This document shows, piece after piece, positions 1 through 64,000 of a DNA stretch of 64,000 bases (position 1 is the stretch's first letter; each line of letters opens with the position of its first letter). The position numbers were made by a program, and so were the translations under genes. The notes beneath the pieces were generated by a model. The model did not search any database. It was not told where the DNA came from and saw only the letters and a program-made list of their open reading frames with translations. Source of the stretch: Lachnospiraceae bacterium (GTDB lineage Bacteria > Bacillota > Clostridia > Lachnospirales > Lachnospiraceae); contig JAILAD010000005.1 in the NCBI GenBank assembly GCA_024681795.1, positions 23,926 to 87,925 on the forward strand, read 5' to 3'.

Positions 1-282
1 CCGGAGGAAAAGAGGGAACTTGCGGAGGGAATAATTTCGAATTGTGCTTTTATGATTGTTGAGTTGGATAAGTTACGAAAGAGCATCCAGGAAAACGGAG
101 TCGTTATGGAATACAAGAACGGTAAGGAACAATATGGATACAAAGAGTCGGTTTCCTTCTCTGCGTATATCAAGATGCAAAAGGTCTATACCTCGAACAT
201 TAGTCTCCTTAATCGAATGTTACCTAAGGATATGGATTCCGAACCGAACGAGTTGGAAAGGTGGATTGCAGAATATGACTAA
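1..282 (+). CDS. Phage terminase small subunit-like protein (P27-type), 5'-truncated by the window
   Basis: Frame open from base 1 (PEEKRELAEGIISNCAFMIVELDKLRKSIQENGVVMEYKNGKEQYGYKES...YTSNISLL); the NGVV.EY.NG..Q.G.K pattern is recognised from Firmicutes phage TerS-like proteins. Confidence 0.6.
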   Translation, partial: PEEKRELAEGIISNCAFMIVELDKLRKSIQENGVVMEYKNGKEQYGYKESVSFSAYIKMQKVYTSNISLLNRMLPKDMDSEPNELERWIAEYD

Positions 283-301
283 TATTAAGAGGTAAGACGT
301 T

Positions 302-553
302 ATGAATAGAGATAAATATTGTGGTTCCGGTATTCATGTTGTTTATGAAACATTGTATAATGGAGAGGTGAGAAAAAAGGTCTATTCCGTTTGTAAAATC
401 TGCGGAAAAGATTTCGAGTCTAAGAACCGGAAAAAGACTATGCTTTGTCCTTCTTGCCGGAATGAATTACATAAATTACAAGACGGAGAAAATATACCGG
501 AAATAAATAACAGATTGTCCGGTAATCCCAAGGGGAATATCGAGACAAGATAA
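302..553 (+). CDS. Small zinc-ribbon protein
   Basis: CKIC...CPSC double CxxC motif; RBS-like AAGAGGT upstream. Confidence 0.5.
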   Translation: MNRDKYCGSGIHVVYETLYNGEVRKKVYSVCKICGKDFESKNRKKTMLCPSCRNELHKLQDGENIPEINNRLSGNPKGNIETR

Positions 554-697
554 CAGATGGTATACACGTCTGGGAAATTACCTCCTTTCTGCCATAACAG
601 ACGTTGTATATATACAATAAACCATGCTTCAACAGTGCAAGGTCTTATTGATTTCCATGCATGATGAGTCTTTCATTACGGAGTGATTTTGAAAGGG

Positions 698-733
698 AAA
701 AGGGTACTTGGTTAATTCCAGGTACTTTTTTCT
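698..733 (+). terminator. Intrinsic terminator-like hairpin
   Basis: aaaagggtacttgg-ttaatt-ccaggtactttttt. Confidence 0.55.
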
Positions 734-763
734 TTGCCTGGATGCGTTACAAAATGATAATGG

Positions 764-1084
764 ATGGTAATAGGAGAGCGGTTTTATCATGCCGAAATGA
801 CGCATAATTTGACGATTTTAGAAGGGTATAAGATGCAGAATGAATGTTTTATCGTTACGGAGAAATATGGTCTTAAAAAGGATATAATTACGTGCTTGTT
901 CCGGTGGTTTTTCTGCGGTTATTCCTACGGAATTAATCAGGTAACGGAGCTTAATCTATCATGGGTTTATCGTTTCATATTTGACCGATACAGAGCTTTT
1001 TCCGTAACGGATGATAATTATATTGTTTTCGATAATAGCGGTCCTAAATGGGCGAAATTGAACGCATCGCTACCTTATTTTTAA
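764..1084 (+). CDS. Hypothetical protein (start uncertain, possibly 830)
   Basis: ORF track only; no recognisable motif. Confidence 0.25.
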   Translation: MVIGERFYHAEMTHNLTILEGYKMQNECFIVTEKYGLKKDIITCLFRWFFCGYSYGINQVTELNLSWVYRFIFDRYRAFSVTDDNYIVFDNSGPKWAKLNASLPYF

Positions 1085-1363
1085 AGCTTTATATCCAGGT
1101 ATGGAACATAAGTATTATCGATGGATGATTCCGATAAAAATATAGGTAATTCCGGTCGGAAAATGGAAGGAATTGCAGGAGCATTATATCCGTAATGGAG
1201 AGGTATAATCGAGTACCATAAATGTCCCTCGAAAGTTACCCAAAATGAAAATGGTCGAAAACCGCATAAAATCTACGTTTTGTAATGGATTAGTTACCCA
1301 AGAGTTACCCAAACAATAAAAATGGTCTGTTTTTTGATGGAAAGATTAATAGAATAAATCGAG

Positions 1364-1416
1364 AATAGGAAAAGCGGAAAGCCTTATATTTACTGACTTT
1401 CCGCCTTGTGCCTATT
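1364..1416 (-). terminator. Hairpin downstream of tRNA-Ala (terminator or att-flank structure)
   Basis: aataggaaaagcggaaagcc...gactttccgccttgtgcctatt inverted repeat, T-run on minus strand. Confidence 0.55.
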
Positions 1417-1428
1417 GGAAAAAAATAG

Positions 1429-1501
1429 TGGAACCGGTGGGAATCGAACCCATGACCTTCGCGTTGCGAACGCGACGCTCTCCCAACTGAGCTACGATCC
1501 C
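1429..1501 (-). tRNA. tRNA-Ala(CGC)
   Basis: GGGATCG acceptor stem with G3-U70 Ala identity pair, D-arm, anticodon stem TCGCG/CGCGA with loop TTCGCAA, T-loop TTCGATT, discriminator A; CCA not encoded. Confidence 0.96.
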
Positions 1502-1565
1502 GAAAAGTATCAACGGAGTTAATCATAGAATAATTCCGGAGATTCGTCAATAGTAAGAAAAAAGG

Positions 1566-1594
1566 TTTACAATTGGGGAAGTTTGTGTTATTCT
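1566..1594 (+). promoter_or_regulatory. SigA-type promoter of rpsO
   Basis: TTTACA-17 bp-TATTCT with extended -10 TG. Confidence 0.6.
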
Positions 1595-1599
1595 ATATC

Positions 1600-1680
1600 G
1601 GTACGCGACTTTTACGCAGTGAATCGGACACTCCGACCGTTGCTTCGTAAGAGCCGGAAATAAAAAGAATTCAGGAGGAT
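1600..1680 (+). ncRNA. Putative S15 (rpsO) autoregulatory leader
   Basis: Nested stems cttttacg/cgtaagag and tcgga-cac-tccga in the rpsO 5' UTR; S15 leaders are known in Firmicutes. Confidence 0.5.
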
Positions 1681-1686
1681 TAAGAA

Positions 1687-1953
1687 ATGATTTCAAAAGA
1701 AGCAAAACAGGCAATTATCAATGAGTATGCGCGTTCCGCAGGTGATACCGGTTCACCGGAGGTACAGATTGCAATTCTTACCGCAAGAATCAAAGAGATC
1801 ACCGAGCATATGAAGGAGAATCCCAAGGATTTCCATTCCAACCGCGGACTTCTTAAGTTAGTAGGTCAGAGACGTGGTCTTTTGGATTATCTTAAGAAGA
1901 AAGATATCAACAGATATCGTGCTTTAATTGAAAAGCTTGGCTTAAGAAAGTAA
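1687..1953 (+). CDS. rpsO: 30S ribosomal protein S15
   Basis: [13 protein letters not shown]...[23 protein letters not shown]. Confidence 0.99.
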
Positions 1954-1971
1954 TCGTTAAAAACAACTAAA

Positions 1972-2002
1972 AAAGGCGGACAGAAGTTGTCCGCCTTTCT
2001 TT
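1972..2002 (+). terminator. rpsO terminator
   Basis: aaaggcggaca-gaagt-tgtccgccttt followed by T-rich tract. Confidence 0.8.
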
Positions 2003-2035
2003 ACTGTTTGGATTTAAGTGTTTTTCAGGTAACTG

Positions 2036-2201
2036 AGCGGTCTGAACGTTGCCGTTACGGGTTTGTTCCGGCGATGTTGTTTCCGAGACCACTGTAGAAT
2101 TTACAATGATACTGGCTGACCGGGAAAACCGGATGATGAAGCGGATTGTGTATTCTGCAGTAGTTTCGGCAAAGACCGCTTGAAAATAAAAATATTTCAA
2201 G
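2036..2201 (+). ncRNA. Structured pnp 5' leader (three-way junction)
   Basis: Stems 2036-2043/2173-2180, 2045-2054/2069-2078, 2080-2107/2145-2172 and a hairpin at 2179-2201 abutting the RBS. Confidence 0.55.
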
Positions 2202-2216
2202 TAAAGGAGGAATGTT

Positions 2217-4322
2217 ATGAGCAAAGAATTCAAAACATTCAGTTTAGAACTTGCCGGACGTACTTTATCCGTTGACATCGGAAGAGTAGCAGCACAGGCA
2301 AACGGTGCAGCGTTCATGCACTACGGCGATACGACGGTTTTATCCACCGCTACCGCATCCGAGAAACCCAGGGACGGAATCGATTTCTTCCCCTTGAGCG
2401 TTGAGTACGAAGAAAAATTATATTCCGTAGGAAAAATCCCCGGCGGATTCAACAAAAGAGAAGGAAAGGCATCCGAGAATGCCATTCTTACGAGCCGTGT
2501 AATCGACCGCCCGATGCGTCCGCTTTTCCCGAAGGATTATCGTAATGATGTAACGTTAAACAACCTCGTTATGAGCGTGGATCCCGAGTGCCGTCCCGAG
2601 CTTGTTGCAATGCTCGGTTCCGCAATCGCAACATCCATTTCCGATATTCCGTTCTGCGGACCCTGCGCTACCACACAGGTCGGACTGATTAACGGAGAAT
2701 TCGTAATCAACCCGAATCAGGAGCAGTGGAAGAGCGGCGATATGCAGCTTACCGTTGCATCCACTTCCGAGAAGGTTATCATGATTGAAGCGGGTGCAAA
2801 GGAAGTACCCGAAGCAAAAATGATTGAGGCAATTTACAAGGCACACGAGATTAACCAGACCATTATTGCATGGATTAATCAGATTGTTGCGGAAGTAGGA
2901 AAGCCCAAACATGAATATGAATCCTGTGCAATTCCCCAGGAGTTATTCGATGCAATGAAAGCAATCGTAACTCCCGAAGAGATGGAAGTTGCCGTATTCA
3001 CCGATGAGAAGCAGGTTCGTGAGGAGAACATCCGTCAGATTACCGCAAAGCTTGAGGAAGCATTTGCAGATAACGAGGAATGGCTTGCAATTCTCGGCGA
3101 AGCAATTTACCAGTATGAGAAGAAAACCGTACGTAAGATGATTTTAAAGGATCACAAGCGTCCGGACGGCAGAGAGATTACCCAGATCAGACCTCTTGCA
3201 GCAGAGGTTGACATCATCCCCAGAGTACATGGTTCTTCCATGTTCACCAGAGGACAGACACAGATCTGCGACGTATGTACGCTTGCACCTTTATCCGAAA
3301 TGCAGAAAATCGACGGCCTTGACGATAACGAGAAGGCAAAGAGATATATGCATCATTACAACTTCCCCGCATACTCCGTAGGGGAAACCAAAGTAAGCCG
3401 AGGACCGGGACGTCGTGAAATCGGACACGGAGCACTGGCAGAGAGAGCACTTCTTCCGGTACTTCCTTCCGAAGAAGAATTCCCTTACGCAATCCGTTGC
3501 GTATCCGAAACCTTTGAATCAAACGGATCCACTTCCATGGCATCCACCTGTGCATCCTGCATGTCCTTAATGGCTGCCGGTGTACCGATTAAGAGAATGG
3601 TTGCAGGTATTTCCTGCGGTCTTGTTACCGGAGAAACCGATGATGATTTCATTCTGCTTACCGATATCCAGGGTCTCGAAGATTTCTTCGGCGATATGGA
3701 CTTTAAGGTAACCGGTACTACCGAAGGTATTACCGCAATTCAGATGGATATTAAGATTCACGGACTTACCCGTCCCATCGTGGAAGGTGCAATTGCAAGA
3801 TGCCGTGAAGCAAGACTTTATATCATGGATAACTGCATGAAGCCCGCGATTGCAGAACCCAGAAAAGAAGTCGGACCTTATGCTCCGAAGATTATTCAGA
3901 TTCAGATTGATCCCGAGAAAATCGGTGAAGTTGTCGGACAGCGCGGAAAGGTTATCAACGAGATTATTTCCAGATGCGATGTTAAGATTGACATTACCGA
4001 TGACGGTGCGGTTTCCGTATGCGGTACGGAGAAAGCAAATATGGATAAGGCAATCGAGATGATTAAGACGATTGTTACCGAGTTTGAAGAAGGACAGATT
4101 TTCAAGGGCAAGGTAGTATCCATTAAGGAATTCGGTGCTTTCGTGGAATTTGCACCCGGCAAGGAAGGAATGGTTCACATTTCCAAGATTGCCAAAGAGC
4201 GTATCGAGCATGTGGAAGATGTTCTGACTCTGGGAGATGAAGTTACCGTAATCTGCCTGGGCAAGGATAAGATGGGAAGAATGAGCTTCTCCATCAAGGA
4301 TGTTCCCGCGAACAAAAGATAA
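2217..4322 (+). CDS. pnp: Polyribonucleotide nucleotidyltransferase (PNPase)
   Basis: FFPLSVEYEEK, RREIGHG, ESNGSTSMA motifs; KH and S1 domains. Confidence 0.99.
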   Translation: MSKEFKTFSLELAGRTLSVDIGRVAAQANGAAFMHYGDTTVLSTATASEKPRDGIDFFPLSVEYEEKLYSVGKIPGGFNKREGKASENAILTSRVIDRPMRPLFPKDYRNDVTLNNLVMSVDPECRPELVAMLGSAIATSISDIPFCGPCATTQVGLINGEFVINPNQEQWKSGDMQLTVASTSEKVIMIEAGAKEVPEAKMIEAIYKAHEINQTIIAWINQIVAEVGKPKHEYESCAIPQELFDAMKAIVTPEEMEVAVFTDEKQVREENIRQITAKLEEAFADNEEWLAILGEAIYQYEKKTVRKMILKDHKRPDGREITQIRPLAAEVDIIPRVHGSSMFTRGQTQICDVCTLAPLSEMQKIDGLDDNEKAKRYMHHYNFPAYSVGETKVSRGPGRREIGHGALAERALLPVLPSEEEFPYAIRCVSETFESNGSTSMASTCASCMSLMAAGVPIKRMVAGISCGLVTGETDDDFILLTDIQGLEDFFGDMDFKVTGTTEGITAIQMDIKIHGLTRPIVEGAIARCREARLYIMDNCMKPAIAEPRKEVGPYAPKIIQIQIDPEKIGEVVGQRGKVINEIISRCDVKIDITDDGAVSVCGTEKANMDKAIEMIKTIVTEFEEGQIFKGKVVSIKEFGAFVEFAPGKEGMVHISKIAKERIEHVEDVLTLGDEVTVICLGKDKMGRMSFSIKDVPANKR

Positions 4323-4346
4323 TACGAAAAAAATAGTATGAATTCA

Positions 4347-4385
4347 CAAAATGCAGTTTCCGGATTCGGAAGCTGCATTTTTTGT
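4347..4385. terminator. Bidirectional terminator between pnp and the AraC gene
   Basis: aaaatgcagtttccg-gatt-cggaagctgcatttt. Confidence 0.8.
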
Positions 4386-4389
4386 TTTC

Positions 4390-5220
4390 TCATTTATTCC
4401 GTTTTCGAAATGCGCTCGGTGTCATGCCTTCCCTTTTTGAAAAGGAGGAGGAAAAATAATCCCCGTTGGAAAAACCGGTTTCAAATGCAATTTCGGATAC
4501 GGTTTTATCTGTCTGAATCAGTAATTCCTTTGCGTGGCGGATTCGGATGTTAATCAGGTAATCCGTGAAAGAAAGACCGGTTTGTGAAGAAAACAGTCTG
4601 GAAAAATATCCTTCCGAAAAACCTGCTTCGGAAGCCGCTTCCGCAATATGCAATTCTTCGGCATAATGCTGTTCCATATAAAACATTGCATCCATGATCT
4701 CACGGGATAGTTCCTCTTTAAAAAAATGTTTGGAGGATTCGATATTATTTTCATAAAGATATACAACGAGATGGAACAAAAGCCCGGTTAAAAGGGTTTC
4801 CGAATAGTGTTCTTTTTTTTCGAAAATCACGTACATATCCTGCATAATATGCTCGATATGCAGTTGCTTTTCCGTTGTAAAACAGAGGAGCTTCTGCTCA
4901 AAAACCTGCTGCCACAAAGAGGCATCGATTTCTTTCGCAAAGCGCTTTTCAAGCTTATCCGACACCTTAATCAGATAGTTTGTATAAGGGGTTTCACTGG
5001 TGGAAAACGTGCGGTGATATACCAGCGGAGGCATGGTGGTCACATCGCCGGCATGTGCATCAAACTGTCCGAACGGAGTTATGATGCGGCGGTCACCGGT
5101 CAGAATCAGGCCGATCGAATAGTGTCCTTCGGCCAGTTCCATCTGAGGCATGGCAAAATCCGAGGGCAGACTTCGTCTTTGCACCGTAATCAGTTTCTTT
5201 TCCGGGATACGAATGGGCAT
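4390..5220 (-). CDS. AraC-family transcriptional regulator
   Basis: N-terminal cupin-like domain; C-terminal double HTH (YFSRLFS...SEIAFETGFSNGDYFSSSF). Confidence 0.93.
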   Translation of the reverse strand: MPIRIPEKKLITVQRRSLPSDFAMPQMELAEGHYSIGLILTGDRRIITPFGQFDAHAGDVTTMPPLVYHRTFSTSETPYTNYLIKVSDKLEKRFAKEIDASLWQQVFEQKLLCFTTEKQLHIEHIMQDMYVIFEKKEHYSETLLTGLLFHLVVYLYENNIESSKHFFKEELSREIMDAMFYMEQHYAEELHIAEAASEAGFSEGYFSRLFSSQTGLSFTDYLINIRIRHAKELLIQTDKTVSEIAFETGFSNGDYFSSSFSKREGMTPSAFRKRNK

Positions 5221-5381
5221 GTTTTAAACTCCTTTGTTCGTTTTTTACAGTTTTTCGTTTTTTCAAATGTCATAATTTTAAAGATTGTAACATGTTTACA
5301 GCATAATAGTAAAGGAAAACCTGTTTTTAATGATATAGAATAAAATCAGCAAAGAAAAAGAAACCTAAAAAGGAGAAGGTC

Positions 5382-5726
5382 ATGCTTACAAAAAAAGATC
5401 AGGTTTGGGGATACGGAGCGGAAACGGATAAAGTACCGGGCGGAGAAGGCATACTCAGACAGGTAAAAAGTTATACGGATGAGGTAATGGTGGTGGAAAA
5501 TCACTTTGAGAAAGGCGCCGTGGGAGCGTTACATTCCCATCCGCACACACAGATTACGTATGTAGTTTCCGGTGTTTTTGAATTCACAATCGGAGACGAA
5601 ACCAAAGTTGTGAAGGCAGGGGATTCGATGTTAAAAAAGGACGGAATCGTGCATGGATGTACCTGTCTGGAGGAAGGAATTTTACTTGATATCTTTTCGC
5701 CGATGAGAAGAGATTTCATTGAATAA
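5382..5726 (+). CDS. kdgF: Cupin protein, KdgF-like (unsaturated uronate processing)
   Basis: FEKGAVGALHSHPHTQITYVVSG...HGCTCLEEGILLDIFSP.R.DF is typical of KdgF. Confidence 0.75.
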   Translation: MLTKKDQVWGYGAETDKVPGGEGILRQVKSYTDEVMVVENHFEKGAVGALHSHPHTQITYVVSGVFEFTIGDETKVVKAGDSMLKKDGIVHGCTCLEEGILLDIFSPMRRDFIE

Positions 5727-5736
5727 AGGAGACGGT

Positions 5737-8196
5737 ATGGAAATCTATCTGGATAAATTATATCGTGACGACAGAAAGGCAGAGCCTCTTTTTATCGGAA
5801 TTCCGCTGCCGGAAGGGAAACTTTACGATGAGAAAAAGGCTTGCATTTCCCTGAACGGAAAAAAACTTCCCCTGCAGAGCAGGGTAACTTCACGTTATCC
5901 GAACGGATCCGTACGTTTTTTGTTTCTTCGGTTTCTTTCCGATCTTCCGGGAAACAGCAAACTTGCCTTTCAGTTGGATTTTGAAGAAACACCCGGTGAA
6001 ACCGTACCCTTTTATCCTGTTTTTGCTGAAAAAAACGGGGAACGGATTTCGGTAAAAACACTTTCGGATGAAAACGGCGAAACATTCTCCTTTACGGTAA
6101 AAGACGGTTTGTGTGATATTTTTGATGAAATTACCGTACCGGGAAGAGTTTACAAAAAAGAACAGTTTACGGGACCTTTTCTCCTTGACGGAGAGAATCA
6201 TGAGTACCGCAATTCCTTCGGGGAGTGGAAGATTATTGAAAACGGTCCCGTATGTGCAATTTTAAAGGTTGAAGGAATACATGAAAAAATTTCCGCTGAA
6301 AAGGACGGAAATCAGGAAGAGGAATCCAAACCGGTCAGATTTGAAATAAAACTGACCTCATATGCGGGAAAACCGTGGATTGAGGTATCCTACAGAATAA
6401 TCAATTCAACGGATTGCATTCTGCCGGTCAAATCCCTTCGTTTTTATCTTGCAAGAGTTGCGGAGGGTGAAAACGAAAAGAAGAATAATACAAACGAAGA
6501 GAAACAGAAAGAAATTGTGGATGCAGCCAAATCCTGCATTGAAAAACCGGATTCCACAGGCTGCGGGGAAGTAATCACAGCAGCCGAATTCGGAGAAGGA
6601 CCGGTTTATCATGCAAGAAGTTCCGTGGAAGCAGATCGTGTGACGGAACTGGCTGCACCGGAGAGAATCCGTACCCTTGCGGCATCGTCCAATTATAAAA
6701 CCGATTATTTCATCGGAAGAGACGGGGCATCGGTGGTAAAATCGGTGGATGCCGCAAAACTGATGAAAGAGGCAAACGAGCATTTTGCGGAAGTTTTCTA
6801 CGGTACCTTCTTTGCCGACGTAACGGATGAAGCAGGAGGTGTTGCGGCTACGATTTTTCAGGCGCAGCAGAATTTCCCGAAGGCAGTTGAGGCAAACGGA
6901 GACGGCATCAGTATCCTGATTGTTCCGGAAGGGGAAGAGAATGTGGCATTTCAAAGCGGAATGTCCAGGGAACAGAAATTCCTCCTTCATTTTCACGATG
7001 CAAAAATGCCGGTCAGCGAAATCAATAACAGAAGCATTATCTACCAGATGCCGGACAGACCGTATGTATCCGGCCGGGTTCACAGGGAGTCGGGAGTATG
7101 GTCTGAAATATTTGCGGATTGTAAGGATGCGGAAGTGGAGCAGAATCTCATCGGTCGTGCCGATGCACACTGCAGGGCTTACGGAATGCTGAATTTCGGG
7201 GATTCCTATGATGCCAATTATACGGCACAGGGAAGAGGCGAAGGAAAACTGGTATGGTGTAACAATGAGTACGATTATCCGCATTCCTGTGCATTAATAT
7301 ATGCGCGTACCGGAATCAGAAGATTTATGGATTATATGATTGCATCCTGCTCACACTGGATGGACGTGGATGTTTGTCATTATCACAAAGATCCGCTTTA
7401 TGTGGGCGGACAGTGGGAACATACGGCCGGACACACCGTAAACGGAGTGATGGTTTGTTCCCATGAATGGGTGGAAGGACTTCTGGATTACTATCATTTT
7501 ACGGGAGATGAAAGAGGACTTGAGACGGCAATCGGAATCGGTGAAAACGTATTAAGACTTCTGGAACTGCCGCTGTATCAGAAAGCAGGAGAAGCCAATG
7601 CCAGGGAAACCGGATGGGCTCTCCGGACACTGACCGCACTGTATGTGGAAACGAATGACGAAAAGTGGCTCGGAAAGTGCAGCAAAATCCTGAATGATTT
7701 TAAAGTCTGGGAGGATACTTACGGACACTGGCTTGCACCTTATACGGACAATACGGCAATCCGTGTGGGATTTATGATTTCCATCGCGGTAGGATCACTG
7801 ATGCGTTATTACAGGGTTTTCCCGGATCCGGAACTTCGCGCCATGATTCTGCGTGCGGTTGATGATATGGTGGAAAACTGCTATGTGGAAGATTGGGGGA
7901 TCTTTTATTACAAAGAGCTTCCGAGTCTGAACAGGCTCGGAAACAATACACTTTTACTGGAGGCTCTGACGGTTGCCTATGACCTTACGAAAGACCCGAA
8001 ATACCTTGAGTACGGGATGGGTACTTTCAAAAAAGCAATCGGTGAGATTCCGTCTTATGAAAGCAAAAAGCAGAAGATTGAGAATACGGTAATTGTGGGA
8101 AGTGCAAGCAGCAAGAATTTTGCACAGAGTTTTATTCCTCTTGCGGGATTTTACAGGGCTTATACGGAAAGCAGGAAAGAAAATGAAAAAAATTGA
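5737..8196 (+). CDS. Putative cytoplasmic carbohydrate-active enzyme, PcRGLX/YetA (PL26)-like alpha/alpha-toroid protein
   Basis: N-terminal GIPLPEG...W/Y.NGS.R motif, central beta-rich region, C-terminal GMLNFGD...WCNNEYD...HWMDVD...HEWVEGLLDYYHFTGD; no signal peptide; start moved to the ATG after the AAAGGAG RBS. Confidence 0.6.
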   Translation: MEIYLDKLYRDDRKAEPLFIGIPLPEGKLYDEKKACISLNGKKLPLQSRVTSRYPNGSVRFLFLRFLSDLPGNSKLAFQLDFEETPGETVPFYPVFAEKNGERISVKTLSDENGETFSFTVKDGLCDIFDEITVPGRVYKKEQFTGPFLLDGENHEYRNSFGEWKIIENGPVCAILKVEGIHEKISAEKDGNQEEESKPVRFEIKLTSYAGKPWIEVSYRIINSTDCILPVKSLRFYLARVAEGENEKKNNTNEEKQKEIVDAAKSCIEKPDSTGCGEVITAAEFGEGPVYHARSSVEADRVTELAAPERIRTLAASSNYKTDYFIGRDGASVVKSVDAAKLMKEANEHFAEVFYGTFFADVTDEAGGVAATIFQAQQNFPKAVEANGDGISILIVPEGEENVAFQSGMSREQKFLLHFHDAKMPVSEINNRSIIYQMPDRPYVSGRVHRESGVWSEIFADCKDAEVEQNLIGRADAHCRAYGMLNFGDSYDANYTAQGRGEGKLVWCNNEYDYPHSCALIYARTGIRRFMDYMIASCSHWMDVDVCHYHKDPLYVGGQWEHTAGHTVNGVMVCSHEWVEGLLDYYHFTGDERGLETAIGIGENVLRLLELPLYQKAGEANARETGWALRTLTALYVETNDEKWLGKCSKILNDFKVWEDTYGHWLAPYTDNTAIRVGFMISIAVGSLMRYYRVFPDPELRAMILRAVDDMVENCYVEDWGIFYYKELPSLNRLGNNTLLLEALTVAYDLTKDPKYLEYGMGTFKKAIGEIPSYESKKQKIENTVIVGSASSKNFAQSFIPLAGFYRAYTESRKENEKN

Positions 8197-9583
8197 CATG
8201 ACAAAAGGGTCCATTATAAAGAATGTGCTGTTATTTGCACTGCCGATTGTACTCGGTAACATTCTGCAGTATTTATATACCACCGTGGATACGCTTGTAA
8301 TCGGAAATTACTGCGACCATACGGCACTCGCCGGTGTGGGAACGAGTTCACAGCCGGTTGAGGTTCTGCTCTGCATTTTTCTCGGAATCGGTACCGGTGT
8401 CAGCATTCTGATTTCCCAGCATGCCGGTGCGGATGATAAACAGGGGATTGAAGATGCCTGCAAAACGGCGGTTTCCTTTGTTTTTTACTGCGGCATTCCG
8501 ATTAGCGTTATCGGGTGGTTTTTATCCCCCGTTCTTTTACGGATTATGGGCGTTCCGGAAGATGTCTGGCAGCATGCCCTGGTTTATACGAGAATCGTGT
8601 TATGTTCCGCAATGGGAAACATCGGTTATAACATGAATGCCGGGATTCTTCGCGGACTCGGAGACAGCAATGCCTCGCTGTATTTTCTGATTGTATCCTG
8701 CATTGCCAATATCGGTCTTGATCTCCTTTTTGTGGCCGTCTTCCGGATGGGAGTCGCGGGGGTAGCGCTTGCAACCGGTATTGCAATGTACTTATCCTGG
8801 TTATTCAGCATTCTTTATATTCGAATCAGATACCCGGAAATCGGACTTCCCCTGCTTCCCGGAAAGATTGTCGGTAAAGAATTAAAGAGCATTTTATCCG
8901 TCGGACTTCCGATCGGATTAAACAACTCCTTATTTTCCTTCGGTCACATGGCAATGCAGACAATGGTGAATCATCAGGGTTCGGTTTTTATGGCAGGCTG
9001 GTCGGTTTCGGGAAGGGTAAACGGCATTGCGAATATGGCAATTACCGGTCTTTCGGCTGCAGCCACGACTTTTTCCGGACAGAATTACGGAGCAAAAAAC
9101 TTAGACCGGTTAAGACAGGGACAGATCCTGATTCCGGCTCTTTCCGGCGGAATTACCCTGACACTCGGAATTCTGTTTATTCTTGTACGTATGCCGATTT
9201 TAAGCCTTTTTACAAAAGACGCGGCGGTCTTAACGGTAGCGGGAAGACAGGTTACAGTCATGATGCTCTGTCAGTGGATGTATGCGGTTTATAACGGAAT
9301 TGCATGCATCGTAAACGGAACGGGAAGGGTAAAATACACAACCGCAGTCAATATTTTAATGCTCTGGGCAGTCCGGATTCCCGCGGCATTTCTGATTTCA
9401 AAGCTGTATGACGGAGGCTATATTATGATTGCATTTCCCGCATCTTTCGGATTCGGAATGTTTGCGATGATCGGATATTATATCTTCTCCAAATCCTGGA
9501 AGAGACTCATGAAAACCGGCGATTCCTCCATTACCCTGAGTGCGGTAAAGAAACCGGAGAGGATAAAAATACCGGCGCGTTAA
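8183..9583 (+). CDS. MATE-family transporter
   Basis: MTKGSIIKNVLLFALP...RGLGDS...DLLFVAVF..GVAGVALAT; about 12 TM segments; start overlaps the upstream gene. Confidence 0.92.
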   Translation: MKKIDMTKGSIIKNVLLFALPIVLGNILQYLYTTVDTLVIGNYCDHTALAGVGTSSQPVEVLLCIFLGIGTGVSILISQHAGADDKQGIEDACKTAVSFVFYCGIPISVIGWFLSPVLLRIMGVPEDVWQHALVYTRIVLCSAMGNIGYNMNAGILRGLGDSNASLYFLIVSCIANIGLDLLFVAVFRMGVAGVALATGIAMYLSWLFSILYIRIRYPEIGLPLLPGKIVGKELKSILSVGLPIGLNNSLFSFGHMAMQTMVNHQGSVFMAGWSVSGRVNGIANMAITGLSAAATTFSGQNYGAKNLDRLRQGQILIPALSGGITLTLGILFILVRMPILSLFTKDAAVLTVAGRQVTVMMLCQWMYAVYNGIACIVNGTGRVKYTTAVNILMLWAVRIPAAFLISKLYDGGYIMIAFPASFGFGMFAMIGYYIFSKSWKRLMKTGDSSITLSAVKKPERIKIPAR

Positions 9584-9718
9584 TTCTTCACTGTATCCTG
9601 TTATTTTACGGTGCGCATTCTCAACACAGGTCAGACCTTTTTCCTCACGGATTGGTTTGTTCCTGTGATTTTTTTTGTCCGGTTATGGTATAATGATTTC
9701 GTGAAAAAGGAGACGTGA

Positions 9719-10432
9719 ATGAGAAAAATATTAATTACGAATGATGACGGAATTGATGCAAAAGGATTAATACGACTTGCCGAAACGGCAAAGAAATTCG
9801 GGGAAGTCTGGGTGGTGGCACCCGACGGACAAAGAAGCGGTCAGTCGCACTCGGTGAATCTTCACAGACCGATAGAAGTGATCAGAGTGGATTTTCCGGT
9901 GGAAGGCGTAAAGGCATATGCATGTAACGGAGCACCTGCAGACTGTGTCAGAATCGGAGTTTTGAATATCGTACCGGGAAAGCCGGACGTTGTTTTTTCC
10001 GGTATCAATTACGGATACAATCTGGCATCCGACATCCAGTATTCCGCTACGGCAGGAGCTGCATTTGAGGCTTCGTTCCAGAAAATCCAGAGTTTTGCAT
10101 TTTCCGAAAGCGCATGTGAAAATCATGATGTAACGGATCGTTATCTGGAAGAAATTATCAGGGTTCTGCTTACAAAACCGCACGGACCGAATCAGATTTG
10201 GAACGTCAATTTTCCGGAATGCGATTTGAAGGACTGCGGCGGAATTCTCTGGGACCGGAAGGTCTATATGGGTGTGTTTTATGATGACCGGTATAACGAG
10301 ACGGTAATTGATGAAGGAAAATCTTCGTATATGGTGGAAGGAATCCGCAACTGGGAAGCGGATGACGGAACGGACTTAAATGCGGTTTTACGGAATTTTG
10401 TTTCCGTCGGAATCGTGAACAATGTTTCGTAA
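9719..10432 (+). CDS. surE: 5'/3'-nucleotidase SurE
   Basis: ILITNDDGI, VVAP...SGQSHS, GAPADCV, SGINYG.N...YSAT.GAA. Confidence 0.96.
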   Translation: MRKILITNDDGIDAKGLIRLAETAKKFGEVWVVAPDGQRSGQSHSVNLHRPIEVIRVDFPVEGVKAYACNGAPADCVRIGVLNIVPGKPDVVFSGINYGYNLASDIQYSATAGAAFEASFQKIQSFAFSESACENHDVTDRYLEEIIRVLLTKPHGPNQIWNVNFPECDLKDCGGILWDRKVYMGVFYDDRYNETVIDEGKSSYMVEGIRNWEADDGTDLNAVLRNFVSVGIVNNVS

Positions 10433-10500
10433 CGTGAATAGTGTCTCGCAACGTGAATAATAATTCGCAACGTGAATAATAATTCGCAACGGGAAAAATA
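10427..10500 (+). repeat. 19-bp tandem repeat, about 4 copies
   Basis: tcgtaacgtgaatagtgtc / tcgcaacgtgaataataat x2 / tcgcaacgggaaaaata. Confidence 0.9.
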
Positions 10501-10519
10501 TCCCGTAAAAGGAGGATTT

Positions 10520-11680
10520 ATGAAGAGAGTATTTCTTGTGGTATTGGACAGCTTCGGAATCGGTGAGGAACCGGATGCGGATCTGTTCGGGGACGCGGGA
10601 ACAAATACGCTTCGAAGCGTATCAAAAAGTCCGTATTTTAAGTTTGAAAATATGCAGAAACTCGGCTTTTTCAATATCGACGGCGTGGAGGCCGGAGAAA
10701 AATGCGATGCGCCGAAAGGAGCATTTGCAAGAATGCGGGAAGCATCCATGGGAAAGGATACGACCATCGGTCACTGGGAAATCGGGGGAATCATTTCTCC
10801 CAAACCTTTTCCGACGTATCCGGACGGTTTTCCGAAGGAAATTCTTGATGAGTTTGAAAAAAGAACCGGAAGAGGAGTGCTTTGCAATAAGCCGTATTCC
10901 GGTACCGTAGTCATCAATGATTACGGTGACGAGCATGTATCCGCGGGCAAGTGGATTGTATATACTTCCGCGGACAGTGTATTCCAGATTGCGGCGCATG
11001 AAGAAATCGTTCCGCTTGAGGAACTCTATTCAGCATGCAGGACGGCAAGGGAAATTTTAACCGGAGAGCATGCCGTTGGGCGCGTTATTGCAAGGCCGTT
11101 CGTCGGAACATCGGGGAATTATAAAAGAACGACCAACCGTCATGATTTTTCTCTCGAACCGCCGAAGGATACCATTCTGGATGTGATTAAAAATCACGGA
11201 ATGGAGGTTTTGTCCGTTGGTAAAATCTATGATATTTTCGCACACCGCGGGATGACGGATTATGTGTTTACTTCCGGAAACACGGACGGAATGAACAAAC
11301 TCGAAGCATGGATGGACCGGGATTTTGAAGGCCTGTGTTTTGTAAATCTGGTTGATTTCGATATGCTTTACGGGCATAGGAATGACGTGGACGGATATGC
11401 AAGGGCACTGGCGGAATTTGATTCAAGACTTCCGGGATTTCTCGGGAAACTTAAGGATGATGACGTCTTTATGATTACCGCCGATCACGGATGCGATCCG
11501 GGCTTTACCAAAAGTACGGATCATTCGAGAGAGTATGTTCCTTTTGTCGTCGCCGGGAAAAACGTGATCCCGGGAAGTTACGGTACGAGAACATCATTCG
11601 CCGATATGGGTGCAACGGTACTGAATTATCTCGGAATTGAGAATACTCTGGACGGTCATGCAATTGACTGTTTCCGGTAA
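10520..11680 (+). CDS. deoB: Phosphopentomutase
   Basis: RVFLVVLDSFGIG, GKDTTIGHWE, YTSADSVFQIAAHE, NLVDFDMLYGHR, TADHGCDP; start after AAGGAGG. Confidence 0.97.
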   Translation: MKRVFLVVLDSFGIGEEPDADLFGDAGTNTLRSVSKSPYFKFENMQKLGFFNIDGVEAGEKCDAPKGAFARMREASMGKDTTIGHWEIGGIISPKPFPTYPDGFPKEILDEFEKRTGRGVLCNKPYSGTVVINDYGDEHVSAGKWIVYTSADSVFQIAAHEEIVPLEELYSACRTAREILTGEHAVGRVIARPFVGTSGNYKRTTNRHDFSLEPPKDTILDVIKNHGMEVLSVGKIYDIFAHRGMTDYVFTSGNTDGMNKLEAWMDRDFEGLCFVNLVDFDMLYGHRNDVDGYARALAEFDSRLPGFLGKLKDDDVFMITADHGCDPGFTKSTDHSREYVPFVVAGKNVIPGSYGTRTSFADMGATVLNYLGIENTLDGHAIDCFR

Positions 11681-11706
11681 AAGCGGGATAAATATAAAGT
11701 TCTTTC

Positions 11707-11744
11707 AAAACAGAGCGGATTATTCGCTCTGTTTTGCTTTTTTT
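11707..11744 (+). terminator. deoB terminator
   Basis: aaaacagagcg-gattatt-cgctctgtttt plus T-run. Confidence 0.8.
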
Positions 11745-11827
11745 GGGAATTATTGGTATAATACTAATTTGGATTATTATGAAATTTAAGAACAAGAAAC
11801 GAAACGGATTCAGGAAGCCTGGAATCC

Positions 11828-13441
11828 GTGGAAAGAGGCTTTCAATTGGGCAGTTTTGACAAAGAGATTAACAGAAGAAGAACATTTGCAATCATATCCC
11901 ACCCCGATGCAGGTAAGACTACTCTGACCGAGAAGTTTTTGCTGTACGGCGGGGCGATTAACCTGGCAGGTTCCGTAAAAGGAAAAGCAACTGCAAGACA
12001 TGCGGTTTCCGACTGGATGGAAATCGAAAAGGAAAGAGGTATTTCGGTTACGTCTTCCGTACTTCAGTTTGAATATGACGGATACTGCATTAATATTCTG
12101 GATACTCCGGGACATCAGGATTTCTCGGAGGATACCTACAGAACGTTAATGGCTGCGGACTCTGCGGTTATGGTGATTGACGCATCCAAAGGTGTGGAGG
12201 CGCAGACAAGAAAACTGTTCAAAGTCTGCGGCATGCGCGGAATTCCGATTTTTACGTTTATCAACAAGCTGGACCGGGATGCCAACGATACTTTTGATTT
12301 GCTGGATGAAATAGAAAAAGAACTCGGAATCGAAACGGTTCCGATGAACTGGCCGCTCGGAAGCGGTAAGGCGTTTCGCGGTGTGTATGAAAGAGAATCC
12401 AAAGAAGTGATTCTTTATTCCGATACCGAGAAAGGTACGAAGGAAGGGCATGCCGAGAGAATTTCCATCGAAGACGCGGAAAAACTGAAGGATGCAATCG
12501 GTGAGGAACATTTTGACACCTTAAGCGGAGAACTGGAGCTCCTTGACGGTGCGGGAGCGGAATTTGATCTGGAAAAAGTCAGGGCAGGAAAACTGACGCC
12601 GGTATTTTTCGGATCGGCACTCACCAATTTCGGCGTGGAAATTTTCTTACAGAACTTTTTAAAAATGGCAACTACGCCGTTGCCGAGAAAAGCGGATATC
12701 GGGACAGTGGAACCGACTGACGATGATTTTTCCGCATTTGTGTTTAAAATCCAGGCCAATATGAACAAAGCCCACAGAGACCGTGTGGCATTTATGAGAA
12801 TCTGTTCCGGCAAATTCGATGCAACGAAAGAAGTGCGTCATGTCCAGGGAGACAAGGTCATGCGATTATCCCAGCCGCAGCAGATTATGGCGGATGACAG
12901 AAAGATTCTGTGCGAGGCCTATGCGGGTGATATCATCGGTGTTTTCGATCCCGGGATTTTTTCCATCGGAGATACACTCTGTGCCCCGAAGAATAAATTT
13001 ATGTTTGAGGGAATTCCTACTTTTGCGCCGGAACATTTTGCGAGAGTACGTCAGATGGACACGATGAAGCGCAAGCAGTTTATGAAGGGAATCACGCAGA
13101 TTGCCCAGGAGGGTGCCATCCAGGTTTTCCAGGAATTCAATACCGGAATGGAAGAAATAATCGTGGGCGTAGTCGGTGTTCTGCAGTTTGAAGTTTTGAA
13201 ATACCGTCTGGAAAACGAGTATAATGTCGAAATCAAAATGGAAACACTCCCGTATGAGCATATCCGCTGGATTGAAAATAAAGACGAAGTGGATGTTTCG
13301 AAAATTGTCGGCACATCCGACATGAAGAAAGTCAAGGACATGAAAGGCAATCCGCTGCTTTTGTTTGTCAACCCCTGGAGCGTCGGCATGACCCTGGACA
13401 GAAACGAAGGACTGAAACTGTCGGAATTCGGAAGAGAGTAA
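11828..13441 (+). CDS. prfC: Peptide chain release factor 3
   Basis: RRTFAIISHPDAGKTT, DWMEIEKERGISVTSS, DTPGHQDFSEDTYR. Confidence 0.98.
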   Translation: MERGFQLGSFDKEINRRRTFAIISHPDAGKTTLTEKFLLYGGAINLAGSVKGKATARHAVSDWMEIEKERGISVTSSVLQFEYDGYCINILDTPGHQDFSEDTYRTLMAADSAVMVIDASKGVEAQTRKLFKVCGMRGIPIFTFINKLDRDANDTFDLLDEIEKELGIETVPMNWPLGSGKAFRGVYERESKEVILYSDTEKGTKEGHAERISIEDAEKLKDAIGEEHFDTLSGELELLDGAGAEFDLEKVRAGKLTPVFFGSALTNFGVEIFLQNFLKMATTPLPRKADIGTVEPTDDDFSAFVFKIQANMNKAHRDRVAFMRICSGKFDATKEVRHVQGDKVMRLSQPQQIMADDRKILCEAYAGDIIGVFDPGIFSIGDTLCAPKNKFMFEGIPTFAPEHFARVRQMDTMKRKQFMKGITQIAQEGAIQVFQEFNTGMEEIIVGVVGVLQFEVLKYRLENEYNVEIKMETLPYEHIRWIENKDEVDVSKIVGTSDMKKVKDMKGNPLLLFVNPWSVGMTLDRNEGLKLSEFGRE

Positions 13442-13459
13442 TATTCGGAAGAGAGCAAC

Positions 13460-14842
13460 GTGAAAAAAATTTTAATTGCCATAATGGCGGTATTTGTTAT
13501 AGCCATGATCGGAATCGTGGTTACGACAAATATTCTGGAAAGCAAAAACGGAATAGATGACGGTGTGTTTTCTTTTGAATCCATCAGGAATTCATTCAAA
13601 GTGGACAAAGAAACCATTAACGAACAGCGTAAGGCATTAAAGGGCGAAGATCCCGCAAGTGCTTTTCTTGCGGACATCGACACCACCTATGTGGAAGATG
13701 CCGAAAGCGGTGAAGGTACGGTATCGGAAGGGAAGGATACGGAGTTTTTTCATGCTTCGGTCCTGAACGAGAAGGATCTGCGCACACGGGAAAAATACGG
13801 CCTCACCAAAGAAAACATCGTGAAGGTCTGTGAGGAAAACCGCAGTAAATACTGTTATGAGACCATGGATGAGAGTCTTCATCAGCTTTATGCGGAAATC
13901 CTGATTGTAGTCAAGGAACGCGCCGAGGAAGTACCGCTTTGTACGAGGGAACCGGAGGAACTTGATTTTGCTTACCGGTGTGTATTAAACGATCATCCTG
14001 AAATTTACAGCATAAACGGTTATACCTGCGTACTGCATTCCGCCAATAAAGTTCCCGTAAAACTTGTATTTACGGCGAAATACATCATGTCGGAGCAGGA
14101 AGAAGCGGGCTTCCGGAGTAAGATTGACGAGTATGTGAAAGAATATAAAAGCGGTCTGAAAGAGGATGCTTCGGAATATCAGAAGGTAAGATACACATAC
14201 GAATATCTGATTGACAATACCGAATATGTGCTGGATTCCGAATACAACCAGAATATCTGTTCCGTAATGGCGTATCATAAATCCGTATGTCTCGGCTATG
14301 CGAAATCCATGCAGTATCTGCTAAACGAAGTCGGGGTAAAATCCACAATCGTCGAGGGAATTGCGGCAAGCGGAGAAGCGCACGCCTGGAACATGGTGCA
14401 GATCGGAGGGGCATTTTATTATACGGACGTAACTTGGGGAGATTCCTCCTACACGAACGGAAATTCCGTTGTAAAGGTGCTGTCCGGAATCAATTATGAT
14501 TTCTTAAATATCACGACGGAGGAACTGGAACATACACATACCATCGACAATGTGGTTCCGCTTCCGCAGTGTGTGGAAATTGCTGACAATTATTACGTAC
14601 GGGAAGGTCTCTATTTTGATTTTATCAATACGAATGCACTTTCCTGGGTATTTAAAAATGCCTACGAAAGAGACGATGATCATGTAACGGTAAAATGTGC
14701 AAACGACTCCGTTTTCCAGGAGATGAAATTTTATCTTCTTGAGGAACAGAACATTTTCGAGTATCTTCCGGAGGGTACGGATACTTTATCCTACGGGGAA
14801 AATCAAGAGATGCACACGCTTACGTTCATTTTGAAACACTGA
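13460..14842 (+). CDS. Secreted or membrane-anchored transglutaminase-like (Cys-His-Asp) domain protein
   Basis: N-terminal hydrophobic segment; SVCLGYA...HAWNMV...YYTDVTWGD triad. Confidence 0.85.
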   Translation: MKKILIAIMAVFVIAMIGIVVTTNILESKNGIDDGVFSFESIRNSFKVDKETINEQRKALKGEDPASAFLADIDTTYVEDAESGEGTVSEGKDTEFFHASVLNEKDLRTREKYGLTKENIVKVCEENRSKYCYETMDESLHQLYAEILIVVKERAEEVPLCTREPEELDFAYRCVLNDHPEIYSINGYTCVLHSANKVPVKLVFTAKYIMSEQEEAGFRSKIDEYVKEYKSGLKEDASEYQKVRYTYEYLIDNTEYVLDSEYNQNICSVMAYHKSVCLGYAKSMQYLLNEVGVKSTIVEGIAASGEAHAWNMVQIGGAFYYTDVTWGDSSYTNGNSVVKVLSGINYDFLNITTEELEHTHTIDNVVPLPQCVEIADNYYVREGLYFDFINTNALSWVFKNAYERDDDHVTVKCANDSVFQEMKFYLLEEQNIFEYLPEGTDTLSYGENQEMHTLTFILKH

Positions 14843-14984
14843 TTGAAACACGGACGGGAAAACACGGAAAAGGCAATTTGTTTCCTCACCGTGTTTTATG
14901 CAAAGAATGCATAAAAATCTATGCAAACAGCGCATAATTATGATATAATATAAAAGATTTTTAACGAAAGGGGAGGCAGAACTT

Positions 14985-15344
14985 ATGTCTAACAAAGTAA
15001 ATGAGAAAATCGGTTCCGTAAAAGTAGCGGATGATGTGGTACCCTGCATTGCAGCCCTTGCGGCAACGGAAGTTGACGGAGTTGTTTCCGTAGCAGAGAA
15101 CCTGACTGCAGAAATCATCAATCGTATGGGAATGCGGAAAGCCCCCAAAGGAGTAAAAGTAGAAATTAAAGGAAAGAAAGTTTACGTGGATATGGCACTC
15201 GGAATTGACTACGGATACAATGTTCCGGAAACCAGCCGCAAGGTTCAGGAAAAGGTAAAAGAGTCTATCGAAACCATGATGGGACTTGAGGTTGAGGACG
15301 TTAACATTCATATTGCCAGCGTAGTTCTTCCCGGAAACAAATAA
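14985..15344 (+). CDS. Asp23/Gls24 family protein
   Basis: [22 protein letters not shown]...[24 protein letters not shown]; precedes nusB. Confidence 0.93.
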
Positions 15345-15357
15345 AGCGGAAACAGAA

Positions 15358-15861
15358 ATGAGAAGAAGAATATGCAGGGAGCAGATTTTTATCCTGCTCT
15401 TTCAAACAGAATTTAATGACAGGGAAGAATACCCTTTTCTGATGGAACAGTTTCGTGAAAAAGAAGCGCTGACGGACGAGGAAAAGGATTATGTGGAGAA
15501 GAAATTCGATCTCATTATGAATAAACTCGGAGAAATCGACCGGGTGCTGAATGAAATCTCAACGGACTGGACCACCGGTCGAATGGGAAAGGTGGAACTG
15601 GCAATCTTAAGACTCGGATATTACGAAATGGCATTTGACGAAGATATTCCGGAATCCGTTGCGATTAATGAGGCAGTGGAACTTTCCAAGAAATACGGTA
15701 CGGACGAATCCTATTTGTTTATAAACGGAGTTTTGGGGAAATGTGCGGCAGATCAGGGCCGGCATAAGGAAGCTGCCCCGAGACCCGGTAAAGAGAAACC
15801 CTGGGCCGGGAAAAAACAGGGAACCGTAATCGTGAAGGGATCTTCGAAAAAGAAAGAATGA
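15358..15861 (+). CDS. nusB: Transcription antitermination factor NusB
   Basis: [11 protein letters not shown]...[14 protein letters not shown]...FINGVL. Confidence 0.95.
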
Positions 15862-17123
15862 CCGAATATTCCGTTGAACAAGTAAATAAATATATTTTAA
15901 GTATGTTCCGAGATGACTATCTGCTGCATGACATTTGTGTGCGCGGTGAAATCAGTAATTGTAAGTATCATTCTTCGGGACATATTTATTTTACCTTAAA
16001 AGATGCCGCATCCCAGTTATCCTGCGTCATGTTTGCATCTTATGCAAAGGGTCTTAATTTCCGTCTGGAAAACGATATGGAGGTGAAACTCCGCGGAAGT
16101 GTCGAGTGTTATTTAAGAGACGGGAAATACCAGCTTTATGTGAAGCAGGCGGTAAAGGGTGACAAAGGGGATCTGGCGAGACGTTTTGAGGAACTGAAAA
16201 AGCGTCTTCGTGACGAGGGACTGTTTGATGAAAGTATTAAGCAGCCGATTCCGAAAAATGCCAAAAGAGTGGGAATTGTTACTGCACCGACCGGTGCTGC
16301 GGTTCATGATATCATAACGGTTTCCAAAAGAAGAAATCCGTATATCGAACTGATTCTTTACCCCGCACTGGTTCAGGGAGAAGGTGCAAAGGAAAGCATC
16401 GCAAAGGGAATTACGGCGCTTGAACAAATCGGTGTCGATGTAATTATTGTCGGACGTGGCGGCGGATCCATGGAAGATTTGTGGGCGTTTAACGAAGAAC
16501 TTGTCGCACAGGCCATCTATAACTGTCCGATTCCGGTAATATCCGCGGTCGGACACGAAACGGATTTTACGATAGCGGATTTTGTGGCGGACCTTCGTGC
16601 CGCAACACCTTCCGCAGCGGCGGAACTTGCGGTCGGAGAAATCGGACCGGTTATTTCCGGTATTGCGGAATACCGGAACAGACTTGATTTTCAGATGAAC
16701 CGTGTGATTCGGGAAAGAAGACTGAAACTTGAAAAGTATTCCCGCATGGACGAGCGGATGATGCATATTCTGAAAGTCAGACGTCTTCAGACCGAACAGT
16801 ATCTGCACCGGGTGAAGGCGGCTTCTCCGAAAAACACGATTAACACAAAGAAAATGGAGAGCGTAAGACTTGAAGAGAAACTGTCGGCATCCATGGATGA
16901 AATCATCCGGAGCCGGAAGAACATGCTTGCTCTCTATATTGAGAGATTAAAAAGAGTATCCGTACTGGACAGGCTTCAGGGCGGACTCGGATATGTATCG
17001 GATCCGGACGGAAAACGTCTTACATCTGTAGGACAATTTGAAAAAGAAAAAGAATTCAGTCTGCGTTTAAAAGACGGAACGGTACTTGCAAAAACCGTGG
17101 ATGTCAGACCGGACTCAGTGTAA
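15858..17123 (+). CDS. xseA: Exodeoxyribonuclease VII large subunit
   Basis: GEISNCK...[45 protein letters not shown]. Confidence 0.97.
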
Positions 17124-17151
17124 AATACGGGAGATTACGGGAGGTATAATA

Positions 17152-17397
17152 ATGAGCAATACGGAAAATACAGAGAATGCAAATAATACAGAGAACGGTA
17201 CCCTGGAAGAGGATTTCAGGAAACTTGAAACCATTTTAAAAGAAATGGAAAAAGAGGATATCGGAATCGAGGATGCTTTCGCAAAATATGCGGAAGGAAT
17301 GCAGTTAATTAAATCCTGTAACGAAAGAATCGACCGTGTGGAGAAGAAAGTGTTAAAACTTTCCGATGATTTGAAACTGGAGGATTTTGACGAATGA
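17152..17397 (+). CDS. xseB: Exodeoxyribonuclease VII small subunit
   Basis: LEEDFRKLETILKEME...Y.EGMQLIKSC; start after GGAGGT. Confidence 0.93.
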   Translation: MSNTENTENANNTENGTLEEDFRKLETILKEMEKEDIGIEDAFAKYAEGMQLIKSCNERIDRVEKKVLKLSDDLKLEDFDE

Positions 17398-18299
17398 ATG
17401 CAGAAAAAATGAATGAACTTGCGGGCTTTGCCGAAAGAATGATTCTGCCGTATTTTCCGAAAGAAGAAGGTATGCAGAAGAGAATTTTCGAAGCCATGAA
17501 TTACAGTTTTGAAGCAGGCGGAAAAAGAATCCGTCCGATTCTCATGATGGAGAGCTTTAAAATGCTCGGAGGGGACGAAAACGACATCGATCATTTTGCA
17601 CCCTTTATGGCCGCCCTTGAAATGATTCATACCTATTCCCTGATTCATGACGATCTTCCGGCTGTGGACAATGATGATTTCAGACGCGGAAAACCGACCA
17701 ATCACAAGGTATTCGGAGAGACGACGGCGATTTTTGCCGGAGACGCAATGTGTAATTATGCCTATGAAGTCATGATAGAAGACATTTTAAAAGAGCCGGA
17801 TTCCATCTGGAAAAATAAAAAAATCGAAGCCATGAATGTTCTTGCAAGAAAAGCCGGTGCAAACGGAATGCTTGCCGGACAGATGGTCGACTATCTCTGC
17901 GAGCAGAAGACGGACACATCTCTGGAAGAGCTGATGTTTATCCACGAAAAGAAGACGGCTGCCCTGATCCAGGCACCTCTTGTCATGGGAGCGATTTTTG
18001 CCGGTGCAAATCGTGAAAAAATTGCCAGAATGGAGCAGGTCGGTTATTTAATCGGCATTTCCTTCCAGATTCAGGATGATATTCTGGACTGCATCGGAAG
18101 TGAAGAAAAAATGGGCAAGAAGACCGGGTCGGATGCAAAGAACGAGAAGACCACCTATGTGACCATCAAGGGATTAAAGCAGGCACAGGAGGATCAGGTA
18201 AGAATGTCGAAAGAGGCAGAAGGACTGCTTGTTTCGATGGCCGACAGCGAGTCGAATTTAAGGGATATTGTGGAGTATCTGATTCACAGGGAATATTAA
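17394..18299 (+). CDS. ispA: Polyprenyl (farnesyl) diphosphate synthase
   Basis: GGKRIRP, HTYSLIHDDLPAVDNDDFRRGKPT, FQIQDDILD. Confidence 0.95.
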   Translation: MNAEKMNELAGFAERMILPYFPKEEGMQKRIFEAMNYSFEAGGKRIRPILMMESFKMLGGDENDIDHFAPFMAALEMIHTYSLIHDDLPAVDNDDFRRGKPTNHKVFGETTAIFAGDAMCNYAYEVMIEDILKEPDSIWKNKKIEAMNVLARKAGANGMLAGQMVDYLCEQKTDTSLEELMFIHEKKTAALIQAPLVMGAIFAGANREKIARMEQVGYLIGISFQIQDDILDCIGSEEKMGKKTGSDAKNEKTTYVTIKGLKQAQEDQVRMSKEAEGLLVSMADSESNLRDIVEYLIHREY

Positions 18300-18365
18300 A
18301 TCGAGGTCCGGTCCGGCTAAACGGGAAAACGGGACAACAAAGAAAATACGGGAGAGTGGACTTCC

Positions 18366-20225
18366 ATGTATCTTGAAAAAATAAAAAAAGCAAATGATAT
18401 CAAAAAAATTCCGGCATACGCATATGACCAGCTGGCAGAGGAAATCCGTCAGTTTCTGATTGAAAGCATTTCGGAAACCGGAGGACATCTTGCAGCAAAT
18501 TTAGGCGCCGTGGAACTGACCATGGCACTTCATCTGGTGCTTGATTTTCCGGAGGATAAACTGATTTTTGACGTCGGACACCAGTCCTATACACATAAAA
18601 TACTGACCGGAAGAAAAGACCGTTTCGGCACACTCCGGAAATACGAAGGACTTGCGGGATTTCCGAAAACCAACGAAAGCGATTGCGATGCATTTGACAC
18701 GGGGCATTCTTCCACCTCAATTTCCGCGGGTCTCGGTATGGCAACGGCAAGAACCCTTCAGGGAAAAAAGAACACCGTCATTTCCGTAATCGGTGACGGG
18801 GCGCTTACCGGCGGAATGGCTTACGAGGCTTTAAACAATGCCGCCAAAGCGGAAACTCCGTTTATCATTGTTTTAAACGATAACAATATGTCCATCTCCG
18901 AGAACGTCGGAGGAGTATCTTCCTACCTGAACCAGATCAGGACTACGGAAGCGTACCTCGAATTAAAAGAGGATGTAAAAAATAAATTAAAGACCGTTCC
19001 CAAAGGAAAAAATATGATTCACAAAATCCAGAGTGTGAAGAGCGGTTTTAAACAGCTGATGATTCCCGGAATGTATTTTGAAGATATGGGAATCACCTAT
19101 CTCGGACCGGTGAACGGGCACGATATTCCTGCAATCGTGAAGGTATTAAAAGAAGCCAAGCGGTGTAAAACACCGGTGCTGGTTCATGTTCTGACTCACA
19201 AAGGAAAAGGATATCTTCCTGCGGAACGTCACCCGGCGAGATTCCACGGAACGGAGCCTTTTGACATCGAGACAGGATTGCCGAAAAACAAAAAAACCTC
19301 CCCGAATTACACGGATATTTTTTCCACTGTCATGTGCAAAATGGGAGAGAGTAATCCGGATGTGGTTGCAATCACTGCTGCCATGCCGGACGGTACGGGA
19401 TTAAAGAGATTTCGGAACATGTATCCGGATAGATTCTTTGATGTTGGAATTGCGGAACAGCATGCCGTAACTTTTGCGGCCGGCCTTGCCGCAAGCGGAA
19501 TCCGGCCGGTAGTTGCGATTTATTCCTCTTTCCTGCAGCGTGCATATGACCAGATTTTACATGATGTCTGCATCCAGAAACTCCCTGTTGTTTTTGCAAT
19601 TGACAGAGCAGGGCTTGTCGGAAGTGACGGGGAAACCCATCAGGGAATTTTTGATTTGTCGTATCTTTCCGAAATTCCGAACATGACCGTAATGGCGCCG
19701 AAAAACAAGTGGGAACTTGCCGATATGCTTCGCTACAGCGTGGTATTTGACGGCCCGGTTGCAGTCCGTTATCCGAGAGGCCGTGCATACGAAGGCCTCA
19801 GTGAAAACCGTGCGGACATTGAATACGGCAAGGCGGAATGGATTTACGAAGGAAAGGATGTCTGTCTGGTTGCAGTCGGAAGTATGGTCCGGATTGCGGT
19901 TGATGTGAAGGAAGCGCTGGAAAAAGAAGGATTAACGGTCAGCCTCGTAAATGCGAGATTCGTAAAACCCATTGACGAGGAAATGCTGACGACCGCCATG
20001 AAGAAACATAAGATTGTCGTAACGATGGAGGAAAATATTCTTTCCGGCGGATACGGGGAAAATGTAAGACAGTTTACGGATACGCTGAAAAGCAAAGCGA
20101 AACTTATTAATATAGCAATTCCCGATACCTTCGTGGAACACGGAAGCGTGGATCTGCTGCTGAAGGCCATGAATATGGATGCAGAGGGAATCACAAAAAG
20201 AATTCTTGAGAGTATTCCAAAATGA
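18366..20225 (+). CDS. dxs: 1-deoxy-D-xylulose-5-phosphate synthase
   Basis: DVGHQSYTHK, GHSSTS, IGDGAL.GGMA, DVGIAEQHAV, DGETHQG. Confidence 0.98.
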   Translation: MYLEKIKKANDIKKIPAYAYDQLAEEIRQFLIESISETGGHLAANLGAVELTMALHLVLDFPEDKLIFDVGHQSYTHKILTGRKDRFGTLRKYEGLAGFPKTNESDCDAFDTGHSSTSISAGLGMATARTLQGKKNTVISVIGDGALTGGMAYEALNNAAKAETPFIIVLNDNNMSISENVGGVSSYLNQIRTTEAYLELKEDVKNKLKTVPKGKNMIHKIQSVKSGFKQLMIPGMYFEDMGITYLGPVNGHDIPAIVKVLKEAKRCKTPVLVHVLTHKGKGYLPAERHPARFHGTEPFDIETGLPKNKKTSPNYTDIFSTVMCKMGESNPDVVAITAAMPDGTGLKRFRNMYPDRFFDVGIAEQHAVTFAAGLAASGIRPVVAIYSSFLQRAYDQILHDVCIQKLPVVFAIDRAGLVGSDGETHQGIFDLSYLSEIPNMTVMAPKNKWELADMLRYSVVFDGPVAVRYPRGRAYEGLSENRADIEYGKAEWIYEGKDVCLVAVGSMVRIAVDVKEALEKEGLTVSLVNARFVKPIDEEMLTTAMKKHKIVVTMEENILSGGYGENVRQFTDTLKSKAKLINIAIPDTFVEHGSVDLLLKAMNMDAEGITKRILESIPK

Positions 20226-21043
20226 AAAACAGACTGGATGTAATACTTGTAAACAGAAATCTCGCTCCTTCGAGGGAGAAGGCAAAGGCCTTTATCATGT
20301 CCGGAATCGTCTATGTGAACGGCCAGAAAGAAGACAAGGCCGGGGATTTGTTTGATGAGGAAACCGCAAAAATAGAAGTGCGGGGCGAGACCTTGAAATA
20401 TGTCAGCCGCGGCGGCCTGAAACTGGAGAAAGCCCTTCAGGTTTTTCCGATTGATTTAAACGGAAAAATCTGTATGGATATCGGGGCATCCACGGGAGGC
20501 TTTACCGACTGTATGCTGCAAAACGGAGCCGTTAAGGTATATGCGGTTGATGTCGGACACGGACAGCTTGCCTGGTCTTTGAGAAACGACGAAAGAGTTG
20601 TCAACATGGAACGGACGAACTTTCGTTACATGCAGCCGGAAGACATTGAAGAAAAATCTGATTTTGCATCCGTGGATGTTGCTTTTATTTCCTTAACGAA
20701 AATTCTTCCGCCGGCATACGCCTTGTTAAAAGACGACGCCGAAATGGTTTGTCTGATTAAGCCCCAGTTTGAAACAACCCGTGAAAAAGTCGGAAAAAAA
20801 GGTGTGGTAAGGGATGCAAAAGTGCATGAGGAAGTGATTCTTTCCGTGTTGGAATTCGCCACGGCAAATGATTTTGCGGTTCTCGGACTGACATATTCCC
20901 CGATTCGCGGACCCGAAGGAAATATCGAGTATCTGGCGCATCTTAAAAAGGGGATTTCGGAGAACGAAGGAATTCCCGACGCATCATTTAAAGAACTTGC
21001 AAAAGAAACCGTTTTACAGTCTCACGGAGCATTGGAACATTAG
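20222..21043 (+). CDS. tlyA: TlyA-family rRNA methyltransferase
   Basis: S4 domain; YVSRGGLKL, DIGASTGGFTDC, LIKPQFE. Confidence 0.95.
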   Translation: MKNRLDVILVNRNLAPSREKAKAFIMSGIVYVNGQKEDKAGDLFDEETAKIEVRGETLKYVSRGGLKLEKALQVFPIDLNGKICMDIGASTGGFTDCMLQNGAVKVYAVDVGHGQLAWSLRNDERVVNMERTNFRYMQPEDIEEKSDFASVDVAFISLTKILPPAYALLKDDAEMVCLIKPQFETTREKVGKKGVVRDAKVHEEVILSVLEFATANDFAVLGLTYSPIRGPEGNIEYLAHLKKGISENEGIPDASFKELAKETVLQSHGALEH

Positions 21044-21054
21044 AGGAAAACCTT

Positions 21055-21906
21055 ATGAAGAAAATTCTTGTAATCACGAACCGGTACAAAGATTCGGAAA
21101 TGTTCATTACGGAAAAAGTCTGCACACACTTAAAAGACGGTGGGGCAGAGGTCATTCAGACGACGGTTGACCGCAAGATGAATACATTAAATGATGCTTT
21201 ACTGGGAGATGTGGATTGTGCCGTTATTTTAGGCGGTGACGGAACGATTATGCAGTTTGCAAACCAGCTTTCCTTAGCGGATATCCCGATTCTCGGAATC
21301 AATATGGGGCATGTCGGATATCTGGCGGAAGTTGATTCAAACCACGTCGAAGAAGCCATCGGACGGTTACTGAGCGGAGACTACAAGGTACAGAAGCGCA
21401 TGATGATTACCGGAAGCCTGAAGAAAAAAGGGAAAACGGTATTTACCGATACTGCGGTAAACGATGTTGTCATTACCAGAAACGGAAGACTGCAGGTGAT
21501 TCATTTTAATATCTATGTCAACGGAAATCTCTTAAAAAATTACACGGCGGACGGTGTGATTCTCTCGACACCCACGGGTTCCACCGCATACAATCTTTCC
21601 GCGGGAGGACCGATTGTAGATCCCGGCGCGGAGATTCTGATTGTGACTCCGATTTCCCCACATACCCTGATGAACAGAAGCCTTGTTTTAAACGCGACGG
21701 ACAATGTTGAAATTGAAGTACTTCCGACGCATGAAGAGGAAGAATACGAGGAAATGATGGAAGTTGATTTTGACGGAAAAGAATACGGAAAACTGTTTCC
21801 GGGTGACCGTGTCGGTGTGACGGGTGCGGACTGTCATGTGAAAATGATCTGTATGAACGAAGTCAGCTTTATGGAAACGCTTCATCGCAAAATGAAGGAA
21901 AGTTAA
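21055..21906 (+). CDS. nadK: NAD+ kinase
   Basis: GGDGT, GINMGHVGYL, NDVV, DGVILSTPTGSTAYNLSAGGP. Confidence 0.96.
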   Translation: MKKILVITNRYKDSEMFITEKVCTHLKDGGAEVIQTTVDRKMNTLNDALLGDVDCAVILGGDGTIMQFANQLSLADIPILGINMGHVGYLAEVDSNHVEEAIGRLLSGDYKVQKRMMITGSLKKKGKTVFTDTAVNDVVITRNGRLQVIHFNIYVNGNLLKNYTADGVILSTPTGSTAYNLSAGGPIVDPGAEILIVTPISPHTLMNRSLVLNATDNVEIEVLPTHEEEEYEEMMEVDFDGKEYGKLFPGDRVGVTGADCHVKMICMNEVSFMETLHRKMKES

Positions 21907-21908
21907 GT

Positions 21909-22355
21909 ATGAAACAGAAAAGACAGCTCAGAATCATTGAAATCATCAACCACAGTGCCGTCGGGACACAGGAAGAACTTGCGTTAAAACTTCGCGAAGA
22001 GGGCTTTGAAGTGACGCAGGCAACGGTATCGAGAGATATCAGGGAACTGAATTTATCGAAAGTTCCCGCTGCAAACGGGCGCCAGAAATATGCGATTCTT
22101 TCCGGTACGGGACAGTTAAACGACAAGTATGTCCGAATGATGCATGACGGATTAATCAGCATGGAACCCGCAGGAAATCTGCTGGTTTTGAAAACCGTAT
22201 CCGGTATGGCAATGGCGGTTGCGGCTGCGGTGGATGCCATGCATTTTCCGGAAATTGTGGGAAGCATTGCGGGCGACGATACCATTATGGCAGCAACGAA
22301 ATCTTTGTCGGATGCAGTAAATCTGAAGAATAAAATAAACGATTTGATTCATTAA
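21909..22355 (+). CDS. argR: Arginine repressor
   Basis: TQEEL...VTQATVSRDI.EL...GSIAGDDT. Confidence 0.97.
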   Translation: MKQKRQLRIIEIINHSAVGTQEELALKLREEGFEVTQATVSRDIRELNLSKVPAANGRQKYAILSGTGQLNDKYVRMMHDGLISMEPAGNLLVLKTVSGMAMAVAAAVDAMHFPEIVGSIAGDDTIMAATKSLSDAVNLKNKINDLIH

Positions 22356-22412
22356 TGTTTCAAACGCAGAATGCGGAGTGAGCGAGAATCCCCGGATCTG
22401 CAAGGAGGAAAC

Positions 22413-24110
22413 ATGTTACTTTATTTACACGCAAAAAATTACGCTCTGATTGATGACGTGGAAGTCGAATTTACCGACGGACTCAATATCATGACGGGAG
22501 AGACGGGTGCCGGTAAATCGGTCCTTTTGGGAAGCATTTCACAGGCACTCGGCTCCAAATCGAAAACCGATGTCATAAGGGAAGGCGAAGAATCCGCTTT
22601 TGTGGAACTGCATTTCGGAATCGACAATGATTTTCAGAGAAACCTTTTAAACGAACTTGATATCGATGCGGAAGACGATGTTGTTATTATTCAGAGAAAA
22701 ATTACAAAGCAGCGGTCCGTCGGAAAAATCTGCGGTATTACGGTAAGCAGTGCGGACCTTCACAGGATTGCCGACAGTTTTCTGGATATCTACGGTCAGC
22801 ATGATTATCAGAACCTTTTGAAGGAATCCATGCATATTGAGATTCTGGACGGGTTTGCAGGCTCCGGATTAAAGGATTTAAAGGAGCAGGTTTCTGCGGA
22901 ATATTCCCGTTATGCAGAACTTAAAAAAGAGGCGGATTCTTTGGAAGAGGACGATGACAAGCGGCTTCGGGACATGGAGTTTCTGAAATTCCAGCTCGAT
23001 GAAATCAAGGCTGCAAACGTAAAAGAAGGCGAAGAAGAGGAATTAAAAGATTATCTTCGTCTTGCCGAGAACGGGGAACGAATCGCAAAGGCACTTTCGG
23101 GTGCGGAGATGTCACTTTCCGAAGAAGACGGAGTATTGAGACATTTTACGACGGCATTCCGTGAACTATCGACGGTTTCCGGCCTGACGGATGAAATCGG
23201 CGGGTTTGAAGAAAGCCTTAAGCAGGCGCAGGATATTGTACAGGATACGTTAAGACAGATGTCGGATTATCTGGAATCCCTTGATTTTGACGAAAAAACC
23301 TTAAGGGAATCCAGAGAGCGTTATGACGAAATCAACAGCCTGTTCATGAAATACGGTAAAAATTACGAAGGCATGATGCGTTATGCGGAAGAAAAAACAA
23401 AAGAGTACGAGCATCTTCTTTCTTTTGAAAGTTACCGCGATGAGCTGTTTGAAAAACTCCGCGTCTCCGAAAAGAATCTTTCTGCCCTTTGCGGAAAATT
23501 ATCGGAACTTCGTAAAGAAGAAGGCGTGAAGTTTGCGACGGAAGTAAGCAAAGCTTTATCGGATCTTAATTTTAACGATAACCGTTTTGAAGTGCGCTTT
23601 GAAAGAAATGAAAAATATACGGCAAAAGGATTTGACGTTGCGAGATTTTTTATCTCCACCAATGTGGGAGAACAGATGCGTCCTTTATGCGATGTTGCAA
23701 GCGGCGGAGAACTGTCCAGAATCATGCTTGCCATCAAGACGGTATCGGCATCGAGAGAACTGGTGCACACTCTGATTTTTGATGAGATTGATGCGGGAAT
23801 CAGCGGAAATACCGCGTGGAAGGTTTCCGAAAAGCTGGGACTTCTCGGCAGGGATTTACAGGTAATCTGTATCACGCATCTTCCCCAGATTGCCGCTATG
23901 GCGGATACCCATTTTGAAATTGTCAAGACCGAAAAAGACGGACATACCGCGACAGAGGTAAAGAAACTCTTCCAGTATGAGTCCGTGGAGGAACTGACGA
24001 GGCTTTTGGGAGGCGGAGAGAAGAAGGAAGCCGCTTCCGAGAATGCGAAGGAATTAATCCGACAGGCAAAGGATATTAAGAAACGCTATCAAAGCGGAAA
24101 GTCCGAATAA
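22413..24110 (+). CDS. recN: DNA repair protein RecN
   Basis: TGETGAGKS Walker A, ASGGELSR, IFDEID.G, ITHLPQIAA; start after AGGAGG. Confidence 0.97.
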   Translation: MLLYLHAKNYALIDDVEVEFTDGLNIMTGETGAGKSVLLGSISQALGSKSKTDVIREGEESAFVELHFGIDNDFQRNLLNELDIDAEDDVVIIQRKITKQRSVGKICGITVSSADLHRIADSFLDIYGQHDYQNLLKESMHIEILDGFAGSGLKDLKEQVSAEYSRYAELKKEADSLEEDDDKRLRDMEFLKFQLDEIKAANVKEGEEEELKDYLRLAENGERIAKALSGAEMSLSEEDGVLRHFTTAFRELSTVSGLTDEIGGFEESLKQAQDIVQDTLRQMSDYLESLDFDEKTLRESRERYDEINSLFMKYGKNYEGMMRYAEEKTKEYEHLLSFESYRDELFEKLRVSEKNLSALCGKLSELRKEEGVKFATEVSKALSDLNFNDNRFEVRFERNEKYTAKGFDVARFFISTNVGEQMRPLCDVASGGELSRIMLAIKTVSASRELVHTLIFDEIDAGISGNTAWKVSEKLGLLGRDLQVICITHLPQIAAMADTHFEIVKTEKDGHTATEVKKLFQYESVEELTRLLGGGEKKEAASENAKELIRQAKDIKKRYQSGKSE

Positions 24111-24243
24111 ACAAATGCGGGAAACGGAGTTTTCGGAATTATCTGAAAACCGTGAATTCGAGTGAATGCATTATTTACTTGTTTTGTAAAGTTTAGTATA
24201 ATGTAAGGTGGTATAGAAAAAACATAAACCGGAGGGTAAAGAT

Positions 24244-25689
24244 ATGAAAAATATCTTATTTGTTGCATCGGAAAGTGTACCTTTTATCAAGACGGGAGGA
24301 CTTGCAGACGTTGTAGGTTCGCTTCCGAAATGTGTAAACAAGAAATACTTTGATGTAAGGGTTATGATTCCGAAATATACCTGCATCTCCCAGGAATGGA
24401 GAGATAAGATGGTATTTAAGACCAGCTTCTACATGGATTTTCACTGGAGAAGCGAGTATGTGGGAATTCTTGAAGCGAAAGTGGACGGGGTGACCTATTA
24501 CTTTATTGATAACGAGTCTATGTTCGGCGGCTTCCGCCCGTACTCCGGAAATGTTCTGGATGATATGGAGAAGTTCATTTTCTTCAGCAAGGCTGCATTG
24601 TCCGCAATGCCTCTTCTGGACTTCCGTCCCGACATCATCCACTGTCATGACTGGCAGACCGGTCTTGTTCCGGTATATTTGAAAGAGCGTTTTCAGGGGA
24701 ATGAATTTTTCCATGGAATTAAGACGATTATGACCATCCACAACCTGAAATTCCAGGGCAAGTGGGATGTTAAGACCGTAAAGGATATTTCCGGACTTCC
24801 GGATTTTTATTTCACACCGGACAAACTGGAGCATTACAAGAATGCCAACATGTTAAAGGGTGGTCTGGTTTATGCGGATGCCATTACAACCGTTTCCGAA
24901 ACTTATGCACAGGAAATAATGACACCGTTCTACGGCGAGAGTCTGGACGGCCTTCTCCGTGCGAGAGAGCATGATCTTCGAGGTATCGTAAACGGTATCG
25001 ATTATACGGATTACGATCCTTCCAAAGATCCGCATATTGATTACCCGTATACACCGCAGAACTTCCGTAAGGAAAAAATCAAAAATAAACGTGCCCTTCA
25101 GAAAGAACTCGGTCTGGAAGAGAACGACAAGCTTATGATGATCGGTATTGTATCGAGATTAACCGATCAGAAGGGCTTTGACTTAATCGCATACATGATG
25201 GATGAACTTTGTCAGGATGCCGTTCAGATTGTGGTACTTGGTACGGGTGATGAGCAGTATGAGAATATGTTCCGTCACTTTGACTGGAAGTATAACAATA
25301 AAGTATCTGCAAATATCTACTATTCGGAAGCATTATCCCATAAGATTTATGCAGCATCGGATGCATTCTTAATGCCGTCCTTATTTGAACCCTGCGGATT
25401 ATCCCAGTTAATGTCCTTACGTTACGGAACACTTCCGATTGTACGTGAAACGGGAGGTCTTAAGGATACTGTAGAACCTTACAATGAATACGAGAGTACC
25501 GGTACGGGCTTCAGTTTTGTAAACTACAACGCACACGAAATGCTCGCAAGCATCCGTTATGCCGAGAAGATTTACTATGACCGTAAACGTGAATGGAACA
25601 AGATGGTTGACCGCGCTATGGCAGTTGACTTCTCCTGGGATGTCTCCGCAAAGAAATACCAGGAAATGTACGACTGGCTGATAGGCTGA
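24244..25689 (+). CDS. glgA: Glycogen synthase
   Basis: KTGGLADV, HCHDWQ, TIHNL, SRLTDQKG, PSLFEPCGLSQL. Confidence 0.98.
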   Translation: MKNILFVASESVPFIKTGGLADVVGSLPKCVNKKYFDVRVMIPKYTCISQEWRDKMVFKTSFYMDFHWRSEYVGILEAKVDGVTYYFIDNESMFGGFRPYSGNVLDDMEKFIFFSKAALSAMPLLDFRPDIIHCHDWQTGLVPVYLKERFQGNEFFHGIKTIMTIHNLKFQGKWDVKTVKDISGLPDFYFTPDKLEHYKNANMLKGGLVYADAITTVSETYAQEIMTPFYGESLDGLLRAREHDLRGIVNGIDYTDYDPSKDPHIDYPYTPQNFRKEKIKNKRALQKELGLEENDKLMMIGIVSRLTDQKGFDLIAYMMDELCQDAVQIVVLGTGDEQYENMFRHFDWKYNNKVSANIYYSEALSHKIYAASDAFLMPSLFEPCGLSQLMSLRYGTLPIVRETGGLKDTVEPYNEYESTGTGFSFVNYNAHEMLASIRYAEKIYYDRKREWNKMVDRAMAVDFSWDVSAKKYQEMYDWLIG

Positions 25690-25709
25690 GTCAGAAAGCA
25701 AAAAAGCGG

Positions 25710-25749
25710 AAAGAACATCCTGCATGCTTGCATGCAAGGATGTTCTTTT
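25710..25749 (+). terminator. glgA terminator
   Basis: aaagaacatcctgcatgc-tt-gcatgcaaggatgttctttt. Confidence 0.8.
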
Positions 25750-25857
25750 AGATTTTTTTGGTTGGTGCGAAGCAACAACCCGAAAAAAGACGCGAAGCGA
25801 CTTATGAGGGCTCCCTGACTCAGCCGTAGTCCAAAGATTTTTTGATTGGTGCGAAGC
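25750..25857. repeat. Imperfect 23-24 bp direct repeat pair with GCGAAGC mini-hairpins
   Basis: agatttttttggttggtgcgaagc (25750-25773) and agattttttgattggtgcgaagc (25835-25857); third GCGAAGC at 25792-25798. Confidence 0.75.
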
Positions 25858-25946
25858 TTTTCTTTGCTTGTTGGACATCTGTTGGACGCTCCATACTATA
25901 ATTCACTCAAATACTGTAAATAACTGTATTTAGCGAGGACAAAATT

Positions 25947-28900
25947 ATGGCACTTTATCAGGACATGGAAAAATTAATCGAAGAAAGACAGAATGCTTTA
26001 AAGAATTATCAGGGAGATGAATTTTTCGAAAAATACGCCGAACTGATGTATATGAAGCGTTCTTTTCGTAAGGATTTTGCCTGGTATGACGTGGAATCCC
26101 TGGTGGACGCCAGACAAAAATATGAGCGCTTTAAATCCGGTGCTTTTCATTTTGCTGCTAATTATATTATAACTTTTAAAAGACGTCTGGAATTATTCTA
26201 TAAAAAGACAAATATGCCGACTACGGAGCTTCTTCCCGATATTACGCTCGCAGAAGACGGAAAAGAAGTGCAGGAAGAGGAACAACTGCGTTATTTTATT
26301 GAGGAAAAAGATCTGGATGATGAGAATGCAAAGAAGTTCCGCAATAAACTTTTTGAAAAAGGTTATCCGGTCACTGTACTTCCCACAATTGATGACACTT
26401 CTTTCCACGGCAGATCTTTTGCCGAGCATATCAGACGTACAAATAACGATTTTCCGATGACTCCGGACGCACTTTTTCTGATACTTACGGAAAAAACAAC
26501 CTCCGATATTGAAGCACTTGGCGGAGAAGTTAATCCGCTTAATGACATTCGGATTAACGGACTTTCCATCGAGGAAGCATGGGGAAAGAAATACGAAAAT
26601 ATTGAAGATCCGGAACAGAAAAAAACGCAGATGAAAGCAGATCTTTTGAATGCCATTCTGCACGGATCCGAAGAAATCAGTCTGGTCCGTAAAGTAGCAA
26701 AAAAGAATGAAAAAGGTGAAATACAGTTTTCGGAAAGCGGAAGAGTGGTTTTGGTTCAGAGCCGTAAGAATCTGGAAAAAACCAGAAACTTTCTGCAGGA
26801 AGTGGATAAATTCCACCAGGTATACACACAGCATGCACCTTTTCTTTCCGAGCCCGGAGTCGCACCATATCCGAGTTCCCAAAAATATCTTAACGAAATG
26901 AGGCTTGCAGGTGAAAAACTTGCAGTAAAATCCGATCTTGACAATAATGCAACCTCTTCCTACGAGGATTTCAAGAATGCATACAATGAATATGTCCTTA
27001 ACGTAAAGGCATTTTTATCCTATCAGCTGATGGAAATGCAGATGACGAAGGAAAATTACGAACGTTCCCTCCGTCAGGGGCAGAACCTGAATGCCGCACA
27101 AAAAGATGCGCTTAAGAATGACATAAAATCCACCGCCGATAAAATGAAAGCTCTGCAAAGTCGTTTTGAAGAGCATCTTGCTGTGCTTGAAAGCAGTTTT
27201 AACCGCGTTGATGCGCGCTCAAAAGGAATTTCCGTTACAACTGCGGATGATCCCTGGAAGAGGAAAAAGGATTTTACATTTTTGAATCTGATGAATGCAC
27301 ACCGCCAGAGTGCAATGCTCCGGGGCTTAGATCCGGATGTAATGGACATTCAGGCAAAAACCACGCTTCCTCAGGACCATGCCTGGGTGAATGACCTTGG
27401 AACCCTTACTCCGCTTAATGAAAACCAGCGCCGTCAGATTCTGGAAAATTCGCCCATTAATTTTAAGTCTCCGGTCAGGGTAAGCAACGGTGAAAGCATT
27501 GTCACCATGACCGATGAAAACGGCACGAGCGCTGATTCTCTTTTGCGTGACAGAGGATTTGTGCCCAGAATGGATACGTTCCAGTCACTTTTCTGCATAT
27601 GGGCAATGGCAGAAAAGAATCTGTCCCTGAAAGAAGCATCGAGACTTTACAAAGCCCATATTCCCATCGGACAGGGTCCGAAAGGAGAAAATATCTATCC
27701 CGAAAATCATGAAACCGTAAAGCAGTATGAAAAAGAATTTCTGGATTTCTGTAAAAGAAATCCGTTCGCGGCAGGAGATGATATCTTAAGAGAGGAAGTG
27801 CAGCGGGATGTAAACGGTCCGCTCCGTCCGAATAATGACCCGGATGTTCAGCAGTTATTTAAAGAAAAAATGGAAAAATCCATCCGCAACTGGATGAATG
27901 TTTTTCAAAAAGGCAGTCAGATTGCAAATCAGTATACCATCCCGGATATCGATTTTTCGGATCCCGAACAGGTAAGACCGTATGCGGATGAGTTTAACCT
28001 GATCCGCGGAATCGGCGTGGACGGAAAACAGGAATCCGACAGAATGCTGGAAAATGAAGGTAATACGAAATATTTCGATGCAATCCGCGTTGCCGGAGAT
28101 GCCATCGGAGAAAAAAATTATTATATCATGTATCAGAATTTCTTCCATATGATGAACCTGATGGATGTGGTATATAATAAACCGTATTGCAATGAGGGCC
28201 CGGGTATTCCGAAGAATGCACTCGCAGCCGGGGAAGTCGCATTTTATAAGGAAAATGCAGGTCAGGTTATGAGTGATTTCAAAGGGAAAACACTCGGAGA
28301 TGTTCTGACCAATCATGCCGGAACCATTTCTGCATACAATATTACATTTACACTCGAATTCCAGAAAAAATTTATCATGAATGCAGGTCCGGGCAATAAT
28401 TTTAACGTACAGCCCGCAGAACCCGGAGGAGATGTAACAGCGGACCTGCCCGTGAAAGACGGCGTTGCCTATCTGCTTCATCAAAACAAAAATGTATATG
28501 CCTCCTTTGTGGAAAAAGAACGGAAAGAAATGGTAAAAAGATCCGCCAAGAAGGATCTGCATAACGACATCAGCGTAAACATGCTGGAAGCAAGAGGAGT
28601 ACCGATGAGTGCGGCGCTTAGAAACGAACTTACCAATCTTGGCAGCGCAGCTTCCATGCAGGATTTTTTGTTTAATAAATTTGAAGGGGAATTAACCGGA
28701 AAGGACGTTATTGCAAAATGTTTCAGGAAGATGGTTCCCCGTAATTTCCACGGAGATTTCCTAAAGGAAGGAATCCGTAACAGCGACTTTTTCCTGATTA
28801 ACGATGTTAAACCCTCCGAACTCTGGGGAAAGAAATACGAGGGCATTCAGAATGAGGATCAGAGAGAATGGCTGTACCGTACGGAAATCATGAAGGCCAT

Positions 28901-38335: not shown

Positions 38336-38575
38336 ATGATGTTACATCCTTCTTATTCAGACTTGATGGCTGTTGTAAACAGTGAAGTAGAGCCGGGTGA
38401 AACCCCGATTGTAAACAGCCGTTATTCCATCGTTATGGCGACCTCCAAAAGAGCACGCCAGATTATCGACGGTGCGGAACCGCTTGTAAAGGCAGGAAGC
38501 AAGAAGCCCCTTTCCGTAGCGGTAGAAGAGTTACAGGAATCCCAGATTAAAATCGTGGGTGACGACGAAGAGTAA
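38336..38575 (+). CDS. rpoZ: RNA polymerase omega subunit
   Basis: SRYSIVMATSKRARQ...KPLSVAVEE; follows gmk. Confidence 0.95.
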   Translation: MMLHPSYSDLMAVVNSEVEPGETPIVNSRYSIVMATSKRARQIIDGAEPLVKAGSKKPLSVAVEELQESQIKIVGDDEE

Positions 38576-38620
38576 AACTATCGGATTATCCGGTATAAAG
38601 CAGGGGATCAGGCATTTTAA

Positions 38621-39961
38621 ATGAAAGTTTTTTTTGCATCGTTAGGCTGTGATAAAAATTTGGTCGATTCCGAAGTCATGCTGTCTATGCTTTCCAAAGA
38701 AGGCTATGAGATTACGGATGACGAAACGGATGCTTCGGTTGCGGTTGTGAATACCTGCAGTTTTATTTTGGACGCGAAACAGGAAAGCGTTAATACGATT
38801 CTGGAACTGTCCGATTTAAAAGAAGAAGGAAAACTGAAAGTCCTGATTGTCTGCGGATGCCTTGCCGAACGGTATGCGGACGAACTGATGAATGAGATTC
38901 CGGCGATTGACGCGGTTTTGGGAACCATGGCGATTCCGGAAATCATCGAAACGGTGCGCCGTACCCTTAAGGGAGAAAAGGTTCGCATTTTTCCGTCCGT
39001 TGACAGGGAACTTCCGGAGTTTGCGGGAAGAACGGTCACGACCGGCGGCCATTATGCATATTTAAAAATCGCCGAAGGGTGTGACAAGCATTGCACCTAC
39101 TGTGCGATTCCGTCCATGAGAGGAAAATACCGTTCTTACCCGATGGAACACCTGATGAAGGAAGCGGAATTCCTCGTGTCCGAGGTCGGCGCAAAGGAAC
39201 TGATTCTTGTTGCACAGGAGACGACTCTTTACGGAGTTGATTTATACGGGAAAAAGATGCTTCCCGAACTGCTTCGGAATCTGGCAGGGATTGAGGAATT
39301 AAAGTGGATTCGCATTCTTTACTGTTATCCGGAAGAAATTACGGACGAACTGATTGACGTTATGGCTTCGGAACCGAAAGTGCTGCATTATCTGGATGTT
39401 CCGGTTCAGCATGCTTCCGATTCCGTTTTAAAGCGTATGGGAAGAAGGACTTCGCATGCGGAACTGAAAGAAAAGATCAATATGATGCGAACCCGGATTC
39501 CGGATATCTGTCTCAGGACCACCTTAATCTCGGGATTCCCGGGAGAAACAGAGGAAGATTTTGAAATTTTAAAAGAATTTGTCAGAGAAATGCGGTTTGA
39601 CAGACTCGGTGTTTTTGCTTATTCCAAAGAAGAAGGAACACCGGCTGCGGAAATGCCGGAGCAGATTCCGGAAGACGTAAAAGAGTCAAGAAGGGACGAA
39701 CTGATGCTTCTTCAGCAGGAAATCGCATTTGAAAAGGCAGAAGAGAGAATCGGAGAAGTAATGGAGATTCTCGTGGAAGGCAGTATTCCCGAAGACGATG
39801 TTTTTGTCGGACGTTCCTTTCTGGATGCACCCGAAGTGGACGGATTTGTATTTTTTGAAAGTGATTCGGAACTTGTCAGCGGGGAACTCGTAAAGGTCCG
39901 GATTACGGACTGCAATGAATATGATTTAATTGGAGAAATGTTGGATGAATTTACCGAATAA
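38621..39961 (+). CDS. rimO: Ribosomal protein S12 methylthiotransferase
   Basis: SLGCDKNLVDSE, NTCSFI, LKIAEGCDKHCTYC, TRAM domain ending APEVDG. Confidence 0.96.
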   Translation: MKVFFASLGCDKNLVDSEVMLSMLSKEGYEITDDETDASVAVVNTCSFILDAKQESVNTILELSDLKEEGKLKVLIVCGCLAERYADELMNEIPAIDAVLGTMAIPEIIETVRRTLKGEKVRIFPSVDRELPEFAGRTVTTGGHYAYLKIAEGCDKHCTYCAIPSMRGKYRSYPMEHLMKEAEFLVSEVGAKELILVAQETTLYGVDLYGKKMLPELLRNLAGIEELKWIRILYCYPEEITDELIDVMASEPKVLHYLDVPVQHASDSVLKRMGRRTSHAELKEKINMMRTRIPDICLRTTLISGFPGETEEDFEILKEFVREMRFDRLGVFAYSKEEGTPAAEMPEQIPEDVKESRRDELMLLQQEIAFEKAEERIGEVMEILVEGSIPEDDVFVGRSFLDAPEVDGFVFFESDSELVSGELVKVRITDCNEYDLIGEMLDEFTE

Positions 39962-40508
39962 ACTGACACTGGCAAGAATTGTGATGGTTCCGGTTTTTCT
40001 GTTTTTTTTACTGAACACAAAGGAGTTTTTGCCGTTTTATATTCCGGCGATTGAGCCTTACTGCAAATGGATTGCGCTGGCGATTTTTATTATTGCCGCA
40101 ATTACGGATGCTTTGGACGGTAAAATCGCAAGAAAATACAATCTTGTTACCAATTTCGGAAAATTTATGGATCCCCTCGCGGATAAACTTCTGGTTAATC
40201 TTGCGTTAATCGGACTGATGGCACTCGGAAAAGTCAATATCTGGCTGGTCATGATTATTATTGCCAGGGATTTTATTATCAGCGGATTCCGTCTGGTTGC
40301 AGCGGAAAAAGGAAGTGTTATTGCCGCAAGCATCTGGGGAAAAGTCAAAACGGCGGCACAGATGGTTATGGTATGCTTTTTAATCATGGACATTGCCCAT
40401 ATCCGGATTGTAGGAATTGTTCTGCAGTGGCTGGTATGTCTTCTTACCGTTTTCTCGCTGATTGATTATCTTGTAAAAAACAGAGGCGTTTTAAAGGAAG
40501 TCGACTGA
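39945..40508 (+). CDS. pgsA: CDP-diacylglycerol--glycerol-3-phosphate 3-phosphatidyltransferase
   Basis: MNLPNKLT, TDALDGKIARK...GKFMDPLADK. Confidence 0.96.
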   Translation: MNLPNKLTLARIVMVPVFLFFLLNTKEFLPFYIPAIEPYCKWIALAIFIIAAITDALDGKIARKYNLVTNFGKFMDPLADKLLVNLALIGLMALGKVNIWLVMIIIARDFIISGFRLVAAEKGSVIAASIWGKVKTAAQMVMVCFLIMDIAHIRIVGIVLQWLVCLLTVFSLIDYLVKNRGVLKEVD

Positions 40509-40544
40509 GCGCTTAAATAACAGCGAATTAATAATAGTTAAAAA

Positions 40545-40590
40545 AGTAAAATAATTAAAACAGTAAAATAATTAAAACAGTTAAAATATT
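40545..40590 (+). repeat. 17-bp AT-rich tandem repeat, about 2.5 copies
   Basis: agtaaaataattaaaac x2 followed by agttaaaatatt. Confidence 0.8.
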
Positions 40591-40661
40591 GTAATGGCAT
40601 TAATGTAACGATAGTTATGTTTTAACAGACCGATATTTTGTTTTATTTAAGGAGAAGCTCT

Positions 40662-41930
40662 ATGAATGCGGAATTTATTTTTGTCGGAACGGAAATTCTT
40701 CTTGGTAACATTTTGAATACGAATGCGCAGTTTCTGTCCGAACAGTGTGCGGCAATCGGGATTTCCTGCTACTATCAGACGGTGGTGGGAGATAACCGGG
40801 AAAGATTAAAAGATGCTTTCCTCACCGCATGGAACCGTTCGGACTGTGTTTTTTTATCGGGTGGTCTCGGACCTACAGAGGACGATCTGACAAAGGAAAC
40901 CGTAGCGGAGGCGCTGGAACTGCCGCTGGAGACAGACAAAAAAGCACTTGCGTCCATCCGGGAATTCTTTGCGAGACGCGGATACGAAATGCCGAAAATA
41001 AATGAAAAACAGGCACTGGTTCCGAAGGGGAGTATTGTTTTATATAACGAAAACGGAACCGCACCGGGTGTGATTATCGAGAAGGATTCCAAAATTGCGG
41101 TTTTGCTTCCCGGTCCGGGAAACGAGTTCTGTCCGATGTATTTAAATTCCGTGAAACCGTATCTGGAAAACAAAAGCGGATGTGTCATCGTTTCGAAAAC
41201 CGTGAAAATGTGCGGAATCGGAGAGAGTTCCATTGACGAGAAAATTCGCGACCTGACCGAAAACGGCGGCAATCCGACGGTTGCGCCTTATGCAAAAACC
41301 GGTGAGGTGCATGTACGAGTTACCGCCAAAGCCGAGAATGAAAAGGAAGCGAATAAACTAATCAAGCCGGTGGTTCGTGAAATGAAAAACCGTTTCGGTG
41401 ATTATATCTATACTACGGATGAAGAGACTACGCTTGAAAAAGCGGTTGTCGAACTGTTACTTGCAAACCATCTGACGGTTTCCACCGTGGAATCCTGTAC
41501 CGGCGGACTTGTTGCGGGGCGCCTTATTAATGTTCCCGGTGTATCGGAGGTTTTAAAGCTTTCTTATGTGACATATTCCAATAAGGCAAAGCGAAAACTG
41601 CTCGGAATTAAAAAGGGCATTCTTCAAAAATATACGGCGGTCAGTCCGCAGGTATGTGAAGAAATGCTGAAAGGGGCATCTTTGATTAACAAGGCGGATG
41701 TAGTGGTTTCGGTAACGGGCCTTGCCGGTCCCGATGGCGGAACGGAGGAAACTCCGGTCGGTACGGTCTATATCGGATGCTCAGTAAAAGGGAAAATTAC
41801 GGTTAAAAAATATATTTTTTCAGGAAATCGTGCAAAAATCCGCGAAAGTGCCGTGGCTCATGCGTTAATATTATTGAGACGATGTGTACTGGAATATTTC
41901 AGTGAGGTTACTTTCGGTCAGGAAGGATAG
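40662..41930 (+). CDS. cinA: Competence/damage-inducible protein A (MoCF plus NMN deamidase)
   Basis: VGTEILLG.ILNTNA, GGLGPTEDDLT, VESCTGG, SVTGLAGPDGG. Confidence 0.96.
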   Translation: MNAEFIFVGTEILLGNILNTNAQFLSEQCAAIGISCYYQTVVGDNRERLKDAFLTAWNRSDCVFLSGGLGPTEDDLTKETVAEALELPLETDKKALASIREFFARRGYEMPKINEKQALVPKGSIVLYNENGTAPGVIIEKDSKIAVLLPGPGNEFCPMYLNSVKPYLENKSGCVIVSKTVKMCGIGESSIDEKIRDLTENGGNPTVAPYAKTGEVHVRVTAKAENEKEANKLIKPVVREMKNRFGDYIYTTDEETTLEKAVVELLLANHLTVSTVESCTGGLVAGRLINVPGVSEVLKLSYVTYSNKAKRKLLGIKKGILQKYTAVSPQVCEEMLKGASLINKADVVVSVTGLAGPDGGTEETPVGTVYIGCSVKGKITVKKYIFSGNRAKIRESAVAHALILLRRCVLEYFSEVTFGQEG

Positions 41931-42010
41931 ACCGGGCACGGAAAAACTGTTTTTCCGGCAAATGTTTTTTGCAGGCAGGGAATCCTGCCGTGGAAAAGAG
42001 GGGATGAAAA

Positions 42011-43954
42011 GTGGATTATAATCAGGAAACAAAATTTATATTCTGCCCGAGATGCGGCGGTATTATGCAGCCTCCGGTCTGCAATATCTGCGGATACGAT
42101 TTAAGGCCTTCACAGGAAGAATTAAACGCCCGCGCGGGAATGCAGCAAAATGCCGGACCGGGAATACCGGGACCGGATCTTACAAATCCGGAAGCGGCGG
42201 GACAAAAGATGCCGGGTGGACAAAATGCACAGAATATGCAGAATCCGGGAGTGCAGAATCCAAACGGACAAAATCTCCCGCCAGTCGGTGCGAATGTACA
42301 GACCCCGAAAAAGAAAAAGAAAATCTGGATTCCGATTGCAATTGCGGGAACCGTGATTTTAATTCTGACGTTGCTCTGCGGACCTTTCGTATCCACACTG
42401 GGAGTTTTCAGAAATTATATCAATACCAGAAAGACAGCGCAGACGAATCCGCCGTCTTCATCCGCAAAACCGAAGCCGTCCCAGCCCAAGTCTGAAGAGG
42501 AATCGGAGCTTCCGGAGAATACGGATTATGTCATGCGGCATTTCGGCAGATTTGACCATCAGGGACTTGATACGGATTTTTACGTGAATATGGCGGACTG
42601 CACGTATACGAGTTCTTCGGGCGTATTCGATCCGTACCTGAATCAGTCCGGGTATGTGGAGACATGGCTCGGATCGGGAGTATTTGATTCCACGCACAGG
42701 AATTATACCGTTGACGAAATGGGACCGGATTATTACGAACCGTTCTGCGATTCGATTGATGAAGTCAGTTATTCGGAACAGTATCAGGTTTCCAGAAAGT
42801 ATTTTTACTATGACGACCTGATGGGAAATTACCGCATTCAGGCAAGCATCGCCTATCCGGAACTTTCGGGTAACATTCCGAATCTGGATGCGTTAAATCA
42901 GGAAATTTACGAACGCTGTGCATCGGATTATCTGAATTATTTAAACGGTTCTTCGCCTTATTCACAGTATGTATTTGAGAAAATCCGTTTTATTGCGGAT
43001 TCCTATATTACGTATAATGACGGAAAGAAGATGAGCATCCTTCTTGACTGTGCCGTTCATACGGATGATTACTGGAACAGCCTGGATTCCTATATTTATG
43101 CAATCAATGTCGATCTGGAAAAGGGAAAGATTATTGAAAATGACCAGATTATTGACATGGACGAAGACTTTGCAAAAAAATTCCGTGAAAGATGCCTGAT
43201 TCAGAACGGCAGCAATTCGGCACTGGATCCGCTGACCGATAAGGAAGTACTGCAGTACTTATCCGAAAAGGAAAACAATATCATGTTCTTTACCCCGCTC
43301 GGCCTTGAAGTCGGCATGCATTATCTTGGAAAGGACGATATTTTATCCAGGGGATGGATGACCGTTACACTCAAATACGGTGAATTTGAAGACCGTCTGA
43401 AAGACGAATCCTTAAAAAATACCGGAAATGCAACCAGAATCAAATCGGATTTAAGATATGCGGATTTAGTCGGCGGATGGACTGAAATTGATCCGGAAGA
43501 GGGAGAAAAAGAAGAGAAGGAAGTCCGCAGCAAGTATCCGAATTACGACTGGAGCGAGCTGACGCTTGAAGAGGCCGTGGAAGAACATAAAAAAGCCGTG
43601 GAAGAAGCGGAAAAGCAGTCCGGAAACGATACTACGCCTTCAAATCCGGACGATCCGGAATGGATGTATGATTATGAGGAACTGGAGAAATACTTCAGTA
43701 ATCCGGATTTGTATAAATCCACTTATGAAGCGGATGAGTATTTCAAATTCCGTAAGGGAGAAGCAAAAGATCAAAAAGAAGAACTGAATTCGGAGGAGAA
43801 GGAAGAAGAATCAGAATTGAGTTCAGAGGACGGTTCCGAAAAAGATTCCGAAGATAAATCGGAAAAAGATTCTGAGAAGAACTCCGAAAATGAGTCGGAG
43901 AATGACTCCGGACAAAAGGACAACTCAAAGAAGAAAGGGGGATTCATTCAATGA
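42011..43954 (+). CDS. Membrane protein: Zn-ribbon, Q/N/P-rich linker, one TM helix, RsiV/PdaC-like (DUF4163/DUF3298-type) external domain, acidic tail
   Basis: CPRC...CNIC; KKKKK before TM IWIPIAIAGTVILILTLL; IAYPEL...LNQEI...ITYNDGKKMSI...INVDLEKGK; SExx repeats at C-terminus. Confidence 0.6.
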   Translation: MDYNQETKFIFCPRCGGIMQPPVCNICGYDLRPSQEELNARAGMQQNAGPGIPGPDLTNPEAAGQKMPGGQNAQNMQNPGVQNPNGQNLPPVGANVQTPKKKKKIWIPIAIAGTVILILTLLCGPFVSTLGVFRNYINTRKTAQTNPPSSSAKPKPSQPKSEEESELPENTDYVMRHFGRFDHQGLDTDFYVNMADCTYTSSSGVFDPYLNQSGYVETWLGSGVFDSTHRNYTVDEMGPDYYEPFCDSIDEVSYSEQYQVSRKYFYYDDLMGNYRIQASIAYPELSGNIPNLDALNQEIYERCASDYLNYLNGSSPYSQYVFEKIRFIADSYITYNDGKKMSILLDCAVHTDDYWNSLDSYIYAINVDLEKGKIIENDQIIDMDEDFAKKFRERCLIQNGSNSALDPLTDKEVLQYLSEKENNIMFFTPLGLEVGMHYLGKDDILSRGWMTVTLKYGEFEDRLKDESLKNTGNATRIKSDLRYADLVGGWTEIDPEEGEKEEKEVRSKYPNYDWSELTLEEAVEEHKKAVEEAEKQSGNDTTPSNPDDPEWMYDYEELEKYFSNPDLYKSTYEADEYFKFRKGEAKDQKEELNSEEKEEESELSSEDGSEKDSEDKSEKDSEKNSENESENDSGQKDNSKKKGGFIQ

Positions 43955-44505
43955 GAGGGAAAGAAAAATGTAAAGCATTAAAGGAAATCCGCAGGCAGAT
44001 TGCATTAAATAACGAGATTGAATATGTCGTCAGTGAATGTTCCCATAAAGGAGAGTGTAAGGGAACCTGTCCGAAATGCGAAGCGGAAGTGCGTTATCTG
44101 GAAAGAGAATTGGAACTTCGAAGAAACCTTGGGAAAAAAGTGGTTCTTGCCGGAATCGGAGTAGGAGTTGCTGCATCCATGGCAGGCTGTACGAATCCGG
44201 TGCAGGATTATGTAATTGATCCGGTTGTCAGTTTTTTTGGCGGAAATATCGGTGCAGACAGGCTTGAAGGAGAAGCGACGTATGCACCGCCGGAAGTCTT
44301 GATGGGAGAGGCTGAACCGCCAATCGAAGTGGACGGCGGAATAGTCGAACCCGCATCCGAATGCGGTTCCGAAGAGATTATAGAACTTGACGGAGACGTT
44401 GAGTATATTCCGGAAGCGGGAGAAATCGTTTCGGAGGAGGAAGAAAATATTTCGGAAGAGGAAGATAATATTCCGGAAGACGGGAATTTAAATCAGGAAG
44501 AATAA
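43951..44505 (+). CDS. Cys-rich N-terminal domain protein with internal lipobox and acidic repeats
   Basis: C7, C30-x5-C36-x3-C40-x2-C43; KKVVLAGIGVGVAASMAGC80; ATGA overlap with upstream stop. Confidence 0.8.
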   Translation: MRGKEKCKALKEIRRQIALNNEIEYVVSECSHKGECKGTCPKCEAEVRYLERELELRRNLGKKVVLAGIGVGVAASMAGCTNPVQDYVIDPVVSFFGGNIGADRLEGEATYAPPEVLMGEAEPPIEVDGGIVEPASECGSEEIIELDGDVEYIPEAGEIVSEEEENISEEEDNIPEDGNLNQEE

Positions 44506-44517
44506 GGAGTCGGAAAA

Positions 44518-45207
44518 ATGTCAGAATCCAAATTAAAGGTTTTTGCTTTAGACAGACTCAGAATGACGACGGACGGTAGCGGAGTGACGACACTCATATG
44601 CGGTATGGGTTGTCCTCTCCGATGCCGTTTTTGTATTAATCCCGGTTCCTGGGATGGTTCGGTAAGCGGAAAAGAATATACAAAAGAAGAACTATATGAA
44701 GCGGTCAAAGCAGACAGCCTTTATTTCCTGACGACGGGAGGCGGGTTGATGTTCGGCGGAGGAGAGCCTCTTCTGCAAAGTGAATTCCTGAAAGAATTCA
44801 TGGAACAGTACAGTTCGTCAGGCTGGAATTTTTATCTGGAAAGTTCCTTAAATGTTCCGAGAAAGAATCTGGAAGACGTAATCCCTTATATCGAAGAATA
44901 CCTGATTGATACGAAGGATATGAATCCCGACAGGTATCATGCGTATACGGACGGAGATTATCAGAGGTTTCTCAATAATCTTTTGTTTTTAAAGGACAGG
45001 GTCGGACAGGAAAAAATCGTTGTCAGGATTCCCAAGATTCCTTTCCTGCATAAAAGCGGGGAAGAGGCGCGTCTGAACGGAGAAAAACTAAAGGAACTCG
45101 GGTTTACCAGGCTTGATTTTCTTACTTATCTGAATCCCGAATCGAGAAAGGATATTTCGGAGACTGCAAGGGAAAATCTCGAACTTCTGGCAAAGCGGGA
45201 TAAATAG
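44518..45207 (+). CDS. Radical SAM enzyme, glycyl-radical (PFL) activase-like
   Basis: DGSGVTTLIC.MGCPLRCRFCINP (CxxxCxxC), FGGGEPLLQ, IDTK. Confidence 0.9.
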   Translation: MSESKLKVFALDRLRMTTDGSGVTTLICGMGCPLRCRFCINPGSWDGSVSGKEYTKEELYEAVKADSLYFLTTGGGLMFGGGEPLLQSEFLKEFMEQYSSSGWNFYLESSLNVPRKNLEDVIPYIEEYLIDTKDMNPDRYHAYTDGDYQRFLNNLLFLKDRVGQEKIVVRIPKIPFLHKSGEEARLNGEKLKELGFTRLDFLTYLNPESRKDISETARENLELLAKRDK

Positions 45208-45367
45208 GGCATAGTTTTGAATTTTTTGTAAATTTCTTGATTATGCTCTGTTTTTTTATGGTTTCATTTGGTAAAATAGATACGTTACAGAATTAACGAT
45301 TCAAACGTTTTTAAACTGTAATCCAAATACAGGTAATGTATTAAATAACTTTATAAAGGAGGATCAT

Positions 45368-46060
45368 ATGATTTACTCAACAGAAGTCAAGAATATGTGC
45401 CCCGTTACCCAGGGTGTACATCATGGCGCTGCTCCCATCCCCGAAGAGGCGAAATGGGTACAGGCAAAGAAGATTGAGGATATCTCCGGTTACACTCACG
45501 GTGTTGGCTGGTGTGCACCTCAGCAGGGAGCTTGCAAGCTTTCCTTAAACGTAAAAGACGGTATTATCCAGGAAGCATTGGTGGAAACACTCGGATGCTC
45601 CGGTATGACCCATTCCGCAGCTATGGCTGCTGAAATCCTTCCGGGACTTACCATTCTCGAAGCATTGAATACCGACCTTGTTTGCGATGCAATCAATACC
45701 GCAATGAGAGAATTATTCTTACAGATTGTTTACGGCAGAACGCAGTCCGCATTCTCCGAGGACGGACTTCAGATCGGCGCAGGTCTTGAAGATCTCGGAA
45801 AGGGAACCAGAACCATGATCGGTACCACCTACGGTACTTTGGAGAAGGGACCCCGTTATCTGGAACTTACCGATGGATATATCACCAATCTTGCACTTGA
45901 TGAGAATGATGAGATTATCGGTTACAAGTATGTTAACTTTGGCAAGATGATGGACTTCATCAAGAAGGGCGACGATGCTCAGACCGCTCTTGAGAAAGCT
46001 TCCGGACAGTACGGCCGTGTTGCTGATGCAGTGAAGTTAATCGATCCGAGAAAAGAGTAA
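45368..46060 (+). CDS. IscU/NifU-like conserved protein, partner of GGGtGRT
   Basis: GWCAPQQGACKLSL, LGCSGMTHS, DLVCDAIN; directly upstream of GGGtGRT gene. Confidence 0.75.
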   Translation: MIYSTEVKNMCPVTQGVHHGAAPIPEEAKWVQAKKIEDISGYTHGVGWCAPQQGACKLSLNVKDGIIQEALVETLGCSGMTHSAAMAAEILPGLTILEALNTDLVCDAINTAMRELFLQIVYGRTQSAFSEDGLQIGAGLEDLGKGTRTMIGTTYGTLEKGPRYLELTDGYITNLALDENDEIIGYKYVNFGKMMDFIKKGDDAQTALEKASGQYGRVADAVKLIDPRKE

Positions 46061-46080
46061 GAAAGGGAGGACAAATCATT

Positions 46081-47100
46081 ATGGCATTATTTGAATCATA
46101 TGAAAGAAGAGAGCCTCAGATTCTTGCTTGCTTAAAGGAGTACGGCATCTCTTCCATTGAAGAGTGTAAGGATATCTGCGATGCTGCAGGTATTGATGTT
46201 TATCATTTAATCGAGGGCATTCAGCCCATCTGTTTTGAAAATGCAAAATGGGCATACACCGTAGGTGCTGCCATTGCAATCAAGAAAAATTGCCGCAAGG
46301 CTGCTGACGCTGCAGCTGCAATCGGTATCGGACTTCAGGCATTCTGCATTCCCGGTTCCGTAGCTGACCGTCGTAAAGTAGGTCTCGGACATGGTAACCT
46401 TGGAAAAATGCTTCTGGAAGAAGACACCGAGTGCTTCGCATTCCTTGCAGGACATGAGTCCTTCGCAGCAGCTGAAGGTGCAATCGGTATCGCAGAGAAA
46501 GCAAACAAAGTTCGTCAGAAACCGCTTCGCGTAATCCTTAACGGTCTCGGAAAAGATGCTGCACAGATTATTTCCCGTATCAACGGATTTACCTATGTAG
46601 AAACCAAATACAATTACTTCACCGGCGAGGTTGAGGAAGTGTTTAGAAAATGCTACAGCAAAGATCCCGAGTCACCCCGTGCAAAGGTTAACTGCTATGG
46701 TGCAAACGATGTTCAGGAAGGTGTTGCAATCATGTGGAAAGAGAACGTTGATGTTTCCATTACCGGTAACTCCACCAACCCGACCAGATTCCAGCATCCC
46801 GTTGCAGGTACCTACAAGAAAGAGCGCGTAGAAGCAGGAAAGAAGTACTTCTCCGTTGCATCCGGCGGCGGTACCGGACGTACCCTTCACCCGGATAACA
46901 TGGCTGCAGGTCCTGCATCCTACGGTATGACCGATACCATGGGACGTATGCATTCCGATGCACAGTTCGCAGGTTCCTCATCCGTTCCCGCTCACGTAGA
47001 AATGATGGGTCTCATCGGTGCAGGTAACAACCCGATGGTTGGTATGACCGTTTCTACTGCAGTTTCCATCGAAGAAGCTGCAAAGGCAGGAAAGTTTTAA
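46081..47100 (+). CDS. GGGtGRT family protein (function unknown)
   Basis: Signature SVASGGGTGRTLHPDN; MALFESYERR N-terminus. Confidence 0.92.
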   Translation: MALFESYERREPQILACLKEYGISSIEECKDICDAAGIDVYHLIEGIQPICFENAKWAYTVGAAIAIKKNCRKAADAAAAIGIGLQAFCIPGSVADRRKVGLGHGNLGKMLLEEDTECFAFLAGHESFAAAEGAIGIAEKANKVRQKPLRVILNGLGKDAAQIISRINGFTYVETKYNYFTGEVEEVFRKCYSKDPESPRAKVNCYGANDVQEGVAIMWKENVDVSITGNSTNPTRFQHPVAGTYKKERVEAGKKYFSVASGGGTGRTLHPDNMAAGPASYGMTDTMGRMHSDAQFAGSSSVPAHVEMMGLIGAGNNPMVGMTVSTAVSIEEAAKAGKF

Positions 47101-47132
47101 GTAATACTTTTGAATGTGATTTTGATATAATT

Positions 47133-47171
47133 AAACCCGGAAGCAGGGATATCTGTTTCCGGGTTTTTTTT
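47133..47171 (+). terminator. Terminator after GGGtGRT gene
   Basis: aaacccggaagcag-ggatat-ctgtttccgggttt plus T-run. Confidence 0.85.
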
Positions 47172-47342
47172 CGTGAAAACCGTATTTTTCAAAAATCCAT
47201 AAAAATGTTCGTATTATTCGTATATATTTATGAATGCGTAAATGGTATTTCGAAAAGAATAGTATTGAAACGGCTCGCGTCGTGCCTTCGCGAACTCCGC
47301 TGACATATAAATACGTATAATATTCGGAAAAGAGGAAAAGAT

Positions 47343-48686
47343 ATGAAGAAAAAAGTGCTTCAGATGATCGGTGTTTTAACGGCGACAGTAATGATTGCGG
47401 GATGTACGAATCCGGGAAAGATACCTGCGGTTACGGGAAATCCGGACTCTGAAATACCGGTAACTTCCGGTACGTTAAGCGGAGAAAGTGTGAATCTTAC
47501 GGAAGGGAGAACGGGGATTGCCGCAAGAAACGTATATCCGACCGATGAGGAGACCTCGGCTCTGTCCGGTGCAGCATTTGCGCTGTTTGAAGAAGTGATG
47601 GACGAAAAAGAAGGAGAGAATGTTCTGCTTTCTCCGGTTTCAATTGATTTTGCACTCGGTATGACGGAAAACGGTGCGGCCGGAAATACGCTTGCACAGA
47701 TGGAAGAGACGGTAAACGGAGGCATCTCGGGTGAAAAACTGAATCCGATTATGAAACTTTTATCCGAACGTTTTATGAATGCCGCAGAGGTGAAATGGAA
47801 CGTGGCGAATTCCGTTTGGTTTAAAAACGACGATCAGATACAGATGAAGATGAAGGACGATTTTCTCGATCAGACGGTCGGTTATTATGATGCGGATGTA
47901 TATCTTTCGCCCTTTGATAACCGGACGATATCGGATATTAACAACTGGGTGAGTCTGGAAACGGACGGAATGATTACGGATGTTCTGGATTCCATTGACC
48001 CGAATACGATTATGTATCTGATCAATGCGATATCCTTTGACGGAGAGTGGGCAACAGAGTATGAAGAAGATAAAATTACGGAAGATCGTGAATTCCGTAA
48101 TCTTGACGGAAGTATTTCCAAAGTAACGATGCTTGGAAGCACGGAAAGCAGGTATTTTGAAATTGCCGGAGGAGAAGGATTTATCAAACCCTATAAGGGG
48201 CTTGAGTATTCATTTGTCGGAATTCTTCCCGGCGAAGGAGAGACTCCGGAATCCCTGATTGCAAAGATGAATCAGTCGAATACGGATTTTGCAAATGCCG
48301 TAAAGAACGCGGAAAATACGGAAGTAAAAGTGCAGATGCCGGAGTTTTCCTGTGATTTTGAAACGGAATTAAGTGATACATACAAAAAAATGGGTATGAC
48401 GGAACCGTTCAGTGAAACGGATGCTGATTTTTCGAGAATGCTGGAATCCACGGACGGAAGCCTTTTTGAATGCTGGATTGGCAGTATTATTCATAAAACG
48501 CATATCGACGTGGATCGAAAGGGTACCAAAGCCGCTGCGGTTACGGTTGTCGAAATGCGTTACAAAAATGCGGTTTCCTTTGATGAATCGAAAACCATTA
48601 TACTGAACCGGCCGTTTGTTTATGCGATTGTTGAGAATGAGACAGGTCTTCCGGTATTTCTGGGCTGTGTGAATAATATGGAATAA
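47343..48686 (+). CDS. Serpin-family lipoprotein (serpin 1)
   Basis: Lipobox IAGC21; NVLLSP.S, LINAISFDGEW, HKTHIDVDRKGTKAAAVT, NRPFVYAI..ETG.PVFLG.V. Confidence 0.95.
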   Translation: MKKKVLQMIGVLTATVMIAGCTNPGKIPAVTGNPDSEIPVTSGTLSGESVNLTEGRTGIAARNVYPTDEETSALSGAAFALFEEVMDEKEGENVLLSPVSIDFALGMTENGAAGNTLAQMEETVNGGISGEKLNPIMKLLSERFMNAAEVKWNVANSVWFKNDDQIQMKMKDDFLDQTVGYYDADVYLSPFDNRTISDINNWVSLETDGMITDVLDSIDPNTIMYLINAISFDGEWATEYEEDKITEDREFRNLDGSISKVTMLGSTESRYFEIAGGEGFIKPYKGLEYSFVGILPGEGETPESLIAKMNQSNTDFANAVKNAENTEVKVQMPEFSCDFETELSDTYKKMGMTEPFSETDADFSRMLESTDGSLFECWIGSIIHKTHIDVDRKGTKAAAVTVVEMRYKNAVSFDESKTIILNRPFVYAIVENETGLPVFLGCVNNME

Positions 48687-48788
48687 ATTATTATAGAATA
48701 AAATTTGTGTATTTTCACGATTTTTTGTGTTACAATATTTAATAATTCGTCGATTTGACATTTTTAAAGAGAAAGTGCAGAAAATCGT

Positions 48789-50483
48789 ATGGAAATGGAC
48801 AAAGACAGACTCTGGAAATATTATCAACTCATGGAACAGATTACGGACATGACCTGCAGACTGGAGGATTTCGACAGGGAAGAGTTCGTTAATCTGCTTT
48901 CGCAGTTTTGCGAGTTGTTCCGTATTGCCAAAGGTGTTACGGAATTCTATACGAATCGTCGAAACGAGGCGGAAAAAAAGGGCGAAATTCTTGTTGATTT
49001 CGATAACGGCAGGGGTGAAATCCCGGTTATTTACAGAAGAGTCAGCCCTCCGTCCGGAGTGGTTATAATCGGTACGCTTTATATGGCAAAGGATGACGAA
49101 CCGCTTTCCGATGAGGAAAAAGAGAAAGTCGATATGGTTTACCGGCTTTTAATGAGCTTTATCGCGAGAAACCGGCTTCAGAGAACGGTTTTGCAGTTTG
49201 CGTTTACGGATGAAGACGGATTTGCAAATCGTCGTTCCATGATGAATTTTATAGATGAAAAAATAGTCAAAGGCGAACAGTACGGAAATATTGCAGCATG
49301 CATTAACCTGAAGAATTTCAACGCAATCAACCAGGAAGTCGGCAGAAAAAAAGGCGACTATATTTTAAGAAGTGTTTACGAGTATTTGAAAAACGAAATC
49401 GGAGAAGACGGTCACATCAGCCGTCTCGGCGGCGATAATTTTATTCTGTTTTTCCGGAATGAATTAAGGGATAAGATTCTGGAAAGCTTTTCGGGAATTC
49501 CCGTTGAATATGATCCGGTGGAACATAAAAAAATAATTGTCTCCGCAAGGGCCGGAGTATTTGTCGTTACAAAAGAAACCGAACTTACCGTTCCCGGTCA
49601 GATAATGGAGCGGATTTATCCTGCGGTTCAGATTGCAAGACAGAGCGGACAGGATATTGTATTTTATGACGGAAAAATAATTGAAATGCGGGAACATGTT
49701 GCAAAGGTCCGGAAGGATTTTGCACGGGGATTGGAAAAGAAGGAAATAGTGGCATTTTATCAGCCGAAGGTAGATGTCAATACCGGAAAGATTGTCGGTG
49801 CGGAGGCTCTTTGCAGATGGTTCCGAAACGGTCAGACGGTGATGCCGATGGAATTCATTCCGATTCTGGAAAGAAGCATGGATATCTGCAGGCTTGATTT
49901 TTTCATGTTTGAGACGGTATGTGCGGATATCAGAAGATGGCTGGATGAAGGAAGAACGGTTCCGCGTATTTCCGTGAATTTTTCCAGAAAACACCTGAAT
50001 AATCCGGATTTGCTCGGCCGTATCCTGGAGATTATAAACCGTTATGAAATCAGGCGAAAATATCTTGAAATTGAGCTGACCGAGACAACCACGGATGTGG
50101 AATTCAATCAGTTAAACCGTATTGTAACGGGACTTCACAGGGAAGGAATCAGTGCTTCCGTGGATGATTTCGGAAACGGCTATTCGTCTCTTAACTTAAT
50201 CCGTTCGATTCCCTGGGATGTCATAAAGATTGACCGTTCGCTTCTTCCGACGGATTCCGACAACGAGGAGGGAATCACAAACCGGATGTATAGTCACGTT
50301 GTTTCCATGGCGACGGATATCGGCTTAAAATGTATAACGGAGGGCGTGGAGACTAAAAGACAGGTTGATATTTTAAGAAAAAATAACTGCCCGGTTGCAC
50401 AGGGATTCTATTTTGACAAACCTCTCCCTGCGGAGACGTTTGAAAAACTTCTGGAGGGAACGCCGTATCGGGATAAAATATAA
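48789..50483 (+). CDS. GGDEF(degenerate)-EAL protein, likely c-di-GMP phosphodiesterase
   Basis: GGDNF instead of GGDEF; FYQPKV, AEALCRW, ELTE, DDFGNGYSS, EGVET, QGFYF. Confidence 0.9.
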   Translation: MEMDKDRLWKYYQLMEQITDMTCRLEDFDREEFVNLLSQFCELFRIAKGVTEFYTNRRNEAEKKGEILVDFDNGRGEIPVIYRRVSPPSGVVIIGTLYMAKDDEPLSDEEKEKVDMVYRLLMSFIARNRLQRTVLQFAFTDEDGFANRRSMMNFIDEKIVKGEQYGNIAACINLKNFNAINQEVGRKKGDYILRSVYEYLKNEIGEDGHISRLGGDNFILFFRNELRDKILESFSGIPVEYDPVEHKKIIVSARAGVFVVTKETELTVPGQIMERIYPAVQIARQSGQDIVFYDGKIIEMREHVAKVRKDFARGLEKKEIVAFYQPKVDVNTGKIVGAEALCRWFRNGQTVMPMEFIPILERSMDICRLDFFMFETVCADIRRWLDEGRTVPRISVNFSRKHLNNPDLLGRILEIINRYEIRRKYLEIELTETTTDVEFNQLNRIVTGLHREGISASVDDFGNGYSSLNLIRSIPWDVIKIDRSLLPTDSDNEEGITNRMYSHVVSMATDIGLKCITEGVETKRQVDILRKNNCPVAQGFYFDKPLPAETFEKLLEGTPYRDKI

Positions 50484-50528
50484 ACCTACGCTGTTGATTA
50501 CCGGTTAACCCCCGGTTTGGATGAGCTT

Positions 50529-50563
50529 AAAATGACAGGGATTTTTCACCCTGTCATTTTTTT
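50529..50563 (+). terminator. Terminator after EAL gene
   Basis: aaaatgacaggg-atttttca-ccctgtcatttt plus T-run. Confidence 0.85.
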
Positions 50564-50669
50564 CGGTTTTTTTCAAAAAATCCATAAAAGGAGAGCAGCT
50601 TTTTCGTATCTTTTATATCGAATGAATATTTATTATGAAATGTAATCTGACAGAGGAGAGGAATTTTGA

Positions 50670-52025
50670 ATGAAAAAGAAATTATTACAGGTAATCGGTT
50701 TATTCAGTGCAATTTTAGTGCTTTCGGGATGCAGTAACGCAAACAAAAATCCGGGACCTTTTCCGGTTCCTGTTTCGGAAAATCCTGCGGTTTCCGAATC
50801 CGGTGAAACGATTCCGGGGGAGACCGTTAATCTGACCGAAGGACGGACACCGAAGGAAATTGAATCGGGAGATGTTTCTCCGGAACAATTCAGTGCATTA
50901 TCCGATGCGTCCGTGAAACTTTTGTATCAGACCATGCAGGACGAAGAAGATCCGAATAAGAATATTCTGATTTCTCCGCTGTCAGTCCAGACTGCGCTCG
51001 GAATGGCAGAACTCGGTGCAGAGGGAGATACGCTGAAACAGATGGAAAAAATTGTAAACGGTAATTTGTCCCGGGAGGAACTTGCCCTTCTGGTAAACAG
51101 TCTGGCAAAAACCATGCAGAATGCTCCGGATGTGGAGTGGAATGTGGCAAATTCCTTATGGTTTCGGGATGACGGAATTATCGTACCGAAAGAAGAATAT
51201 CTGAATGATGTCGTATCGCATTATCATTCGGATGTTTTTAAGGCTCCGTTTGACAATCGGACGTTAAAGGATATTAACGGATGGGTTGATACCGAGACGA
51301 AACATATGATTCCGGAAATCATCTCCGAGATTCCGGAGGAAGCATATATGTATTTAATTAACGCCGTTGCCTTTGAAGCGGAATGGCAGGAACCCTATGA
51401 AGATGATCAGGTTCAGGAAGGACGTTATTTTACAAATCTTGACGGAAGCGAAACGGAAACGACCATGCTTGCTTCAAAGGAGTACGGATATTTTACACTG
51501 GAAGGCGGGAAGGGATTCTTGAAACCTTATAAGGGCGGGGAATATTCTTTTGTCGGAATTTTACCGGAAGAGGGACAGTCCCCGGAGGAGTATCTGAAGA
51601 AGATTTCTTCTTCCGGTGCGGATTTTTCAAAAGCGGTAAGAGAAGCGGAGGATGAAGAGGTAAATGTATTGATTCCGGAATTTACGCAGGATTATAATAA
51701 AGAGCTTTCTGAAATTTTTAAGGAAATGGAAATGGAGCAGCCGTTCAATCCGGAACAGGCGGAATTTTATCAAATGATGGAACCCGTCAATCAAAGTCCC
51801 TATCAGGTCTGGATCGGAAAAATCCTGCATAAAACGCATATCGAAGTGGATCGGAAAGGAACTAAAGCCGCTGCGGTAACGGCAGTTCAGATGGAGTTGT
51901 GTACCGCCGTTATGCCGGTAGAGGAAGTAAAGACAGTCCGTCTTGACAGACCTTTTGTATACGCGGTTGTTGATAATGCGACAGGCTATCCGGTATTTTT
52001 TGGTGTACAGAATTCCATGCAGTAG
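50670..52025 (+). CDS. Serpin-family lipoprotein (serpin 2)
   Basis: Lipobox LSGC21; NILISPLS, LINAVAFEAEW, HKTHIEVDRKGTKAAAVT, DRPFVYAV. Confidence 0.95.
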   Translation: MKKKLLQVIGLFSAILVLSGCSNANKNPGPFPVPVSENPAVSESGETIPGETVNLTEGRTPKEIESGDVSPEQFSALSDASVKLLYQTMQDEEDPNKNILISPLSVQTALGMAELGAEGDTLKQMEKIVNGNLSREELALLVNSLAKTMQNAPDVEWNVANSLWFRDDGIIVPKEEYLNDVVSHYHSDVFKAPFDNRTLKDINGWVDTETKHMIPEIISEIPEEAYMYLINAVAFEAEWQEPYEDDQVQEGRYFTNLDGSETETTMLASKEYGYFTLEGGKGFLKPYKGGEYSFVGILPEEGQSPEEYLKKISSSGADFSKAVREAEDEEVNVLIPEFTQDYNKELSEIFKEMEMEQPFNPEQAEFYQMMEPVNQSPYQVWIGKILHKTHIEVDRKGTKAAAVTAVQMELCTAVMPVEEVKTVRLDRPFVYAVVDNATGYPVFFGVQNSMQ

Positions 52026-52064
52026 ATTTTACGTCAGGGGATTATTAACCGGAATTCCGTTTAT

Positions 52065-52098
52065 AAATCAGGGCAGGTGGTTCTGTCCTGATTTTTTT
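52065..52098 (+). terminator. Terminator after serpin 2
   Basis: aaatcagggcag-gtggtt-ctgtcctgattt plus T-run. Confidence 0.8.
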
Positions 52099-52351
52099 CT
52101 TGCATATTTGTACGAAAACTTATAAAATAAATTCAGTCGATTTCTTCGACCGGACATATGCCGGCAAATCTGTACGGCATTCTGTAATTCAGGCGGCATT
52201 TCGCCGAAAGAAATTTCCGATTTTTATTACAAAAAGACGGGAGGTGGTGCCTTTGAGGGATGTTTATGGGACTCAAAGAAGCGCATAATCAGAATTGTTC
52301 GCGGCGAAAGATAAATATTCCGCGGAAAATTTGGAAATTAAAGAAAAATTG

Positions 52352-52401
52352 TTGACAAATACGAACATTTGTTTTATTGTTAAAAACAGAACAAATGTTC
52401 A
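52352..52401 (+). promoter_or_regulatory. recA SigA promoter with two LexA (SOS) boxes
   Basis: TTGACA-17-TATTGT; CGAAC-ATTT-GTTTT (52362-52375) and AGAAC-AAAT-GTTCA (52388-52401) match the Gram-positive GAAC-N4-GTTC box. Confidence 0.85.
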
Positions 52402-52424
52402 AACAAGAAGGAGATTATATCATT

Positions 52425-53516
52425 ATGGAAAGAGAAGAAAAATTAAAAGCATTGGACGCTGCACTTTCGCAGATTGAAAGACAATTCGGAAAGGGCGCGG
52501 TTATGAAATTAGGGGATCCGGCCTCTACCATGAATGTGGAAACGATTCCCACAGGTTCTTTAAGTTTGGACATTGCGCTTGGCCTCGGCGGTATTCCGAA
52601 AGGAAGAATCGTTGAAATCTTCGGACCGGAATCTTCCGGAAAGACGACCGTTACGCTTCATATGATTGCTGAAGTTCAGAAACGCGGAGGTATCGCAGGA
52701 TTTATCGATGCTGAGCATGCACTGGATCCCGCGTATGCGAAGGCAATCGGAGTGGATGTTGATAATATGTATATTTCACAGCCGGATAACGGGGAACAGG
52801 CTCTTGAGATTACCGAGACCATGGTTCGTTCCGGTGCAATTGATATCGTTGTTGTGGACTCTGTTGCGGCACTTGTTCCGAAAGCAGAGCTGGAAGGTGA
52901 TATGGGAGATTCCCATGTGGGCCTTCAGGCAAGACTTATGTCCCAGGCTTTGAGAAAACTGACCGGAGCCATCGGAAGAAGCAACTGTACGGTTGTGTTT
53001 ATTAACCAGCTTCGTGAAAAGGTCGGCGTGTTCTATGGCAATCCTCAGGTAACGACCGGTGGTAACGCACTTAAATTCTACAGTTCCGTACGTATGGAAA
53101 TCCGTCGTGTGGAACAGTTGAAAGCAGGCGGAGACATTATCGGTAACAGAACCCGCGCCAAGATTGTAAAGAACAAGATTGCGCCTCCGTTTAAAGAAGC
53201 GGAATTTGATATTATGTTCGGTGAGGGAATATCTTTCGAGGGTGATGTGCTTGATCTGGCTGCCGAAATCGGTGTTATTCAGAAGAGCGGAGCATGGTAT
53301 GCATATGAGGGAAATAAGATCGGTCAGGGAAGAGATAATGCAAAGACGTTCTTAAAAGAGAATCCGGATATCTGCAGACTCGTAGAGCAGAAGGTCAGAG
53401 AGCATTACGGACTTCTGGGAACCGCTTCGGAAACCGATGACAAGGCGGATGCCCCAGCAGAGAAGAAAAGTACCAGAAAGAAAGGTTCCATTGCAGATGC
53501 TGCCGAAGTGGACTGA
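52425..53516 (+). CDS. recA: Recombinase A
   Basis: [43 protein letters not shown]; start after AGGAG. Confidence 0.99.
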
Positions 53517-53548
53517 TTGAAACGGCAGGGCAATTATGAGATTCAATA

Positions 53549-54169
53549 ATGACAGTAACGGAAATAAAAGCGAAAAATAAAAGTAAATTCTTTGTCTGCC
53601 TTGATCATGAAGTCGCCTTTGTTTTATACAAGGGCGACTTCAATAAATATCATCTGGTTGAGGGAGAGACGGTTAATCCTGAAGAGTACGAGGAAATAAT
53701 GACAGAGGTTCTTCCGAAAAGGGCAATGAACCGGTCTTATAAACTTTTGCTGTTCAGAGATTATACCGTGAAACAATTGCAGGATAAATTATCGGGGGAC
53801 GGATATCCGCGGGAAATCATCGAATCAACCGTTGAAAAGCTAAAAGAAGAAAAGTTTCTTGATGATGAACGATTTACCGAGAATTATATATTCTGGAAAT
53901 CTCAGACGAAAAGCCGTAAAAGAATGATGATGGACTTAAACAGAAAAGGTATTGATTACGGTACGGCCTCAGATGCATATGACGATTTGCTTGAAAAGAA
54001 CGATATTGACAATGAGGAGACAATTATTCGGAAATTCCTTGATAAAAAGGGCTTTTCCGCAGATTCCGCTTCTTATGAAGAAAAGCAGAAAATGTCACAA
54101 ACGCTTCTTCGAAAAGGCTTTTCTTATGAAAGCATACACCATATCTTGGGGTATCATCCTTTTTCTTGA
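53549..54169 (+). CDS. recX: Regulatory protein RecX
   Basis: Follows recA; DYTVKQLQDKL, FLDDERF, LLRKGFSY. Confidence 0.9.
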   Translation: MTVTEIKAKNKSKFFVCLDHEVAFVLYKGDFNKYHLVEGETVNPEEYEEIMTEVLPKRAMNRSYKLLLFRDYTVKQLQDKLSGDGYPREIIESTVEKLKEEKFLDDERFTENYIFWKSQTKSRKRMMMDLNRKGIDYGTASDAYDDLLEKNDIDNEETIIRKFLDKKGFSADSASYEEKQKMSQTLLRKGFSYESIHHILGYHPFS

Positions 54170-54194
54170 CATAATTATGCACATTGTATAAAAT
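54166..54194 (+). promoter_or_regulatory. SigA-type promoter of rny
   Basis: TTGACA-17 bp-TAAAAT. Confidence 0.75.
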
Positions 54195-54285
54195 AATAAT
54201 GTTGTAGTATAGATAATTGGGGCAATTTTTGTTTTGCCCGATTAATACTTGTTCTATGAAAATTAAATAAGGAGGTGCTCCTGCA

Positions 54286-55869
54286 ATGGGATCTATGTTT
54301 GGCTCAGCCTTTTTAGGTACGCTGATCGTTATCCTGGTTACGGCAGTCATTTCCGCAGCAGTTTCAATCCTGTTGACGTTTATCCTTACGAAAAAGAAAA
54401 TCGAGAAGGATAATCAGAAAACCATCGGCAGTGCAGAAGTGAAAGCCAGAGAAATCCTGGATGAGGCTTTGAAAAATGCCGAGGAGAAAAAGAGAGAGGG
54501 ACTGCTTGAAGTCAAAGAAGAATCGATTAAAGCAAAGAATGAACTGGATCGAGAAATCAAAGACAGAAGAGCGGAAATTCAGCGCTCCGAAAGAAGAGTT
54601 CAGCAGAAAGAAGAAAGTCTTGAAAAGAAGCTGGATGCTCTGGAGAAGCGAGAAACGTCACTGGCGGCAAAGGAAGAAGATTTAGCCAAGAAAAAAGAGG
54701 TAATTTCGAAGTTAAACGAGCAAAGACTGCAGGAACTGGAAAGAATTTCCGGATTAACCTCTGAACAGGCAAAAGATTATCTGTTAAAAATTGTTGAAGA
54801 CGATGTGAAACATGAAACTGCCGTTCTCATTAAAGAAATGGAGAACAAGGCAAAGGAAGAAGCGGATAAGAAAGCAAAGGAATATGTTATCGGCGCAATT
54901 CAGAAATGTGCTGCCGATCATGTTTCGGAAGCGTCCATATCCGTGGTACAGCTTCCCGGTGATGAGATGAAGGGACGTATTATCGGTCGAGAGGGCAGAA
55001 ATATCAAAACTCTCGAGACTATGACGGGTGTTGAGTTAATCATTGACGATACTCCTGAAGCCGTCGTTTTGTCCGGCTTTGATCCGATTCGAAGAGAAGT
55101 TGCAAGAATTGCGCTGGAACGTCTTATCGTAGACGGCAGAATCCATCCTGCAAGGATTGAGGAAGCTGTTGAAAAGGCTAAAAAAGAAGTGGAAACCGTC
55201 ATGAAAGAAGAGGGTGAAGCTGCTTGCCTTGATGTAGGCGTTCACGGAATCCATCCCGAACTGGTTCGTCTGCTTGGTAAGATGAAATACAGAACCAGTT
55301 ACGGACAGAATATGTTAAAGCACTCTGTGGAAGTTGCACAGCTTTGCGGACTGCTTGCGGCAGAAATGGGATTGGATGTTCGTATCGCAAAACGTGCGGG
55401 ACTCCTTCATGATATCGGTAAATCCGTCGATCATGAAATGGAAGGTTCTCATGTTCAACTCGGAACGGAACTTTGCAGAAAATACAAAGAATCCGCAACC
55501 GTAATCAATGCGGTTGAAGCACATCACGGAGATGTGGAACCGACTTCTCTGATTGCTTGTATCGTTCAGGCTGCAGATGCCATTTCCGCAGCGAGACCGG
55601 GTGCAAGAAGAGAAACACTGGAAACATATACAACACGTCTAAAACAATTAGAAGATATCGCCAATGGTTACAAGGGCGTTGACAAATCATTTGCTATTCA
55701 GGCAGGTCGTGAAATTCGAGTAATGGTAGTTCCTGAGCAGATCACGGACGATGATATGGTGCTTTTGGCACGTGATATTTCCAAACAGATTGAAGCAGAA
55801 CTGGAATATCCCGGACAGATCAAAGTCAGCGTGATTCGTGAATCCAGAGTAGTGGATTACGCAAAGTAA
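54286..55869 (+). CDS. rny: Ribonuclease Y
   Basis: N-terminal TM, coiled coil, KH ([13 protein letters not shown]), HD (GLLHDIGK), [13 protein letters not shown]. Confidence 0.98.
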
Positions 55870-55875
55870 TTTTTA

Positions 55876-55908
55876 CCGGTGGCGGATTTCCGTCACCGGC
55901 CATTTTTT
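55876..55908 (+). terminator. rny terminator
   Basis: ccggtggcgga-tt-tccgtcaccgg-catttttt. Confidence 0.75.
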
Positions 55909-55948
55909 ATTATTTACTATATTGTTATTTAAAAGAAAGGGTATGGAT

Positions 55949-56503
55949 ATGAAACCGTTTGAACGACTTGACAGAAAACTTATAGCCCACGGTCATATTT
56001 TTGATTATTATGAAGATACGCTTTTTATTCCGAACGGAAATATAGCGAAATGGGACCTGATTTTGAAGAAAAGTGCAGCTGCAGTTGTCCCTGTTTTGCC
56101 TGACGGAAGAATTATCATGGTTCGCCAATACCGGAATTCCGTGGACCGCGAAACGCTTGAAATTCCTGCGGGCGCAATGAATACGGAAACGGAAGATCCG
56201 TATGAATGCGCCAAAAGAGAGTTGAAGGAAGAAACGGGATATGATTTTTACGATATGGAATTTCTGATCAGGACAAGTACGGCTGTTGCATTTTGCAATG
56301 AGGTCATACCGGTCTATGTGGCTTTTTTGAATCCTGACAGAGGCAAGCAGAATCTGGATGAGGATGAGTTCATTAAAGTGGAAACGTATCACCTTGATGA
56401 GCTGTGTGAGATGATTTATTCCGGTACGCTTACGGATGCGAAAACGGTAGCAGCGATACTTGCGTATAAGAACAAATATGTGACTAACCGAGTCAATAGC
56501 TAA
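55949..56503 (+). CDS. NUDIX hydrolase (ADP-ribose pyrophosphatase-like)
   Basis: VRQYR...LEIPAG...AKRELKEETG, DAKT. Confidence 0.92.
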   Translation: MKPFERLDRKLIAHGHIFDYYEDTLFIPNGNIAKWDLILKKSAAAVVPVLPDGRIIMVRQYRNSVDRETLEIPAGAMNTETEDPYECAKRELKEETGYDFYDMEFLIRTSTAVAFCNEVIPVYVAFLNPDRGKQNLDEDEFIKVETYHLDELCEMIYSGTLTDAKTVAAILAYKNKYVTNRVNS

Positions 56504-56715
56504 CCGGGTTTTGCGGCAGAGAAGGAATGATATTTGGTTGTCATAATGAAGTGAATTTTTTAATAATTATGTAAAGAATTCTGTCGACATAAAATCCTTT
56601 TTAAGGAAATTATGCAAACGAAAATCTATATCTAGTGTTTTAAAAACGCAAAAAACGACATCTTGTTAAAGTGTTGATTTTACTGAAAAAAATGCAATAA
56701 AAATGAAATAATTCG

Positions 56716-56744
56716 TTGATTTTATAAGGAATTCTGCTTATAAT
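56716..56744 (+). promoter_or_regulatory. SigA-type promoter of xerD
   Basis: TTGATT-17 bp-TATAAT. Confidence 0.65.
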
Positions 56745-56819
56745 GATACTTGCATGGTCAACGATTTACATAATACTTTGACCAGAAGGTTTAAAAATAT
56801 AGACAAGGATAGTCTGCGG

Positions 56820-57707
56820 ATGGAGCAACAAATCGATGCATTGATTGAATTCATGCATGAGAAGAAGAATACATCTAAAAATACTGAGTTATCATACAGA
56901 CGTGACTTAAAAAAACTTGCCGATTTTTTACAGAAGGATTTGGGGAAAAATTCTTTCAGTGAGGTTACAAAGGAAGATCTGGAGCAGTATATTGCTCATA
57001 TGTTTGAATTAAATGCTGCACCGACTTCCGTTTCTCGCAGTATTGCTTCCGCGAAAGCATTATTTTCTTATCTTCTTGAAACGGGTGAAGTGAAGGAAGA
57101 TATCGCGGCAAATCTGAAATCTCCGAAAATAGAGAAAAAAGAACCGGCCATTCTTTCCAAGAAAGACGTTATGAAACTGTTGGAACAGCCTTCCGGTAAT
57201 TCGCCCAAACAGATTCGCGACAAGGCGATGCTGGAACTTTTGTATGCGACGGGAATCCGTGTTTCCGAATTGATTAATTTGAAAACAACCGATTTGAATC
57301 TTTCCATGAGTTTCATTGTGTGTCACGACACTCATAAAGAAAGAATCATTCCGTTCGGAACCAAAGCAAAAGAGGCACTGATGGCATATCTTTCAGGTGC
57401 GCGGGAAGCGATGCTGGAAGACAAAAATTCCGAAATTCTTTTTGCAAATTGTTCCGGAGAGGCAATGAGCCGTCAGGGATTCTGGAAGATTATCAAGTAT
57501 TATGCAAAGAAAGCAGGTATCGAGGAAGATATTACCCCTCATACGTTAAGACATTCTTTTGCAGCACACCTTGTGGAAAACGGAGCGGATTTAAAGAGTG
57601 TTCAGGAAATGCTCGGGCATTCCGATATTTCCACGACACAGGTTTATTTAAATATGACGCAGAACCGTCTTCGGGAAGTTTATAATAAGACACACCCGAG
57701 AAGCTGA
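56820..57707 (+). CDS. xerD: Site-specific tyrosine recombinase XerD
   Basis: RDKAMLELLYATGIRVSEL, TPHTLRHSFAAHL.ENGADL..VQEMLGHSDISTTQVY; follows the NUDIX gene as in Firmicutes. Confidence 0.88.
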   Translation: MEQQIDALIEFMHEKKNTSKNTELSYRRDLKKLADFLQKDLGKNSFSEVTKEDLEQYIAHMFELNAAPTSVSRSIASAKALFSYLLETGEVKEDIAANLKSPKIEKKEPAILSKKDVMKLLEQPSGNSPKQIRDKAMLELLYATGIRVSELINLKTTDLNLSMSFIVCHDTHKERIIPFGTKAKEALMAYLSGAREAMLEDKNSEILFANCSGEAMSRQGFWKIIKYYAKKAGIEEDITPHTLRHSFAAHLVENGADLKSVQEMLGHSDISTTQVYLNMTQNRLREVYNKTHPRS

Positions 57708-57723
57708 TGCGGAAAATTGTTGT

Positions 57724-57761
57724 AAAAAATGAGCAGGATGGATGTCCTGCTCTTATTTTTT
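57724..57761. terminator. Bidirectional terminator between xerD and the PHP gene
   Basis: aaaaaatgagcagga...tcctgctcttatttttt. Confidence 0.75.
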
Positions 57762-57849
57762 GCGCTGTTTCTTTTTTGCTCCTTTTGCATCCGGTAAATC
57801 CTGCACCCGGTAAAGCCGGGAACAGTCATTTTAGAGAGTTCTTTTGCGG

Positions 57850-58674
57850 TTATAAGTCGTGAAAACTTACTTTCCGGCCTTCAAAGGTGCAGTAATGACG
57901 AAATCCGGATTCCAAAAGAATCCGCCCGGCAACGTCGAAACCGGCGCCGACACGGTCCGGCGTATGTGCATCGGCCCCGACCGTAATGATTTCGCCGCCC
58001 AGTTCTTTATAAAAACGAACAGCCTCCGGGCACGGATTGGTCTGAGAAATTCTTTGTTTCAAACCGGAGGTGTTAATTTCGATTCCTTTTCCGTTTGAGA
58101 TAATAATCTTGTATATTGCTTCAAAAATGTCCTGAAAATCTTTAAAGCGATAAGTATATTCGGATTCACGTTCCTTTGGAATATAGCGGACGATATAGTC
58201 CATATGTCCGTAAACGTCATAATTGCTGTATCCCGAAACATTCGTAAGAATTTCTTCGAAATAGTCCCGAATGCCTTCTTTTACGGAAATACCGTCATAG
58301 TAGGAAGGGTAGTAGGGATCCTTTTTTTTGCAGACGTGGGAGGAAGCAATAATAAAATCAAACGGATAGGCGGCTGCAAGTCTTCCGCTTTCCTCCAAAG
58401 TGTGTGGCTGGATGCCGAGCTCGATTCCGAACCCGATTTTGATCCGGTCACGGTATTCGTTTTGAAGTTTCAGGTATCCGTTCCGGTATTCCTCTGTGTT
58501 TAACTCAAACATTCCCGTTTCCTCGGGAATCAGGTAACAGTAATCATAGTCGTTGTGTTCCGTGAAACATATATGACGGAGTCCTGCACTGACGGATGCC
58601 TTAATCATTTCCTCCATGGGAGCTTTGCAGTCTCCGGAGAAAGAAGAGTGCATATGAAAATCGGAGTGTATCAT
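57850..58674 (-). CDS. Histidinol-phosphatase HisJ-family PHP hydrolase
   Basis: DFHMHSSFSGD, CFTEHND, GIELG, DFIIASSH, GHMDY, EINTSG, GADAH. Confidence 0.9.
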   Translation of the reverse strand: MIHSDFHMHSSFSGDCKAPMEEMIKASVSAGLRHICFTEHNDYDYCYLIPEETGMFELNTEEYRNGYLKLQNEYRDRIKIGFGIELGIQPHTLEESGRLAAAYPFDFIIASSHVCKKKDPYYPSYYDGISVKEGIRDYFEEILTNVSGYSNYDVYGHMDYIVRYIPKERESEYTYRFKDFQDIFEAIYKIIISNGKGIEINTSGLKQRISQTNPCPEAVRFYKELGGEIITVGADAHTPDRVGAGFDVAGRILLESGFRHYCTFEGRKVSFHDL

Positions 58675-58849
58675 AGAAGTGCCTTTCCATGCGGGTCTGA
58701 CCGCATTCTGAATAAAAATAAATGCCGAAGAAACCGGCCGGCAGAGCGTGAAACAATTTCGCGGCAATTTTTATCCATTATAATCGGATTCGAAAAAATA
58801 GACAACTTGAAAACAGGAACTAAACTTTTTATGAATTCTGAAAATCATC

Positions 58850-58878
58850 TTGAATTTCTGCCGTGATTTGGGTAAAAT
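58850..58878 (+). promoter_or_regulatory. SigA-type promoter of gap
   Basis: TTGAAT-17 bp-TAAAAT. Confidence 0.65.
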
Positions 58879-58951
58879 GAATGTGCTGACAAAATTTTGA
58901 CAATCACGTTGGATTGTCAGCCGTTAAATACAATTTCAGGAGGATTTACAA

Positions 58952-59953
58952 ATGGCAGTAAAAGTAGCAATTAATGGTTTTGGCCGTATCGGACGTCTTG
59001 CTTTCAGACAGATGTTCGGTGCAGAAGGTTATGATGTAGTAGCAATCAACGATTTAACATCCCCTAAGATGTTAGCACACCTTTTGAAGTATGATTCTTC
59101 TCAGGGTAAATACGCTAAGGCAGATACCGTATCTGCAGGCGAAGATTCCATCACTGTTGACGGAAAGACTCTTAAGATTTACAAAGAGCCCGATGCAAAC
59201 AACTGCCCTTGGGGTGAGCTTGGAGTAGACGTAGTTCTTGAGTGCTCCGGTTTCTATACCTCTAAGGAAAAAGCACAGGCACACATCAATGCCGGTGCAA
59301 AGAAGGTTGTTATTTCCGCTCCTGCAGGAAAAGATCTTCCTACCATCGTTTACAACGTAAACCACACAACTTTAACCAAGGATGATACCATCATCTCCGC
59401 AGCAAGCTGCACCACAAACTGCTTAGCTCCCATGGCTAAGGCTCTTAACGATCTTGCAGGCATCAAGTCCGGTATCATGAGCACCATTCATGCATACACC
59501 GGTGACCAGATGATCCTTGACGGACCTCAGAGAAAGGGTGATTTAAGAAGATCCCGTGCAGGCGCTATCAACATCGTTCCCAACAGCACAGGTGCTGCAA
59601 AGGCAATCGGTCTTGTTATCCCTGAACTCAATGGTAAGTTAATCGGTTCCGCACAGCGTGTTCCGACCCCTACCGGATCCACCACAATCCTTGTAGCAAC
59701 CGTTGAGAAGAGCGTAACCAAGGAAGAAATCAACGCAGCTATGAAAGCAGCAGCTAACGAGTCCTTCGGATACAACGAGGATGAAATCGTTTCTTCCGAT
59801 ATCGTAGGAATGACCTATGGTTCCTTATTCGATGCTACCCAGACTATGGTTGGCGAAGATAACCTTGTACAGGTTGTTTCCTGGTACGATAACGAGAACT
59901 CCTATACCAGCCAGATGGTTAGAACCATTAAGTATTTCGCAGAATTACAGTAA
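58952..59953 (+). CDS. gap: Type I glyceraldehyde-3-phosphate dehydrogenase
   Basis: [24 protein letters not shown]. Confidence 0.99.
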
Positions 59954-60008
59954 TTAATCATTACACGAATCTGCAAGTCAGCATGAAATCATGGGCATAA
60001 GCCCGAAG

Positions 60009-60050
60009 AAAAAGCACCGGTCGAGGATATTCGGCCGGGCTTTTTTGTTT
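60009..60050 (+). terminator. gap terminator
   Basis: aaaaagcaccggtcga...tcggccgggctttttt. Confidence 0.8.
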
Positions 60051-60159
60051 GAATGACACAGGTCTTTTTTATTCATATAAATATCTTTCTTACTTTTTCT
60101 GCCTTTGTTGAAATGATGCACTGTTTTGATATAATAAAAAGGTACAGGGGGGAATTATA

Positions 60160-62520
60160 ATGAACGGTATGAATAAAAGGAAAAATATAGCCATTCTTCT
60201 GGGAGACATCAGGGATGTATACAGCAACGCGGTAGCGAAAGGTGCGATGAAAGCCGCAAAGGAGTCCGACTGTAATCTTCTGATTGTACCCGGGAGATAT
60301 TACCGGGCAAGAAAAGAACTTCTTCTGGGTGAATACGAATACCAGTACCAGAGCCTTTTTACGTATTTTACGGAGAATAATGTCGATGTCATAATTCTCT
60401 GCGAGGGTGCAATCGGAATCGTCAGTGACAGTACGGACCGGAATTCTCTGGAAATATTCAGGGAGAGAATCAAAGATATTCCTTTTATCACCATTTCAGG
60501 CGATGCACCGGGAATCCCGGATGTCCGGTATGACAATAAAAACGGTATTATCCGCGGAATCACGCATATGGTCAGATGCCAGCATTGCAGGAAAATTGCC
60601 ATGGTAGGCGGTCCTGCGGATAACAGGGATACCAGGGAAAGGGTAAGTGCATACAAAGAAGCGCTTGTATCACTCGGAAAAGAAGCGGATGATGACCTGA
60701 TTATTTACGGAGAATATACGGAACGAAGCGAAAGCCTGATCTACGCCTTTTTAAAGAGACATCCCGACGTGGACGGCATGGTTTTTGCCAATGACCGGAT
60801 GGCCATCGGCGGATATGAAGCTGCAGCCAAATGCGGTCGTATAGTCGGCAGGGATATTTCGTTTCTCGGTTTTGACAATATTGAAAAGGACAGTTACATG
60901 GATCCGCCTTTGGCAAGTGTGGATGCGGATGTTTTGGAACTCGGTTATTATGCGGTAAAAGAAGCATTGCGATTTGAGGCTTCCGGAAAGGTTACGGAAA
61001 AGATCATTCCTTCCCGGTTTGTTCCGAGAGAATCCATTATGCTAACCGGAGGACAGGAATTAATCGAGCAGGCGCTGGGATACGGAATTGATGAGGATAC
61101 GGATTTTGAACTCCTTGCCGATAATTCCTTCGAATATATCTATGCCCCGCAGAATGACGAAATCGGAAAAGCCAATCTTTATGAGTGCTACAGGCGGTTT
61201 CTGTTTGATCTTTCCGCAGTCGTTTTTTCCAACAATGTCAGTGAAGAACGCATAGAAGTTTTGAAATATTCATTCCGTCAGCTTTTTACGGAGGATGTGC
61301 GCGGGGATCTGGACGTGACCAGATTTATCATTATTCTGGACGCAATGGAACAGATTATGCTGGATAATCATCCGACGGACGCAAAGAGGGATAAAATCAT
61401 AAGAATGTCCTCTTATGCGTATAAATATCTGTCAAACGTCATATCGCTCCGGGAAAACAGGAAAAATTACCGCCTGAAAAAAATCCAGCATGAAATATAC
61501 CGCATCAGCGCCGATTTGGTCGGATTCCACAATGTGTCCGATACAACCTATGCGTCCGTTCTTTCGAATTTTACCCGGTTCGGAATCAATAACTGTTTTC
61601 TGTTTTTATTTGAAAATCCCATCCGGAACGAATACGCGGATCATTTTAAGCCGGATGAAATTCTGTATTTAAAAGCCGCACTGAATAACGGGGATCTGTA
61701 TTCCCCGTCCAAACGGGAACAGGCAGTTGCGCTGAGTGATATGTTTTCGTTTGTTTTTGATGAAATCGGAGAGTGTACGCATCTGATTATGCTGAATCTT
61801 TACATCCGGAATATGATTTACGGAGTCATTCTCTGTGATATTCCTTATGAGATTTTCAGTTTCTATGAGAGTTTTAACTATCAGGTCAGCTCTGCGGTGC
61901 GTATAATCCGCCTGCTGGAAGAAAATGACGAAAAGGGCAGACAGCTGAAGGCAAGCCTGGATCTGCTTATGCAAAACAATATCCAGCTGGAAGGAATTTC
62001 CAAAAAAGATGAGCTGACAGGCATCAACAACCGCCGGGGATTTTTATCCGATGTGGAGACAATGTTTGCAGAAAGCGTGAAGATGAAAGAGGAACCGAAG
62101 TATGTTCTGGTCGGATATGCGGATGCGGACGGTCTAAAGGGAGTGAACGATACTTTCGGACATGACGAGGGGGACAGCCTGATTGTTGCATGCGCAAACG
62201 TTTTAAAAGAAACCGTTGAAGACAGGGGAGTCATCGGAAGAATGGGCGGAGACGAGTTTGCGGCCATGCTTTTTACATCCGATGAGCAGCTGGGTGAACA
62301 GCTGAAAGAGCGGATGGAGTCATTAATTGATTCCTACAACGGGAAATCCGAGAAACCATATAAGCTTTCCGTATCGTTCGGGACATTCCTGTTTCCGTAT
62401 GCATCGGATTTAAAAATACTCGGGCTTCTGGAAAGCGCGGATAAACAGATGTACCGGATTAAGGAAAATCACAGGGCCGGGAGAAGACGCGGAGACTTTT
62501 TGCCGAATGACGTGAATTGA
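60160..62520 (+). CDS. Diguanylate cyclase with N-terminal LacI-type sugar-binding sensor domain
   Basis: FANDRMAIG...GRDISFLGFDN...PPLASV periplasmic-binding-type fold without HTH; DELTGINNRRG, DADGLKGVNDTFGHDEGD, RMGGDEF. Confidence 0.9.
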   Translation: MNGMNKRKNIAILLGDIRDVYSNAVAKGAMKAAKESDCNLLIVPGRYYRARKELLLGEYEYQYQSLFTYFTENNVDVIILCEGAIGIVSDSTDRNSLEIFRERIKDIPFITISGDAPGIPDVRYDNKNGIIRGITHMVRCQHCRKIAMVGGPADNRDTRERVSAYKEALVSLGKEADDDLIIYGEYTERSESLIYAFLKRHPDVDGMVFANDRMAIGGYEAAAKCGRIVGRDISFLGFDNIEKDSYMDPPLASVDADVLELGYYAVKEALRFEASGKVTEKIIPSRFVPRESIMLTGGQELIEQALGYGIDEDTDFELLADNSFEYIYAPQNDEIGKANLYECYRRFLFDLSAVVFSNNVSEERIEVLKYSFRQLFTEDVRGDLDVTRFIIILDAMEQIMLDNHPTDAKRDKIIRMSSYAYKYLSNVISLRENRKNYRLKKIQHEIYRISADLVGFHNVSDTTYASVLSNFTRFGINNCFLFLFENPIRNEYADHFKPDEILYLKAALNNGDLYSPSKREQAVALSDMFSFVFDEIGECTHLIMLNLYIRNMIYGVILCDIPYEIFSFYESFNYQVSSAVRIIRLLEENDEKGRQLKASLDLLMQNNIQLEGISKKDELTGINNRRGFLSDVETMFAESVKMKEEPKYVLVGYADADGLKGVNDTFGHDEGDSLIVACANVLKETVEDRGVIGRMGGDEFAAMLFTSDEQLGEQLKERMESLIDSYNGKSEKPYKLSVSFGTFLFPYASDLKILGLLESADKQMYRIKENHRAGRRRGDFLPNDVN

Positions 62521-62545
62521 GCCGGATAAACGCAGAGGAAGAACA

Positions 62546-62597
62546 GAATATAAAGCAAATATAAAGCGAATAAAAAGCAGAATAAAAGCAATAAAGC
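62546..62597 (+). repeat. Degenerate 11-bp tandem repeat, about 4.7 copies
   Basis: gaatataaagc aaatataaagc gaataaaaagc agaataaaagc aataaagc. Confidence 0.8.
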
Positions 62598-62621
62598 GGA
62601 CAAAAGAGGTACTTGTTGTTT

Positions 62622-64000
62622 ATGTGGGATAGCAGGATATTCCGGAAAGAATTATTACATCAAATATTTTCAGATAAAAAAGCATGGATTGTATCCGGAA
62701 TAATAAGCCTGTTTTTATCCGCGTTTATGATTTCCGGGTATCTTCTTGATAAAACCGGTTCTGTCGGAAATGTCAGGTTTGTACAGATCCTTGCAGGGAT
62801 TTTCGTCTTTGCGGTGTCACTGTTTTTAAATCTGTTTTTATTCTTTTTTGTTGACGGGATTTCCTTTCGTTTCCGGAGCAAAGTTACCGTCAAAGCCGGA
62901 GAACCGGACAAAAATGTCAGTCCGGGCAGGAAGAATGTCCGGAATTATTCATATGTGATTTATTTCTTTGCCATTCTTGCAGGATGGCTTCCTTCATTCC
63001 TGGGACTTTACCCGGGTCTTTTTACCTATGATTCCGTTGCGCAGTATAAAATGGTGGAAAGAGGTCTTATTACGTCTCATCATCCTGTCATTCATACACT
63101 TTTACTGGGCGGTCTTACCAATCTTTCAAATAATCTCTTCGGCGATGTAAACAAAGGAGTTCTTGCTTATACCGTAATTCAGATGCTGGTTATGGCTGCA
63201 TGTTTTGCGTATATGATCAAATTTGAAGAAAGAGCGGGAATGCACATTATTACGAGAATCCTTTCCGTTGCCTGGCTTTGTTTCTTTCCGCCGAATGTCA
63301 TTCTGGTTATGTCCTGCACCAAGGATTCCATGTTTTCTGCCTTTGTGGTTCTGTTTACCGTGCTGAATGCAGAATGGATTACGGAAGGGGGAAAATTCCG
63401 GACGGGGAAAAAAGAGGGCGTTCTATGGATTCTCGCCGCTTTTTTTACGATTCTTATGCGGAAAAACGCAATTTATGCAATGATTCCGTTCCTTCTGTTA
63501 TTTTTTATCGTCATGCGAAAAGAGTGGAAAAGGGTTTTGCCGATGCTTGCAATTCTTTGTGTGCTGGTTGTATTTTACGAGGGACCTTTCTGCGCCGCCG
63601 TTGTAAAAGAAAGTGAAGATGAACGTGAAAAAATGTCCGTTCCGTGCCAGCAGATTATGCGCGTATACAAAACACGGGGAAATGATCTGAGTGCGGAAGA
63701 GAGAGATGAAATCGAAGATATGTTTAAAGATACGGCTTTCGATTACTATAATCCCAAAATCGCGGATGCCGTGAAATCAAACCTGAAAATCAAGAAATTC
63801 AGAAAAGACAGGAAATACTATATTAAAAAATACCTGGAATACGGGATTCGTTTCCCTGTGGAGTATCTGGATTCCTTTCTCTTAAATACAATGGATTCAT
63901 GGTATCCGTTCTCCAAGATGGTTCTCGACGGCCGCGGAAGAGAAGGTTATCTGTCGATTGAAAGCAGAGAACCGGCGACTTCAAGACCTTTGATTCCCGC
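62622..64000 (+). CDS. Polytopic membrane protein, DUF6020-like (possible GT-C-type glycan modifier), 3'-truncated by window
   Basis: Translated manually (absent from ORF track because no stop in window): WLPSFLGLYPGLFTYDSVAQY...SHHPVIHTLLLGG...YTVIQML...KDSMFSA; many TM segments. Confidence 0.7.
   Translation, partial: MWDSRIFRKELLHQIFSDKKAWIVSGIISLFLSAFMISGYLLDKTGSVGNVRFVQILAGIFVFAVSLFLNLFLFFFVDGISFRFRSKVTVKAGEPDKNVSPGRKNVRNYSYVIYFFAILAGWLPSFLGLYPGLFTYDSVAQYKMVERGLITSHHPVIHTLLLGGLTNLSNNLFGDVNKGVLAYTVIQMLVMAACFAYMIKFEERAGMHIITRILSVAWLCFFPPNVILVMSCTKDSMFSAFVVLFTVLNAEWITEGGKFRTGKKEGVLWILAAFFTILMRKNAIYAMIPFLLLFFIVMRKEWKRVLPMLAILCVLVVFYEGPFCAAVVKESEDEREKMSVPCQQIMRVYKTRGNDLSAEERDEIEDMFKDTAFDYYNPKIADAVKSNLKIKKFRKDRKYYIKKYLEYGIRFPVEYLDSFLLNTMDSWYPFSKMVLDGRGREGYLSIESREPATSRPLIP

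Follow-up and report, generated by a model that had tools for sequence, protein, structure and literature searches.

The best reading of the 2812-residue protein P0001, encoded between glgA and rqcH, is that of a giant substrate exported by a type IV secretion system (T4SS), and we would give it an even chance. It is drawn from three features that the protein's family and the T4SS appear to have in common: a signal in the promoter, the species in which they occur and a signature at the tail. The first-pass annotation had offered three roles, and the secreted effector using a non-Sec route was the best supported of them, the route being putatively type IV and not type VII. The broader proposal, that a vertically inherited, non-conjugative Gram-positive T4SS exports or injects co-regulated, module-shuffling, fold-novel helical giants of 1000-5000 aa, P0001 included, is more tentative and falls somewhat short of an even chance.

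The window is the whole stretch of 64,000 nucleotides that was analysed, and positions refer to it unless a contig is named. The locus comprises the following features:

24244 to 25689, + strand: glgA (glycogen synthase), bordering the insertion site on the left (Pfam Glyco_transf_5, E = 2e-85).
25715 to 25745, + strand: terminator-like hairpin 3′ of glgA, palindrome CCTGCATGCTTGCATGCAAGG followed by a T-run, kept in locus L009.
25869 to 25887, + strand: direct repeat TGTTGGAC-ATC-TGTTGGAC with an 11-bp period, putative site of an OmpR/SARP-type activator.
25897 to 25902, + strand: -10 box TATAAT, 9 nt past the second repeat, read from the sequence, in an arrangement common to other motif sites.
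25935 to 25939, + strand: ribosome-binding site GAGGA, 7 nt 5′ of the ATG, read from the sequence.
25947 to 34385, + strand: giant ORF (P0001, 2812 aa), from the ORF call and a dN/dS of 0.32-0.36 in orthologous pairs over more than 2000 codons.
34412 to 36250, + strand: rqcH, right flank (Pfam NFACT_N, E = 1.5e-144).

The source genome (2.75 Mb) is that of an uncultured rumen Lachnospiraceae. The terminator-like hairpin after glgA implies a separate promoter for the giant gene, and the direct repeat of the TGTTGGAC 8-mer lies 78 nt 5′ of the ORF. In relatives that carry no giant at this site, glgA adjoins rqcH directly (187 nt apart in G021 and 48 nt in G033); by this comparison, the giant gene is inserted between the two. 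The ORF proved to be real and under selection, and the host-like codon usage noted earlier was borne out by an RSCU correlation of 0.90 with nine neighbouring genes and a GC3 of 0.445 versus 0.481. The stop codon of the giant lies 26 nt from rqcH, and no terminator was found between these two genes. Its absence could hint at a cytoplasmic link and counts against the export reading, as does the finding that no immunity-like or chaperone gene adjoins the giant at the locus.

P0001 consists, in order, of a degenerate half unit, a first unit, an EF-hand linker, a second unit, an acidic tail and a C-terminal domain:

25947 to 27506, + strand: N-terminal region, residues 1-520, with a four-helix bundle (1-90), a disordered stretch and the degenerate half unit (about 200-425).
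27507 to 30266, + strand: unit 1, residues 521-1440, from alignment A2.
30339 to 30374, + strand: EF-hand calcium loop DANHDGIIQPEE, residues 1465-1476, in the inter-unit linker.
30519 to 33146, + strand: unit 2, residues 1525-2400, from the BLAST repeat, the alignment with orthologues and the unit profile.
33147 to 34016, + strand: acidic low-complexity tail, residues 2401-2690, of a length that differs between alleles.
34017 to 34382, + strand: conserved C-terminal domain (about 2691-2790) and Gly/Pro-rich end ...PAGPAMGGPK, candidate recognition signal.

The internal repeats were confirmed by BLAST, in which residues ~521-1440 matched ~1525-2400 (E down to 2e-18), and the two units align over about 900 columns together with the orthologues (alignment A2). 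A shorter repeat (residues 203-276) matches residues 951-1020 and 1929-1975. Residues 211-294 correspond to positions 404-486 of the unit profile, and residues 8-371 of the orthologue L028 to positions 214-583. The AlphaFold-predicted structure is almost all helix, in agreement with the largely helical, modular build that had been anticipated. The N-terminal region was modelled with a pLDDT of 65 overall, rising to 80-90 at residues 200-425, and unit 1 (pLDDT 79.9, pTM 0.67) was predicted to be helical with one long beta hairpin. The linker holds a single canonical EF-hand loop (D1465-A-N-H-D-G-I-I-Q-P-E-E1476), the only one found, that fits the 12-residue pattern of D at position 1, D/N at 3 and 5, G at 6, a hydrophobic residue at 8 and E at 12 with helices on both sides; its key residues (D1465, N1467, D1469, G1470, I1472 and E1476) are invariant in four orthologues. 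Library matches to the loop were weak (Pfam EF-hand_5, E = 0.0033, below the cut-off; myosin light chains in the PDB, E ~0.01). The acidic tail contains 30% D+E and carries a net charge of -52. The highest Kyte-Doolittle mean in a 19-residue window is 1.1, which indicates that P0001 has neither a TM helix nor a signal peptide, and LPxTG is likewise missing from P0001. No Walker A, P-loop, HExxH, DFG, DRHxxN or other kinase motif was found in it, consistent with the earlier statement that it bears no recognisable catalytic motif, and the conserved columns are mostly aromatic, Gly or hydrophobic. P0001 is a non-enzymatic, almost all-helical modular protein with an acidic disordered tail.

Searches of P0001 against Pfam, NCBIfam, PADLOC, PHROGs and the PDB sequences gave no significant match, the best PADLOC match (Cas2, E = 0.017, 13.6 bits) being noise. 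Pfam also returned nothing for six paralogues, 46 single-unit relatives, the two giants on contig C12, the giant on contig C56 and the 4981-aa relative, and nothing beyond the weak EF-hand match was obtained from the PDB by sequence or by profile. Foldseek found no match at E ≤ 1e-3 for the unit 1 model in the PDB and BFVD, nor for the N-terminal model in the PDB, where only generic helical proteins appeared. The confident match to a characterised family that had been named as a refuting outcome was absent from both the library and the fold searches. As far as these searches reach, no known family or fold shows a detectable relationship to the giant family. P0001 is not, as had been stated, an orphan: a profile search recovered 192 representative clusters (150-4981 aa), including full-length relatives, and the proposed membership of an uncharacterised giant-protein family was upheld. 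Its members occur only in a small number of genera, all of them uncultured Lachnospiraceae of ruminants, with 0-8 copies per genome; the source genome encodes four giants of 2423-2973 aa and at least four further large proteins that would belong to the same repertoire. By tblastn, no relatives were found in 50,697 phage records or 72,556 plasmid records, and IMG/VR gave none either. A phage, plasmid or viral origin, or a polyvalent protein, was rejected on the housekeeping flanks and the lack of mobile-element matches.

The giants have a dN/dS raised about ten-fold, at 0.32-0.36 versus 0.016-0.14 for the flanking genes. Another strain of the species has flanks that are 98.4-98.9% identical in DNA and, at this site, a giant that is only 36% identical in protein; either/or paralogue types occupy one chromosomal site within one species. 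By these comparisons, the family is fast-evolving under selection. Recombination carrying the locus, considered on account of a 99% GlgA identity between species, was dropped: in G021, with RecN at 68%, GlgA still shows 97% identity, its dS is ordinary, and the gene is simply a very constrained one. Elsewhere, giants adjoin the housekeeping genes alaS, hisS and ppdK. The neighbours of paralogues in G005 and G021 include no conserved partner; they are alaS, a CAP-domain protein, a hydrogenase and unknowns of 299, 793, 572 and 1221 aa, and these proteins lie outside the giant family.

A co-regulated cytoplasmic helical scaffold or adaptor, for example one organising or gating the secretion machine, or a product of the same programme that stays unexported, would also account for several of these properties. 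None of 150 family representatives has a Sec signal, TM helix or LPXTG; the protein shows no catalytic motif and a conservation that is mostly aromatic, Gly and hydrophobic; the pTM of unit 1 suggests a compact helical body; and the non-significant fold neighbours of the giant models are scaffold proteins (nucleoporins, vinculin, talin and BAR domains). Such a protein is a serious rival to the export reading, though a considerably less likely one. Either/or paralogue types, variable copy number and a ten-fold raised dN/dS are unexpected of a housekeeping-type scaffold, and the EF-hand would have little to sense at cytoplasmic calcium levels.

The promoter repeat connects P0001 with a set of dispersed genes. 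With at most one mismatch allowed, the motif TGTTGGAC-N3-TGTTGGAC occurs at 14 sites in the 2.75-Mb genome versus 0 in five shuffles, and it also lies 5′ of giants at six loci in other genomes. Its sites precede giants on contigs C12 and C56 and large proteins on C61, C44, C70, C54 and C67. Most precede large, Sec-less, unannotated proteins, and the motif-bearing large proteins were tied to the giant family by hhalign or by BLAST modules. Two sites bracket a VirB4/VirD4 cluster on C67, beside a winged-helix regulator gene. P0001, further family genes and either end of the T4SS cluster all carry the motif. We infer that the motif drives about a dozen dispersed genes, mostly for large Sec-less proteins that share modules with P0001.

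The motif was putatively assigned to a regulator from gene position and from the known binding style of the regulator's family. In G005, a protein with a Response_reg and a Trans_reg_C domain (the latter a weak match, E = 1e-4, below the cut-off) is encoded directly before motif sites and giants. The C67 cluster opens with the gene of a homologue (C67:200941-201516), 65% identical in the DNA-binding half, which a motif site directly follows. The layout is of the SARP/OmpR type: the repeats have an 11-bp period and stop 8-9 nt short of the -10 box, and the regulator gene stands by a target. A winged-helix activator of the OmpR/SARP type probably binds the TGTTGGAC repeat. Streptomyces SARPs (ActII-ORF4, DnrI and AfsR) bind 11-bp-period repeats about 8 nt before the -10 box, which replace the -35 box; the C67 regulator resembles them in repeat period, in -10 spacing and in the placement of its gene at the head of a putatively controlled cluster. 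It differs from them in the 8-mer itself and in its putative targets, which are dispersed protein genes and not a biosynthetic cluster; moreover, the G005 regulator carries a receiver domain, and that of the source genome is a short protein of 191 aa.

The C67 cluster encodes a chromosomal T4SS, with VirB4, a VirD4-type coupling protein and polytopic and VirB2-like membrane proteins. The product of C67:189195-193031 matches the VirB4 structure (PDB 4ag5, E = 1.9e-44) and that of C67:196522-198549, of 675 aa, a TrwB-type coupling protein (E = 7e-5); the cluster also encodes 5-TM and signal-peptide-plus-2-TM proteins, as well as an 1895-aa protein with a signal peptide. The genome check for type VII/IV secretion genes proposed in the first-pass annotation was informative, as a type IV cluster was found and linked to the giants. 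Among 41 genomes of the genus, eight carry both the giant family and a VirB4 orthologue, one the family only, one VirB4 only and 31 neither (Fisher p = 8e-7 with kinship ignored, partly a clade effect). The two discordant genomes (G034 and G015) are both incomplete MAGs. In a prediction test, G462 had a VirB4 orthologue together with giants, and G460, G461 and G463 had neither. The two other genera with the family, the only ones among 400, both carry a VirB4 orthologue, which is absent from five control genera. A single contig of G005 encodes VirB4, the regulator and the giants in a stretch of about 50 kb.

Other routes and settings were examined and rejected. A type VII route was discarded since WXG100 genes do not co-occur with giants: they are absent from three giant-bearing genomes (G021, G036 and G003) and present in two giant-free ones (G023 and G012). 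Pfam detected no WXG100 or LXG domain in P0001, so that the giants resemble the LXG/WXG substrates of type VII systems in being Sec-less, helical, Gram-positive and polymorphic, but differ from them in domain content and co-occurrence. Flagellar type III export was dropped because flagellin was missing from all six genomes searched (G000, G003, G005, G021, G026 and G036), and a spore coat or exosporium protein because Spo0A_C was absent from all giant-bearing genomes tested. The third role offered earlier was that of a defence protein. A protein of anti-phage defence or other conflict that acts by itself, with no tie to the T4SS and with its motif and co-occurrence reflecting shared ancestry, would be in line with the patchy distribution, tandem paralogues and fast change; in one relative, a TIR-STAND and a NUDIX protein are inserted two genes away, in the interval from recN to glgA. 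This role gained nothing from the analysis and is very improbable, as PADLOC was negative, no NTPase, nuclease or other effector motif was seen, the co-occurrence holds in three genera and in the prediction test, and the motif is common to the T4SS cluster.

The cluster could alternatively be a DNA-transfer machine, with the giants carried along into recipients like polyvalent proteins. VirB4, VirD4 and VirB6-like genes form the core of Firmicutes conjugation systems, and giant multi-module polyvalent proteins are reportedly typical of conjugative elements and phages. C67 resembles the Gram-positive conjugative T4SSs (pCF10 Prg/Pcf, ICEBs1 Con and pCW3 Tcp) in its VirB4, VirD4-type, polytopic VirB6-like and small 2-TM proteins and in its large surface protein with a signal peptide. 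Unlike those systems, it lies between chromosomal housekeeping genes (an ABC transporter and rplS), diverges at the pace of the species and is tied to the giants by the motif. VirB4 orthologues are 89% identical in G036 and 68-77% in G021 and G005, compared with about 88% and 63-70% for RqcH; this divergence in step with housekeeping genes points to vertical descent. Given also the housekeeping sites of the giants (glgA/rqcH, alaS, hisS and ppdK) and their absence from phage, plasmid and IMG/VR records, a conjugation-linked role is improbable.

The ends of the proteins provide the third link. A C-terminal domain of about 100 aa is kept across allele types A-D and is also present in P0008 and P0013. 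The family ends show enrichment of G/P at -3/-4 (5-6 fold), of M (4 fold) and of H at -2 (9 fold), and a tail motif is found in 45% of family members versus 13% of internal controls. The end signature (Gly/Pro-x-Met/Leu-Gly/His) is degenerate; of the nine large regulon proteins that are Sec-less, eight have it, and the Sec-dependent ones lack it. The domain or the end is a candidate recognition signal for the coupling protein, and a signature across otherwise unrelated regulon proteins is better explained in this way than by the cytoplasmic scaffold. A comparable arrangement is reportedly found in the bacteria-killing effectors of the Xanthomonas X-T4SS (X-Tfes), which end in a C-terminal XVIPCD domain and depend on the VirD4 coupling protein. 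Like them, the giant has a conserved domain of ~100-120 aa at the extreme C-terminus behind variable N-terminal parts, although the likeness is one of size and position, with no sequence similarity between the two domains. X-Tfes have recognisable wall-degrading or lipase domains and adjacent immunity genes, whereas P0001 has neither.

Everything that links the giants to the T4SS applies equally to an exported structural or adhesive component, that is, surface fibres or contacts passed through the T4SS that hold partner cells and do not act as intracellular effectors. The long modular repeat build, the predicted calcium binding, a surface-like rate of change and the lack of flagella in giant-carrying species would suit such a component. 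We judge it to be rather unlikely, since the signal-peptide protein of 1895 aa already supplies the C67 cluster with a surface-type protein, Pfam finds no wall-binding module in P0001, and known Gram-positive T4SS adhesins have Sec signals and LPXTG.

For the T4SS substrate, the following course of events is proposed. Once the activator is on, the T4SS and the giant set would be made together, and the coupling protein would recognise the C-terminal domain or tail of the giant. The helical giant, being easily unfolded, would then be exported or translocated, would bind calcium once outside the producer cytoplasm, and would exert its effect at the cell surface or inside a target cell. The roughly ten-fold raised dN/dS, the either/or paralogue types and the 0-8 copies per genome fit a role in contact or as an effector. 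A 300-kDa substrate, with relatives of up to 4981 aa, is to our knowledge far above known T4SS substrates in size, which counts against export.

A close likeness is with the Dot/Icm effector sets of Legionella and Coxiella, which are said to be controlled by the PmrA response regulator. As in those sets, dispersed genes for Sec-less proteins have a tandem direct repeat just 5′ of the -10 box and a putative OmpR-family regulator; they would be made together with a type IV machine and show a loose end-residue signal, fast turnover and module shuffling. Translocation of the giants is putative. The present host differs in being a rumen commensal that is Gram-positive and non-pathogenic and whose T4SS is of the minimal Firmicutes type, and the giants differ in being far larger, in forming one helical-unit family and in having no eukaryote-like domains. 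We know of Gram-positive type IV secretion almost solely as conjugation, and no description of an effector-type T4SS in Lachnospiraceae was found in the literature.

If the proposal is true, the system would be the Gram-positive equivalent of the Dot/Icm or X-T4SS effector systems, and the giants would exceed all known T4SS substrates in size. A function would also be given to a sizeable block of unannotated sequence, the 192 representative clusters for which Pfam, the PDB and the fold searches gave no match, and one would have to ask how a protein of at least 300 kDa passes through a T4SS. The TGTTGGAC-N3-TGTTGGAC repeat offers a simple DNA motif for finding further members of the set. Should export prove wrong, two results would still stand on sequence evidence, namely the regulon and the hyper-divergent, either/or types of gene at a single chromosomal site. 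If the giants are substrates, abundant rumen bacteria would deliver protein by a T4SS from a fast-evolving repertoire, and the link between the T4SS and the giants may bear on competition or attachment among gut commensals.

The gene for the giant protein between glgA and rqcH was established as real, as were the family, module structure and fast evolution of its product. A GAGGA site lies 7 nt ahead of the ATG, and codon usage resembles that of the neighbouring genes (RSCU r = 0.90). The layout is as follows:

Window 25947-34385, + strand: giant ORF, 2812 residues
N-terminal 520 residues: four-helix bundle, disordered stretch and degenerate half unit
Residues ~521-1440: first copy of a ~900-residue unit
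Residues 1465-1476: canonical EF-hand loop DANHDGIIQPEE, in the linker, invariant across four orthologues
Residues ~1525-2400: second copy of the same unit
Residues 2401-2690: acidic stretch, Asp+Glu 30%, net charge -52
Last ~100 residues: domain conserved in the allele types at the glgA/rqcH locus and in two further relatives

These data bear out nearly every point of the first-pass annotation, which had described host-like codon usage, internal repeats, an EF-hand and an acidic tail in a largely helical protein devoid of TM helices, LPxTG and recognisable catalytic motifs. The giant contains no TM-level hydrophobic stretch (maximum 19-residue Kyte-Doolittle mean 1.1) and no LPxTG; kinase, P-loop and metalloprotease motifs are absent too. 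Searches of Pfam, NCBIfam, PADLOC, PHROGs and PDB sequences yielded only noise, except for a sub-threshold match of residues 1464-1481 to EF-hand_5, and PDB profile searches gave only a weak EF-hand match. An AlphaFold2 model of unit 1, built from a 47-sequence alignment, was confident (pLDDT 79.9, pTM 0.67) and nearly all-helical; a single long beta hairpin follows the conserved segment I-D-G-K-T-P-x-E-L-W-G-x-K-Y. Foldseek comparisons of the unit 1 model with PDB and BFVD, and of the N-terminal model with PDB, returned nothing at E<=1e-3. Conservation across 134 aligned units is highest in Trp, Tyr, Phe, Gly and Pro columns and in a few polar ones (Q695, K963, E980, N1058 and R1126), with no catalytic-looking pattern.

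The description of the protein as an "orphan" did not survive database searches. Querying 5.8 billion proteins with a word-indexed search brought up four full-length relatives, and a HMMER profile of six unit copies, run against 1.84 billion representatives, recovered 192 proteins of 150-4981 aa at E<=1e-3, 85 of them reaching E<=1e-30. Among the best 150 of the 192, 59 contain one near-complete unit and 17 contain two. Every named member is annotated as "hypothetical protein [Lachnospiraceae bacterium]". The genomes compared are all MAGs, the nearest being from uncultured ruminant bacteria (RUG13462, RUG12880, UBA3804 and RGIG6068). Within the genus, the family was found in 9 of 41 sampled genomes, at 0-8 matches each and frequently as tandem copies. 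Of 400 Lachnospiraceae genera sampled, only two others carry it. Many of the family representatives P0009-P0035 have Asn/Gln/Gly-rich low-complexity N-termini (MDGNQLN..., MPGGNNNQQ..., MPVKTGSNNGNNGNN...), and most others start MPK.. or MKE...

The glgA and rqcH genes are directly adjacent in G021 (UBA3804; 187 nt apart) and G033 (48 nt), indicating that the giant is an insertion into a conserved block. Two tandem giants occupy this site in RUG13462 (locus L009) and in a sister species (L028). A contig of the same species as the window (L027) encodes ten flanking proteins that are 98.6-100% identical, and its DNA is 98.4% identical as far as window position 26023 and again 98.9% identical starting at 34412, whereas the interval between shares only short patches of 73-82% identity and the two giants are 35.6% identical as proteins. 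The left break falls at codon 26 of the ORF, where paralogues are ~80% DNA-identical. In an identity matrix, the window giant falls with the first of the two tandem genes (43%) and the L027 giant with the second (47-50%); within the window's species the site holds either one gene type or the other. The pattern is most simply explained by an ancestral pair of tandem genes of which different strains retained different ones, each changing at about ten times the rate of the genes around it. Between two strains of a sister species, dN/dS was 0.32 (2688 codons) and 0.36 (2182 codons) for the two giants, compared with 0.016-0.14 for flanking genes, indicating purifying selection on the gene, relaxed or diversified about ten-fold.

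Further features of this neighbourhood were observed. In the sister species with L028, a defence-like insert (L028:4266-8148) encoding a 990-aa TIR + NPHP3_N (STAND NTPase) protein and a NUDIX protein sits between recN and glgA, one gene from the giants, which makes the neighbourhood a variable spot. The glgA gene (window 24244-25689) is unusually conserved: GlgA is 99% identical to that of species with RecN and NadK at 84-88%, and 97% identical to that of G021 with RecN at 68%; its dN/dS is 0.016 and its dS ordinary. The glgA-giant spacer (window 25745-25860) carries GATTTTTTKRTTGGTGCGAAGC twice, ~86 nt apart, the second copy within a 26-nt stretch absent in L009.

Upstream of the giant, a direct repeat is followed after 9 nt by TATAAT, an element conserved ahead of both giants of L009. 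Sites with <=1 mismatch number 14 in the 2.75-Mb genome and 0 in five shuffles, and in five further genomes family members have the motif upstream as well. The motif and its gene set across the genome comprise:

Window 25869-25887: direct repeat TGTTGGAC-ATC-TGTTGGAC, 78 nt upstream of the giant's ATG
Downstream gene: the window giant
Contig C12 (L109), 5200-14121 and 14268-23087, + strand: tandem pair of giants (2973 and 2939 aa); the second lies downstream of a motif site
Contig C56 (L110), 25380-32651, - strand: downstream gene, 2423-aa giant
Downstream genes: Sec-less proteins of 1010, 688, 1114, 723 and 820 aa
Downstream genes: a lipoprotein, two membrane proteins and a 191-aa protein

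By profile and BLAST comparison, most large proteins of this regulon belong to one mosaic superfamily. The C12 giants, mutually 29% identical, ending ...AGLHM or ...AGPHM and both unmatched in Pfam, remotely resemble the first half of the unit over their first ~440 residues (hhalign probability 92-95%) and share a module with a C54 protein. The second half of the unit is matched by the C-terminus of the C56 giant (residues 1945-2337; 98.4%) and by a C61 protein (99.2%), and family member P0143 shares a module with C44 and C70 proteins. The C56 giant, itself unmatched in Pfam, has clear PI3/PI4-kinase-type catalytic motifs at ~1500-1560 (ICANPDRHTGN ... GIDNDNSYG); its homologues P0193, P0192 and P0194 match PF00454 (E 4e-6 to 6e-4), and an ABC1 kinase-like domain is present in P0198 (E 7e-12).

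Immediately ahead of two motif sites and a giant, genome G005 encodes a response regulator whose output domain is a winged helix. Its closest homologue in the window's genome is a 191-aa protein (C67:200941-201516; 65% identity over the DNA-binding half), whose gene stops 22 nt before a motif site. OmpR/SARP-type activators bind direct repeats that have an 11-bp period and stop 8-9 nt short of the -10 box, and the winged-helix protein probably binds the direct repeat described here. It heads a chromosomal type IV secretion system (T4SS) bracketed by the motif:

C67 (L111), 180803-201516, - strand: chromosomal T4SS genes, winged-helix regulator first
VirB2-like 152-aa protein: signal peptide, two TM helices, run of 13 Asn
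538-aa unannotated protein
675-aa VirD4-like protein: two TM helices, matches TrwB coupling protein (E 7e-5)
328-aa protein
5-TM protein, then 2-TM protein
1278-aa protein: VirB4 domain (E 1.9e-44 to 4ag5), ~500 extra N-terminal residues
STAS-like 103-aa protein
1895-aa protein with signal peptide; lipoproteins
Second motif site ahead of an 820-aa unannotated protein, then rplS

VirB4 divergence is in step with that of housekeeping genes, which favours vertical descent over a mobile element. A mobile-element origin of the giants was tested and rejected, with no matches among phage, plasmid and IMG/VR sequences, and the reading that they are proteins transferred alongside conjugation, for which a VirD4/VirB4 apparatus is at hand, is improbable.

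The giants and VirB4 co-occur. VirB4 orthologues (63-89% identity) were found in G000, G003, G005, G013, G021, G026, G036 and G462, with fragments in G015; the giant family is present in the same eight genomes and in G034. Across 41 genomes, the counts for both, family only, VirB4 only and neither are 8/1/1/31 (one-sided Fisher p 8e-7, shared ancestry ignored), the two discordant genomes being 84% and 69% complete. As predicted, G462, picked by VirB4 alone, has giants, and G460, G461 and G463 have neither. A second prediction also held: the only other family genera (G110 and G269) each carry a VirB4 orthologue (71% and 63%), which is absent from five control genera. One G005 contig carries VirB4 at 46-49 kb, the regulator at 64 kb and four giants at 66-95 kb. 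Set beside this pattern, a defence protein, one of the roles raised by the first-pass annotation, is very improbable as a reading unrelated to the T4SS.

Other roles were considered. An exported surface fibre or adhesin is a rather unlikely identity for the giant. A spore-surface role was tested and rejected. A type VII route was rejected, since the occurrence of WXG100 genes in the genus does not track that of the family; nine WXG100 genes arrayed beside a 1548-aa ORF (C27:22158-28245, - strand; a similar array occurs in G005) make up a type VII locus in the window's genome. Flagellar export was rejected because flagellin is absent in all six multi-unit-giant species (G000, G003, G005, G021, G026 and G036). 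Flagellin is present in 26 of the 41 genomes, and its absence alongside multi-unit giants may simply be a clade effect.

In 150 family representatives, no signal peptide, TM helix or LPXTG was convincing. Family C-termini are enriched in Gly/Pro (5-6 fold) and Met (4 fold) at -3/-4, in His at -2 (9 fold) and in Lys at -1. The signature is degenerate, a loose tail motif occurring in 45% of members versus 13% of internal controls. It occurs in 8 of 9 large Sec-less regulon proteins, some with unrelated C-terminal regions (...PAGPAMGGPK, ...HHPAGPHM, ...PQPAGLHM, ...GHGMGGMS, ...RNPVMGR, ...KDGPKL, ...SRKPPM and ...KPKGKGF), and is absent from Sec-dependent and membrane members. A cytoplasmic scaffold co-regulated with the T4SS would fit the shared promoter motif, and, set beside this end signature, is somewhat unlikely. 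We know of no precedent for a T4SS substrate of this size. Judged from sequence, the chances are about even that the giants are T4SS substrates: they would be produced together with the T4SS, recognised by the coupling protein through their C-terminal domain or tail, and exported.

Follow-up and report, generated by a model that had tools for sequence, protein, structure and literature searches.

Which protein does a PflA-like radical SAM enzyme act on in a genome that encodes no PFL-type glycyl-radical enzyme (GRE)? The question is raised by a gene in a 64,000-nucleotide stretch of Lachnospiraceae DNA (the window), whose product is a 229-aa enzyme encoded directly behind a small cysteine-rich protein. 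An earlier reading made from the letters alone (the sequence-only reading) had described a compact CxxxCxxC/GGEP enzyme without a SPASM domain, 12 bp after a 184-aa protein with the pattern C7...C30-x5-C36-x3-C40-x2-C43. Both ORFs, the gap, the motifs, and the cysteine pattern are present in the sequence. The pair looks like an undescribed two-gene enzyme-partner system and not a stray activase. The sequence-only reading had conjectured a new protein-modification or redox-signaling system in which the Cys domain would be an Fe-S/Zn recognition element or a substrate. Two outcomes would have counted against it, a lack of co-occurrence across genomes and an assignment of the enzyme to a GRE encoded elsewhere; both were looked for, and neither emerged. 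The features of the locus are as follows.

42011..43954, + strand: 647-aa membrane protein, zinc ribbon at its N-terminus (ORF; no Pfam family)
43951..44505, + strand: 184-aa Cys-headed predicted lipoprotein precursor, the partner (ORF; no Pfam or NCBIfam family)
43951..44130, + strand: head domain of the partner, aa 1-60 (alignment columns and AF2 model)
44038..44079, + strand: C30-x5-C36-x-G38-x-C40-x2-C43 loop (sequence and conservation)
44131..44190, + strand: basic stretch, hydrophobic segment, and lipobox-like S-M-A-G-C80 (sequence)
44191..44502, + strand: acidic Pro/Glu-rich tail (sequence)
44263-44277, + strand: tail motif copy LEGEA (match to [LIV]-x-G-[DE]-[VIA])
44299-44313, + strand: tail motif copy LMGEA (same match)
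44386-44400, + strand: tail motif copy LDGDV (same match)
44503-44508, + strand: AAGGAG ribosome-binding site of the enzyme gene, spanning the TAA stop of the partner (sequence)
44506..44517, + strand: spacer of 12 nt between the partner and enzyme genes (sequence)
44518..45207, + strand: 229-aa PflA-like radical SAM enzyme, a distinct unnamed subfamily (ORF, profile scores)
44554..44583, + strand: R13-L-R15-x-x-T-D19-G-x-G22 loop, equivalent to PflA loop 10-20 (alignment columns, PflA alignment)
44611..44634, + strand: C32-x3-C36-x2-C39 radical SAM cluster motif, followed by invariant N41 (alignment columns, PflA alignment)

A pattern scan of the + strand found no promoter or terminator pattern between the partner and enzyme genes. 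Upstream, the stop codon of the 647-aa protein overlaps the start of the partner (ATGA). Homologs of this membrane protein precede the module in only ~10 closely related loci, a clade-specific context, and it was rejected as a core component. The downstream IscU-like and GGGtGRT genes were also rejected as partners, as they lie beyond a 160-nt gap and downstream conservation is found only in two to three near relatives. No third core gene was found among the neighbors (BLAST clusters and a scan of representatives). The genes that do recur (recA, recX, cinA, ftsY, FTCD, and DUF5723) reflect clade-level synteny only, and a sigma factor is absent from them. PADLOC gave no defense-system match, the enzyme showing only a weak generic radical SAM likeness to pVip (E 0.002) and the partner nothing.

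A PflA-like enzyme in a genome without PFL-type GREs

The enzyme matches the Pfam family Radical_SAM (PF04055) with 54.9 bits against a cut-off of 29.5 and carries the motifs GC32PLRC36RFC39 and G80GGEP84. It scores below every curated activase cut-off; only the generic match counts. The best NCBIfam match is TIGR02494, the PFLE_PFLC activases that include CutD, HpdA, and BssD (120.7 bits; cut-off 174.35). The PflA model TIGR02493 gives 96.6 bits (cut-off 231.75), and the NrdG models TIGR02495 and TIGR02491 give 43.1 and 31.2 bits (cut-offs 131.15 and 126.1). The TIGR02494 match is split; its main stretch spans profile positions 99-240, leaving the N-terminal third unmatched. In larger GRE activases there is a ferredoxin-like insert with two clusters, which we take to sit in this N-terminal third; unlike in the TIGR02494 activases, it appears to be missing from the 229-aa enzyme. 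There is no SPASM/twitch domain either, as Pfam sees only Radical_SAM and Fer4_12; maturase models reach at most 17.5 bits, and Pfam gave no RRE-like recognition domain.

The closest solved structure is that of E. coli PflA, whose protein substrates are PflB and GrcA (3C8F/3CB8; PflA residues 14-208 aligned with a profile E of 5e-26), and the model of a relative of the enzyme superposes on PflA at TM 0.70-0.73. The two enzymes share the compact single-domain radical SAM fold and the CX3CX2C and GGE motifs. Residues R13, R15, D19, and G22 are invariant in the family alignment. D19 aligns with PflA Asp16 and N41 with PflA Asn38, both being invariant in 27 family members. In PflA, Asp16 and Asn38 anchor the Gly734 peptide (PMC9326890).

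No GRE is encoded in the window, as the sequence-only reading had stated, because the whole source genome (93% complete) is without Gly_radical (PF01228) and PFL-like (PF02901) domains. The orphan status that it had assigned to the enzyme also holds genome-wide: no PFL-type GRE is encoded elsewhere, and NrdD is served by its own NrdG2 (ORF C54:78155-78952, on another contig), with a TIGR02495 score of 195.6 bits. A second genome of this genus, 100% complete, likewise has no PF01228 domain, yet keeps the module. GREs are encoded elsewhere in seven of the eight other module-carrying genomes.

Pairing and fusion of the enzyme with the head

A scan with a single protein returned only four related loci, and the pairing counts come from alignment-based scans. 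The head gene is adjacent in 76 of 82 independent loci anchored on the enzyme, and the enzyme gene in 71 of 79 independent loci anchored on the head. Of the non-adjacent cases, 7/8 and 5/6 (two scans) have the partner at another place in the same genome. Co-occurrence, which the sequence-only reading had put forward for Bacteroidales and Clostridia, is strong across Bacillota and Bacteroidota. One locus labeled Methanobacteriaceae (L012) was also retrieved; its neighbors did not confirm an archaeal origin. Of 151 genomes sampled evenly across the same family (150 genera), eight had both genes, one had the head only (at a contig end), none had the enzyme only, and 142 had neither (Fisher p = 1.6e-12). 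The identity matrices of the head protein and the enzyme are correlated (r = 0.60; 0/999 permutations as high), a mirror-tree signal for which shared phylogeny alone may suffice.

The two parts also occur in one polypeptide. The enzyme is followed by the head in L051 (291 aa, with no tail) and L055, whereas L183 and L184 are built of an N-domain, the head, and then the enzyme, again with no tail. P0241 is a tandem form with two heads. None of these proteins has a membrane segment, and such forms put the head with the enzyme, presumably in the cytoplasm. The AF2 model of a natural fusion has a pTM of 0.88, and pLDDT for the head is 85-96 in the fusion versus 79-90 alone. One genome can hold up to five to six head genes per enzyme, which suits an enzyme with substrates and not a fixed subunit. 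The literature search found no publication describing the head-enzyme pair, and neither protein belongs to a specific curated family, in agreement with the earlier statement that the pair has no assigned function.

A five-cysteine head ahead of predicted export signals

The N-terminus of the 184-aa protein reads MRGKEKC7...EC30SHKGEC36KGTC40PKC43EAE. Alignments of 46 and 95 sequences show invariant residues that include C7, L10, R14, A18, C30, C36, G38, C40, and C43. The AF2 model of the head (pLDDT 83.7) predicts a helix (3-20), a Cys loop (21-40), and a second helix (41-59). The loop contains a CX3CX2C spacing and the best-conserved glycine of the head, G38, and is a candidate metal site as well as a candidate site of hydrogen abstraction. 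G38 is retained in divergent and fused forms except the fused L183, which has Cys there; C36 is substituted in two family members. G3 was rejected as the conserved glycine since it is missing in L080, L186, and both heads of P0241.

The head has no relative in the PDB by fold (best E 1.4, TM <0.4) and no significant one by sequence (best anti-TRAP, E 0.34). The whole protein gave no Pfam or NCBIfam match at E <= 0.01, zf-HC2 included, and has neither a Gly_radical domain (PF01228) nor an RVxG[FWY]-type motif. It is nevertheless part of a large family with >3,200 homologous 90% clusters, and a profile of the head matches 2,967 representatives among 1.84 billion proteins (~3,000 clusters at 50% identity). 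Carriers are found in Lachnospiraceae, Oscillospiraceae, Prevotella/Segatella, Muribaculaceae, and Bacteroides, from gut, rumen, and mouth. Mean pairwise identity is 61% for the head versus 48% for the enzyme, and the passengers are also less conserved than the head.

Beyond the head, the protein runs through a hydrophobic segment into ...VGVAASMAGC80, which fits the pattern of a lipoprotein precursor (hydrophobic segment plus lipobox; a pattern match only). From this we predict an exported lipoprotein precursor with its signal placed after the head. Of the 363 members examined, 259 combine a hydrophobic segment with a lipobox pattern, 86 show an AxA-like site, and nine lack a hydrophobic segment. 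The head would stay on the cytoplasmic side, ahead of a lipoprotein or Sec signal peptide. The Cys domain noticed by the sequence-only reading is real, but its anatomy had been missed, with the head before a predicted export signal and varied passengers behind it.

The passengers differ between lineages. One search of 95 relatives gave TonB_C in 36 and CarboxypepD_reg in 12, both being Bacteroidales forms; the window protein has no TonB_C (PF03544) and ends in the acidic tail. A tail motif, [LIV]-x-G-[DE]-[VIA], occurs 135 times versus 31 expected from shuffled tails (4.3-fold). It is found in 74 of 95 head proteins, in both phyla and also in members without a membrane segment (L014, L055, and L061), and is missing from the other 21.

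The overall layout recalls zf-HC2/ZAS anti-sigma factors, in which a Cys/His-rich cytoplasmic module at the N-terminus likewise precedes a single hydrophobic segment and a part outside the cytoplasm, and the head contains H32-x3-C36-x3-C40-x2-C43. However, H32 is not conserved, zf-HC2 is not matched at the threshold given above, the recurrent neighbors include no sigma factor, and a lipobox or AxA-like site closes the hydrophobic segment.

Possible targets of the enzyme

Our preferred reading, which we hold tentatively and give somewhat less than an even chance, is that the PflA-type enzyme takes a hydrogen atom from the C36-x-G38-x-C40 loop of the precursor's metal-binding cytoplasmic head, before or at export. 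The short n-region of the signal peptide would here be replaced by a folded, metal-binding 60-residue head with five cysteines, on which the stripped-down enzyme would dock. SAM would be reductively cleaved, and the hydrogen atom would be abstracted from a backbone C-alpha in the loop. The head could end up with a radical on the protein or with a one-time covalent change, such as a cross-link, made before or during export of the precursor and cleavage of its signal. Hydrogen abstraction is suggested because the enzyme keeps both anchors of the PflA glycine loop (D19 and N41). The head is proposed as the substrate because it is paired and fused with the enzyme, because several head genes can share one enzyme, and because no other substrate is offered, the genome having no PFL-type GRE and NrdD having NrdG2.

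Several observations weigh against this proposal. The head, at 60 residues, looks too small to protect a stable glycyl radical. G38 as the target is questioned by the Cys in L183 and by the replacement of C36 in two members. The recurrent tail motif offers a different glycine, and the CX3CX2C spacing of the head, judged by its sequence, would also suit an Fe-S redox partner. The likeness to PflA has limits as well. As with PflA, a dedicated protein partner appears to be encoded next door, a role that we infer for the head protein from the genes. However, this partner is a predicted helical hairpin of 60 residues without the RVxG-type motif or Gly_radical domain; it precedes an export signal, and one enzyme can serve several such partners.

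That last property is also what one would expect if the head were a leader or recognition tag and the enzyme modified the passenger ahead of export, for instance at the glycine-containing motifs of the tail. Signal-peptidase cleavage would then remove head and signal together; in RiPP systems with long protein-like leaders, the leader is removed after modification. The enrichment of the motif in both phyla, including proteins without a membrane segment, the stronger conservation of the head than of enzyme or passengers, and the service of many head genes with varied passengers by one enzyme all favor such a tag. RiPP and protein maturases (NHLP/Nif11-type leaders, SCIFF, and QhpD-QhpC) similarly have one enzyme beside one to six proteins with a conserved N-terminus and a variable C-terminus. 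However, L051 consists of enzyme and head with the tail absent, in L183 and L184 the head is flanked by an N-domain and the enzyme, again with no tail, and 21 of 95 proteins are without the motif. The enzyme has none of the SPASM/twitch or RRE domains of the maturases, and a change in the tail would need to come before Sec export. The putative leader is also a folded Cys5 domain with a Sec or lipoprotein signal behind it, and the passengers are whole domains or long acidic tails instead of short core peptides. We consider modification of the passenger unlikely, while still giving it some weight. We see a smaller chance, and quite a low one, for the head as an Fe-S (or Zn) accessory subunit, that is, a membrane-tethered electron donor or adaptor that would reduce the radical SAM enzyme or position it at the membrane. 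The target of the enzyme would then be something else, for instance another protein, a lipid, or a small molecule. The head has the CX3CX2C spacing and two further invariant cysteines, both fusion orders occur, as subunits would show, and the insert of the larger GRE activases appears to be missing here. If the head binds Fe-S, we speculate that its cysteines are supplied in trans. Nevertheless, up to six head genes per enzyme and tandem heads would be unusual for a fixed subunit, and a redox subunit has no cause to precede the export signals of unrelated passengers. Moreover, clade-level synteny supplies no third conserved gene as a substrate or pathway partner, and the peptide-anchoring residues of PflA are retained.

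It is far less probable, to the point of being hardly credible, that the enzyme is an ordinary activase for NrdD or for a GRE absent from the assembly and that the Cys protein is an unrelated neighbor. In its favor, the families that the enzyme matches best are GRE activases, the genome falls short of complete (93%), and most of the other module genomes do have GREs elsewhere. Against this stand scores under every curated activase cut-off, the true NrdG2 on another contig, the complete genome of the same genus that keeps the module without PF01228, and the near-universal adjacency, co-occurrence, and fusion with the head.

If the head is indeed the substrate, one can ask what a modified head would do. 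We raise, as a long shot, that the Cys5 head is a processing or sensing module, a folded, metal-binding extension of the signal peptide that the enzyme arms with a backbone radical or cross-link and that couples redox state to the fate of envelope proteins. The C36-x-G38-x-C40 loop would carry a glycyl-type radical or a radical-derived cross-link, and the anaerobic or redox state of the cytoplasm would be tied to export, cleavage, or fate of envelope proteins. For instance, O2 could trigger scission of the backbone where the radical sits, and this could serve as a fuse. If true, the head would be the smallest known protein-radical carrier or substrate.

The module is common in gut and rumen anaerobes, yet we found no specific curated family, structure, or publication for it. 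With a PflA-type enzyme whose protein partner is not a GRE, the known scope of "activases" would broaden, and a folded Cys domain ahead of export signals would be a new trait of bacterial pre-proteins. TonB_C and CarboxypepD_reg proteins are among the clients in Bacteroidales, and the system may therefore matter for how dominant gut species take up nutrients. With two genes and a candidate substrate of 60 residues, the system is small, which makes the key experiments simple.

Gene layout and pairing of the two genes

The ORF listing of the window gives three closely packed genes on the plus strand:

42011-43954, +, 647-aa ORF, its stop TGA overlapping the following gene's ATG (ATGA)
43951-44505, +, 184-aa Cys protein, whose N-terminal domain (aa 1-60) we call the head
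44518-45207, +, 229-aa radical SAM gene (the enzyme; with the head gene, the module), 12 nt after the Cys protein gene

An AAGGAG ribosome-binding site lies within the 12-nt spacer. The cysteine spacing first read from the sequence (C7, C30-x5-C36-x3-C40-x2-C43) and the enzyme motifs C32-x3-C36-x2-C39 and GGGEP are exact. The group is followed, after a 160-nt gap, by an IscU-like gene, a GGGtGRT gene (PF14057) and then a serpin gene.

The 647-aa protein combines an N-terminal zinc ribbon (CPRC...CNIC) and a C-terminal acidic repeat of the SEKDSE type with a Gln/Asn/Pro stretch of low complexity, one membrane segment and a large domain without Pfam match; it was seen in no loci other than related Lachnospiraceae ones, where it lies between cinA and the module. 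The IscU-like protein (NifU_N match weak, below cut-off) and the GGGtGRT protein (E 1e-188) at 45368-47100 form a two-gene unit of their own, kept downstream of the module in only two or three near relatives. The serpin (47343-48686; PF00079, E 3.5e-76) has a lipoprotein-like N-terminus (MIAGC), and a 564-aa ORF at 48789-50483 looks, by eye only, like a GGDEF-EAL type cyclic-di-GMP protein.

The co-occurrence of the Cys domain and the enzyme, put forward in the sequence-only reading, was borne out from either gene and genome-wide. A head-domain ORF lies directly beside the enzyme, nearly always on the same strand, in 76 of 82 loci of the enzyme family taken from named genomes, and the enzyme (scoring >=208 bits on the family HMM) lies beside the head in 71/79 head-anchored loci; where the two were not adjacent, the partner was found elsewhere in the same genome in 7/8 and 5/6 cases. 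Among 151 genomes drawn evenly from 150 genera of Lachnospiraceae, the two genes occur together in eight, always adjacent, and 142 lack both; one carries the head without the enzyme, 533 nt from a contig end, and no genome carries only the enzyme (Fisher p = 1.6e-12). The module is patchily distributed (~6% of genera in this sample) and resembles an accessory unit. Pairwise identities of enzymes and their nearest heads are correlated (r = 0.60, reached by 0/999 permutations), a value to which shared phylogeny contributes.

In most Bacillota loci the head gene precedes the enzyme gene, and in most Bacteroidales loci the enzyme gene leads, with one to five head genes after it. In Prevotella conceptionensis (the genome of locus L076), a tandem array of six head genes (G014:C3:209981-213706), the largest client array seen, lies away from the single enzyme gene. 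One module (L012, 4351-5693), whose head protein has no membrane segment, is on a contig labelled uncultured Methanobacteriaceae archaeon and binned as a gut methanogen.

Recurrent neighbours are either housekeeping genes (cinA, pgsA, recA, recX, ftsY, FTCD) or clade-specific ones (the window's 647-aa protein; DUF5723 and a 508-aa protein in one clade of Bacteroidales), and no neighbour recurs in more than 14 of 137 non-redundant loci; no third core gene, sigma factor or transporter is among them. Genes for the 508-aa protein (no Pfam family) and the 474-aa DUF5723 protein invariably stand before the enzyme in that Bacteroidales clade:

~3 kb upstream of the enzyme, 508-aa and DUF5723 proteins: L016, L018, L021, L023, L030, L035, L038, L133, L148 and others

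A PflA-like enzyme and the glycyl-radical enzymes of its genome

The enzyme matches only Radical_SAM and Fer4_12 in Pfam, in agreement with the absence of a SPASM extension noted earlier. Activases of glycyl-radical enzymes (GREs) top its NCBIfam ranking, yet all scores are below cut-off (TIGR02494, 120.7 vs 174.35; PFLA, 96.6 vs 231.75; NrdG2, 43.1 vs 131.15), and the enzyme is PflA-like without falling into any curated activase family. The solved protein closest to the family profile is E. coli PflA (3C8F/3CB8; E 5e-26, residues 14-208), which superposes on the AF2 model of an enzyme relative with a TM of 0.70-0.73. In PflA, Asp16 and Asn38 are described as anchoring the Gly734 substrate loop through hydrogen bonds (PMC9326890). 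Because in the profile alignment they match D19 and N41, which are invariant across 27 diverse family members, the enzyme still has what is needed to position a polypeptide loop above SAM. Lachnospiraceae-type enzymes also carry a conserved C-terminal extension, NP-x-x-RK-x-IS-x-x-A-x-x-N (45104-45207; aa 196-229), missing from shorter enzymes of ~205 aa, Bacteroidales forms among them.

That the enzyme is an ordinary GRE activase, as the NCBIfam ranking might suggest, is close to excluded. The search for Gly_radical and PFL-like domains in its own genome (2.75 Mb, 93% complete) found none, and the Gly_radical domain is likewise absent from a congeneric genome of 100% completeness that has the module. 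The own genome encodes one NrdD, and a true NrdG2 (195.6 bits) is a separate ORF on a different contig. The enzyme, described at first as an orphan, thus does not serve as activase for a GRE located elsewhere in the genome, since PFL-type GREs are absent from both genomes and NrdD is served by NrdG2. The other seven Lachnospiraceae genomes with a head do have GREs; these lie on other contigs or, if on the module's contig, >80 kb away. The NrdD gene (C50:31583-34018) is an 812-aa frame with no adjoining activase, running ~110 residues past the NRDD domain match into a part that looks thioredoxin- or glutaredoxin-like by eye; the NrdG2 gene (C54:78155-78952) adjoins a PflX-like radical SAM gene.

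The head domain, its export signal and its fusions

The first 60 residues are better conserved than the enzyme (mean pairwise identity 61% vs 48%). G3, C7, L10, R14, A18, N21, C30, C36, G38, C40, C43 and L54 are invariant in a 46-sequence alignment; G3, N21, C36 and L54 vary in rare or divergent members. The predicted structure (AF2, pLDDT 84) is a helix (3-20), a 20-residue cysteine loop and a second helix (41-59), for which no PDB relative was found by fold or by sequence, and Pfam, NCBIfam and PADLOC hold no model of it. An exhaustive search of 1.84 billion representatives gave 2,967 head-profile matches, and in ~90% of the best 150 of these the domain starts within the first three residues. 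Downstream of the head, the window protein has a basic stretch, then a hydrophobic segment, then S-M-A-G-C80. A hydrophobic segment together with a lipobox pattern is seen in 259 of 363 family proteins and an AxA-like site in 86, and nine lack a hydrophobic segment. Because it is N-terminal and precedes a hydrophobic segment with such a site, the head takes the place of the short n-region of a predicted signal peptide and, by the usual signal-peptide topology, would be cytoplasmic.

Natural fusions occur in both orders. L051 is a single 291-aa frame of enzyme and head with nothing further, and L055 joins enzyme, head, Pro-rich repeats and a HIRAN domain. L183 (498 aa) and L184 (556 aa) have an N-domain without annotation, then head, then enzyme; L185 has the same N-domain and a head, with the enzyme as a separate next gene. 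P0241, a single family protein, has two tandem heads. The N-domain (~230-290 aa) has no Pfam match in the three Lachnospiraceae genomes:

L183:1452-2945, N-domain-head locus
L184:1425-3092, N-domain-head locus
L185:2307-3323, N-domain-head locus

No membrane segment was found in any of L051, L055, L183, L184, L185 or P0241 and, because such forms exist, the head appears to act with the enzyme in the cytoplasm, export not being required. In the L051 model (AF2; pLDDT 91.6, pTM 0.88), the head reaches pLDDT 85-96, above the head modelled alone, and this rise suggests that it docks on the enzyme in a defined way. The HIRAN part of L055, a Muribaculaceae fusion (L055:4974-6920), weakly matches the PADLOC candidate PDC-M03B.

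Possible roles of the head and the enzyme

No curated family gives a name to either protein, full-text searches found no published description of the pair, and a keyword search of a 2026 glycyl-radical enzyme review gave no match. New here are the genome-level two-by-two table for Lachnospiraceae, the fusions in either order, the conservation of both PflA anchors and the absence of PFL-type GREs from two genomes of this genus.

The best-supported explanation, which we hold tentatively, is that head and enzyme are a substrate and its enzyme. The minimal PflA-type enzyme would bind a metal-stapled head and take a hydrogen atom from its cysteine loop, leading to a stored radical, a cross-link or a cleavage. 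The most likely site of attack would be G38, the best-conserved glycine, which lies between C36 and C40. Among the divergent and fused forms examined, it is kept in L051, L055, L080, L184-L186 and both P0241 heads, and is a Cys in L183 only. G3 was rejected as the conserved glycine; it is missing from several forms.

It is also possible, if rather doubtful, that the head is a leader tag and the tail beyond the hydrophobic segment the target. These passengers vary: Lachnospiraceae tails are acidic and Pro/Glu-rich without a Pfam family, and in a mostly Bacteroidales set TonB_C occurs in 36/95 and CarboxypepD_reg in 12/95 head proteins. The leader-tag alternative stays alive because a short motif, [LIV]-x-G-[D/E]-[V/I] (also written [LIV]-x-G-[DE]-[VIA]), often followed by x-x-P, recurs in the tails, with 135 occurrences where shuffled tails predict 31. 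We consider it less likely still that the five-cysteine head is an Fe-S subunit of the enzyme. The tail motif is present in 74/95 proteins, in both phyla and in forms without a membrane segment too, and the window protein has three copies (LEGEA, LMGEA and LDGDV).
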